DNA of 64,000 bases from Anthoceros angustus (Eukaryota; Plantae; Anthocerotophyta). This document shows positions 1 through 64,000 of this stretch, piece after piece. Below the pieces are notes generated by a model that ran no database searches, was not told the origin of the DNA, and saw only the letters and a list, made by a program, of their open reading frames with translations. A program made the translations under genes and the position numbers. The stretch is taken from assembly GCA_010909165.1 (NCBI GenBank), contig MU008170.1:1054001-1118000 (forward strand), in the 5' to 3' direction. How positions within the stretch are numbered: the stretch's first letter is position 1; each line of letters opens with the position of its first letter.

Positions 1-54
1 AGGTTGCTCGTCATCGAATCTTGCACGGCCCCTGTAGTGTCTTCGTTAGGTAGA

Positions 55-1330
55 GGATTCCTTGACAACCCATCGATTAGAGTGAACTCTACCCTGTTCG
101 ATGACAAAGTCATACTCACGGAGAATGAGAGCCCACCTCGCCGCCCGTAAGCTTGGCGTTCGTCATCAACCAATGCAAGGGTTGATGGTGGTGATTAGTC
201 GAAATTGATGTCCAAACAATGCGGACGAAAGTGTCCGATTGCCCTGCTCTGCAAGACATTCTCCTTCATAGGCGAGTAGTTGGACTCACTTTGGTTGTTG
301 CTCCGACGGCATAGGCAATGACATGTTCCTCTTCCTTGTCATTGATCTGCGCCAAGGCCCCTATCCGTACTTGCCAATCGATTAAAAAATCGAGCAGCTT
401 GAAGTTTGGATGACCAAGAATTGGCGAGCTCATGAGTCTACCCTTCAACTCCATGAAAGCGACTCCTCCTCTTGAGTCCAACGCCAAGTCACCAACTTCT
501 TCAACAAGTCATTCAATGGTGCGCAATCCGCTCATCCGCGGAATGAACTTCCTGTAGTAACACCAAACCCAAGAATGCCCTCAACTTGAGATGTCGTTTG
601 GCACAGGAATGCGCGATTGCCTCCACCTTGGTGGCATGCGGCGAGATCCGTCGCGTGATCCAATGACCCAAGTACAACACCTTATCCTCTCCAAATCGAC
701 ACTTCCTGGATGGGCCTTCAACCACGCGGCCGATCTAGCAAAAGGCTCGAAGATGTTGTAGATGCTCCTCAAAGGTATTCTGAAGATGATGACGTCATCA
801 ATGTAGCACTTGGCGAAATGCAAGTCCTTGAGCTCATTGTCCATGTACCTTTGGAAGCTGCGTTGGCGATGTCTTCAACCCAAATGGCATGTAATTCCAC
901 TCGTACAAGCAATCTACGCCCCCGAGCGTTTTCTTCTTGTCTTCTTCGGCAATCTCTACTTGGTGAAACCCTAGCCTCAAGTCCAATGTTGAGAAGAACT
1001 TGGCAGACCCAATGGTGTCGAAGATCTCTTGAGTCGGCATGGGATAGTGGTCATGTGGGATTCGCTCGTTCAACGGCCGATAGTCACCACACATTCTCCT
1101 CTCGTCCACAATCCATTCTCATCCTTCTTTTGAAGCCATCGCGGTGCGTCTGCGAGTTAGATCGTCGAATCAGCCCTAGCTTGAGAAGCTCTTGGCATCG
1201 ATTCTCAACCAAATCCCACTCGGCCTTGAGCCACATGCCTCTGCGGAACCTTTGGTTCATCCGTGGTCATTCTATGTGGAACTTCCCTTTGGTGTACTTC
1301 CCCATCTCTCATAGCGTGAAAGCAAACACA
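55..1330 (-). pseudogene. Reverse transcriptase and RNase H of element 1 (frameshifted)
   Basis: ORF fragments MCGDYRPLNERIPHDHYPMPT, FFSTLDLRLGFHQV, MPFGLK, CYIDDVIIF, KCRFGEDKVLYLGH, LRAFLGL and PILGHPNF...HVIAYA. Confidence 0.93.
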
Positions 1331-1554
1331 TGTCGCGATGCCTCCAACAACTCCTTTAGGCGGCGTTGATTGCTCTTCAACTCGGGCCTGTTAACCACTC
1401 ATGTGGGCTGGCTCGAGATGCACGCTTCCTCGTGCTCGCTCTCCTTGCCCTCAAACTCGCCTTCTCCTGTTGAGATGCGAGTGCGAATATCCTTCACCCG
1501 AACCCGGACCCGCCCCTTCTTGGTTTGAAGTTGGTAAGCGACTCCAGCTAAACA

Positions 1555-2450
1555 ACGGTCATCATGTTCACGTCAAATGCTTGCCCAAGCAATCGACACC
1601 GTTCCTTCTCGGTCACTCCGGTGTCTTCGTGGCTCGGCATCAAATCCATGGCCAACTCCCTCTCTGTGGTATTGGCTCTCCCAAACCTCGCCATGTCATC
1701 CACCACAACGCCGGGGCCATGGTTCTGAAGGCGTAAGACTTGGACTTAGACACAAAGGTTGGCCAAGCCGCCATGGGGTGTCCAGGCGTGTTCACAGGAA
1801 GTCGGCGGCTTGTCGATCTTGATGACTTGTTGGGCATGCCTTCCGATGCTAGCACATCCTTGACAACATGATTAGGTCGCTTGGTGAGCGACCTCGCACA
1901 CTTCAAATGTTCCAAGGAGCAAGGTTAGTCCACATGGACCTCAACCTATGAGCCCTCGAACCAAATTGAGTGCATCCAATAGAAGCTCGACCCAACACTC
2001 CTCGGATCGTGGCAAAGTCCTCCGAACTTGCTTCTTCACGCTCATGCATGGCACATTCTCCAACATGTATCCACAAGGCCTTTCTTGCCCTTTGGATCAA
2101 GCGCAAGATCCTCATCGGTCATAGAACAATGCTTTGTTGGATCCTTGAGACCTTGACCCTTACTGCAGAGGATAGTCCTTGACACTCCCAACTGCGATGA
2201 CAAGGTCCACCGGTTGCCCAAGACAACTCAAATGGGACAACCCTATCATGCGAACATCCATCCAGCCTTCCGGTAACCCTTCACGGCTCCACGTCGGAGG
2301 TTAGGTACTCCCCATCAAGTCTCTTACGCCACGCGGCACAATCCTTGCTTTTGGATCCGGGTCACAATGCACGTATCTTCGCACTTTGATGCCACACTTT
2401 AGCACCGCCCGGTCGATGCCTCCAAAGAGTTCCACGAGCACTATGCCTTC
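1555..2450 (-). pseudogene. C5-cytosine DNA methyltransferase domain inside the pol of element 1
   Basis: Manual translation gives motif I GIVLVELFGGI (~2415-2450), II/III AVLKCGIKVRRYVHCD, IV VDLVIA.WECQGLS (~2170-2212), VI GYMLENVP (ENV at 2052-2060), VIII FGSRAHRLRSMWTNL, IX ERELAM and X RCRLLGQAFDV, all in canonical order. Confidence 0.9.
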
Positions 2451-2859
2451 CGAGGTCGCCATGTGATGACACAGGTGTTTAGGTCACAACAGGCTCAACC
2501 CTAGGCAAGAACTTACATGAGTTCTCGGCTCATAGGAAGGTCCTCTTGCACCATCCTCCAGCTTTTGCGGCTCATTCTGCGTCCGGCTCCGTCACTTGAA
2601 GAACCTCCTCCGAGGGTGGTTGCAACCCTAGCTTGTTTTCCTCCTCCTCGTCGAAATCCTCCATCAGGTCGATTGCGGTTTAGACACACGCCAGAGGTTC
2701 AAGCACGTATGTCCTCTTCCTCTGGTAAACTGGGTGAGTTTGGCAATGAGGTTCTCATGATCCTTGCCATGCTGTAGAGGGATGCGGGCAATCCGTTCAT
2801 CGGTTTTGCTCAGCTTCTCCACTGGTCGATAGTAGACTGCCTTCCACAAATCCACCATG

Positions 2860-3160
2860 ACTCTGGTTTGTACAAAGCGTCCGCTCCCGGCAAGACATCA
2901 AAGTGTATGCGCATCAAGCGGTGTACCTCGACAAAGGTGAAGTCTGCTGTTCTTGGTTTGAATGAAACCTTGACTTGTACCTTGTCACCCCAACACATGC
3001 TCGTGGTCCCAGTGCGGTCTGGATCTTCCACTTGGTTTCCTTCAACCTTTCTTGGTGGAGACCCAACGCTTCCTTCACTCTTCTTCCAACGATCCGGTGT
3101 GCTCGGTGTCAATCAACACCCTCCTTGGTGCGAATCCATTGATTTCAATGTGCCTCTCCG
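2860..3160 (-). pseudogene. Aspartic protease of element 1
   Basis: HIEINGFAPRRVLIDT (D-T-G-type active site, disrupted), followed by a beta-rich segment ending FDVLPGADAL. Confidence 0.7.
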
Positions 3161-3543
3161 ATTGTTGACCAAAGCCACTCCCTCGTGCGACATTCCGCTT
3201 CTCCACGAGATGCTTGGCTCCGAGGTCAATGACATCATTGCCACTGTTGTGGCACATTGTGACACTTGCTTGCGTCTTCAAGGGTTGTCAACATCCGAGT
3301 CAAACCCGACTTCCTTCACGCTCAACCCCATGTCTTGTAGGCTGAAACATGGCATCTCCAGAAGCTTTTGTGCCATCGTCTCCGTCAGCAATCTGCGCAT
3401 GGGTTTCTCCACATCGCCCACTGGACTTTGATGTTGCTCCCACAGTTGCTCCTGTTGGCAATGGCTCAAACGACTTTGGCATCTTGGCATAGGTTCGGAA
3501 GAGGATCCCGAAGCTTCCTTCCGTGTCTTCCGCACTGCAGGTG

Positions 3544-4934
3544 TCAAGACGTCCTCTTCTTCCTCTGAGCTATCTTCTCTCGTAGCTGCCAGAGGTTTCT
3601 TCCCTGCCCTTGGATCGTCACGATCGCCATGTATCCAAGCTTGTGCTCATCTTCTTCGTCCTCGATGATGAACTGCTGCTCTCCTTGATCTTCGCCTTCC
3701 GCACTTCTCCAGCTTTGCAAGGCGTGCCACGTGTCCATCGCCTTCTTTGATGCTTCCGTTTCTTTTGTCCACGGGACTTGGCGGTGCCTCCTCCACGGCG
3801 CCTTTGCTCTTGATTTTGTGGATGAGGTTGGCGAGATGCATTGGCGGGGTTGCTGCTCGATAACCCGTAGGCCGCAATTCGGATGCTTCTCCCAACATGC
3901 CGCTTCATTGTGCCCGTACCTCCCACAGCTAGGGCATGGCTCCTCACCCTTGACTCCTCCGAATGCATGCTCGCACTCATGAGGGGAATGGTCCGTCCCT
4001 CGGCACCTCACGCAGGGGCTCGTCACTTGGGCTGTGTGGGCTGGCTTGTCTCGCCGAGCTCCTCCACTCTGACCTCCGCGTCGGTCATGTCGTCCACCAC
4101 TCCTACTTGTGTTGGAGTAATCACTTGCAACAGCACGAGAGAAAGTGTCAGCGGGCCCTATCTTGTCAGCCATCTCGTACACTTCCTTGAGGGTGTAGTG
4201 TTGCCTTCGTCTTTGTGCAGCTTGTTGCACCTTCATGCGCGTGCATATGGCAATGCCGCAAGTACTTCTCTGCGCCGGTCGGTCACTCATGATCTTGGTG
4301 TCACGTACCAACGGTCGATTCTTGATAAGCCATCTTCAGCTCGCGACTTCATCTTGAAGTGTCGGCTCGGAGATCTTCTCATCCGTGCTTGGAAACTCCA
4401 GGAAGATGTCAAACATCTCTTGATGGGATCGTGCCCACTCGGTGCCTTCTCCGTCTGCCGGTTCCTTGAGCTTGAACTGCTACTCACTGGTCCTCCATGC
4501 CGCTCAACCTCGCCTTGTGCTCGCGATAGCCCAATGCTTCATCCCCAAGTACTTGCATTTGGATGAAGCCGTGTATCGTGTGTCCGGTCTTCAATTCCAT
4601 CTCCGCACACACCCGTACTTCTCGATGAAGTCCTCCAGTGGCAAGGTGCCGCTCCTGTGAACAACTCCATTCGATCCTTGTCTCCTCCCATCTTGACGAC
4701 TCCTAGAGACAAGTCCTCCTCGCTGTCGCTTCCAGAGTTGTCCCGGCAGCACCAACGTGTCTTGTGTGTTGCCACTCACAGATCCTTCAAAGATTGTTGA
4801 TTGGGTCGCTGGGTTCCTCCGCGTCCTTGTGGTACCAAAATCGAGTGTTCACTTCTCCTCTTGGTCGGGACTTGAATTCGCCTCGATGGACTTCTTTGGT
4901 TGGTAGCTCCGTCCGGATCGAGTGTGTCAGGCAT
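3544..4934 (-). pseudogene. Gag of element 1 (frameshifted)
   Basis: Two zinc knuckles, CVRCRGTDHSPHEC and CPSCGRYGHNEAAC, and a capsid-like N-terminus (MELFTG...LEDFIEKY). Candidate ATG at 4934. Confidence 0.75.
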
Positions 4935-5116
4935 GCACTCCAGGCGGTTAGTGGCTAGATCAAACCCTTAATCAAGGTTAACACACCCCGCTATCTTAGA
5001 TCGTGATTAGTGAAACCTCTAAGTATCTATGCATGTTAAAATCGCATAGAAATACTCTGCAGGCTATATCACAGTCAAAAATGTGAGCTGGGTGAGTTGG
5101 ATAGCAAAGGCGTAGG

Positions 5117-5168
5117 AACTCCAGAGTTAAGCACCCGCGGGGTGGATCAGTACCTGGATGGGGTGCCG
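5117..5168 (+). promoter_or_regulatory. 5S rRNA-derived RNA polymerase III internal control region (A box, IE, C box)
   Basis: AACTCCagAGTTAAGC-16 nt-AGTACctGGATGGGGTG aligns with the same spacing to plant 5S rRNA AACTCCgcAGTTAAGC-16 nt-AGTACtaGGATGGGTG. TTTT follows at 5181-5184. The flanks are not 5S-like. Confidence 0.75.
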
Positions 5169-5354
5169 ACAAACTAGGACTTTTGGACAGAAAGTGAAAT
5201 CAATGGACTGATGACATACCCATGTCTATCCGCTTCCCTTATCCCTTGGAATCCGGGCCCAAGAGTAAAATACTCTTGTTTCTCCTTGGTTGGTTGGCCT
5301 TAAAAGGCCAGCCCCTGTGGAGGCCTCATTCCTCTCCTTGGTAGCTTCTTGCCT

Positions 5355-5640
5355 TCTTCCTCCTCTCCTTGGCCTTGGACTTGGGCTTCTTCGCCTCCTC
5401 TCCTTGGCCTTGGACTTGGGCTTCTTCGCCTCCTCTCCTTGGCCTTGGACTTGGGCTTCTTCCTCCTCTCCTTGGCCTTGGACTTGGGCTTCTTCGCCTC
5501 CTCTCTTGGCCTTGGACTTGGGCTTCCCGCCTCCTCTTGGCCTTGGCTTGGGCTTCTTCCTCCTCTCTGGCCTTGGCTTGGGCTGGCCTCCTCTCTTGGG
5601 CTTCTTCGCCTCCTCTGGCCTTGGACTTGGGCTCTTGGCC
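5355..5640. repeat. 35-bp minisatellite in the leader of element 1
   Basis: Unit tcctctccttggccttggacttgggcttcttcgcc starts at 5361, 5396 and 5431, then continues as degenerate copies. Confidence 0.9.
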
Positions 5641-5734
5641 TGCTTGGGCTCGTTCTCGCGTAGCCTCGCCTCGCGGCCTTGCTAGCCTGGCTAGCATCGC
5701 TGCTAGCCGCCTGGCATGCTCGCTCGCCTGGCAC

Positions 5735-5800
5735 CTGCCTAGCATCGCCTATCGCCTAGCATCGCATCGCCTAGCACGCCTAGCATCGCCTAGCATCGCC
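5735..5800. repeat. About 10-bp tandem repeat (ctagcatcgc)n
   Basis: Repeated gcctagcatc/ctagcatcgc units are directly visible. Confidence 0.8.
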
Positions 5801-5821
5801 CATCAGCTATCAGTGCTGTGA

Positions 5822-5831
5822 GATCATAGCT
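5822..5831 (-). promoter_or_regulatory. Putative self-priming primer-binding site of element 1
   Basis: Minus-strand AGCTATGATC directly follows the LTR end (...GTTACA). It is complementary to GATCATAGCT starting at 5975, 30 nt downstream of the LTR TATA box. No TGG-type tRNA PBS is present. Confidence 0.65.
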
Positions 5832-6391
5832 TGTAACAACGGGAGTAGCTCGCACGTCGTGGCACAAACACACTCTCCCACGAGAACAACACGCAAATTC
5901 CTCACACATCGCTCACGGGTCATAGCTTTGGCCTCCTCACTCTTGCATTGCATATCTAGAGGACAAGCTATGATCCAGCTTGTCCTCAATGGAAGGGTCT
6001 ATATAGACCTCGGCATATATTCCTAAGATATCCTATTGGCATCGATACGCATGAAATATCCTAAGAATACACTATAATATGCAAGGAATATGCCAAAGCA
6101 TATTACTTGAGCTTATCCACTTAGCTATTGTATCCTAAGAATACACTATAATATGCAAGGAATATGCCAAAGCATATTACTTGAGCTTATCCACTTAGCT
6201 ATTGCTAACCATGTTTAATTAACACTAATCAATGCTTAATTAACATAAGCACATTAGATTAATTAACACTAATCAACGCTTAATTAACATAAGCACTTTA
6301 GATTAATTAACACCACTTACTTTTAAAGATAAGTAATTAGATTAATTAATGCTAATCAAACACTAAACCCAAGTGCGAGATTAGTATCACA
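5832..6391 (-). repeat. 5' LTR of element 1 (about 560 bp)
   Basis: On the minus strand it starts TGTGATAC at 6391 and ends TGTTACA at 5832. TATATA lies at 6005-6000. U3 has a 74-bp tandem duplication (6057-6204) and AT-rich ttaattaac repeats. The partner LTR is outside the window. Confidence 0.6.
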
Positions 6392-8688
6392 CCACGGCAG
6401 CGAGGCACCATACCTACCTATGGCGAAGATTGTGAGGGAGGTGATTGATAAGTTGGCTTGCCAGCTGATCGACTGAAGGGACCACCTGCCTTGGCCACAC
6501 ATAGCAGTGTACATAGTGTCAGGCGGATTGATCACGGTGATATGCTCCCTGCCATCAAAGCGATTGGAACGAGCAAGTAAGTCGAGGTCTGGCTCTGTCA
6601 ACACCCTCCAGGCGGGAGGCGGTGGACAATTTGAGTGGAACGAGTCCTATTCCGCACCATAGCATTCAAGAAAACGGAGGTGAGGTCGAATGGAGTATGA
6701 ACCGGCCAAGCAAGACATGTTCGTGTTCACCATGATGTCGCTATTGATTTTGAAGAAAAATTCGGATGGGCCATTGATGAGATGGTGCTCAAGTACAAGT
6801 CCTTTACCCGGAGATGGCTTTGAGGAAGATGAGCACGTTCTGGCCGGAGAAGCCCTTACATGTTATCGTGATTGCAAGGATCAAATTTTGCAAGATGCCC
6901 GATCCTTGCACGGCAGAGCAAAAGGACTTTGAAAGGAGACGAAGGAACATCGTCCAAATGGGCACTGCCATCACATTTCTAGTGGATGAAATGTTCAAGC
7001 CTGCGGAGATGTTCCGTGTCCCCTATCGAAAAGATCCAGAATGTCTAGATTCACCATCAAGCCCAATGAGGCCTCTTAGATCGGCATATTTGAGGCTAAG
7101 ACATTTGGTGAAGACACACGAGTGAAGACCATGCGGGAGGCCACAAATTTACATAGCCGCTCTTCCGTGGACAGAAGGGTAATTGCCAACTTCCTACACA
7201 TGCTACATGGCGCGGACTATGAGCTGAGTAGGCTTATGAAATGGCGGAGAGAGTCAGGAGGATGCATGACCAAGGCACGTATTGGGAGGAACACAACCTC
7301 GCTAAGGCAGCTGACTGTCACGCAACAAGAGCACAAGGAGGAGTTCCCATGACTGGCGGACTGCGAGCGTTGGCGGCACCTCGCCCGGGGAGCGGCAATA
7401 GTGCACCCGGCGGCTCCACAAATGCTCATGCGCGGGGTTCTCACAAAGCCTTTGAATGTGAGTTCAGGCGGGTGGCTAAGGAAAAGGAGGTGTGTAGGAC
7501 TGCGCCAAGACGGGCCACATACGGAGGCAAGATGTTGGCAAGCACACCCGGAGTTCAGCCCAAGGGGTTGGAGAGCAGTGGGCGACAAAATGAAGCCAAC
7601 CCGGTTACACAGGAAGGCGCTTCTAAGTGAGGTACATCGGTTGCAGAACAATTGGCGATGAGTGTAAGCACAAAGAGCCACCGACGCCGAAGAGTACTGA
7701 CTCGGACCAAGAAGTGTATGCGCTAACGACCGTAGGGGTGACCTACAGGAAATAGTAGCCGCCAAAACAAAAGGATTGGGACAAGGAGCCAACCAAGATG
7801 CCGGGATCCTTCCAGATGGAGGATCCACAGGCACATGAACTCCGCAGGCGGGAAGCCGCCCAACATGGAGCTCTTCATCGAGAAGGCAATGGACGTGCCC
7901 ATGGTCGCCTCGCGACTGGGAGTGAAGGCTACCCATTCAGAGCGATGCATGGATGAAAGGTGCATACCGGGACGCGATGTCCGGCTTCACCAACCTATGG
8001 GGAACATCTCGAAACCAGCTGCGGGAAAAGGGAGTCGCCATGGTGGACAATCGCCAAGAAGTCACGTGAATGGCTTAGCCGAATGCGTCTAGACACGGCT
8101 GGACCGCACAGGGATCCGTGCACTCTGTACCTATGCGTGATTGAGCCTAGCCATGTGAATGCACGTGATCACCACGTCCATGGGTACCAGTGGAGCAAGT
8201 AATGGGGATCACGAGGGATCCGGTTCGCATAGAGCTTAAGCCGTACCAAGGATGCGGCGGTTCTTGAAGTTCATTGCTTGGTGTCCAATGCAAGGAACTA
8301 TGATGTGCCGTTTACCAGCCACATGGACCAGCAATGGGAGTAGATCCACTTTTCGTGGCATTCTGATCATGACAGCGACGGGACTTCTCATGGTCCGAAT
8401 CCCGCTTAGTATGAGGAGAACTGGGAGAACACAGCAAGACTGCAGTGACCCGGATTAAGTGTTCATGGCCGAGGTGTGGAAGTCAAGAACTAACAGGGAG
8501 GAAATTCGGGACGGGTAGAGCGGATGCTTGCTTGTATGTCGAGCACAAGGCAATTGATGCAAGGGAACATCTCTACAGAGTGGTTCAGAGTGTCCTTAAC
8601 CCGTGAGTGCCGAGCGACCTAAAAGCTAGTTTTGAATCCGCCAAGCTGGGTCAACAACAAGGTGATCCGGTGGAAGGTGGGAGGGCAG

Positions 8689-9530
8689 GGCATTCATCTC
8701 ATGGAACTTTGCTCCGGGATCAGCGGGTTGGGCGGTGTTGAGAAGCGGCATTCGGATAAAGAAATACACATGTGTCGAAGGATGAAAGGCGCGTCGGTGG
8801 CGGGACTAGAATTATGCACGGATGCAAGGAACACGCCGCGATGATTAGTAGAGAAGCGATCAAGGGATGCCAAAGCCGGTTGCTGCGGACATCTTGTTAG
8901 TGGGAAAGCGTCAAATTGATGCCCTTGGATGCAAGGTGGATATGTTGGTTGCGGAGATGCAGAACTTTTCCTGTAGTCACGGCAATGGCATGGAATTAGC
9001 ATCGGAAGTCATCCGGATTCGAGGAAGTGCAAGCGACCAACCCTTCCCGTGGTACCTACTCGGCGTGTGGTGCATTCGATGAGCGGCGTCCCGAAACAAT
9101 ACGCAACCTTTCGTAGACCGGGTGGGAGAAGAATTCATTGTGGGCCGTGCGAGACGGTTCATATGCACATCGAGTGCGAAGCTTCTGGACCAATGTTGGC
9201 GATGACATCCCCGAGGCATCACCCATGGTTGGCAGTACCGTATGTAAAGGACATTCTGGGTCCAGAAGGCCACAAGCGATGCAGGAGATAAAGTACCCCA
9301 TTATCCGATTGAGCGAGGTGGGAAAGCCAAGAAGGCGTGGCCCACACTCGTCCAAGACCGCAATCTGTTAGGAAAGGGGAGAAGGCATGGTACTGGACAC
9401 AAAGGGAAATGAAGTAGGGGAGCCAACGATAACAGAGCGGGAACGTGCCATGGGATTTGGTGCAGATGGCACTTGCACGCCTGGTGTGTCGGAATCGGCC
9501 CGATGCAGGTTGATCGGGCAAGCTTTGACA
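8689..9530 (+). pseudogene. C5-cytosine DNA methyltransferase domain inside the pol of element 2
   Basis: Motif I GIHLMELCSGISG, then AVLRSGIRIKKYTCVE, ADI, a damaged motif IV VDMLVA..QNFS, VIII DGSYAHRVRSFWTN, IX ERERAMGF and X RCRLIGQA.DM. Colinear with the element 1 domain. Confidence 0.85.
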
Positions 9531-9719
9531 TGACACCGCATGCAATGGTTGATCACCGCGGGTTTGGCTGAGATAGCCATGAGCCGTGAGAATGGGGATG
9601 GGCGTGATCTGTGAAGGTGAACTTACCTCCGTCGGAGAAACAAGAACGTGCCATGTCAGCCTCGCTACTTTGCCACAAGAAAGGAACTATGAGAATGCAG
9701 TCGACGATTGGCAGATATG

Positions 9720-11075
9720 TGAAGATTTGCAACCAGCTGAACGACAAAGGATCCGAGACATGTTACTCAGAAATCGTGGTACCTTCGCGTTCAGTTGGGC
9801 CGAACTAGGGCGATATGACCGTATCAAGTTCAAGATCACTACCACCACCAATGAACCTGTGTTCCGAAGAAGACACAAACTAAGTCCCATGGAATGGGAC
9901 ATCGTAGACAAACGGTGCAAGGAACTAGCTGCGGCTGGGCTAATCAGGAAGTCAACATCGCAATATGCTGCAGCTACCGTGCTGCCACTCAAGAAGGATG
10001 AACATGGGGAATGGAAGGATAGGAGAATGTGTGGGGACTACCGAGCTCTGAATGAAATAACGCCCATGGAGCGGTATCCCATGCCCACGCCTGATGAGAT
10101 CTTTGACGCCATTGGTGAAGCCAAGTACTTCACCACCCTTGACTTTCGATCTGGGTTCAATCGAGCAGTGATTGAGGAGGAGGACAAGTGCAAGACAGCG
10201 TTTTGGGGCAAAGAGCAGCTATGGGAATGGGAGACCATGCCATTCGGACTGAAGAATGCATCCATATATTTTCAACGTGTGGCTGACTTGGAATTGCAAG
10301 GTGGCGTTCGTCAAGTGTTACATCGATGACATTCTGGTGTTCAGCAATAACCGGAGGAACACATTGAGCACTTAGAGGTGCTGTTGCAGCGCTTGGCCAA
10401 ATCTGGATTGAAGGCCCATCCCAAGAAATGCAAGTTCGCATACAGGGAGATTGAATACCTAGGGCACAAGATTGTGCCAGGGGGCGTGCTGCCACAATTG
10501 GCCAAAGTACAAGCGATGAGTCTCATGCCCAGACCAAAGGATGTGGCTGCCTTGAGGGCGTTCCTGGGCTTGGTGAACTATTATCGTCGGTTTGTAAGGG
10601 ACATGAGCAGAACCTGCAAGCCACTATATGAGCTACTCAAAAGGGAAACTCGGTGGCACTGGGGGCAGGAGCAAGCGTGGCAGAGTTGAAAGAGCAAAGG
10701 GGAGGCCAATGCTTAAGAGGCCCAACCAGTGCCCTTCGCCTCTATACACGGATTGAGCACGAGGCATTGGTGCGCAGGCCCAAGATGAGGAAGGAAGAGA
10801 GCGGGTTGTGGCGTGCGGCGGTCGAATAACACTGAGGCCAACTATTCGTCTATGAAGGGAGTGCCTTGCACCGTAGGCGTACACTTAGAGTATACCTATT
10901 TGGTCAAGTTTTCAATTGTCACGGATCACCGCCATCAATCGGGCCGATGACCAACATGAAGCTAAGCGGGAAGCTTGCTAGGTGGGCTCTCCTGCTATCT
11001 GAGTATGATATGCAAATTGTGCACCGCGCTGGAAAGGTACACCTCAACGCTGATGGGCTCGCAGGAACCCGATGA
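9720..11075 (+). pseudogene. Reverse transcriptase and RNase H of element 2
   Basis: RRMCGDYRALN, YPMPTPDEIFD, FTTLDFRSGF, MPFGLKNA, YIDD (~10319-10330), LRAFLGLVNYYRRF and KLARWALLLSEYD...HLNADGL. Confidence 0.95.
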
Positions 11076-11339
11076 GTGGGGCAGAAGATACCACCGGGGC
11101 GAGACAAGACTTGGATCATGCAACATTTGCCCGCAGTATTTGGCGATGCTATCCTTGAGGCGTGATCAATGACGAAGGAGGTCGAGACATATGGAAGCTC
11201 GAGCATGCCATTCAGCTGTTAAGGGATGGGCATGTGGCTGATGTGGACACAATGTCACCTCCGTGCCGCATGACGATTGCTCGCTATACATACAAAGACG
11301 GCAAGGTGTATGTGGTTGATCGAGGGGTGAGTAAGGAGG

Positions 11340-12601
11340 TGCCACCGTCGGGGAGCGAAGATCACTAGTGACCAAGATACATAGAACGTTGGGGCATTTT
11401 GGTGTCAAGAGGACACATCACATGTTGAAAAGTACATACTTTTGGTCAGGTATGTATGCAGATGTAGAGCAAGTGGTGGCGCGATGTGCTGCATGTGATG
11501 CAGTGAAGGCGAGGTTCAACAGCCAGGATGTGGTGCTACATTCGCTGCCCATCAGGGGACTATTCTTTCGGTGGTCAGTTGATTTGATGCCTGAATTGCC
11601 AGTGACCAAGCAAGGCAACAAGCACTGCATGTTGATGATAGAGCACTTTTCGAAGTGGGTGGAACTAGCCTTTCTCCCGGCCGAAGCTCCATACGACAGC
11701 CGCATTGCATGTTCTCGCAGACATATGGAAGTTGCGCGGAGGTGTTGACGGACCAAGGCAATGAGTTCCGCGGTGAGTTCCAAGCATTGCTGGATCGGAG
11801 CTTGATAGACCACCGCCGCACATCTCGGGATCATCCTCAAGCTGACGGATTGGCAGAACGGCTAGTGCAAACTTTTAAGGACGCTCTTCGCAAATACTGC
11901 ACTGAGGTTGAGACCAGTTGCTGGGATGAGTTGTTGCCATATGTTGCATTAGGATACAGGATCAGTGTGCAGGCTGCTTTGGGCAACTTCAGCCCATATT
12001 TCATCATGTTTGGGCGGAATGCTGTCATGCCAAACATTGTGGCAGATGCCTATTCTAAACCAGTAGATTGGGCACAGAATCCAGAGGAATGTTTCACAGA
12101 ATTACAAAATCGCGCCAAGTTGTTTCAGCGGGTAATTCCCATGGCCATGGATAACTTGGCCATTGCCCAACATCGGGACCAACTTCGATATGCCTTTACG
12201 CGAGGTGGCTCATGGAAACCCAAGGCGAGGAAATTCGAAGTAGGGGACTTTGTGTATTTACAACACCGACCATCAGGCACGTTGGACGTAAGCACTGGGC
12301 GCTTGATTTTGCGGGTGGTGAATGTGGGTGAGCAGGGCGTCATTGAATTGGAAGGTCAGGACGGACGACGTTGCAAGGAACACATGCGTCACTTGGCACC
12401 ATGCCACTTGCCGAACTTGGACACGAGGACTCAGCCACAGGCATGGAAACCACCAATTGACTTGCCTTGCGAACTTTGTGGCCACATTACTGACCCGGAG
12501 CTCATGATTCTTTGCGACCAGTGCAATCGGGGGTATCATGTGTTTTGCCTCGACCCCCTCTCACGGTGATACCCGATGGTGAATGGTACTCATCGTTGTG
12601 C
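11340..12601 (+). pseudogene. Integrase with C-terminal PHD finger (element 2)
   Basis: HHCC (HRTLGH...CAAC), core WSVDL / LTDQGNEF / HPQADGLAER, then PHD CELC...ILCDQCNRGYHVFCLDPPLTVIPDGEWYSSLC at 12468-12601 with one frameshift. Confidence 0.92.
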
Positions 12602-13132
12602 TTTTCCCGACTCAAGACAAGGGCTGGGGTCGGACGACTCACGCCGCGAAAGCTATCGAAGGATAAATACCTTAGGGTAAAACGTAAGCCGTCCGCTCAT
12701 TCGAGATAGCACCGGCGAGAGAAGGGCAGGAGCGTAGGGCGAAGATATCCAAGCGTGGCGGTGGCGCACGCGTGCGGGAGGCAAGACAATCAAAGGCCCG
12801 TGAGCAAAAAAAGCTCATGAGCGGGTTTGTGCGAGCAAAGCAAGTGTAGCGGGAGGCCTAACTGGCTCCAAGAAGTCGGAGATAGGGAGGGAATTGCCGC
12901 GAGCTCTCACCATCCTCGACGCCGCATGGTTGGTCACCGCGACTTGAGGATGCGCAACGGATCATCCAAGCCGACGATCGCTACGTCACCCAATCCGCGT
13001 GTCATAGACTACGCCGGTGAGCATGCGACGATTTCCTATGGTTTGAGTGGCGATTAGCCATCATAGTGGTAGCGAAGCGGTGGTGGTCTCGGAGGGTGGC
13101 AGCTGTGGGCACGCTAACCCGACGTCAGCAGG

Positions 13133-13980
13133 TTGCTAGGACAACATGGATCTGGAGGCGGACCATACCGCAAAAGCGTGCTTTCGCGGTGCATCATGAT
13201 TCGCAATTTCGACCGCCGGGAGGATAAGTGGCGCACGCCTTTGATACGGAAGTATCAACCTGGCAAGCCTGAACGGCCGGAGACCTTCCGGAGTTGCAGG
13301 CGTTCTTGCTTTACATAGAATCTCATCATGAAACATGTTCAGTTGAAAATTTCCCATATGACCACAAGGACCTCTTTGAGCTTGCAGGGAGGGGCATGAA
13401 CCGACAGACCTTTGTTTGGACAAGCTATTGTGAAGGTGCCTTTCGAAAGTTGGAGCATCACTTATTTATGCACCGGTCTTTGACCACCGCCCAAAGAAGG
13501 GTTTTGATGTAAAGCAGGAGAAACCGGCGCTTGAAAGTCTCGGCCCATTTTCACCGGAGAAGGCGGGGCGGTATGCCATCGGTTACCCTAGAGCATTTTA
13601 TCGGCTGTTTGCATGTTTGCGGACTGGCGTTCTGGAATGGGATGAACCAACAGCTGAATGCTGGTATTTGCTTAACGACAATGTGGGGGAGTTCTTGCGT
13701 GCTCAGTGCATTGAGAAACAATTTTATGTCAATGGTTTGAATGGCCCACAACTGTCTAGGGTCAAAACTGAGTTGGACAGTGACGAAGAGGAGGAAATCA
13801 TGGCTCGACATCGTGCCAGGGAGGCAGCGGTTAAGCAAAGCTCAAGTTGATGAGTACTTTGATCCCGAGGCGCGGTGGCACTCTTCCCGCTGTGGAGCTT
13901 TGGAGTCCGACAAACCATCAGAGCCTCAATTGCGTGACAGTATGTTTAGACGATTCTATAGGCGGTTTTACGGTATCTGA
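13133..13980 (+). pseudogene. Unknown accessory ORF downstream of element 2 pol (fragmented)
   Basis: Consecutive overlapping same-strand fragments read as globular protein sequence (AFLLYIESHHE...; ECWYLLNDNVGEFLRAQCIEKQFY...). No family recognised. Confidence 0.4.
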
Positions 13981-14036
13981 CGTGCCCAAGTGCTGCCACA
14001 CCTCGCACGATTGGTGGCAGCAACTTCGGTAGGGGG

Positions 14037-14713
14037 GCCATTTTGGTGTTTACCACCCACTTTTGCTTAGCATAGGACATTGTTGTTATCTTTGTGTTGA
14101 GAGTGTGTGAGGGTAAATTGAGGTTTAGAGATAAACCCGATCGCCATGCCGACCATGCGACCATGGCGCCGACACCGGCAAGTCGCGTCGATACATACGA
14201 TGTCCGAAGCACATGCGGATGATTGTGAGCGATGCTCATATGCATGGGCATGGGGGTGATGGGCATGCAGACTCACACCCGCCATGAACGGGCATAGCGG
14301 CAATCTGTTTGAAAGGAGCCGGCCGTGATCACGGCGGAGTTATGGCTCACGCACCCAGAGTCATGCGCCTGCCAAAAGTTGCCCATGACCCGGCGACGCC
14401 GAGCGGAAGGATAAAGGGACAATCCAGGAAGAGACATCACTTGATGTTTGTTCAGAGACAGATGCCCACACAGTTCCCATGTGGGCGGTGAATGTAGGGC
14501 TTTGGGAGTGAGAAGGGATAGCGGTGAGAATGTTTGACAAATCGCTACGGATGTGTGTTGTGAGTCTCGCGAATGAGTTTTGCCATTTTGGTGTTTACCA
14601 CCCACTTTTGCTTAGCATAGGACATTGTTGTTATCTTTGTGTTCGGTGTGTGAGGGTAAATTGAGGTTTAGAGATAAACCCGATCAGTGCCATGCCGACC
14701 ATGCAGCCATGGC
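14037..14713. repeat. About 130-bp direct repeat pair (14037-14167 and 14582-14713)
   Basis: gccattttggtgtttaccacccacttttgcttagcataggacattg...gagataaacccgatc...gccatgccgaccatgc occurs twice. Confidence 0.9.
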
Positions 14714-16849
14714 ACGACACTCGCGTCATCTCGAAGGGTCGTATTGAAGAAGGTGTGCTGCCTTTGCTTTGTGTGATTGACCCATCTGACTGCAGGGATA
14801 TCAAAACATTAGATGGAGGCCCATGTCTATTGCGGGCTAACTCTACAGGAGATGCGAGTACTGGCAACTGACCACAACACAATGTCGGACAAGAGGAAAA
14901 AGATGAACTTTATCGAGCAGGTCAGATACCTCAGGGATGAACTTCAGATTGCAAAGGGGGATGGTGTGACAATGAGCATGAACTGGAAGTTCAATTTATA
15001 CAAGGTGCTTGGGCTGATAGAGGATGACGAAGGTCGGGAAGATGAGCAATACAAGCAAAACAAAGTGGACAACCGGACACATATACTATGCATAGCAAAA
15101 CTGGAGGGAAAGGTGTGGGAAAACGTGATGATCTTCACCAAGTGGGAGGCGATGGAACTTCGAGCGGGCCAAACATGTTGCGGCAGTACTAGCAAGAAGA
15201 GCAAGGGCAAACGCAAAGTTGGAGAAGAGGTGAAGACGTGGAAAGCGTTTTGTTAAGCCCAAAGAGATGCAAGGAAACCATGGCGCGATTTCAAGGAATT
15301 CCACCGAGAGACGGGTCGAAAATGCTGATTAGTGTGACAGAAAAGGTTTTGACAGGTTTACTAGACTGAATGGTATGTCCAAGGAGGTGATATCTGAGAA
15401 AGAAACTTCATGTCATCCAAGTGGCGATGGCGAAACACTTAGGATGTGACTCCTTCGAGATGGTTAGGCGGGGAATACCCAATGCACTCTTCGGATGATG
15501 TTATTGCACGGTTTCAAACAGCTCGATGGAAAGATGCGTGTCATTTGTTTTAAGACTCATTGGAGTGGGGATGGCGCCGCATGCGGCCCTCTCATTTCCT
15601 TCGTTTGGTTGTAACAGTGTAGGGTGGGGAAGGCGCGGCATGCGGCCTTCCCCACCTAGCAGTTTTGACCGACTGACGGTGGCATGTGCAAGTGAAAGAT
15701 GTGCGATTTGAAAAACTACGGAGGACTTCCAGCTTTCATCGGAAGTGCACACATGGAAGGGTCCGGAGAACGAACAAAGGACCCTAGCGGACATGGACAT
15801 GGAAGAAGGCTGCGATCGTTCCTTTCCACAGTGTATCGTGAAATACCAAGTGGTAGCGAGAGATGTGTTGGACATCCGAGGGTCTTTACGGAAGAGGAAT
15901 TACACTTTATTGGTTATGGATGTGCCCAGGGGATTCAACAAGGAAAGCATGATGTAAAGATGGACCAAACACAGATGGGCACAGTGTTTCACTCTTTCCA
16001 TGACATGACGAGTTGTGAGGAAATCCGCATGATAGTTATGCATGGGGTGGAGGAGCTGCACACTGTGAGGGAGGCTATGCGACAGTGGTGCACTGGTGGA
16101 GGGATGGTCTCCTTCGTATGGGACAAAACTAACATGCATAATGATCAAGGTGGATATGATACCGTCGAGTACATCACGGTAGGGTGGGGTAACTTCGACA
16201 AGAAGAACAAGGTTTCAATGTTACCTAACACCGTCCTTGGCTCGTTCAATAATGGTCGCGGTCATTGGGCACAACATCGTCAAGAAGCTTCTTTATATGT
16301 CATTGGACAAGCTCGTGGTATGTGCTTATCGAGGCCATTAGGGTTGATGCACGAAGATGATCAACAACTTCTCCAAAGAAGGAGATTGGATATTAGATGC
16401 GTGTGCGAGGCGGGACGGCACCCTAGCATTGCTATTGCATCGCGTGGACTTGGACAAGCGATGTGAATTCATTCCCCAAAGGATACATGGATATGAGGTA
16501 CTTCAGGAGAGGAGGAATTGAATCATGAGCCACACCGACGAGGACCGCAGGCAAAGGAATTAAGCTTGTCAGGAAGGGTCACTCAAGCAGTCGTACCTTT
16601 GGGGTTCAACAGATGAAAGAGAAAACGGGCAAATCCTTGATGACGGGCGAGAGAACTACAGCGCGGTGTGCCATCAGACTACAACAGCGATCCTCTCGTC
16701 TCTTGGATGTGGAGAATGCCATGCAGGAGAACGACAACTTCGAGGACCCCGACAACGCCCTTCTCAGAAACGTCGATGTTGTGTTCGATAGCGTATCTAG
16801 GCAATGCCCACCCGAGACTCAAGCTGCTGGCGAAGATTTTGGTAGTTAG
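14701..16849 (+). pseudogene. ParB-like N-terminal domain plus beta-class N6-adenine/N4-cytosine DNA methyltransferase (frameshifted)
   Basis: N-terminal part PLLCVID...VYCGLTLQEMRVLATDHN. Catalytic-type YTLLVMDVPRGFN (15919-15930), then FVWDKTN...VEYITVGW, then AY.RPLGLM and MINNFSKEGDWILDACA..GT (16357-16425), then VDLD. Order IV...X-I is the beta permutation. Confidence 0.7.
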
Positions 16850-19594
16850 GTTATTGGAAATTTACGTTCTGTTGCGTGGCCAGCTTAGAAACCTTTTCCA
16901 GGGCGCCAGCATGCCGGCGCCCGCAAACATTCCCTTTAATCTTTTATTGCTTTTTAGTGCTATGTATTGCTTTCCAAGTAGGTGTGAAATCAGTCGACAA
17001 GCAGCTCCGACTGAATATCAGCTGCGGAAGACTATTGGGGGCCTTTCGGGCACACTACGACCATAACCGTGTGCACTCGACGTGAAAAGTAGCTGATGCC
17101 GTAGGGAAGGGAGGGAATGAACCATCACCAAGAAAATTAAAACGTCAAAATCGTGGAATTCAGTGCCCACCATGTTTTCCAGCAGTTGGTTTTTTTTCTG
17201 CAGAAGCGGCTTTGTATATTCAGCCGCTTCAAATATCTTTTATTCTTAATATCTTTCGCCTCGACCGTGTCGGTCTTCATCCTGATAGCTTCCGCAATCC
17301 TCTCCGATCTGTAACATGAGCTGGAATCTCACCCACATTTTCCACCCTCTGCAGTTTGTTCCCTTTCCTCTTTGCTTTTGCCTTAGGATGGTCCTCGCCG
17401 TCATTCCTTCGTCTCCCATCTCCTTCAAAAACGGCACCCGCCTTCCTTTTCCCCTTCATCCCTACCGCCTCCCCAGCAGTCCTAGGTTGTATCATGAGAG
17501 GGGCGCCGGCCGGCGCCTCTCCTCATGCATAGGAGCCGTGAGGCCGCCTCCTCCTCATGCATAGGAGCCGTGAGGGCGCCACCCGCGCCAGTCCTCTCTA
17601 ACTTCCAAAACCGTCGCGGGTCGTGTGACGGCCTCGACTGCCTGATGGCGGGCGCCCGGTGGCGCCTCTCGTCAGCCAGTGCAACCCCGGAGTTTCATAA
17701 GGCATGAAAACCCCCGCATCCCTGTCCTCCTCCTGCGCATCTGAATGCTCTTCATCGGACTGTCCGAGGACATCAGGTATCGGGCCATAGTCCCCTAAAT
17801 GGCAGCTATGGGGCCGCTTCGAAACACTCCAAGTGGACTGTGTGTAGGTTCTTGTGCTCTATAATATTATATTTAGTGAATAGGTAGTTAAATTAGATGT
17901 ATTATATATTTTACTTGAATCTACTAAATACATATTTTAGTTTATATAGAGTGAGTTTAAAATATATTCGTAATTTATTAGATAGAGAAAAAATAAGTTA
18001 ACTTAAATAGTTAACCTCATAAGAATGATATAAAATTGGCTTTTTGTAGGAATTCAACTTTTATGTTGTTTTTTTTATCATGAACATATTTCTTTTTCCT
18101 AAAAAATAAGGCTGGTACACATTTTCAAAACCTTTCCAATGCATCCTCTTACTGCCCATTTGGGTCCTTACAGCCTGCACAGCAGCCAAAGATTCTTTCA
18201 CTTATCTCCCTCCGACACCCAATAATGTTCTTGGTTCAAACATTTGGCTCATCCAATCTTCTTGCCTGATCCTTGCACACATCAGGCCTCCTTCATATGT
18301 ACACCAACCTCTCAAAAAACCAGGGGTCTACCTATTTAATATAAGAAAAAAGTTACAACTAGGCCGTTCAGTCATGGCTTTCCAAAACTAACCATTGTTT
18401 TAACTACAGTGACCCGGATGGCCAGGCCAACATCACGGTTGCACGGGCCTAATAATGCAACATGGGCCGTGGCCATGCTGGACTTAAGTGACCGCTAGTT
18501 GTCGATCACGCGGCTAAAGGTTTGGTGTCGTTGCACCATCAGCAGCAATTCCATCATATCCTCAAGAGCACTGCCACTCAGCTCGATGTCCGCGTAAGCC
18601 ACATATCCATGATGATTCCCACACATGAAAGGAATCTGTGCCTTCATGTACTATGTCATTCTATCATCCATGCCGCATGCCAACATCGTCAATTGCCTAA
18701 AGCGATTTGTTGAACTATAGTGTCTACAATATCATAATAACAAGGTCCGAGATTGAATGGCCTATATATTACTAATCTAGTCGAGGATGCATCTCCAGCA
18801 ATCGCTACGGTTCGTAAGATAGCCTCTGCAATTGTGCTTTGGAGGGCAATGGACACCTGCTACCAAAAGAACGCTATCAAATAGAAGAGAGGTAGCCCGC
18901 TCCATATCTTTTTGTATGGCATGTTTTGACACATGACTTGATAAATTTATCAAAGTCTTTAGCGAATGCTCCATAAATCTCCAAGGCAAGCAAGATGAAG
19001 AGCTTGCCAAAGCCTACTTGGGATGGCCGCCACCGTAGCAAATATCAAAGATAGTTTATCATGATACTTGGGTATCAACGGTGAACTGGATCATACTTGA
19101 ATCATGCATACAAAGAGAAGACAAAGAGTGCACTAAATTTTAAAACAAACAAGGCAGTTTATGTCCTGAAGATTGGAGCAAGCTGCACATTAATATCATA
19201 TTGGGCTCTTAAAAGTGGTTGAACAAGATATAAATTTTCAAGGAGTATTGGGTGCATAGAGCAACAACATTTTGTTGTTTCCGCATAGAATATCCACACA
19301 CAAAATATGATTTTGATATTCGCAAATATAGAGCATCTTATCATCTATTTAACAATAAAAAACGCAAAAAATATTCATTTACCATAATTATCTATAGAAG
19401 CAGGCCAAAAGATTGGAAGGGATTTGAAGGATTAATTTGTAGCATCAAGGAGTTGGAAGATCATTTTGCAATTAAGAAGTCTGGTTCTTTTTTTTTGTTT
19501 ATTATGAATATAAATCCATGAATAAAGAATCTATGATAAAGATGGAAAAATTTACACTATTTTAGGATTTATGTTTCACGGTAAAACAAGTTAT

Positions 19595-20024
19595 CTTTTA
19601 TTTATATTTATTTATAGATCATTAGGAGTATGCAGCCGTGAGGCTATGAAGCCTGAACAGGAATCAAGACAAGAATGAAGTGACATTTGGGAGAGCGTAA
19701 AAGCAAAGAAAGTAGATCAAACAAAGATCAGCAGACTAAAATAGCTTTGCTAAGGAACCTGCACTAAAAGTAGTCGCCAATCAGCTTGAAGTAAGAGATA
19801 AGTTTCTCGTGAGTTGGAAATCGAGGAGTTGGCGCATATCATAGTAAGAGCCCTGAAAAATCTGGTCCCACTTGTTGGGGTAGCCGAAAGATCGACTTGT
19901 GTCGGGTTTCTTAAGACATACATTTCGGCAAAATGGGTTTCTAGCGATGTTGAATCGCTGAAATAAGCTCAATACCATATATGCCCATCAGAATCGGGTG
20001 AGAGAAAGGACGAGACTTTACAAT
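19595..20024 (-). mobile_element. 3' portion of an RNase H-containing LINE, split by the CACTA insertion
   Basis: Continues the 29289 ORF across the TSD as ..SFL...MGH...FQRFNIARNPFCRNVC (LINE C-terminal Cys region). A-rich tail near 19595-19615. Confidence 0.65.
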
Positions 20025-20221
20025 CCCTACTAGAAAAGGGCAGTCATGTTACACTTTATCTTAAAATTTGGACCCCCCTTTGTTGCAATTATGTTGAAAT
20101 CTTGGGTTCTTGTTACACTTTTGGGACCCCTTGTTACAGTTAGGTTTGGAAACCGACCCTCCACCTTGTTACAGTCATGTTACAACCTTGTTGCAATTAT
20201 GTTGCAATGTAGTGAGAGGTG

Positions 20222-23200
20222 GTATGTGTCCCCTCTCAAAATTTCAACATAATTGCAACAACCAAAGTGTTACAACGTCTATTGTTACAGTTTCGCAGGC
20301 TTGGTACCGAACCTCCTCCCCATGGCCATCTACATTAACCCTTGTTGTTTTTACTCCCGTATTTTACCTGTGCCATTATTGTAATATATATACGGGGATG
20401 TACTTGTATTTTACGTGTATGCTTTCATTACCGTATTTCCGAGGTGATTATTCCAATACCTATACGCGAGCTTCTACGTATTTTGCTCGTGTACTTTTTG
20501 TGCCATATTTCCGTACTCATATTTGCAATATGCTCACCGACCGTCTTCGTATTTTATGTGTATTTTTCTACACCATATTCTATGCAATGTCTTATACGTC
20601 ACCCGTGTATCGTGCATTTGTATACGCCACTGATAATGTTTGTATACTTTCAAACCCATACAAAATTAAAAATACGACATATCCATATTTTAATGCACGA
20701 TACACATGCTAGTTCATCCAACCATCCACAATTGCGTTCTAGCGCGCTCCTTTTGCCGCGGAGTGAAGTGGAAGTTGTGGTGTGGATTTTCAGCTCCTTG
20801 GCCTGTGCATGGTACATGCCATGCCTACTCCACATCGTAGGTAGCTACGCATGGCTTGTGATTTTGGCCTTCCCCTTCCTCTTCCATTCTGCGGCCATTT
20901 TCCTGTTGTCATGTGCATACGTTTCTCCCCGTGTGGTATTAGAATTCTGCAATCACAGCCATGCATATGCTATACAAATGGCCTTTGGCCTGTAAGCAGA
21001 GAGAAATTGCTAGCTGGAAAATTGCAATTTGCATGCTCACCTTGGCCACCTTGTCTCTGATTTGTTTCCGCCCATTTCCTAACAACAATTTTGTGCTTGT
21101 CAACGTCCTCTCCATCATCGCAGCCCTCACCCGTATTATTCATGCTCCCCCATCCAGCTCTCCAGGCCTTGCTCTTGCTTTCCTCTTCCGGCCTCCTCCC
21201 TTCTCCACAACGTGTGTCACCTTTGCCGAAGCACCGCTGTATCGGTCCATGTTCTCGGCCTGAGACTCCACCAGGTGTGTATCTCATACAAAATTCGGCA
21301 TGGGCTGGTGTTCCTCTTCTTGGACCTCCCTATTCTCCTGAGTCCTCATCATCACCATGCCGTGACGCCATCAGCCCACCAAATATCTGCTTATCGAATC
21401 CCCTGGACAAATGCCTCATCTCTATATCTCGCCTTTCTTGTCCTCCAGCCCCCAATGACAGCCTTATTTCTTCAGCTGCACTAGGCTCACATGTCCTCAC
21501 CCCACGCTCCTCTCGAGTGGTCTTATTGCATTTGCGACACATCCTGTCTTGATGTTCCCTGCACACATACATTACATCTCGCACTTTGATAGATACTGCC
21601 ATTCCCTGCCTATGTACCTGGCCCCCTGCTATCAAGAGACAACACAAAGCTATCACTTGTTGGTGATGCCACACTCCCCAAGCTGTTTTCGTTGTCCACT
21701 TTTTTGCCCCCCTCGACACATCCACCTTGTCCCTCCCTCAAGCAACATGACCACCGCCATTCCACCAACCGCCGGGTTCACGAGTTGCTAGGACAACTAC
21801 ATCATTGCCCTCGCTATCCTCCACAGTGTCATCCGTATAGCCTCTGCCTGTCCTGTGACTACCATGCGATGGCCCCACCCTGTTAGCTGGGCGATAGCCT
21901 CTTGCACCTGTGACTACCATGCGATGGCCCCACCCTGTTAGCTTGGCGATAGCCTCTTCGCACTCCCCTAGCCTCACGGTGTGACCACAGGCTAGGTGGA
22001 TGAGGAGGATAGCCCAGTCGAGCTACCCTCCTCATCCTCCCCACCTTGTCTCGATTTGTTTCGCCCATTTTCCTGTTGTCATGTGCATACGCTTTCTCCC
22101 GTGTGGTGTGTTTGCCGGCTGCATACAATCCTTGGCCACCTCCGTCTCACACCATTTCCCTATTCTTGTTGTGCTATATTTTCTTACGTTTTTTTGCCTC
22201 CTTTGCGCGGCAACCAGCTGCCTTCCTCCTGCATGAGGTCAGCATTCAAACTTGTCCGTAGACATTGAAGGCCTGAAATTTGAAATTCAGCAGCCATCCA
22301 TGGCTTGCATGCATGTAAGTGTGAATAATGGCAGGAAGCAGCGAAGCGATTCCTGCCATCATTACTGCTTGCCCCCCAATGTCACGCGGCTTGAAATCAA
22401 TGTCGCACATATGTATGGTCAAGGGAAGGCAGTGTACTAGGGTACATTATACTATTTAGTGACTGAATATCATTAAATATAATGTGCAAACAAGACAATA
22501 GCCCCTAAGCCCACCCTACTCCGTAATTCTCCGAACACATCACTAGTCCACACACGTCACTACCCCAACTACGACCACTACTATGTGCCACCGTCCATGA
22601 GTTCCTACTCCCTCCATCCCCGAGCCGGTGTGGGAACAACAACTCCCTAATCTATGTTATCCTCCATCGTCTCCGGATGCAGCATGCACTGGATTATCCG
22701 CGATGGCCATACAAATGGGCCATCGATGGAGCGCACCCTACAAATGCAATGCCTCTTCATGTTTACACGGTCGAATCCCATGTACGACGTCTCCAATGAT
22801 GGTCTGGTTCCACTTGGTAACACTCATACCAACGAACTTCAACGATACAGGCTTATACTTCTCCCAAAAATGTCATGAACGGGAGGCTGCAGTTGGTGAT
22901 AATAGTACCTGGCTTCCTTTTTTATCTCTTGACCGTAGTGCAGTCAAGAGCGCAGCTGTTATAGTGTCCGAAGGCACAAATTTCAAAAACTCCAAACCCC
23001 CTTCAGTTTCCCACTGTGGCGAGGTCGAGTATTGCTTGCTCCTTATAACTGTCACAAACCCACGGTCCGCTTTTAACATGCAGAGGTTGGGCTGTACCTT
23101 CCACTTCAGATCTGGAGTACCACCTCCAAGGTTTGTGTAGCACAAGGCCAATGTTGTTTTCCACAATAACACCAATCTCCTCTTGGTCCACCCAGAAAGC

Positions 23201-26200
23201 TTCCCACCATAAAAACTCCCTTGATGTCACATAAGGCTCAAGTTCCGAAAGACCGTCCTTTAGATGAGCAACGGACAAACTGGGTGCTATGACAACCTAG
23301 CTGAAGGAGAAACGGGGATGGAAGGTTGCACCTATCATGCCCAATCCCTCTGTAGTGTTAATCTCCTAGAATACCCAATCATAATGTGTAGGGTGCGTTG
23401 GTCTTGTGGAGGAGGTAGGAGTCGATAACCAGAAGGTCACGTGTTCAGATTCCCTGGTCAGCACACGATTTTGCAATTGGACATGATCAGGGAGGCAAAC
23501 GGACGAGATGTATTCATGTATGTGTCCCTCTCAAAATTTCAACATAATTGCAACAACCAAAGTGTTACAACGTCTATTATTCTGATTTTGAGCTTGGTGA
23601 ACCTCCTCCCCATGGCCATCTACATTAACCCTTGTTGTTTTACTCCGTATTTTACATGCCATTATTGTAATATATACGGGGATGTACTTGTATTTTACGT
23701 GTATGCTTTCATTCCATATTTTCGAGGTGATTATTCCAATACCTATCTACGAGCTTCTACGTATTTTGCTCGTGTACTTTTTGTGCCATATTTCCGTACT
23801 CATATTTGCAATATGCTCACCGACCGTCTTCGTATTTTATGTGTATTTTTCTACACCATATTCTATGCAATGTCTTATACGTCACCCGTGTATCGTGCAT
23901 TTGTATACGTCACTCGTATAATGTTTGTATACTTTCAAACCCATACAGTCCAAAAATACGACATATCCATATTTTAATGCACGATACACATGCTAGTTCA
24001 TCCAACCATCCACAATTGCGTTCTAGCGCGCTCCTTTTTGCCGCTGCGGGAGTGAAGTGGAAGTTGTGGTGTGGATTTTCAGCTCCTTGGCCTGTGCATG
24101 GTACATGCCATGCCTACTCCACATCGTAGGTAGCTACGCATGGCTTGTGATTTTGGCCTTCCCCTTCCTCTTCCATTCTGCGGCCATTTTCCTGTTGTCA
24201 TGTGCATACGTTTCTCCCCGTGTGGTATTAGAATTCGCAATCACAGCCATGCATATGCTATACAAATGGCCTTTGGCCTATGTAAGAGAAATTGCTAGCT
24301 GGAAAATTGCAATTTGCATGCTCACCTTGGCCACCTTGTCTCGATTTGTTTCGCCCATTTCTAACAACAATTTTGTGCTTGTCAACGTCCTCTCCATCGC
24401 AGCCCTCACCCGTATTATTCATGCTCCCCATCTACCTTTCCTCTTTTTACTACTATTACCCTATGGAATACCTAGTTTTACTTAGTAGTTCCCACCGATA
24501 CTCGTATGAATACATATATATATATATATATGACATATACATACATAAATAACCTACAATTATCTTCTACATGTATGTATATATATATATATATGACATA
24601 TACATACATATCTATACATCATATATTTACGGATATGTATATATATGACATATACATACATAAATAACCTACAATTATCTTCTACATGTATGTATGTACG
24701 TCCACATCGTTTAGTAGTTTGTCCTTGAGCACTCAATACCTTTGTGCCTACGAGTTTGTGTACTGCAGCTACCCATGTTTGCTATGCGCCGGCGTGGGGT
24801 TGTTTGGCTCCAAGTCCTCCCTCCTTCTCTCTCCCCTAGACAAGCGCCTCATGTCCGTTACGCCTTTTTGCCCCCTCGACCATGGGCTGGTGTTCCTCTT
24901 GGACCTCCCTATTCTCTCCGAGTCCTCATCATCACCATGCCGTGACGCCATGGCCCCACCAAATATCACGCTTATCGATCCCTCCGGACAAATGCCTCAT
25001 CTCTATATCTCGCCTTTCTTGTCCCTCCAAATTTCAATTATTTCTTCAATGCACTAGGCTCATGTCCTCACCCCACGCCTCCTCTCGAGTGGTCTTATTG
25101 CATTTCATCACCTTGATGTTCCCACACATACATTACATCTCGCACTTTGATAGATCGCCATTCCCGCCTATGTACCGGCCCCTGCTATCAAGAGACAACA
25201 CAAAGCTATCACTTGTTGGTGATGCCACACTCCCCAAGCTGTTTTCGTTGTCCACTTTTTTGCCCCCCTCGACACATCCACCTTGTCCCTCCCTCAAGCA
25301 ACATGACCATCGCTCGTTCTTGCCCCAACCACGTTGGTTCCTGGTGTTGCTAGGACAACTACATCATTGCCCTCGCTATCCTCCACAGTGTCATCCGTAT
25401 AGCCTCTGCCTGTCCTGTGACTACCATGCGATGGCCCCACCCTGTTAGCTTGGCGATAGCCTCTTCGCACTCCCCTAGCCTCACGGTGTGACCACAGGCT
25501 AGGTGGATGAGGAGGATAGCCCAGTCGAGCTACCCTCCTCATCCTCCCCACCTTTCTACAGCCTCCTGTCGTCGGTGCCATTGCAAATACCTCCCGACTG
25601 TGGTGTGTTTGCCGGCTGCATACAATCCTTGGCCACCTCCGTCTCACACCATTTCCCTATTCTTGTTGTGCTATATTTTCTTACGTTTTTTTGCCTCCTT
25701 TGCGCGGCAACCAGCTGCCTTCCTCCTGCATGAGGTCAGCATTCAAACTTGTCCGTAGACATTGAAGGCCTGAAATTTGAAATTCAGCAGCCATCCATGG
25801 CTTGCATGCATGTAAGTGTGAATAATGGCGAAATAAGCCGATTCCCACATTATCGCACTTGCAATGTCACGCCGCTTGAAATCAATGTCACATATGTATG
25901 GTCAAGGGAAGTGTACTAGGGTACATTATACTATTTAGTGACTGAATATCATTAAATATAATGTGCAAACAAGACAAGACAGCCCCTAAGCCCACCCTAC
26001 TCCGTAATTCTCCGAACACATCACTAGTCCACACGTCACTACCCCAACCACGACCACTACTATGTGCCACCGTCCATGAGTTCTTACTCCTCCATCCCCG
26101 AGCCGTGTGGGAACAACAACTCCCTAATCTATGTTATCCTCCATCGCCTCACGCAAGATGCACTTTTGGATTATCCGCGATGGCCATACAAATGGGCCAT

Positions 26201-26930
26201 CGATGGAGCGCACCCTACAAATGCAATGCCTCTTCATGTTTACACGGTCGAATCCCATGTACGACGTCTCCAATGATGGTCTGGTTCCACTTGGTAACAC
26301 TCATACCAACGAACTTCAACGATACAGGCTTATACTTCTCCCAAAAATGTCATGAACGGGAGGCTGCAGTTGGTGATAATAGTACACTTTTTTATCTCTT
26401 GACCGTCAAGAGCGCAGCGTTATAGTGTCCGGCAAATTTCAAAAACTCCAAACCCCTTGCCTTCCTAACGTGGCGAGTGCTTGCTTGCTCCTTATAACAT
26501 CACAAACCCACGGTCCGCTTTTAACATTGGGTGTACTTCCACTTCTGATCCGAGTACCACCTCCAAGGTTTGTGTAGCACAAGGCCAATGTTGTTTTCCA
26601 CAATAACACCAATCTCCTCTTGGTCCACCCGTAAAGCTTCCCACCATAAAACTCCCTTGCGTTGTTTTCCACAATAACACCAATCTCCTCTTGGTCCACC
26701 CGTAAAGCTTCCCACCATAAAACTCCCTTGATGTCACATAAGGCTCAAGTTCAGAAGACCGTCCTTTAGATGAGCAACGGACAAAGGGGTGCTATGACAA
26801 CCTAGCTGAAGGAGAAACGGGATGGAAGGTTGCACCTATCATGCCCAATCCTCTGTAGTGTTAATCTCCAGAATACCCAATCATAATGTGTAGGTGCGTT
26901 GGTCTTGTGGAGGAGGTAGGAGTCGACCTA
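20222..26930. repeat. About 3.3-kb imperfect tandem duplication inside the CACTA element
   Basis: 20222-23520 is repeated from ~23519, giving near-identical ORF translations. A third partial copy begins at ~27687. Confidence 0.9.
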
Positions 26931-27137
26931 TCACACGAAGGGTATTTTGATTGAGGCGACATGATTGGAGGCAAGGGGGATATGTATATGTATATGTATA
27001 TACATGTGCCATGAAAGATACTGGGGCCATGTGTACATAGTATACATGCAATTTTGTATGTCTATTTGGAATGGAAATAAATAAAATATAGCGATTGCAA
27101 TTCACACATATCTATACATCATATATTTACGGATATG

Positions 27138-27144
<7 letters not shown>

Positions 27145-27180
<36 letters not shown>
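27145..27180. repeat. (TA)n microsatellite; equivalent tracts near 24515 and 28750
   Basis: Directly visible. Confidence 0.95.
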
Positions 27181-27182
<2 letters not shown>

Positions 27183-28742
27183 CATATACATACATAAATA
27201 ACCTACAATTATCTTCTACATGTATGTATGGCATAAGGCTAAAAGATTAGGCTTCAACCCATGAATTGCGTGGTCAAGCAAAAATATTAATAAAGAAATG
27301 GTGAAGTTATGAGGTAGAGAAAGGTGAGTTGCTAGTCCATGTTAGGGAGGGTGCAATGAAGAGGGTAAGGTGAGACATAAACAAATAGTTCTCCAAAGGG
27401 GTGTAATAAAGAGGGGAGGATGATAGGGGAGAGAAAGGGGGCTCCTTGTTACACTCATGTTGCAATTGCATGTGGGAAATCATAAACAATGCTTGTGAGA
27501 GAGGAGGTGTAGGGGTGAGGTGGTAAGAGAGAGAGCCAGGTTCGTGTTAAGATGGTGGTACTACATGGGGAAAGAATTGACAAACTTAATACCAAGCCTC
27601 CAAAGCATGTTGCAATTTAGAAGTGTAACATAAAAATGTAACAACGACCGTAAGATAGGCCGCCTTTTCTAGTAGGGCATCTCCAGCGTGTGGGAACAAC
27701 AACTCCTAATCTATGTTATCCTCCATCATCTTGGATGTAGCATACCGGATTATCCGCGATGGCGGCCAAATGGGCCATCGATGGAGCGCACCCTACAAAT
27801 GCAATGCCTCTTCATGTTTACACGGTCGAATCCATGTACGACGCTCCAATGATGGTCCGGTTCCACTTGGTAACACCTATACCAACGAACTTCAACGATA
27901 CAGCTTATACTTCTCCCAAAATGTCATGAACGGAGGCTGCAGTTGGTGATAATAGTACCTGGCTTCCTTTTTTATCTCTTGACCGTAGTGCAGTCAAGAG
28001 CGCAGCTGTTATAGTGTCCGAAGGCACAAATTTCAAAAACTCCAAACCCCTTGCTTCCCATCGCGTAGGTCGAGTATTGCTTGCTCCTTATAACATCACA
28101 AACCCACGGTCCGCTTTTAACATGCAGGTTAATGTACCTTCCACTTGATCCGAGTACCACCTCCAAGGTTTGTGTAGCACAAGGCCAATGTTGTTTTCCA
28201 CAATAACACCAATCTCCTCTTGGTCCACCCGTAAAGCTTCCCACCATAAAAACTCCCTTGATGTCACATAAGGCTCAAGTTCAGAAGACCGTCCTTTAGA
28301 TGAGCAACGGACAAACTGGGTGCTATGACAACCTGGCTGAAGGAGAAATAGGGATGGAAGGTTGCGCCTATCATGCCCAATCCCTCTGCAATGTTAATTT
28401 CCTAAAATACCCAATCACAATGTGTAGGGTGCGTTGGTCTTATGGAGGAGGCCGGAGTCGATAACCAGAAGGTCATGTGTTCAGATTCCCTGGTCAGCAC
28501 ACGATTTTGCAATTGGACATGATCAGGGAGGCAAACGGACGAGATGTATTCATGTATGTGTCGTGCGTATACATATAAAATATGCATGTGCCATGAAAAA
28601 CAACAGCATACACGGCCGTGTGCACCATGTACAGGTACATAGTATACATGCAATTTGTATGTCTATTTGGAATGGAAATAAATAAAATATAGCGATTGCA
28701 ATTCACACATACATATCTATACATCATATATTTACGGATATG

Positions 28743-28787
<45 letters not shown>

Positions 28788-29288
28788 CATATACATACAT
28801 AAATAACCTACAATTATCTTCTACATGTATGTATGGCATAAGGCTAAAAAGATTAGGCTTCAACCCATGAATTGCTGTGGTCAAGCAAAAATATTAATAA
28901 AGAAATGGTGAAGTTATGAGGTAGGAGAGAAAGGTGAGAGTTGCTAGTCCATGTTAGGGAGGGTGCAATGAAGAGGGTAAGGTGAGACATAAACAAATAG
29001 TTCTCCAAAGGGGGTGTAATAAAGAGGGGAGGATGATAGGGGAGAGAAAGGGGCTCCTTGTTACACTCATGTTGCAATTGCATGTGGGAAATCATAAACA
29101 ATGCTTGTGAGAGAGGAGGTGTAGGGGTGAGGTGGTAAGAGAGAGAGCCAGGTTCGTGTTAAGATGGTGGTACTACATGGGGAAAGAATTGACAAACTTA
29201 ATACCAAGCCTCCAAAGCATGTTGCAATTTAGAAGTGTAACATAAAAATGTAACAACGACTGTAAGATAGGCCGCCTTTTCTAGTAGG

Positions 29289-30295
29289 AATCATGAAGGC
29301 CAAGACGGTGTAACACTGACGCCGAGGGGCCATCAAGCACCACTCGCTTTAGCGCAGAATCTTTAGTAGATGAGGCCCACTGTACATGCCACTCCTGCAA
29401 ACTTGCCACATGAATCAGTTGACGCTCTCGGAACACAGATAAGGTATAGTCTTCACTGGAAATTGGAAGAAGAGTGGCTGCCTTAGTAGTAACATCTGCC
29501 AACTCATTGCCGACTACATTATTATGGCCCGGAATCCAGTGGAGGTTTAGGGAAACTTGAGGGTGAGCAAGAGAGAGGGTATGGAGAGCGGCCCAAGCCC
29601 ATATTGAGATAGCCTGGGAGGAGCGCACAGATGTGTCAGTTAAAGACAAGATAACTGCTTGGTTATCAATGAATATGTTAACTGAGCGAACCCCAGAGAG
29701 TGTGGCTAAAAGAGTAGGTAGGTATGAGATGGCCTTAACCACAGAAAGGAGTTCCGCCTCAAAAATCCCATAGTAAGTCTCTAAATCAAAAAACAATTGA
29801 TGCACATTATCCCTGTTGAAATGGAAAACCGCCACCCCTCCAGCTTTACCATACATGAGGGAACCATAAGTGTAAATTGCAAGAGTATTAGGAGCCAGCA
29901 GATATTGAGAATGTGAGGTAATGGCTAACTCAGGAGATGGTAAAATCATAGTGGTTGAGGGTACAGACAGGGGGGAGCCCAGGGGGGAACAAGGCGAGTG
30001 AAAATGGTCTCAATGAAAGTAGGGGTGGGCAACAGTAACACCAAATAGAGAGGAGCTTAGGAAAGGAGGGTGAGTCGGCTACGGTTAGGTTTGTAACACC
30101 ATTTTTTGTGGTTAGAGGCCGGTAGAAAGGCTTGGTGGATTGGTTGGGAAGGAGGGCAAGAGAGGTTACAGAGAAGAGAGCGGAGAGAATGGCGTTGAAG
30201 ACGGATCTCAATGGGCAGAAGGAAAGCTTCAAGTTCAAGGCCTCAGTGGAGGTGGTTAGAAGCCCGCCAGTAATTGCCTTACAAGCTAGACGTTG
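29289..30295 (-). mobile_element. 5'-truncated LINE: end of RT connection region plus RNase H
   Basis: LACKAITGGLLTTSTEAL, then RNase H motifs IYTYGS, FEAEL, IFIDNQA and WIPGHNNVVGNELAD. Confidence 0.85.
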
Positions 30296-30750
30296 AACCC
30301 GCTGAAGATGTTGAATATGCGTGCGCCCGCCATCTTAAGTTATCTTTTAAGAAACATAAAATTGGATAGAGATACTAGAGGATTAGCAATTTTAGTCAAA
30401 TTTGACAAAGGTATCAGATATTCGATTAGTGCAGTAGTGTTACATGCAAGGAAACAATTTGATCGTGTAGTTATGTAGCTAAAAGGTAAGGTATTAATGA
30501 AGGTAGCCGTGTGAGTAGCCTGGGTAGTTCACGGTGATGGAGTTAAGAAAGACATGCACAACCTTGGCTGATTCAAAATTCGCTTGAAGAGATTGTCATA
30601 GACTTGCAGGCATCTGGACATTCCAATTTAGCTGCATGTCAAGATGATTTGGGCTCATAGACTGAAGGGTGTTGCGTTACTTAGTACTCACATTGTTACA
30701 TTCAACCATAAAACTTACAGCAAGATTGGAACTCGCATGACATGAATTGG

Positions 30751-30840
30751 TTAAATTGCTAGAGTTATGCAGCATCACATTTAGTTAAATTGCTAGAGTT
30801 ATGCAGCATCACATTTAGTTAAATCGCTAGAGTTATGCAG
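30751..30840. repeat. 33-bp tandem repeat (about 2.7 copies)
   Basis: ttaaattgctagagttatgcagcatcacattta(g) is repeated. Confidence 0.85.
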
Positions 30841-32032
30841 TAGAGCTATCTCAGAACTGACAAACAAACTTGTTTGTTGTCACTTACCTGGTGGAAAATG
30901 TGTAGAATTGAAGATACTCGCAAGGTTTTTCAGTGATTGGTCTCGAAGAATGTGGTCACACGGGTAGCTATGATTGCTGAGCATACACTGAGGTAGACTC
31001 TTACCGGAGCACCAGCTGGGTGTATAGTACAGTGATTGTTAAGCAACGAGGAATTCTAGTTGAGAGGCGTGGAAAACCTAGCAAGGTTTTGCAAGGGAGA
31101 TCAAGCAAACATGTTTAAGCTGCTTTGTAGCATATGCATGCATAGGCTTTGGTCACAATTGAAAGCTGAGCCAGAAAGGAAAGTCCTATTGAAGGATGAG
31201 CCAAAAGAGGCAAAGAGTTGCTGAAGCCAGATGGTTGAGTTTCACCTACTATTCTATGTGGAGTAATTTCTCGAAGTATGGAAGAATGAAAACAGACCCA
31301 CTAAAGTATTGTTTAAAGTGTAAGAGTTTACATGACGTTATCATGACAACATTGTTTATGATTTTTTGGCTACAAGGATTGTGAGGATGTAGCATCTATG
31401 AAATTTACAAGCCCCTCCCACATTATCCAACAATTATCAAGAAAAATAGGAAAAATCCTTCGTCCATTAGGGGTTAACACACTTATAGCAATTCTAAGAT
31501 AGTCTCATTTGGTGGCCAAGTGAATGATAGTCAGGGCCGTCATGATGTCAATAAAAACTTTTGAGAGTTTCTAAGCTCATAGACACCTACTCATAGCTCC
31601 AATGTCGGCGAGTATGCACTCTTCTTCAAGAAAGAAAGGGTGAGTTTGGACTCCTTTTCTTCAAGAAAGAAAGGGTGAGTTTGACCTCTTTTTTTAAAGT
31701 TTTCCTTTACCATTGATTAGATCGAATTTGGACTCCTTCTTTTTATGGTTTTTCTTTGCCATTGGTTAGACCTTTGACCGACTAGGGTGCTTTTTTTTCT
31801 TTCTTTAGGGTGCTCTTTTTTCTTTCTTTAGGGTGCTTTTGTTTTGTTCCAATCATACGTATACTTATTTATTTATTATAAAATCTCGTAATTCTCTAAA
31901 AAGAATAACGGGTTCTGCACACGAAGAAGAAGAGAAGAAGTCTATTATAGTTCACTTGGATGCAACCTTGGATGCAACATAAGTCAAGGTAAAGATAGGT
32001 AGTAAGTATTACAATCTCCCGAGTTGTCTCAA

Positions 32033-32575
32033 CTATGGGAGAGCAGGAGCGCGGGCGGGCTGTTCAACCGACGACGCGGCTACACCCGCCATGGCTTGGC
32101 GTTGCTGTGACCTGAGCATGGGAATGTCGGCGTAATCGGCATAGTTGTAAATGAGGAAAGCATAGCCACCTCCGAAGACGGCAAGCGACACACCCAGCAC
32201 TCCGAACCACAGCACGCCTCCAAACGACTTGCTAAGCTGCGCCTCCAGCTGCGATGTGGCACTCGGTGCATCCTCCGCCTCCCGTTCCTCCTCCGGAGCC
32301 GGCTCCCGCTCGTCCGAGCCCTTGCCCTGGCCATGGCCGGTCGCCGGTGCTACACTCCATGAGCTGGTGCCTCTTGGTATGTTCCGAATCCCTAAATGCT
32401 GCAGCGCGGTGAAGGATTGGCCGGAGCCGGTGGAATTGGACGGCAATCGCGTCCCGGGATGCCGCCGTAGCATCCCGCGTGCGCATCTTAAGCCTTCGGT
32501 GGCCGCGTCGCTCCTGCTGTTGCAGTGGGAGAGAAGGCAAGAGCACGATGCAGCTGCCGCGCCAACCTGCGCCAT
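32033..32575 (-). CDS. Unknown single-pass membrane protein, possibly plastid-targeted (about 180 aa, intronless)
   Basis: ATG at 32575 (MAQVGAAAASCSC...). Ser/Arg/Ala-rich N-terminus, acidic linker and hydrophobic helix GGVLWFGVLGVSLAVFGGGYAFLIY. GC-rich ORF with an AT-rich 3' flank. Confidence 0.6.
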   Translation of the reverse strand: MAQVGAAAASCSCLLSHCNSRSDAATEGLRCARGMLRRHPGTRLPSNSTGSGQSFTALQHLGIRNIPRGTSSWSVAPATGHGQGKGSDEREPAPEEEREAEDAPSATSQLEAQLSKSFGGVLWFGVLGVSLAVFGGGYAFLIYNYADYADIPMLRSQQRQAMAGVAASSVEQPARAPALP

Positions 32576-33828
32576 CTTCCTCGGCTGCACTTCCTGCTGC
32601 ACCGGAGGTGCTTGGGGGAGGAATGCAATGGAACCAGAGCTAACAATCGGGCATCGTTAGCTGTAATTGGGATTAATGGTAACGGCCTGCGGGCGGCCGG
32701 TCAAGAAAGGAAGCGTGTGGAGCCGGAGAGCCGTGAGAAGTAGGGGATGATTTTGGCTAGTGGCTTGGTAGAACTAACCGCGGGCATGTATGTGCATTCA
32801 TTGTCGAGAGACGTCTCGTCTCTCACATCGTGCTCCTCTCTTTCTTGTTCTTTATTTCAAGCAAGCTGCTGCTTCGGCTTAACAAGCTTGCTTGCAGCGT
32901 TGATTGTATGTCTCATCTTCGGCTCCATCTGGGTGCTCTATCTTATATCTCCAGCCTTCTGTGTTTCTGTCTTCACAATTTTGGCTCAGTCTTTCTTGCA
33001 TTGAAACGTTGTCAAGTTCGTCCGGGTAAAAAATTTGTCTGCACTGAGAAGCTGGGGCCTTGTTTGCAGTTGTCGTTGCGTCTGAAAGTTCATTTCTTAA
33101 TGGATCTTTGATCGCTAATGAAGTCTATTACTTTGCGGAGGATGCGCGTGTGCAGCGGGCTTGGACGCGGATCTCTGCTCATTACCTTTTTGTGTGGTTG
33201 CTTGTGCGTTCAGATGTGTTCGATGGATTCGGAAGACGGGCAACACGGGTGGTCGGAGTGCAAAGATGGTGAAGTATAGAAAGCTTGCCCTTACTGGCTT
33301 TTCCTGCTCCTCAGAGTGTTTTATCAGCTGAGCTCTCAGAATCGTAGTTTCTTGATTGACAGTGTGTGCTCACTTGGCAGTAGGAGAGCCTTGTTAGTGG
33401 ACGATGACGTTGTCACAAATATTGCATACGATATTTTGCACCGGCTCCCTGTTGTGATGGAGAAGTGGCCTTTTTCTCATGCAGAATGGTGCATTGCATG
33501 AAGATTATGATCCGCAAGTCCGCACAACTACATAATCGTGGAGCTGCAGCTGCAGCTGCATATATCAGTTGGAGTCACTTTGAGTCACTGGCAGTGGAGG
33601 GACAGTTACCGTTCAAGAGCGCCTGACAGTTGAGAAGGCGTTCACGATTGATCAATGAGCAGGCAGACTGTGAAGGAGCCTGCTACATGAATGAATTTTT
33701 GCGCGGGTTCAGAATGCCAAGCGGCCTGCAAGTAGGTATGGTGTCAGCTGTGGGACACGAGATTGAAGCCTGCATGCTCTTCGATGCGTGACAGAAGTTG
33801 AGGTACTGCATACCTCCATCGATATCCC

Positions 33829-35217
33829 ATGGGACGACAGCTGAAATACGAGGACAGGTCACTACGGGAGATCCATGGCACTGCAGCCCCCGGCAGCGAC
33901 GTCTCAGCATCGGTATCTCCTCGGAGCCACAGGAGGTCCCGCAGCAGCAGCAGCAACAGCAGCAGCCGGAGCAGGACGATGTCACCTCCCAGGAGTCTGC
34001 GAGGGTTCGGCAACGTCTGGTCCCCGAGCCCCCGGCCACCACAGCCCCAAACACAGCCACAGCCACAGCCACAGCCTCAGCCACATGCAGGGACGGGGGC
34101 TCCCAGAGCCAACGGCAACAGCACATCCATGCGGAGCAGCCGGAATGTGAAGCACTGGCCACCATTGCAGGTGACGATGCTGAAGGAGCTGGGGGAGGCC
34201 ATGGCCAAGGATCCCCACGGCCTCGGCAACGGCGCAGACACCATAGTGGGAGTGAGCAACGGAGGGGCTTACACGATCGGGCCTCTGTACAAAGGGGGAT
34301 ATGCCGCAGGGCAAGGCCCCCGCGCGGCGGGCGCACCGGGGAGGGGGTCGGTGCAGAAGCGGAAGATGGCGGTGGTCATGCCGCTCTTCATGCTGGCCAA
34401 TGTGGCATACTTCATGGCCACCATGTACCTGAACGACTGCCCCCGCCGCGGACAGGGCCATACATGCGTCGGCAGATTCCTGCACCGGTTCTCGTTCCAG
34501 CCGCTGGAGGAGAACCCGCTGCTGGGCCTGAGCTCCGGGCGGCTGGCGGCCATGGGAGCCGTGGGGAAGGCGGGTGGCGGCTGCTCGCTCTGGCTGCACG
34601 CCGGGCTGTTGCACCTGCTGATGACGCTGGCGGCTGGGCGTGGTGGGCGTCCGGCTGGAGCGCGACCTGGCTACCCAGCGCCGGGCTGGCGTACGTGGTG
34701 GCGGGCGTGGGAGGCAGCCTGCTGTCCGCCCTGCTCTATAGCGGGAGGCGGCGGCGGCGGCTCGGGGGCCCTGCTGGGCGTGCTGGGAGCCACCGGCGCC
34801 GAGATGGCCACCAACTGGAGCAACTACCGGCACAAGGGCAGAATGCTGGGCTGCTGCGCGCTGCTGCTGGCCGCCTGCGCATGTCAGGGCGTCATGCCCA
34901 ACGTGGGCAACTGGAGCCACCTCGGAGGCTCCGTCACCGGCTTTCTCATCGCCTTCGTCTTCCTGGTTCGCCCGCACCTGTGGACGCGCCCCGCGCACTC
35001 GGGCTACGACCCTGACGACGCCCTCCAGAGTCCCGGCCCCCACACGCTCGTCTGGGCCCTCGCCTTGCTTCTGCTTGTGGGCTTCTACGCGGGAACTGTC
35101 ATCGCGCTACTGGCGGCAGGTTCTTCCGCGCGCGCACATTGCCTACACCACTCTTTTTGCCGACAGCTCACCTGCATTCCCACCTCCCGCTGGCATTGCA
35201 ACTATTTTTATAATTGA
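33829..35217 (+). CDS. Rhomboid-like intramembrane serine protease (plant RBL type), with local indels
   Basis: MYLNDCP...RFSFQPLEENPLLG, LWLHAGLLHL, catalytic GSGALLG and NWSHLGG, and C-terminal LTCIPTSRWHC. Frame is disturbed at ~34570-34760. Confidence 0.9.
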   Translation: MGRQLKYEDRSLREIHGTAAPGSDVSASVSPRSHRRSRSSSSNSSSRSRTMSPPRSLRGFGNVWSPSPRPPQPQTQPQPQPQPQPHAGTGAPRANGNSTSMRSSRNVKHWPPLQVTMLKELGEAMAKDPHGLGNGADTIVGVSNGGAYTIGPLYKGGYAAGQGPRAAGAPGRGSVQKRKMAVVMPLFMLANVAYFMATMYLNDCPRRGQGHTCVGRFLHRFSFQPLEENPLLGLSSGRLAAMGAVGKAGGGCSLWLHAGLLHLLMTLAAGRGGRPAGARPGYPAPGWRTWWRAWEAACCPPCSIAGGGGGGSGALLGVLGATGAEMATNWSNYRHKGRMLGCCALLLAACACQGVMPNVGNWSHLGGSVTGFLIAFVFLVRPHLWTRPAHSGYDPDDALQSPGPHTLVWALALLLLVGFYAGTVIALLAAGSSARAHCLHHSFCRQLTCIPTSRWHCNYFYN

Positions 35218-35902
35218 CCCGACAAGGGCTTCTTTTTTGCCATGACGAATAATTATTCTACAAAATAACTAACAGAATATGGCTACACACCTAACCTCTG
35301 CCGCTCCTAGACATTCCTTTCCATCTTTGCTCGATATGATAAATAGGACAGGACAATTTTCTGAAAGGGCAGAGCACATCGGGCTGGCCAAATGTGTCAA
35401 GGACAACAACGTTTGAACAGCATCCAGTCGCTGCTCTTCCCTTGCAAGTCAGGGAAGGGTGATATTGTCGGGAAGTTATTGGTTTGCATACAGTTGGTAT
35501 CTTACAGGAAAACAAGGGGAGAATCTGCCACAGTTGCCTGGCCAGAGGCACCGAGCGCGCGCCTGGCCATCGGTAGGAAGCAATTTCCATCCCATCCCCA
35601 GCCGTAAAATGTTTACGGAAAAAGCAGCAGCAGCAGAAAGGTTCTGGTCTATATCTACAACCAACTAGCTGCAGCGTTGTGAGGAAATTGAATGCACCGC
35701 ACAGCCTGTCCACACTGTCCGAAGTTGGTCCACAGGCGGCAAAAAGAGTGGAGCCGATTTCGATGTCAATTCGCTAGACATTGACGTGAGTGGTGCCTGC
35801 GCCTGCAGAGACAGCACAAATGCAAACAAGAAGTTTGGTTAGGCCAGGGTCTGAGGTGTAGAACGGCAAAATGTTAGGGTGAAGAGGTGAGGGAGATCCA
35901 CG

Positions 35903-36344
35903 TCACTTACGAGAGTGCTGCAAGGGCGAGCTGGAGTGTTTGCAGGAAGAGGAGGAGGAGGATTGCAGCATCTGAGAGCATTCATCTAACTTCTGCTGGC
36001 ACAGCTTCGTAGTGGCATCGTCCAGTGCCTTGCTCAAAGCCCGGGCCTCCGAGTCTTGTCTCTGCCTGGCATAGGCGGTGAAGAAATCCTTGTTCTCTTT
36101 CTCCAGCTCTTTCCACACTAATGGAAGCAAGGCAAGGAAGGCGGTTAGGAAAGCCTTCAAAGAAGAGGAAGAAGTTCAATCAAGATGTGGAAGCGGAGCT
36201 AGGGCTAAGGCTGCTTGCAGATTGCCATGTGGCCTCACCTGTGAGCGTGATGACAGGCTTCACATGCGCATACTTGGCAAGAGCCTTGACGCAGTCGTCG
36301 CGATCCATGTAGAGCAGCAAACATCTCTCGATCAAGTGCTGCAC
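35903..36344 (-). CDS. A_thal_3526 (TIGR01589)-family plant protein; upstream exon not resolved
   Basis: Exon 36344-36239 (VQHLIERCLLLYMDRDDCVKALAKYAHVKPVITLT) and exon 36117-35903 (VWKELEKENKDFFTAY), with GT-AG junctions. Confidence 0.85.
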
Positions 36345-39300
36345 CTGGAGAGCAAAGGCACGGCGGATCGGTGAGTCTCACAACCTCCTACACGGAGCTT
36401 CAAATGTTCCTCCTCAGAGAGACGAGCGGAGCAGAGCATGGCAACGCAGGCAGCATACCATGAGAATGTAGGAGTAAGAAACATCCCCTTTGTGCCTGGT
36501 AGGCGGGGTGTGCGCCGGGGGAGACGGTGGCCGCATCTTGACGCCGATCCGATCCGATCGACACAACTCGCAGTCAGATGAGAAAATGCTGTCCCTCCTA
36601 CACTCGTGGCCCTCCTCCTTCCAAACCAAGCCACCTACCGACGGATGACAAGCTTCAGGGCACGCCGGCAGCCCCGGTGCGACATGATACGACCCGCAGC
36701 AGCAGCAATTGAAGCGCCGCAATTGCTCAGCAAGCCTAGGGCGAGGAGAGCAGCAGATCCGGACAAGCGGGAGCCACCGCGGCTCCGATTCCCGCACAAT
36801 TGCCACAGCTCCCAGCACCGAGAGGAGGAGCAAGCTAGCGCGCCGGAGACAAGAGAGCACAATTCCCTCACCTTCCACAGCCCTCCCTTCCCCTTACCCT
36901 CGCCAGAAGAAGGCAACGGCAGCAGGCAGCACGCAGCAGGCACGAGAAGCGTAAAACGAAGAATGTGGCGAGTGTGAGGGCGGAAGAAAGAGAGACGGGT
37001 GTAGAAGTAGGGCGAGAGAGACGTGCGCAGTGCACGGCACCACGTCCCGTCCCGGGCCCGGCACCCTTCAACAATGTGCCTTGTTCACTGGACCTGCAAC
37101 ACGTAGGAGGAGCGATGGCGTGGCCGCCCCCTGACGGAGCATTTATCTTTCCACGTCCATCCGATTCCACGTTTACCGCCACCGGCAGCTACGGTTTAGG
37201 CCCCGTCCCTAATGGCCACCTCCACTCCCTTATCTCCACCCCTATCTCCACACTCCTATCCGGCCCCGCCACATGAACGCTAGCGCGGTTTGCGTAAGCG
37301 GTCGGGAGTTTGTCCTCCTCGCCAGAGGTCCAGAGCTCGAATCCCGCCGAATTCCGAGTTAGTTATCCACACCCGCGTTCATTAGCATATAATATCAACG
37401 GGCCCGAATCGGGCCGCCCTTGAAGGCAGGGAGGGCCCTTCGACTCGACCTTCTCTCTTCCTGACGTGTTGGGGAGCTAGCTGGAGGAGGCGTCTGGGGA
37501 GTGGTGGCGCCGCCGCAAGTTGCAAAGTGGGTATACAGGGTTTGGGGGTAGGTGGCCCGGTGGGGTGGGGTAGGCCTTGCCTGTTGGGAAAGGCATGTGG
37601 GGTCACGTGGAGGAGGGGACCGGACGACCGCACCGTTCCGTATACTGTACATGCAAGTCATACAGCTATCCTGGTCCTGGGCTCCCAGGAGTTTCGTGGC
37701 AGCAGCGAAGGAGCCCCCGAGCTCACATCAATCTGGTGGGGGCCAATGGGATTCGAGCGCCCCGCTCTGCGGCACGTCGATACTCCGTTCCCGTTCCTTA
37801 TCATGATTACGAAGGCATGATGAGCGGGAGTGGGGGCACAAGGCAGAGGCGCATTTAAGGTGTAGCGCACCTAACCCTAACCTCTACGACCCTCCGAGAG
37901 TGACGCCTCCCTCCCCTGGGCCCCTGGCCCTGATGAGCCCCAGGCTCCCGGGCGGCTTTGCCCTGCGACAGCAAGGCGACAAGGCAGAATATGCCCGGGA
38001 CCGCCAGTGGGCATTTCACGGACGGCCGGGATTGCGCGATGCGATCCCCGGCCACACACAGATATTCTCCCGACCCCAACCGCCGACCCGCCGACTGCCG
38101 ACTGCCAGATTTCTAGGGCGCGCCGCGGCGCCTCCACGAAATATCTACTCTTCACTAGAATAGCATAGAGAGGGGGGAAGCGCCGATGTCGCTGTCCGTG
38201 AAAGACAAGTCCGTGCTAATGCCTGATGTGTAAAAAGACGGGGGGCGTACTGTAATAATGAGTTGGAGGCCGGCTCCCGGGGGATATAAATGCTTCCTGG
38301 CCTGGCCTTCGCACATCTCGATAACTCTGACGCTCGACCTTTTCGTACTGTAATAACCTACATGGGCAGAGCAGGAGCAAGAGGAGGAGGAGCAGGAGAC
38401 GGATCAGGAACAGGAACAGGAACAGGAGCAGCAGCAGCAGGCGCAGGAGCAGGAGTGGGGACAGCGGCAACAGGTTTTGAATTTCATTACCTAGAATAAG
38501 GTGGTCAGGACCGGGTTCCGGTTTGTGGAATCCGGATGTTGAATCCGGATAGCCGGGATAGCTACCCTTATCTGGGGCGGCGGGCTCCGCACGCCTGGCC
38601 AATGGCGTTGTGCCGTTCAATCCTCCCCATCGCTGGGTTCGCTGGGTTCGCTGGGTCGCTGGATCGCTGCAGTCCCGCCAAATGGGCAAGATGAGGGGAA
38701 GGGAAGGGAAGGAAAGGAAAGGAAGGGAGGGGTGGCATGATGCAGCATGATGATGGTGATGATGATGATGATGATGGTGCGGCAGGCAGGCAGGCACGCA
38801 GGCACCTGGTAGGCACGCAGCAGCAACCGCCAAGGCAGCAAGGCCGCCATCATGCGCTGGCGCTCCATCCGCTGCCATGATGCATCTGCGTGCTCCCGCG
38901 TGCCACGCGCATGGCTCATGGGGTCGTGACTCCACTCATACCCTTCGTCGGGCCCCAATAATGCAATTTGCGATTTCATGCGCCTACCACCGTATTTGCT
39001 GCCCCGCCGTCTGCGTGGGCCCCCATGACACCAAACCTCACATACGCGCCACGACTTCCATGCATCTGCGGATCGTGATCTAATCGTAACGGAGGCGTGA
39101 TGTACGTTCTCCAAATGGCTTAGGCCCATGGGCACACATGTGGAAGAAAAAGGCCGCTGTTAAGCATCTGCGCTTACATCGCTACTTACATGGGGTGCTT
39201 ACATCGGTACTTAAGATTGGGGTGCTTACTTCGATACTTAGATGGGGTGTCTAAAGGAAGTGGATACCCTTGGTGCAAGTACCAAGTCCATGATGAAAAT

Positions 39301-40299
39301 TCTGCCCAAGTGCCCAAGTGCCCAAGTGGACTACCGTACCCCGGGGTGCTTCAACATGATAATGCCGAGATAATTATTTTTTGAAAAAAATAAGGTTCAA
39401 CATAAATATTTATATTTTCAAATTTTCAGCATTTAATAAAAATAAATTTATCAATTTCAAAATTTATTAAAATACATAGGTAGATATATAAACTAATGAA
39501 TATGTATAGACCTCCCCTAAACAGGTCCTAATTTGACAGGCCTTCGTATGATTGGTTACAAGCTCGTTTGGCCTCCAAAGTCTTAAAAGTAATATATGAC
39601 TATTACTACTTCTACAATAGTTCTCTCTTTGATTATTTGTTTCATGATGAGTTTCTTTTGTGAACTATGATATGCCTTCATTAATCCAAAGTAGCAAATG
39701 ATATAACAAAGACGGATTGGTCATCTCATATGCACCAAAAACCAAGCCATCTACACCAATATCACACCATCTACACCAGTATCAAGTAGTTTATGGCTGC
39801 TGAAATTCATTTACACCAACACCAAGTAGTTTGTGATGCTGAAAGATGTATGTTTACATCCATCTTCATACTCTCTAATACCTCATATAGTATATTGTTA
39901 CCTTTTTTTAGTTGTTATATAGGTAATATCCAAGACATCTAATTTCATATTTATCTAGAACATTCTCAAGTGAACTTACCTCAATGTTCACAAGGAAATG
40001 AAACCTTACCTCAATGCTCACTATCAAATGTGACCTTAGTTCAATGCTCACAAGAAAATGTCAGTAAGCATATACTCCTCCTCACGCACATCCATGTTTT
40101 TTCTTCCTTTGTGCTATCAAGGTTTATAAATATCAACTATGTAATATTAAAATTAAGTACCAAGTAATATGCAAATGCCCTTCTTCAATGCTTACCAGGA
40201 AATGCTGCCGAGCACATTTTCCCCCTCCTGCACATACATATCTTTTTAGCCTTCCCACCGAACTAGGCTTTACTTTAATTCAAGGCATGCCGATATCAA

Positions 40300-40760
40300 G
40301 AAGCTCAAAAAGACAAAGACCAGAGAGCTGAGCGATATGAAAAGAGAAAAATCTGCATAAAGAAAAACCATCACACTAAAAAAGAAGAGTGTGTCGAACC
40401 TGAATGTCAGCATAAACGGGACAATAGAATAGGAAATGCATTTCACAGGGTCCAGGGAGTAAAATTTGCAAATTCGTTCTTCTTGAGAAATTGACCCATG
40501 ATTGTATGGAGTTTGAAAGAGAGTGGAGAACTAAAATACCTTGGGAGTGCTGAAACCAGAAGGAGGATTGACACGAAACTCCTCCATATAAAACCGGAGT
40601 CTGGCTTAGATAGGTGAGGCGGATGAAGTAGGGGACTAAGTGAGAGTATCTCCTACATAAAACTAAGAGGACCTGAAATTAATCTCTAGAAATGAAGGGT
40701 AATTACATCCATAACATGCGTTGCAATCTGCGGTTGTAACCTGGATCTTGAACTTCACCA
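40300..40760 (-). mobile_element. Degenerate LINE 3' fragment (C-terminal zinc-finger region)
   Basis: QEERICKF...EMHFLFYCPVYADI read across a frameshift. Confidence 0.5.
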
Positions 40761-41656
40761 AGACTCCAGTTTAGGTAGTACATTATGAATCGCATGGACC
40801 TAAGAGATTGAGACTCAGGCCATGGGAAAATTCGCTTTTCGCTTCATTCAAGGTCCTTGATGCCACCCTAGAGGCTGGCTCCCGCGCGCGAGGCACATCC
40901 ACCGAGGTCAGCGACGGTCGGGACTGAATGACAGTTGAGCTGTTGTTGAACCGTGAACCCGCAGCCCAAGCCAGCCAAGCAGCCAGCCGCCTTGCTCCTT
41001 GCTGGGCGATCTCGGGACATGAGCAACCATCTCGGGACTGAGCTTGTCTCGAGGCTTCCTTGCTCTCTTCTTTGGAGAGAAGCATGGCACGACAGATTGC
41101 TGCCTGCCAACTTCCAAACGCCCAAGCCCCATTCGCCGGCCAGCAACCAGACCACACCGGCCTAGGCCTAGGCCCAGGCCTAGTCCTAGGTTGTATCTCC
41201 CGCTCCAGGATTCCGCCCCTTTTTTAGCTTTCTCGGCTTGCGATGCCTGGGAGCCTTTTCTCTCCCACACAAGCAAACAAAAGCGTGCTTTTCCAGTCTC
41301 TCGCGCCCCCACTTGCCGCAATGCCTTGTTTCCCTCCGACTGCAGGATTCCTTTCCCGTTTCGGAAACCGGGGCTTCGTTTCGTACATCGCCTGGAATCG
41401 GGGATGGATGTATGGAAGCGTGTGAGTCCCAGAGAAGGACACCGGGTATATGCAGTACAGAGGGAGCAGGACACACAAGACAGCTTTGATTCCACAAGAC
41501 GAAAACAGCGGGTGAATACAGACAGATGTTGCCCACGCAAAAGGCACCGGAGACAGTACCTTACAAAGGCCACTAGCTACGGAAATATATTTGCACCGAT
41601 TCGTGTAACGGACTTGTTCAGTGCATCTCCATACACAGAGGGAGGATTGCATCTTA

Positions 41657-44600
41657 TCAGTATCTGCTGCCCGTTTTGCGATGATGAATGGCTGTCACAC
41701 GTTTATCATCCTGCAGGGAGCAAGAAGGTACTTGTGAGAAGAGGCTGGCTGGCTGGCTTCCTGATAAGATACCCACATTTGCGGACATGGGAGTGGTGAC
41801 AAAGGTGTACATACCAGCAGCTCTCCACCGTCCACTGTTGCATACAGCACCCAGTGGTCCCCCGTCTCCATCCGGCTTGTCACCGTGCACTCCATCCATG
41901 CGATCTGTGGCCCCGGCATCACATGCACACCAGGAACAGAGTCAGACGAGGCCTACCCGACTCGGAACCCTAACGGGCAGAAAGGGAGAACGGAACGGGA
42001 TGTCGGGATGTGAGTACCGCGTCCACCAGGATGACACCTCCGTTGCTGGCGCTCTTAGTTTCCAGCCCTTCGAACCGGGGCTCGCCGGGATCGAACTTCT
42101 TCAGCAGCTGCTTCATGATTCCCGTGGTGTTGCCTTGTCCCAGCACGTTCAGCACGAACTTGCCTCCCGGCAGCACCAGCCCCTCCACCGCCCTCTCCTT
42201 GGCTACCTGCAATTGAAGTGGACAAAACGTCTCATCAGCATAGCTTGCAAGGCATGGGAAGATGGTTGAAAGCCGAGAAATGTCGCACTGGACGTCGAGA
42301 CTGCTTACAGCGATGGTCAAGCCCGGCGGAACGAAGCTGGCCTGGCTCACCCATGATGCCAGCATTGCGCTCTCTGCATCTCCGCTCTTGGCGCTCAGAA
42401 CGCACAGAGAGCCCACGATCCTGCCCACGGCCTGCTCTACATTCGAGGCCACTGTGAACTGGGCACCAGCTTTGCTGCGCTCTTTCACCTTCTTCTTCTT
42501 CACGGCCTGGGCCAGGTCCGTCCCACTCTCCTCACAGACCTGAAGGGTGGCTTCCGTGGGCTGTGTTCACACACACAAGCAAGCAAGCAAGCAACCCAGA
42601 GATGTGAAAAAGAACTGGAGCAGGAGACGCACGAAACCCTTCCTCGCTCCTCACCTTGAATTTGCAACGGATGGATGGAAATGCGAATGAAAAGCCACCG
42701 TCCCTGAGCCGCTGTTCGATCTCATCTACAGCTTCTCCGCTCCATCCGAATGAGCCGAACACCCCACACGGCTTGTTTCTGGAATCAGTGTCATTCAGGA
42801 TCACTCCCAACGCATTCTGCACGTACATGGCACGTTGTGACCATCCATCCACACCACCAGGGAAGGGGAATGAAGGATAGAATGGGCAAATCCAGCTCCC
42901 AATTCTCACCTGCACAGGAGTGGGCATATGCCCACCAAGAGTTGGACTTCCCACCACAAACCCACAAGACCGTTTCACCACAGCAAGGACTTCCTCACTG
43001 CTGATCTCTTCACAGTTCACAGTTTCGATTCCGACACCTGCTTTGCTGATTCCTCGACTACACCAACATGAAAGAGAAAACGAAAAATGCATGTCAGGTC
43101 GCACGTGACCAAGCAGATCCGACGCCCAAGTGGTCTCGCAGCTGTAACTCCGTCAAGTCAGGCAACCTGATAGCTTGGGCCAGAGCAGCAGTGTTGCCAT
43201 AAGCAGAGGCATAGATGACAGCCACAGACGCCTCCTCAGCCTGCTTCACCTTTTCCTCTGTCCACTGCAAACGTGCAAACATCTTGTATCACCCACACTG
43301 TTTCTCTTGCACGACACATTGTTTCTCTTGCACGACAATGGTGCCCACACGCATGGGTACCGGATGGGCACAGCCGCATGCAGCTGGTTCGCAACATGAA
43401 GGCCGATAATACCATGGACCCAGCAGCACTCACCGTGCGGTACTCTCTAACGAGTTCAGTCAGTGCTGAGCGAACAATAGGTCCATGAAGAGGGCAGAGA
43501 GCAGCAGCTACTAGTGCTCCTTGAGGACCAAGCTTCTCATATAATACGCCTGATTTGCCACCTGGAAGCTTCAATGCGCTCAGCACTGTTGCAAGAATGT
43601 AGCGTACATCAGCCTGTGACATGATAAGACACACTTCGTTAAACTTCACGGATGTCACACAAAAAAAAGTTCATGTCCCGTTCCCCCCAGATGGCTCTGC
43701 ACGACAAACTTCAGGGTCCGTGGTTACCTTGACGATATCGATCCCTGTCTTTCCGGAGTAATTCGGTTTCGAGAATTGGGCCACCACAGGAAGCTTCTCC
43801 AAACATGTTTTCGCCTGTAAAAGCAGTATAAGAACATGTAGTACAAGGGCCAGAATGCAACAACGACTATGTTCCGCCAGGTGGTCAGTGCAAAGTCATG
43901 GTCTCTTTCTTCAATCACACAAAATCACAAACTTTCGATTTTGGCCGAAAGGGAAGGATAAAGCCCGCACCTGTTTAGGCACTGGTGCGAGCATGCAGTC
44001 ATAAAAGAACCGCCAGTCTTCGCCATAGGTCTCCCAACCCCCAGTATCATATTCAGAGGCCCCACTCACATGGGCGCTGTGAAAGAGATTCTCAAGTGTT
44101 CACAATTGACACAGTCATGAATTCATGAGTACACAACAATATAAGGGTCCTGCAAAAAAGGCACCTGAAAAGCTTGTGCGTGAACAAAAGTTGAGTGGCT
44201 GGATCGTAGGTACATAATCCATCTGGCCACCTCGGGGTTGGTGTTAAGACGAACTGAAGCTCATGCCCTGCACGGTCGCTATAACAGAGCAGCATGGATC
44301 AATTCCAATTTACAACCGTTCAACAGGATATGTCAAGCCGTTAAGGAGGAGCCCAGACAGGTTCTTTGGACAGACAAGGCGCTGAGGAAAACAAGGACTG
44401 CATGTGGTTGAAGGGTAGAGCTGTTTCACCTCCTCCGAGATCGAGCTTCTCATCCCCTCGGACTACTTTAACTGCGAAAACTTTGTCAAGCAGCTTCTCT
44501 GGTATCGATGCCTTCACCAGCTGGGCCGCAGGGTTTGAACAGTACACTTGAATACGCGGAGCTGCACAAACAAAGGAAAACAACCATTACCCCTCCACTT

Positions 44601-45527
44601 ACATCGAGGCATACATTGGCAGCGAAGTCACATGAAGGGCTACATGCTCCAACCTCCATCAGGGAGAGCTTCCCCCAAGCTTATCAAGCTTTCGGCTCGC
44701 TTTGGACTGAGATGTCCAAGCACCAAGTACTTGATGCTCCCAAGCTCGACACTGCTTGCGAGTGCTTGGACAAATGCCTTAGAGAAGGCTCTATCAGGTA
44801 CGTCTACCAAAGCCGTCGCATTGCTCCCTTTGATGATGTAAGAGTTGTCAGTTGTCCCACGTTTTAACCCATACTCAATCTAAGATGTGGTGATGCCAAG
44901 CATGAGCCTTTTGAGAGCATCCGACTACGGTCATCTAACATCCTGAACAGTTGATGCCATTGAAAATGGGGAAAAGCAGGACAGCATGATGGGCGGATCA
45001 AGTGCCAGTCATTCGTAACATACCTCGAACTTGAGCCGTTCCAAACTGCGACCTCTTAAGCTCCAAGTGTCGTTCGTCAGTTTCACGAGCTGCACGTCAG
45101 ACTCCTGATATATACACACACACAAACACAGAAACCAAAATTTTCCTTGAGGCTACTTTCAGAGTCCCAGCTGATGTTGGGATAACAAACACAGCCTCAT
45201 TCTGGATGCATGAATGGGGACATTCACCTCTCGGTAGGCGGGTGAGGGTGAAGCCGGTGCATCCGGTGGAGCTGAGGTAGCAGTGCCACTGCAGGAGACT
45301 CTGTGCCTCGAGAATGGCACTGGAAAGGCCTTAACCGAGCCAAAGAGAGTTGACTTGGAGCAGCGGCCGGATGACTTTCTCAGAGGGGAAGCCACCAAAC
45401 AGGCAAGCCTGACTGCAGTTTCACAGCCAGGCGACCCAGAAGCGGAAGCTACTCCAGCATTGCACGCAGACTCGGGAACAGATGCTGCCCTGTGCACTGC
45501 CCAAGTACCCGGCACGCAAACTGCCAT
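41657..45527 (-). CDS. FLVA: Chloroplast flavodiiron protein, FLVA (Flv1-like) type; multi-exon
   Basis: Transit peptide (exon 45527-45228). Beta-lactamase-like domain (EYGLKRGTTDNSY, GHLSPKR, TPTPRWPD), flavodoxin domain (YASAYGNT, GSPTLGGH, FGSFGWSGEA) and flavin reductase domain (MLASWVSQASF, GDHW, TAIHHRKTGSRY stop). Confidence 0.93.
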
Positions 45528-45974
45528 ATTTGAGACAGCAATTCAGGCGCCTGGAGGGAGCCCACCTCCTCAACAATGCAATCCTGTGCTATTCTATGCT
45601 TGTTGCATCCATTCTGGGCTGCTAAGCATGTAGGCACCGGATCGAACAAAGTGGATAAAGAACGTGCGTGAAGCAAGGGAGTGGAGGGAGATTTATCACG
45701 GCTTTGTTTAGTGGGTCCTAAGCTGATTGGAGTGTGGTCCCGGTATCCAGTAAGCGACCTTGTGAAGGTGGCAGTGGCAGTGCGTGCAAGCTTCGTCAGC
45801 CCTGACTGACGGCAGCAGGCAGGCAGGACAGGGCAGCAGGCCTTGTGAGTAATGGGTTGTGTGGCCCTCCCGGAGATCCGCCTCTGCACGCCGCCGTGCT
45901 TTTGCTTCTGCTTGCCGCGTCCTTGCTAGGCTCCTGGTGTGGGAACTTGTGCATCTTCAAACTGCATCTGCAGT

Positions 45975-45975
<1 letters not shown>

Positions 45976-46006
<31 letters not shown>
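45976..46006. repeat. (CAG)n microsatellite between the divergent FLVA and DPP-IV genes
   Basis: Directly visible. Confidence 0.9.
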
Positions 46007-46007
<1 letters not shown>

Positions 46008-46271
46008 GTGGAGAGGCCTCTCCGGTGGCATGCATGTGTTCAGTCAAGAGTCTTTGCCAGCTGTGGTGAGTTCAATTCTTGTGTGTGGTTCTTCTTGCTT
46101 CCATGTTTGCCACATTCATTTGGTTCAATCTGGGCAGGGTGAGCATACCTTCTTTGTGTCAGGGGAATTTAGCAAGCATCAGCAGGTGGTTGCTGCATTT
46201 TTAGGGGTTGTGGGCGGAGTTGGTGCAGCTGGATTAGGAAGCACGTGTTGCGACAGGGGCAGTGGGGCCGC

Positions 46272-49200
46272 ATGGTTGACAGGCAGGAAAGCGTAAAACG
46301 TCGATCCCTCGGAGATGGTCGCAGAGGTCACTGGGGCTTGCGCGTTGTAGATCTGCACAAGTCTGCTACTCCAGGTGGTGACGACGTCAAGCGTGCCCGT
46401 CCTCTTCTCCCAACAATGCCCTCCACGGACAATGAGGCCCCTCACGAGTATAACCTGTTCCCTGTGGAGGACATCGTGCAGTGTCCCCTTCCTGGATACG
46501 TGGCCCCTGCCTCTGTGGCTTTCAGTCCGGACGACCGATTGATATCCTTTCTCTTCAGCCCCGACGGCACTCTGAGCAGGAAAATTTTCGCCTTTGACCC
46601 AGCTACCAGGCAGCAGCACCTGCTGGTGAGCCCCCCAGGAGGAGGCGTGGATGAGGGCAATTTGTCTACAGCTGAGAAACTGAGGCGTGAGAGACTGCGG
46701 GAGCGAGGTCTGGGTGTCACCAGATATGAGTGGGCCAAGGGAAGTTCCTCCTCTCGCCTCATGGTGCCTCTTCCTGGCGGAGTAAGTTGCTTGGGGCTGA
46801 GCTGATTTGATCTGATCTGTAGGTTTACTCACTTGATTAAGCACGATGCGATGATGGGTTTTCCTTGAAAGCAATCCATGTTATGGTGTGGAGCACGTGG
46901 GAGCCTGATATGAAACTTCGCCTTGGCAGATCTACGTACAAGATGGGCCTGGATCAGAGCTACGGCTAAGAATTGCAAGCACGTCTGGGGCTCCCATTCT
47001 GGATCCGCAACTCTCGCCAGATGGCAATTACCTGGCCTATGTCCATGAGGGTGAGATTTGTGTCCTTCCCATCACCTCTGGTGACCCAGCACGCGTGACA
47101 TCTGGAGCCTCCGCGACAGGCAAGGTAAGAGCCAGGGATGGTGTTTGAGTTGCCGTTGCTCTTAAGCTTTGCAGTGCAGTGCTGCCCAACTCGCACAGCT
47201 CTGGGGTCTGAACATGAGTTCCATCATGGCATGCTGTGTAAAGAAGAGGTTGTGTGCCTTTTGCTGCAGGAGTTGAAAGCCTTGAACATTCTGTCCTGCT
47301 AAATGGTAAAAAGTTACCTGTCCTGATGCATCAACCCCTTGGGTTATTATGCAAAATGACAATGACGGGGTTGTTGCATTGGCTGTGGGGGCTTGGTAGG
47401 TGCAGATTGTTGTAGTGGCATGCGCACTGTGTTCACAGTTTCGCGGTTGTGTGGGTGATGAAGTGCATCCATTTTCTGTGCGCGAAACGTAACAAGTATC
47501 TGACTGGCCGTATGGGCGTGCTGCAGACACACGGGCTCGCTGAGTACATTGCTCAGGTATTTGTCTGTTTCTGTGGGTCGTTAAACACTCTCTGCAACTC
47601 TCTGTCCTTGGCTTTACTCAGTAGGCAGTATGGGTGTGGTTGGTCTGAACCAGGAAGAAATGGAGAGGAGAACTGGATTTTGGTGGTCACCTGATAGCAA
47701 ATCGATAGCCTTTGCTGAAGTGGATGATTCAGGAATCCCTCCTTTTCGGATCATGCACCAAGGGAAGTCTGCAGTTGGGAGCGAAGCGCAAGAGGATCAT
47801 GCCTACCCTTTTGCAGGCCATGCTAATGTCAAAGTACGCCTTGGGATTGTGTCTGCAACCGGAGATGATGCTGGTGGGGAGGTCACATGGGTAGATCTGA
47901 ATTGTGGACTCGACGGTCAAGAACATGAGGAGGAGGAATATTTAGCACGTGTTGCATGGATGCCAGATGGATCACTCACAGCTCAAGTGCAAAGCAGAGA
48001 CCAGACTAAATTAAAGCTTCTTAAATTTGACCGCTTGACAGGAAAGCGGGAAGTCCTCCTCGTTGAAGAAAATGATGTGTGGGTGAATTTGCATGACTGC
48101 TTCACTCCTCTTCAAAAAGGTCCAGGAAGACTCGCTGGGGGTTTTATATGGGCCAGCGAAAGATCAGGGTTTCGCCACTTATACCTTCATGATGGCACAG
48201 GGAACTGTCTGGGTGCACTGACAGAGGGTGATTGGCTAGTAGAGCAGGTAGCTGGCGTGGATGAGAATGGAGGGATCATCTACTTCACAGGAACTCTAGA
48301 CAGCCCTCTCGAAACTCATCTCTATTGTGCCAAGCTGTTTCCTGACTTCAACCTGCCTTGCCATCACCTAAGAAATTGACCCAAGGAAAGGTCGACACCT
48401 TGTTGTCCTGGATCACCAGATGGAAAAGTTTGTGGACATCCATGATTCACTGGACACCCCACCTCGTGTTATGCTGTGCTCTTGGCAAATGGGGAGGTGA
48501 TTGCACCAGTGTATGAGCAGCCAGCTCCAACGCCCGAGCCGGAGGTTACAATTGGCGCCTGAACTCGATGCAGATAACTGTCGCCGATGGCACCACCTTG
48601 TATGGAGCTCTTTACAAGCCTGATGTGAACCAGTATGGCCCACCGCCATACAGGACTGTTGTCAGTGTCTATGGTGGCCCAAATGTGCAAACTGTATGTA
48701 ACTCCTGGGTGAACACTGTAGACATGAGAGCACAGTATCTCCGTAGCAAGGGTCTTCTCGTGTGGAAGGCAAGGCGCCGAGGCTTTTCGCTCTTTCTGTC
48801 TTTCTTGTGTTGGAAGTTGGTGCTTATTCTGTGGCAAATGTTACATGAAACAGTCAGCTGCCAATAGTAGTGCACCCAGGTTTTTCATGATGGGAAATAC
48901 ACCGTTTGAATGGAACATATGAGTTATGGTGTTGTTGTCTGTTGTTGCAGCTTGACAACAGAGGAAGTGCACGGCGCGGCATTCAATTTGAAGGTGCAAT
49001 CAAACACAACATGGGCGGAATTGATGTGGAGGACCAAGAAGCGGGTGTTCAATGGCTGCTACGCGAAGGGTTTGCCAAAGTGGGTCAGGTAGGAATCTAC
49101 GGCTGGAGCTATGGTGGTTACATGGCAGCCATGTCCCTAGCTCGTTGCCCAGATCTTTACAGGTGTTCAGTAGCAGGTGCTCCTGTCACTGCATGGGATG

Positions 49201-49502
49201 GATACGACACTCATTACACTGAGAAATACCTGGGAACTCCAGCAAAGAATCCTCAGGTTTTTGAGTCTACTTCTGTTATGTACCACATACACAGAATGCA
49301 AGGAAAACTGCTGCTTGTCCATGGTATGATAGACGAGAATGTGCATTTCAGGCATACTGCGAGACTCATCAACGCCCTCACAGCAGCAGGCAAAGAGTAT
49401 GAGCTGCTGCTTTTCCCAGACGAGAGGCATATGCCAAGAGGTCTGCGAGATAGAATGTACATGGAGGAGCGGATCTGTGGGTTTCTTGATAGGAATTTAT
49501 AG
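46272..49502 (+). CDS. Dipeptidyl peptidase IV-like (S9B) serine peptidase; multi-exon
   Basis: [22 protein letters not shown] and catalytic triad motifs [15 protein letters not shown] and ERH. Frame slips at ~48355-48570 are probably sequence errors. Confidence 0.93.
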
Positions 49503-49983
49503 CATTTGTGAAGAAAGCACACATTATCCGAGATACATTTGTGGTTGTCCGGGGGCCTGACCTGCTTCTTTGTACATTTTGTGGATTCGTGTTGGTGGCG
49601 TCAAATGTTGCTGGTAGCATTGCGCTTGTTCAGTTTCGTAGTTGCTTGCAGCGTGCGCTTGTGTGGGTCTAAATTCACCTATTCCCCGAGGATCTGTGTG
49701 ACAGCTGTCTTACAAGTCTGGTATCTCAGGGCTGGAAGGGAAGAAAATACTGCACACGCAAGACTGTTTTCCCCGAATGTTACAGCAGCCCACCTGAACT
49801 GACGAGTTTCTCGCCATGGCAAGATGCAATTCTAGCGGATAATTACTGATGCTTGCTTCTAGAAATCTTGATCTTACGCAACAGGTTCACAAATAATAGC
49901 CACGGTGTATATTCGTACAAGAGATTCAACGTACGAGTCACGAAATCTTTCGTGACAAGTTCCTGTAGCCACTTCCATATGGG

Positions 49984-51617
49984 TCACGAAATCTTTCGTG
50001 ACAAGTTCCTGTAGCCACTTCCCACGCATGAAAGGAGAACTGTCCCATTTCCTTGGTCGGGCCTGATGCTAAACTGCACACCGAGAAACGCCTTGATGTG
50101 CCGCAGGGTTCTAATCCCTTGCGGAGTCAACTTGCCCACCCGAACTCTGGAAACGTCTTCAGGACATAAAGCACATAGCAAAAATAACAAGCCCTGCATC
50201 GACAGCATCCGATAGTCATTTCCACGAGTCGCATACTATAATTGGACAGATACCAGTAACAGAGATCAAGCTTCGAGCTTCGCCTCAACAGGGAGGGCAA
50301 GGTTGAAAAACGAACCTGATGCGTCGAGTCCACAACGCCACCTTGCCTGATTTCTTCAAGAAGAAGTCTTGCTGCCTTAACCCCAATCTCTTCAGGCAGA
50401 ACTACCCGCTTCCGATCAGCCGGTTCCTCGTCTCCAGCATCGTTTGAATGGTCTACAGCACAGTCAGCACTCAAGAGACATCCGCTGGTGGTCTCAGCAA
50501 CCAGGGAAATACCAAAGCCTGGTGACCTGACGACACCACACGTAACGAGGCTATCCGGTTAGAATGATACCACCCGCAGGTCCATTCCCCAGACAAGAAG
50601 CATCTCGTTACTTACTTTCCAGCATCCTGCCCTGCAACATGATCTGTGTAAATGTGGACAGCACGGATGAGATTTTTGAACTCTCCGCGAGCAGCATCCA
50701 CCATTCTGTTCGACATCTGGGGTGACACTCGTGTGGAATAAGCCACACCCCTTATTCTCTTTATCATGCCCTCATCTTCCAACCTCACTGCCTAAACCGA
50801 GGGACAGAAATGGTAATCCATCAGCAACCAGACGATACGAGCAGGAAGAAAGGTTAGCAACAGCTTGTCCCAACACCATGACCCTGAAGGTGATCATCTC
50901 ACCGTAAGAGTGGTTGGAACCACAGGAACTTTCAGCCTGACTTCTCCACCACCAGAAGGAGGGGCACCTCTAGTGACAATCGTAAGCTCAAGATCTTCCA
51001 CCGGGACACCAAATTGCCTCAGCATAGGCAGGGTGGTAGTCCTGAAGGTGTCCACACAAGGATCTTTCCAGTCATTGGTGACACCTAAAGTATGCCATAA
51101 GCCACTAAGAGTTGCGTTTCGGTGCAACAATCAAACACAACAAAACCTTTGCAGCAAGCACAGAATCCAACCTTTTAGCGTGATGTGCAATGCAGTCTTG
51201 CCGAACAGCCCCATCACAATCAAGGGCTCCAGATAATAGCCAACCGCTCTACTGGTGCCACAATCATGAACCAAGCCCTTGCCGCCTGTGAGAATGCCTG
51301 GTATGTACCTCAGCTTGGTTCCTGCCAAATCCAAACGGATTCCCATGAGAATTACTGTTCCCTTCCATCAGAGCTCCGGCTAGGATAAACCAGAGACGCC
51401 GTAGCTTCCCACCAGTTTCGTTGATCTCCACTGTGCAACCATTACTGATCTTCTCCAGGAGGCGCAGGAAGGAGGCCTCATAGTCCCGCAGGCCAGGCGC
51501 AGAGTCGTTGGCCCGGATTTCGTCCACACGCAACGTGCTGCCAGCTAAGGTAGCCAGCAGCAGACGTTGCCGGAGATTTTGCGCCCCCTTCAATTTCAAC
51601 ACATCGCCTCGACCCAT
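49984..51617 (-). CDS. RCL1: RNA 3'-terminal phosphate cyclase-like protein (18S rRNA processing); multi-exon
   Basis: GAQNLRQRLLLATL, PGLRDYEASFLRLLEKISNG, RGAPPSGGGEV, GGVVDSTHQ and C-terminal LLSCVGSGYRNLSRKIS. Confidence 0.93.
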
Positions 51618-54066
51618 CGCCCTTGCTGTGATCAGCCACCTGTAACCAGTCCTGCTGCAGCTCCGGGCAGGGTTCAGGGTTTTAGAAAACGGAACGTTCG
51701 TGTATTTGTAGAAGCTTGTATGTACAGCCACCGACCCTACTTTGGACTACATATATAGGAGCGGCACTATGTGTCCGATAAAGGGAGGTGTCCCAATTGC
51801 AATTTTTAAAATTTAAAAATAAAAAAATCAAGATTCAATTCACTAGTATTTCCTTTCTCAACTGCTAAAGTCCTTTCTAAATGGTATTAAAAATTTTATT
51901 CTAGGTAATTAATTGTAAATTTATTTTTACTATATTATACTATTAGTGGGGTTTCGATCACCTCGGGTTTGAAAAGGACAAATGGTTGACTCTCAACCGC
52001 TCAAAGCCGCCCGAATATATGATCTTTGCTAAAGGATGTCTAGAGATCTCTCCCACGACGGGCGCCGTGCGATCCGGTGTTCACATGGGCTCATCAACAA
52101 GCCTATACCATAACTTCTTTTCCCAATGCCCATAACGACGTCGATCCTCCCATAAGGTTAAAATCGTCCTCCTTTCAAGGAACGACATCTAGACATGAGT
52201 TCATTAGAACTCCATAATTAAGTGCCCTTCGGACAGATTAGTGCCAAGATGGGGTGGTCATCCGTTTCCCATGGCCCTTATGGGACTACATACATGTTAT
52301 AATATCAAGCTGTTAGTGCCCTACGAGGTTATTCAATTGCTAGTGTCCTACAGGGTTACTCTAGATCTACTTCCCAGTGCGGGACTTCGCTGTATACTTT
52401 GACATATCTATAAAGCCTCAAATTATTGCTAAAACAAATAAGGACAATACTTTATATATTCATAAGTATAGATTTTAGTTTTAGATTAAACTCCTTGTTG
52501 TGGAGTCAACGTGCCATCCCCTGATCGTGGTGGGTGGTCTCCCTTGTGACGCATTAGATGCGAGTTATAGGGTTGTTGTTTTTTTTTCTTTGATATCTAA
52601 TGTCGTTGCCCATAATCCAGCATACTTTTTCTCTGCACGAGTATTTCTCTCCCCGTAACCGTGCATCCATGTGGTTTAAGCCACCATGTCGCGCGACGGC
52701 TAAAGACTAGCTGGCCTGACGTAAGACCCCACACCTCCATGTCATGGTGTTCTATGCCCCCAACCTCTCTCCTCTTTTTTTTATCCCCGATACTCCGCTC
52801 CCCCCTTGTACATCATCGGCACACGCAACCATCCTTTCATTTGGAATAGGGTTTGTCACAAGGCTTTATCTTGGACAAACTTACTGCAAGGAATGAGATC
52901 ACGATACCCAGCCTGGGCAACCAAGGTTGCCTCTTCCAGTAGCTCACCATGCGTAGTGAGTGTGCAATGGGGAATCGCCTTTTCCCGTGGAGAGTAGGCT
53001 GCACTCAAGAGGTGGCGAGAGGAAGATATGGGGGAGGTTGAGGTATGCTTTCCTCTCTTTTGATTGTCCGCTAGGGTTTTTGCCACAACATGACATCGTA
53101 ATTTATAGACCTTCTCATACAATACCTCTGAAAAATCCAAATCTCAAGGCGGTGCCTCTCCATCATCAAAATTCCAAGGAAATGCTTTTAGGAATAGAAG
53201 CAGCAAGCATTTCTCCAAATGCCAAATCGTGCTTGTATGTAATAAAATGTCATGAGAGCACAATATAAAAAATCCAAGGGATTGGATTATAAACACAGAA
53301 GAGATACTGTCATTCAAATTGCTAGCAATTGCCTAAGAAAGAACAAGCCTCATAAAGGAAGGCGCTTCTCCACACCAAATACCTAAATAGTCTGTGTACT
53401 TCAATTATCTTTTGGGTAGGTGATCGCGATCAGGGTGGCGCTTGCCTAGTATCGAGCATTAGACGGAGTATGGCACAAGTAGCAGGTGACAGGGTTTACA
53501 TATATGAAGAGAGTGGCGTATGGGGTGGTAAAAGAGTAAGAGGAGAGAAGTTGGAAGTATGGTTCACCATGCCATGGAAATGGCAGGCCCCACGTCTGGC
53601 CAACATCTAGCCAACTAATCTTTAGCTTCAGCCGTGGGCGACATGGGATGGACATGGACATGGAGCTTTGGTATATACTTTGTAGACAAGCGTGGATATC
53701 GGGAACCAGGAGCAACCGTCTTGGGCGAGTGCCCAGATGGTGGGCTCCAATATTTCACATCCAGGGACAACTATTGCATGGAGCGTTTGCATTCATCCTG
53801 TAAGGTTCGCATTCTATCTTGTCAGGTTTAATTTCTTCTAGTCTCTCTGGTGGAATTTACGAATAATAGTGTAAGAGGATGAAGTAGTCTCTAGTAGGAT
53901 TTACATATTATAACGTTAAAGAGGGTGAATTTATCAGGAACTGTGAAACGGTGTTCTTTCTCATGGGCTCGGGATGCATGGGGCCATTGTAGAAACAGAT
54001 AAGTAGAGGGATACAGTCTGCCTATTACCTCTCACCATAAAAGCACGTGCTATCACTGGTGAATGC

Positions 54067-57000
54067 TGTGGGCTACAGACTCTCCTCGGAGGGAGTTGGG
54101 TTTTGTTTTTTTCGTGGGTCCGGAGTAGAAAATAAGGCGGAATGGGAGAAATAAGGTCCCAGGAGCTCACTACACGGAGTAAACTGAGGAGCATACATTC
54201 CGGAAGAGCTCTGGATCGCCCTCGACTCAAGGAAGGGTCCGGACCGCCCTTCGGAGTGCACAGGGTAAGTCCGGAGCACACTCCGGACTAGGAGGTTAAC
54301 ACGCCAAGTAAAGTAACTCAGGAGTCGGAGCATGGTTTAGATAGCTGCCGCACGGATTCAGACCAGAGGTGAACGCATGCGCAGTGCTAGGACCGTAGGG
54401 TTGCCAATGGCCGTTATAGGTAGGTATTAACGCCTCGGCACAACGCGTGCGTATGGCTAGAGTACGGCAAAAGAGAAGGGCCGAGTAAGCGCAGATAAGG
54501 CCGAGTAAGCCATGCAGTGCTCATAGCCACGGGCAGCGAGGGCCGCCCGCGACCATGTTATTCTCGACGTAAGAGAAGTAGACGGAGGTCATTCTTCAAA
54601 CAACCTCGACGATTTTCGCACTCTCTTGCTCGCATAACACCGCCTCGGGCGTTGTCTTTTCGAGCCAGTCACCCTTCCGCGCGGCTCGACTTTGGCAAAG
54701 GACCGACGCAATGGGCAGTATGATTAGACGAGAGTTCGGAGCTCATAGCCAAGTAAGGAGCACAAGGATGGGACCAAAGAAAGCGGGCGGAGGGCGTGGA
54801 GCCACGGCGCTCACCGTGGAACGTTAACATCACCAAGCGCCACCTGGGGATTTCTGCGTGGAGGAGGCGGAGGAGCTTGTAGGAGGAAACGGCACCGGAC
54901 ATTTCCGGTGTTCGACCTTTGACAAATACACCTAGTCCCGAGTACGCTCGAAAATGCGGGCAGGCCAACAAGGAGGTCTCGATCCAGAACCTCGCGGAGG
55001 ACCCGGGAGGTGGACCGTGGAGGTCCCGAGGGTAGTCTCCACAACTTGCAGAGAAGTGGGAGTGAAATGCATCGGGGAAGGTGGAAGCGCTGCATGCCCC
55101 TCAAGGCGATCGCGGCGACGCAGCGATCCTCAAATGGGTGGGTCGGACCTCTCTACGTAGAAGATTATAGTCCACTGGAACATGCTGACCAAGGTGGACC
55201 ACCTTGGAGACAATTTGCTGGTGTTCCTCCACGACCTTCAGAAAGGGAAACGCGCCGACTGGGGCAGAATAATTTTTGCCCGGATCAACCAGGAGGCTCG
55301 CAAGCTGAGGTGCGAGAAGCCACCTCCGTCGGCGTTATCGCCGTTCTTGATCCATGTGTGGGGGCACGCGAACCTCCTGAAGGAGGGTGAGGAGGAACGA
55401 GCACTCCGGAAAGGGCTGGCCGCCCTACCGGAGGCAGAAGGAAGAGTGCAGGAGGCGGAGGCCCGGCCCACCGGGAGCAAGGGTCCAGGAGGAGGACGAT
55501 CGAGGATTCCTGACTCCATACGCCTCGAGCGGACCCCTCGCCACCTAGGGAAGTGTGGGAGGATATCCCGCTTCTCCTCCCTGTGCCCCACCGGAAATCA
55601 AGCAGAAGAGGCGGCCACAGACGGAGTTGGCGGTTCCAGCCGCATAGGTGCCCAAACAACAACCGCTGAGTTCACGGCCTCAAGGGAACCAAGAGGCGAA
55701 GACGGCGCCACCAACGCAAGACTCAGATGCACTGCCTGTGCCCCTCGCCAACGGGAGTGGCAAAAAGCGGAGGAGGCAAGGGCGGAAGGGACGCCCAAGG
55801 AGCGGGAGGCCATCGGCAAAAAGCCCCACCGGAGCTCGCCCTGCCCCACCGGGAGAGGCAAAGGGCCCCTGACCTTTCACCACCTCCGAGCCCGGAGGAG
55901 AAGGGCGGAGAAGGAGTTAGCTGGCCAAGAGGGCCAAGGAAGGTGAGGCTGGGATTGATAAAGACTCGTGACACGAGGGTCCTCATTAGGGTCCGGAGAG
56001 CTCCATCTGACCGCCCCGGACTGCAGCATGGGTCCTTGAGGACTAAGAGAGATGCCCGCGCCCACGGGACTTCCTGCATCTCCCAAGGCCCGCTAAGAAC
56101 GCGCGATGAGCACTGGCATCACGGACGCAGTGCTTGGGGTCTCATGGAATAAATGGAGAAGACCCAAGAAGTGGAGGCCACCAGGCGAAGAATGGTGGAA
56201 CTCCAGGGGCAGGTAGAGGCGGCCCAGAGAGGCGGCAGAAGGCGGAGTCCTCGTTCAATCGAGAGGGAAAACCGGAGGCGGAGCGAGAGGTCCCATTGCC
56301 AAGGTCGACTAAGATCCTTCACCGGCGAACAACTCAAGGCGCAGGAGGCCCAAGCACGGGCCAAGACCTCCGCAAACGGAGTGAGGAAGGAGGAGGCGGA
56401 GGAGGGTCAGAGGTGAAGCTGAACGCCCATGGGACTGCCGAGGCGGCTCGTGTAGACTAACACCAAGCCAGTGAGGCTCAGGTAAAGGCGCGGAGGCGGA
56501 AGCCGCGGTTAAGGTCCACCGTGATCACTAACACGCGATCAACCGTGGAGAGAGACGGCTGGGCCAACTAAGGCCGGCTGTGGCCAAGAAGGAGTAAGCA
56601 CTAAGTAGCAAGGAGAAATGGAGGCCACCACCCGGAAATAGGGACCTGGCAACAGCAGGAAGTGCAGGAGCTGGCGGCAGAGCCTGGAAGGCAAGAAAGT
56701 CACCCCTCGAGTCGCAACTCCAAGACGCTATTTAGTGCAACACGATTCTCAACGGAGAATCCAAGACTTCGAGCAGATAGAGCGTCGCCTCATTAAGACG
56801 GAGAGAATAGTGCCACATCCAAGGAGTTGGACGCCGCCAGCCGGTGAGCGGGGTTGAGCCGGGCGGGTACGGGCCGCCTCGAGAAGGAAGTGGCTGACCT
56901 GTGTAAGGATGAACGGAGGGATGAGGGCTCGGAGGAGGAGCAGAGGGCTTGTCCGATTGAAGGCAGGGGAGCGGCTCCATGGCCAAAGAACCGTGGAGCT

Positions 57001-57872
57001 ACAACGACGGCGAGGAGGACCACGAGCAGCAGCCAAAGGCTGCTGTGAAGTGTCGGAGGCCGCCTTTGGCGCATCGGGAGTCCGCCCGGCTTCAGCTTGG
57101 CGAGCACAAGGAGACGATCCAAAGAAGCCGACAACACGCCCAACCGCCGGAGCACCTCGATAGGAGTACCGGGTGCTGTGCCTATGTAGAGGAGGCAATT
57201 CCAAGTCGATCTGACTTTTACTACCACGCTGAGCTCCTCAAGGCCCTCGAGGTCTTGCGCCACCCCAGGCGGTGGACCTCCGTGACTCGGGGGGAGCTGC
57301 GGGAAGAAGGCCCCGGAGACAACACAATCGGGACCTTAGGGAGCTCGCTTGACGACGATGAACAATGCGGCGAGGGGGAGCAATGGAGGAGCGTGACGCA
57401 GGAAGGTCGCCGCCCGAGGTAAGCACTGACCTCACCACGTAAGGAAGGAGGAGGGCCTGGGAGGCCGAGAAGGGGCGATCCGGAAACCCGGAACTACTTG
57501 GAGGGCCTGGGTGAGCCCCTCATAAGTCCAGTGAGGGGCGAGCCGGTGCTCGCGAGTTCGGACTTTGTCTTGACTGGAAGCCTGACTCAGGCCGGCCGAA
57601 GAAAGTCCGGACTCAAAGGTCCAGACTCTGGATTTAGACGCACTCGAGGTCCGGACCCAGAAGACCGGGCCCAAGACCGGACTCCAGCAGTCCAGACTCG
57701 AGGGTCCTGACCTGAAAGAAGACCGGACCTGTAAGTCCGGACCTCAGAGAAGACCGACCGAGGTCCGGACTCGAGTCGAGATCGGACCCCGAGGTCCGCA
57801 CTCAGTGAGCGGTGAGCCACCAAACCAGCCTCGCGAACCATTCTCAGAGGCCCGACAAGGGGCCCACCAACA
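54067..57872. mobile_element. Repeat family copy 1: TG-initiated element with a frameshifted plus-strand coiled-coil ORF, probably from a Gypsy (Tat/Retand-like) element
   Basis: Starts TGTGGGCTACAGACTCTCCTCGGAGG and is homologous to 60878 onward. Shared peptides LTKVDHLGDN and SPFLIHVWGH.NLLKEGEEERALR, then an E/R/K/A-rich region. ggtccggac motif clusters at both ends. Confidence 0.6.
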
Positions 57873-58764
57873 GACAAGAGAGGATGGGGAGGAGGACTCG
57901 GTGGTGACCCCGTCGTTGTCTAAGGGACGCTACGCCGGGCCGGCTCAGCTCAGCCGATGGCTGCAGTCTCGAGGGTAGGCCATACGTCATGGATCTATCC
58001 GATTAAGGGGCGCCGCTTGAATTGTCGAGGCCACAGGGCTTTGGCCGCCGCTTTAGGCGGAGACTTTGAGCAATCCCAATCCCACAGGCATGGGCCAGGG
58101 CGGAATAATAGGAAAATGGTAGGCGTAAGCAAGGGGCCCACCGAGGCTGCCACCCAGTTTCGCAATAGGTGTTGTGAGCTCCAAGACATCCGTGAAAAGT
58201 GCGTTTACGATGTAAGGGCACGCACAAGGCGAGCAGTGTGAGCATCGTGTTGGTGGGTCAAAGGAGAAAGAAGCTTGCAGGCATGTGGTAAAACCGCATA
58301 CACGAAGCCGCTGGCTGGCATCGCCCATCCCCTCGAACTCTCTCAAGCGCCCAGGCTGGGAGATCCAACAATAGACAAGCGAGGTAAATCGCCGGTGCCC
58401 GAGCTACACCGGAAGGCACATGGCAGCCAGGAGGCAATTCGGCACCGGGCTGCAAGAGCGGCTGGCTATGAGCGTTTAAGCATAAAGAAGGACACATGTG
58501 GGCGATGGCGAAGCAACATATATGATTCGACAAAGATGTGTTTGCGCTGATGACGGGAAGGCCGGAAGGGTTTGACGAAATTCGGCAAGCATTGATTTGA
58601 TGAAGGTGTGAAAGTGAAGACCGTGGGATAGGAACTGCGATTGAGAATGCCCAAATCCTTCAGACAGTATCCAGACGCAGACGGCACTGCACACTTATTG
58701 AGTGAGGACATTTCCTTCCTTTTTGCTGACCCCACCACTTATCCCGCTGATTTCACCATGCAAC

Positions 58765-60877
58765 TGGTTAGAGCTCGAGGAGGCGTAACAAGCTATGGGG
58801 CCTGGCCTTTTTAATCAGCTTTTTTATCACCTCGTCAGAATGGCGGTGTGCTAATCCCCTCCACTCGCCTGCTGCTCTATGCACCTTTGAAGATAGAGTT
58901 CAGGGACAAGGATAGGTTTAATGGTTCAGATTATAGCATCTGGGTCATGAGGTTGACTCAAATATTTGAGAAGCATGAGCTGTTCTCCATCGTGAATGGA
59001 ACAGAACTCAAGGTCACCGTACCATTTAGATCAGCAGACAAAATCCTAGCTTGGGAGCGGAAGGATAGGCGCGCTAGATCCATTCTCATTGCTGCCTTAG
59101 ATAGAAATATGATGCCACATACCATAGGTGCTAGATCAGCCCACGATGTGTGGAGGGTATTTGAGTCCATCTATTAGGACAAGAGCTCTGCATCTCTAGT
59201 GCATGCGCACAAAGACTTCTACAACCTCAGGATGCGTGAGAATGAGCCTGTTGAGGCATACATTAACAAGTTTAGGACACTTCGTGCTAATCTTGCTTAT
59301 CGTGGTACAGTTCTGACAGAAGTACAAGCTGCCACCTGCATTTTGGCATCCTTTCCAGAGAGTTATCAGCATTTTGTTGGGAGCCAGAACGCCACCATTC
59401 ACACTGTTGTCCAGGCAGCTGCTGCTGGGCAACAACTACCGAAGGTAACCCTCAAAGAGATTATAGGTGCCCTTATTTCTGAGGAGCGCACCAGGAGTCT
59501 TCATAAGACAAAGGGCTCAACTTCGTCCAACACAAGAGTGTTGTTCACATCTCGAGGGAGAGGAGGATTCCATGGCAAAGGCAGAGGATGTGGAGCCTAC
59601 CAACCACTCCAGAGGGTTTCCACTGCCAATAAGACCTTCATATGCAACTGGTGTAAGATCCCCGGCCACTATGAGCGTGACTGTCGGAAGAAGAAAAACG
59701 GAGAGCCAAAACGTGACCATCCACCTGAAAGCAACGTCACCATCAGCAAGGCTAAGCAGCCCACCATCCTGGCAGTCTGCCTGTCATCTACCCAATTCCA
59801 ATTTGATTCTTGGTTTTTAGATTCTGGAGCCACTAGCCACATCCGTTTTTATAGAAATGCATTTTCTACTTTCACTTCTTCTAGTGATGCTAAACAGTTT
59901 GTGCTTCTGGGTGATGACGTGGACTCTCAATCAATGGATCGGGCTCAGTCATCATAGCCTTGCCAGACTCTTCCAATCTAACCCTCACAGATGTTCTCTA
60001 TGTCCCCTCCATGCCTAAAAACCTGATGTTTGTCTTGAAGTTGACACAGGAACACAAGTGCCGAGTGAGTTTTGATCAGCAAGGGTGTCATGTTACACAA
60101 TCCAGGTCAGGTTACACCCTATTTACTAGATCTCCCCACCATGAACTTTATTTGCTGAATGTTAGGACAGTCGTGTTTTCTACTCAATCTGTCCATGCTA
60201 CACAAACAACATCTACTCAGCTATGGCATTGTCGTCTAGGTCATGTCAACTTTCAGCGTCTTGGTTCACTTCTGCAAGGTGAGACGTATAGAGAACCCCT
60301 TTCTTTTTCTTTCGATAAGGACGCCTTCTGTGAGGCCTGTCAACTTAGCAAGGCCCACTCTCTCCCCTTCAAGGATAAGGCCCTTAGCCGTGCTGATGGT
60401 TTCCTACACGCTGTGCATAGTGATATTTGTGGACCCATGTCCACCTCTTCATTCGGTGGGGCTAATTATTTCCTCACTTTTATTAACGAATGGAGCCGAT
60501 ATTGTGTAGTTTTTCTTCTCCGACACAAAAGTGAAGCTTTTGACTGCTTCAAGTCTTATGTGGCCTATGCACAACGACAGACCTCCTGCAAGGTACGAAT
60601 CCTTCGAACGGACAACGGTGGTGAGTACACCAGCAACGCCTTTGCTTCTTTCTGCCAGGAGGAAGGTATACTCCATCAGTTCACAGTGCCTTATACGCTG
60701 GAGCAGAATGCTTTCTCGGAACGCAAAAACAGAACTTTGCAAGAGGCCACTTTGGCTTCTCTTTCCTTTGCTGGACTCACACGTGGGTATTGGGCTGAAG
60801 CTTTGATGGCAGCCAACTATGTTCAGAATCGCCTTCCCACTAAGGAGCTTGGTCTTATGACTCCATTCGAGCGCTGG
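58765..60877 (+). mobile_element. Ty1/Copia retrotransposon (PBS, gag, protease, integrase), disrupted and interrupted at 60878
   Basis: PBS-like TGGTTAGAGC at 58765. FNGSDYSIW, CNWCKIPGHYERDC, WFLDSGATSH, LWHCRLGH, CEAC, HSDICGP, RTDNGGEY and ERKNRTL. Premature stop at 59175. Confidence 0.93.
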
Positions 60878-63800
60878 TGTGGACTACAGACTCTCCTCGG
60901 AGGTAGGAAATGAGTTAGGTTTTGTTTTTTTGTAGGTCCGGAGTAGAAAATAAGGCGGAAAGGAGGGAATAGGTCCGGAGTACTCCGGACTACACTCTGG
61001 AGTAGGTTGAAGGACTCCGGAGTACACTCCGGAGGAGCCCGCAGACTGCACACGAAGGCGGGCGGATCGCCTAAAAGCCAGTAAGTCAGGACCACACTCA
61101 AAGCGGGATGGGATAATCGCCAAGTAAAGTAACTTAGGAGTTGGAGCGTGTTTTAGACAGACAAGGCCACGTGTCTTGAGAGGAGGCAGCATGCGGCGGA
61201 CCCGGGGTGGTGCGATGGCCCGTTATGCGGTATTCACGCTCCAAGTGCAGTCTCTGGCGTAAGTCTGTGGCGTAAGGCCGGAAGTGGCAGGCGTAAGGTG
61301 GAGTAAGCCATGCAGACCTCAGCGATTCACGGACGAAGAGCACCTCGCCGGCGTCTACTTCGCGTCGGCCGGGAGGTCATTTCTCTTTGTGACCTCGAGA
61401 CAATTTTCGCGATCTCGCGCTCCGCCACCCCGCCTCGCGCTCTTTGGCCTCGGGCACCTTGGCAGCTCACCTTTGTGGTTGGAGCAATGACGTGGCGAAG
61501 AGAGGCGGCGTGCGATGTCAGACAATCGCCTCTGGCCGGAGCAAGGAGAAGGCGGTGATGGGACCCAAGAAGGCTGCGAAGGTGTGGGAGCCCTGGCGCC
61601 TGGTGGAGCACAACATTGTCACTAGGAGATATCCCGACTTCGGACCCTGGTTGGCGGAGGCAAAAGACCTGGTGGAGAAGTGGCACCTCGACATCTTCAG
61701 AGCGGTTTGGACGTTTGACAGCGTCATGCTCGTCAGGGAATACGCCAGGAAGATGTTGGCAGTTGCCAATAAGGAGGTACGCTCCAAGAGCCTAAGGAGG
61801 ACCCCGGGGAGGTGGGCGGTGGAGGTCTGAGGCGGTATCTGACCGCCCGGAGGAAGAAAGTGGGGCGTAGTCCGGGCCCCTCAAGGCAAGGGAAAGATAG
61901 AGCGGCGAAGGCCAATCTTTGAAAGCCGGGGGACAGCAGACGACCAGCGGTGGTTGATGCGGACCTGTGGACGAGTGAGGCGATGGCGAATCATTGTCCC
62001 TGGAACATGCTCACCAAGGTGGATCACCTTGGTGACAATCTGTGTTCGTGCATGCTGCGGGGGAAGAGGGCCGGGAAGGATCATCCTCGCCGGATCAACC
62101 AGAGGCCAGAAACTACGGGCCTCTAGCATCCCCCTTCCTCATCCATGTGTGGGGACACCTCAACCTCCTGAAGGAGGGGGAAGAAGAGCGGGCTCTCCGG
62201 GAAGGGCAGGCGGCCCCTCGGAGCAGCGGAGGCGGGAAAGAGACAAAGCTCCGGGACCCCTCGCCACCTAGGGAAGTGTGGGAAGATATCCACTTCCCTC
62301 CTCTTGGATCGCCGGAGCTGGCCGAGCGGAGGAGGAGGAGACCACGGGCAGCGGTTGGCGGTTGCAGCGGCGGGCCAGCCCAACAACAACATTCGAGCCG
62401 CGGACTCGGCGGAACCAGGCGTGAATGGCGCCTACCAGCAGAAGTGCCGGGACGGCACGCTTTGCCCCTTGCGGAGTGGCAAGGAGGCGGAGGAGGCCGT
62501 GAGGAAGGGCGGGGGAGGCCGGGGAGGCGGAGGACACGCAACCTCCCTCCCTGTCCCGGCCGAGGCAAGAGGGCCAGCTCCGGACCCCTCGCCACCTCAG
62601 GCCCAGGGAAGAAGGCGGAGAAGGAGTTAGCGGCCAAGAGGCCAAGGAGGTGAGGCTCGGACACACCTCGACTGAGGGTCACGGTCGTCCGGAGAGCCCG
62701 GTCCGGACTCGCTCAGGCTACTGCTGATCCTTGACCAGAGATGCCCGCGCCCACCAGGCAGGCATCTCCCAGTGGCGGCCGTGGAAGCGGCGGGTTTTGC
62801 CACCGTCATGGATGGTATGCTTTGGGGTCTCTGGGAAGAGAAGACCCAGAGTGGAGTCAACAGAGCGATGGTGCTCTCCAAGAGGCGGTGGAGGCGGCCC
62901 GGGATGCGAAGAGGCGGAATCCCTCGCTCGAATCGAGGAGGAAGCGTGGGAGGCGGGCGGAGGTCAGTCTATTCGAAGATCGGACCAAGGTCCTTCAAGT
63001 GTTGAGCAGTGAAGCACGCGTCTGTGAGGCCCAAGCAGGCGGAGACCTCTGCGGAGGGTGAGCGGAAGGAGGCGGAGGAGGCCCGAGGCAAGCGGAGGGC
63101 TTGACTGGCGGCGGCGTTGGACCAACACTGGCCGTGAGGCTCGGTGGCGCGGAGGCGAAGCCGTGGCTAAGCCGGCGGGATCACTATCACGTGATCAGCG
63201 GTGGAGGGAGGCAGCAAGGATAACTGAACAGGCAGGCGGCGGAGGCGGGCACAGGCGGCCAGGCAAAGAAGGCGGCAACAAGGAGATGGAGGATCTCGAG
63301 CTCGATTCGCGTGAGTGGAACAGGCGGAGATGGAAGACCCGCAGGAGACCTTGGGCTGCACTCAAAGTTACAATTGAGCGGAGCAGGAATCGGGCGTGAT
63401 CGCGGATCACGGCGGAGATAGGCGACTCAGCTGTTGGGCGGTAAGAGGTAAGGCGATGGAACAAGGAGGCGGGGCGTCGCCGAAATGGAGAAGGACGAAG
63501 CACGAATCGGCGGGATTGCGGACCGTGGGAGGGAGATGGCGGAGCTTGAGGCCGGGATGAATGGAGGCGAGCCTTGGGCCTTGAGAAGAAGCTGGTCCGA
63601 TTAAGGAAGGCGGAGGGAGCTGCGTTTTGGCGGGCGGAGGCGGAAGCAGCGGAGGCTGGAGCAGGCGAACAAGCGGCACGAGGAAGTGAGGCTTCCCTTT
63701 GGCCTCGCGATTCTGCCCGGCTCCAGTCAAACTGGCAGGAGATGGTCCGGACCAACAAAGGCAACATGCTCCGGAGCACCTATGGCGAAGGGAGTATCGG

Positions 63801-64000
63801 GTACTCCGGGTGCATGTGGAAGAGGCAATCCAGCAAATTGACTCGGATTTTGCCTACTACCACGCTGAGCTCCTCAAGGCGTTGGAAGCCTCTCAGCATC
63901 TGCGACAACGGGACGGACCTCCGGAAGGCTCGGAGGAGTGGAAGGGGAAGAAGGACATGGGGATAGCACGGGGGCCTTGGTGGCCTTGTTTGGGGCAGCG
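60878..64000. mobile_element. Repeat family copy 2, inserted into the Copia integrase; runs off the window
   Basis: Starts TGTGGACTACAGACTCTCCTCGGAGG immediately after integrase TPFERW. Colinear with copy 1. Confidence 0.7.

Follow-up and report, generated by a model that had tools for sequence, protein, structure and literature searches.

The window (the whole 64-kb stretch of DNA that was analysed) contained a member of a multi-copy Ty3/Gypsy retrotransposon family, element 1, that encodes a C5 cytosine methyltransferase (DNMT) domain within Pol, between the protease (PR) and the reverse transcriptase (RT). Judged from sequence comparison, this domain is DNMT3-like specifically, and we infer with moderate confidence that the enzyme methylates the cDNA of its own element before integration. 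A second, older element (element 2; 6400-14720) lies on the plus strand, opposite to element 1, and the RT and RNase H (RH) regions of the two shared ~47% identity. The features assigned to element 1 were as follows:

1..560, minus strand: RH, running past the window edge (PF17919, E 1e-4)
561..1377, minus strand: RT, with YIDD at 805-794 (PF00078, E 2e-8)
~1551..2474, minus strand: DNMT3-like C5 cytosine methyltransferase domain with motifs I-X, in three broken frames (profile, and alignment with relatives)
2819..3203, minus strand: aspartic protease, with active-site LIDT at 3116-3105 (three collinear pieces against P0035 and P0046, summed E ~6e-4)
3799..4419, minus strand: gag, with two Cys/His knuckles at 4014-3895 (tblastn to P0035, E 5e-9)
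5324..5644, no strand: ~35-bp tandem repeat array in the 5' leader (repeat families D12 and D13)
5822..5834, minus strand: putative self-priming primer-binding site, immediately internal to repeat A (complement of 5975-5963)
5843..6392, minus strand: repeat A at the 5' end, comprising promoter, R and part of U5 (probable limits, set where sibling contigs jump in depth or have loose ends)
5963..5975, minus strand: predicted transcript 5' end, the candidate self-primer (13-nt perfect complement of 5834-5822)
6000..6005, minus strand: TATA box in repeat A

The integrase (INT), PHD finger and 3' repeats of element 1 fall beyond the window, and its domains were read up to RH.

The methyltransferase domain of element 1

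The first-pass annotation had placed a C5 methyltransferase at 1555..2450, between the protease and RT of this Gypsy element, with motifs I, II/III, IV, VI, VIII, IX and X in order. All of these were located on the minus strand, in three frames: motif I (ELFGG, 2432-2418), motif II (RRYVHCD, 2381-2361), motif III (DVRMI, 2258-2244), VDLVIA (2210-2193) and, in a different frame, motif IV with the catalytic Cys (WECQG, 2190-2176), motif VI (LENV, 2063-2052), motif VIII (AHRLRSMWTN, 1953-1924), motif IX (ERELAM, 1664-1647), and motif X (LLGQAFD, 1592-1572). The proposed position also held, with LIDT of the protease upstream and YIDD of RT downstream. Motif I, the catalytic Cys, Glu-Asn of motif VI and Arg-x-Arg of motif VIII were all retained. 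Motif IV of C5 methyltransferases is, in its textbook form, P-C-Q; that of element 1 was Trp-Glu-Cys-Gln, with Glu in place of the Pro before the catalytic Cys.

The DNMT of element 1 had no open frame in the assembly, and a homology search with a single broken frame gave no match. When RT of element 2 was used as the query, five polyproteins were obtained. In one of these, P0001, PF00145 precedes RT, and the DNMT domain aligned along 2450-1551 of the window. A profile built from 12 intact relatives matched element 1 in four pieces in three frames (i-E 1.5e-11, 9.2e-15, 3.3e-9 and 2.1e-10), and the only other matches across the 64 kb were in element 2 (9138-9569, i-E 4e-19). The top domain score on element 1 was 50.1 bits, versus at most 3.0 in 300 shuffles, which bore out the methyltransferase call and widened its extent to ~1551-2474. 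The outcome of the proposed Pfam check was divided: PF00145 was found in none of six broken frames read with X at stops (three for each of the two elements), but in 8 of 11 intact relative proteins and 7 of 10 intact domains. The window DNMT was 32-36% identical to the relatives' domains tested.

A profile of ten intact domains ranked DNMT3A (6e-23) and DNMT3B/3C (2e-20) first in the PDB, ahead of DRM (2e-13 to 9e-11), M.HhaI (7e-9) and DNMT2 (2e-4). The AlphaFold model of the P0036 DNMT domain (pLDDT 89) gave, in Foldseek, a TM of 0.71 and an E of 4e-20 with DNMT3A. These two comparisons, made with relatives' domains that are 32-36% identical to that of element 1, placed the relatives' domain nearer to DNMT3 than to DRM, DNMT2 and bacterial enzymes. 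The fold and motif order are common to cellular DNMT3A/3B and plant DNMT3/DRM, except that the order is unpermuted in the elements, contrary to DRM. The element domain differs from cellular DNMT3 in its low identity (~22% in the structural alignment), in having Trp-Glu-Cys-Gln where the latter has Ser-Pro-Cys-Asn, in insertions that follow motif II and others within the target-recognition part, and in lacking PWWP and ADD. Only distant phage/viral methyltransferases (24-51% identity, best E 1e-13) were found in IMG/VR, three to five of which were used as an outgroup.

Since exons of the host genes for a DPP4-like peptidase, a rhomboid and a flavodiiron protein were also frameshifted, indicating uncorrected indels in the assembly, part of the damage to element 1, and many of its breaks, are likely to be assembly errors. 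Frameshifts within exons were also present in RCL1. The flavodiiron protein, DPP4-like peptidase, RCL1 and an apparently intronless rhomboid occupy 41900-45200, 46400-49500, 49900-51600 and 33800-35217, respectively, and 35800-36700 contains a member of the plant gene family PF09713 (A_thal_3526). Fourteen introns identified by eye measured 83-182 nt (median ~108), with six boundaries off by a few bases. The flavodiiron family is absent from angiosperms, according to the available text of PMC6598058, so the gene in the window points to a non-flowering host. The remainder of the window contained large imperfect duplications with 1.6-5 kb spacing and (TA)n runs at 20000-29300 (probably another repeat family), a LINE RNase H fragment (29281-30334), a Copia gag-integrase fragment (59178-60913), and two related GC-rich repeat-like stretches (54600-58700 and 61300-64000).

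Sibling copies, relatives and descent

The absence of the domain from sibling copies had been named beforehand as the sign of a one-off insertion. Sibling contigs in three public DNA runs (X1-X3, coded as three organisms) reached a similar depth over the DNMT bins and over the gag and protease bins, so a one-off insertion does not account for the domain. In X1, the summed contig depth, which is not equivalent to copy number in any of these runs, was 696-2286 for DNMT and 634-1438 for gag/protease. At several of the break points, siblings in X1-X3 had small indels relative to the window; a further run, possibly of RNA, yielded only seven short pieces.

Element 2 had the same domain order, in a more decayed state:

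6400..8310, plus strand: probable gag and protease (LDTAG at 8089-8103), tentative (translations by eye; no Pfam match)
8680..9570, plus strand: degenerate DNMT3-like domain, with motifs VIII-X clear and I and IV decayed (profile)
9607..12601, plus strand: RT, RH, INT and PHD finger (Pfam, tblastn)
14032..14720, plus strand: probable 3' end, consisting of a G-run, repeat B (14037-14175), a 406-bp spacer and a second repeat B (14582-14720) (93% direct repeat)

Its DNMT received almost no coverage in X1-X3. Among solved PHD structures, those of ATXR5, MLL3 and UHRF1 were closest to its PHD finger; the ATXR5 and UHRF1 PHDs are readers of unmodified H3 tails. Between the PHD finger and the G-run, an extra coding-like stretch (12620-13850) had no Pfam match. 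Because the 5' end of element 1 abuts the probable gag start of element 2, the former may be nested in the latter.

The claim that the DNMT is encoded by pol was upheld by intact relatives (P0036, P0031 and P0001), in which it lies within the Pol reading frame and with which the window is collinear. A single 2352-aa frame of P0036 contains the knuckle, protease, DNMT, RT, RH and INT, and P0031 has the one-frame order DNMT-RT-RH-INT-PHD, with the PHD finger last. The PR-RT-RH-INT order of Ty3/Gypsy was assigned from predicted domains up to RH in element 1, from RT to INT in element 2, and as a whole in P0036. A second order, RT-RH-DNMT-INT-PHD, was observed in P0037-P0043 and at L089, L094, L096-L098, L100, L140, L150 and L152.

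Among 80 metagenome loci, several of which are repeats of one insertion, DNMT was preceded by PR or gag, followed by RT, or both, in 68; nine had DNMT after RH or before INT, and three were uninformative. The catalytic Cys was kept in 75 of the 80, motif VI Glu in 67 and Asn in 68, and Glu preceded the catalytic Cys in 63. With an E limit of 1e-30, a library-wide profile search gave 541 clusters. The best 150 of these comprised 99 with RH-DNMT-INT, seven with PR-DNMT-RT, 43 with the domain alone and one other, as found with a profile in which seven of the ten members were of the RH-DNMT-INT order. The residue before the catalytic Cys in the same 150 was Glu in 82, Pro in 40, Ser in four and not read in 24; Pro-Cys and Glu-Cys forms were each present in both domain orders. 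P0036 and P0031 carry Glu-Cys, and P0038 is a Pro-Cys member.

The dN/dS values of DNMT were 0.07-0.13 in three between-subfamily pairs of relatives, and those in 29 decayed relative copies were 0.47 for DNMT, 0.40 for RT and 0.64 for a spacer. These values indicated that the DNMT is under purifying selection in the relatives.

Trees of DNMT and of RT-RH (with L160 and L066 left out of the former and L082 out of the latter) both split the two domain orders with supports of 0.78-0.89, and both paired elements 1 and 2, with the AT-rich metagenome families placed apart. A DNMT tree of 133 rows, restricted to rows of at least 250 columns and excluding element 2 and methyltransferase-only proteins, united all 21 PR-DNMT-RT rows in one clade (0.80), with element 1 as a long basal branch. 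Named Closterium proteins, three of the seven PR-DNMT-RT representatives among the best 150 of the 541 clusters, fell into the same clade as element 1 (support 0.80). All trees were made by FastTree, with modest supports (0.57-0.89), and one PR-DNMT-RT clade that includes Closterium is weakly supported. The larger sister group carries DNMT after RH, and the DNMT moved once within Pol. The Atlas cluster nearest to the P0031 domain was eukaryotic, most commonly Streptophyta. Inheritance from algal ancestors fits these data, with transfer as the alternative. The proposed extension of such elements to a land plant therefore stood in part: the flavodiiron gene and short introns indicated a non-flowering plant, likely a land plant, while the same type of element occurs in the alga Closterium. 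A hornwort-like host is somewhat more likely than not, and a zygnematophyte alga or Selaginella less likely.

Putative self-priming and the split terminal repeats

At the 5' end of element 1, the depth jumped, or sibling contigs had loose ends, at 5843 and 6376-6392; these contig ends begin with TGTCA, a terminus also found in the relatives. The transcript start, a prediction from the TATA box, lies 30 nt behind the box at 5975. The 13-nt complementarity between 5975-5963 and 5834-5822 was well beyond chance: in 20,000 shuffles, no complement was as long as 11 nt. The same layout was repeated in all seven relatives tested, and no tRNA-type primer site was found when sought in the relatives. 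A full-length fold favours a local hairpin that requires bases upstream of the predicted start. We assigned to element 1 a putative Tf1-like self-priming signal, in which the transcript would pair through its own 5' end with the primer site.

Twelve relative loci, of which L120 and L123 are one insertion, had the arrangement A-body-G-run-B-A-B, with a TGTCA-like start and a GACA-like end. Their target duplications were exact 4-bp copies in five and had at most one mismatch in ten, and the B/A joint was an inverted repeat with a 2-nt spacer. TG..CA ends with a target duplication, typical of Ty3/Gypsy, were thus established in the relatives only. In element 2, both repeat B copies terminate in GACA, and the 406-bp spacer between them is a candidate A, of which no 5' copy was found within the window. 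The split repeats (A-coding-B-A-B) are therefore represented by the 12 loci, by B-spacer-B in element 2, and by the 5' A and sibling loose ends in element 1.

Since the primer site follows A and the G-run precedes B, the ordinary LTR would correspond to B+A, and the integrated form to a two-LTR circle opened by the integrase at the internal joint. A-body-B forms were found at L090, L093, L095 and L133, and exact 4-bp duplications in four of five such forms; they fit products of one-LTR circles or B-to-B recombinants. On the other hand, reverse transcription itself may produce the A-B-A-B ends through DIRS/PAT-like template jumps between the split repeats, so that the cDNA is linear and its ends are already complete. 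This route, which we regard as possible but doubtful, would yield an integrated form identical to that of the circle route, and the available text of PMC5890265 compares the repeats with those of DIRS. However, an LTR of B+A suits the positions of the G-run and primer site, the B/A joint forms an inverted repeat around a 2-nt spacer, and the A-body-B forms with exact duplications suit one-LTR circles, although B-to-B recombination gives the same structure.

Proposed self-methylation, its alternatives and known systems

Plant hosts restrain transposons mainly through DNA methylation, and an element with its own de novo methyltransferase turns this defence around, which has been a puzzle since 2018. 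In the mechanism that we favour, the gag-pol polyprotein would be packaged and cut by the protease, leaving DNMT beside RT in the particle; the first ~13 nt of the transcript would prime the minus strand, as in Tf1; and DNMT would methylate the new double-stranded cDNA. The cDNA would then circularise, and the integrase would open the internal TGACA-NN-TGTCA junction to give the permuted repeats, while, at the target, the C-terminal PHD finger may recognise unmodified H3 tails. The gain for the element would be a new copy that arrives pre-marked like host heterochromatin. The idea of packaging and cDNA methylation was already put forward in PMC5890265, as its available text states.

The kept catalytic residues, the selection, the position of the domain and the activity of DIRS-borne DNMT3 domains, which methylate CG de novo in yeast (available text of PMC5890265), together make self-methylation of the cDNA the probable, if by no means certain, role. 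Against it stand the Glu-Cys of motif IV, the Klebsormidium Gypsy DNMT domain, which gave no methylation in yeast (a result termed inconclusive by its authors in the available text of PMC5890265), the lack of CpG depletion, and a decay spectrum explained by the host. The CpG o/e values of the two elements were 0.79 and 0.76, compared with 0.47 in the Copia and LINE of the window, and there was accordingly no footprint of CG self-methylation. The decay of relatives' copies (CG, 27%; CHG, 31%; CHH, 10%) is explained by host methylation. The CWG depletion of element 1 (o/e 0.54) was considered as a self-methylation footprint and rejected, since unrelated metagenome Gypsy elements were equally or more depleted (0.09-0.57); assembly errors may add to it.

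Some of the same observations would suit a non-catalytic, DNMT3L-like module that binds DNA or chromatin and shields the cDNA or steers integration, the change from Pro to Glu marking lost activity: Glu-Cys itself, the inactivity of the Klebsormidium domain in yeast (PMC5890265, available text) and the absence of CpG depletion. However, motif I, the Cys, Glu-Asn of motif VI and Arg-x-Arg of motif VIII are all retained, and the occurrence of Pro-Cys and Glu-Cys in each domain order looks like tolerated variation; we consider loss of catalysis fairly unlikely. An active enzyme might instead act chiefly on host DNA at or around the insertion, or on other copies in trans, through an integration complex with the PHD finger. 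The juxtaposition of DNMT and INT in 99 of the best 150 representatives, and the resemblance of the PHD finger to the ATXR5 and UHRF1 PHDs, are in keeping with such a target, but the cDNA would be the nearest substrate for a DNMT between the protease and RT, as in element 1, and a host target is, in our estimate, unlikely. Finally, the broken copy and the raw frames without a Pfam match might be taken to mean that a host DNMT3 fragment was captured once, or that the assembly is chimeric, and that the domain does nothing for the element. This reading was refuted by the same order in element 2, siblings in three runs, the 541 clusters, one-frame relatives, the 80 metagenome loci, purifying selection in relatives and a domain without introns, and is very improbable.

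If the preferred reading, methylation of the cDNA by the element's own enzyme, is true, it would be readable directly from native extrachromosomal DNA of a probable land plant. The recent, abundant family, with all catalytic residues, a PHD finger paralleling the histone reader of DNMT3 and odd ends, makes it testable on native DNA. We also suggest, tentatively, a broader picture of a large, old green-plant Gypsy lineage (hundreds of clusters, two orders), of which the Klebsormidium elements show only a small part. It would have come down by inheritance to several groups of land plants, and its family in the present host is recent and abundant. The members of the lineage would combine an active Glu-Cys DNMT3, an H3-reading PHD finger and self-priming with integration from a cDNA circle that is opened at an internal junction, similar to IS3/IS30 circles but with a retroviral-type integrase. 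Because of its permuted repeats, this lineage could have escaped LTR-finder surveys.

The precedent cited in the first-pass annotation, DNMT-carrying retrotransposons in Klebsormidium and Symbiodinium, was correct according to the available text of PMC5890265. No report of a DNMT-bearing Gypsy element in land plants was found in the literature searched, which contained few subscription papers; two later papers place such elements in 'streptophytes', with no species named in their available text. In a hornwort, silent methylated gene models were enriched in 'N-methyltransferase activity' (32/264 versus 39/7615; PMC10952607, supplement file 4, the part at hand), which perhaps reflects transposon-borne methyltransferases.

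The closest known system is KnitGypsy-Dnmt3 of Klebsormidium nitens (de Mendoza et al. 2018, PMC5890265), which, in the available description, shares the Gypsy domain set, a DNMT3-type domain in Pol, catalytic residues, purifying selection and split repeats, there called DIRS-like. Judged against that published description, the present element differs in its host, a non-flowering plant with short introns that is likely a land plant. Placement within Pol, the PHD finger, self-priming, target duplications and Glu-Cys are reported here and absent from the available text on KnitGypsy-Dnmt3. SymbioDIRS-Dnmt3 and SymbioLINE-Dnmt (PMC5890265, available text) have a retrotransposon-encoded C5 methyltransferase in common with it, but use tyrosine recombinase or LINE machinery; the SymbioDIRS DNMTs belong to the DNMT3 type and methylate CG in yeast. 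EpiLTRs (bioRxiv 10.64898/2026.05.21.726589, available text) also encode a C5 methyltransferase, but theirs is sister to DNMT4 and accompanied by DAM and a chromodomain. The Tf1/Sushi-type elements of the plant Tcn1 clade (Neumann et al. 2019, PMC6317226) share the lack of a tRNA site and the self-complementary 5' end, but have a chromodomain and ordinary LTRs instead of the PHD finger, DNMT and permuted repeats found here, and the word 'methyltransferase' is absent from the available text of that paper. The kind of element is known from Klebsormidium, and the one described here is a new member in a further host lineage.
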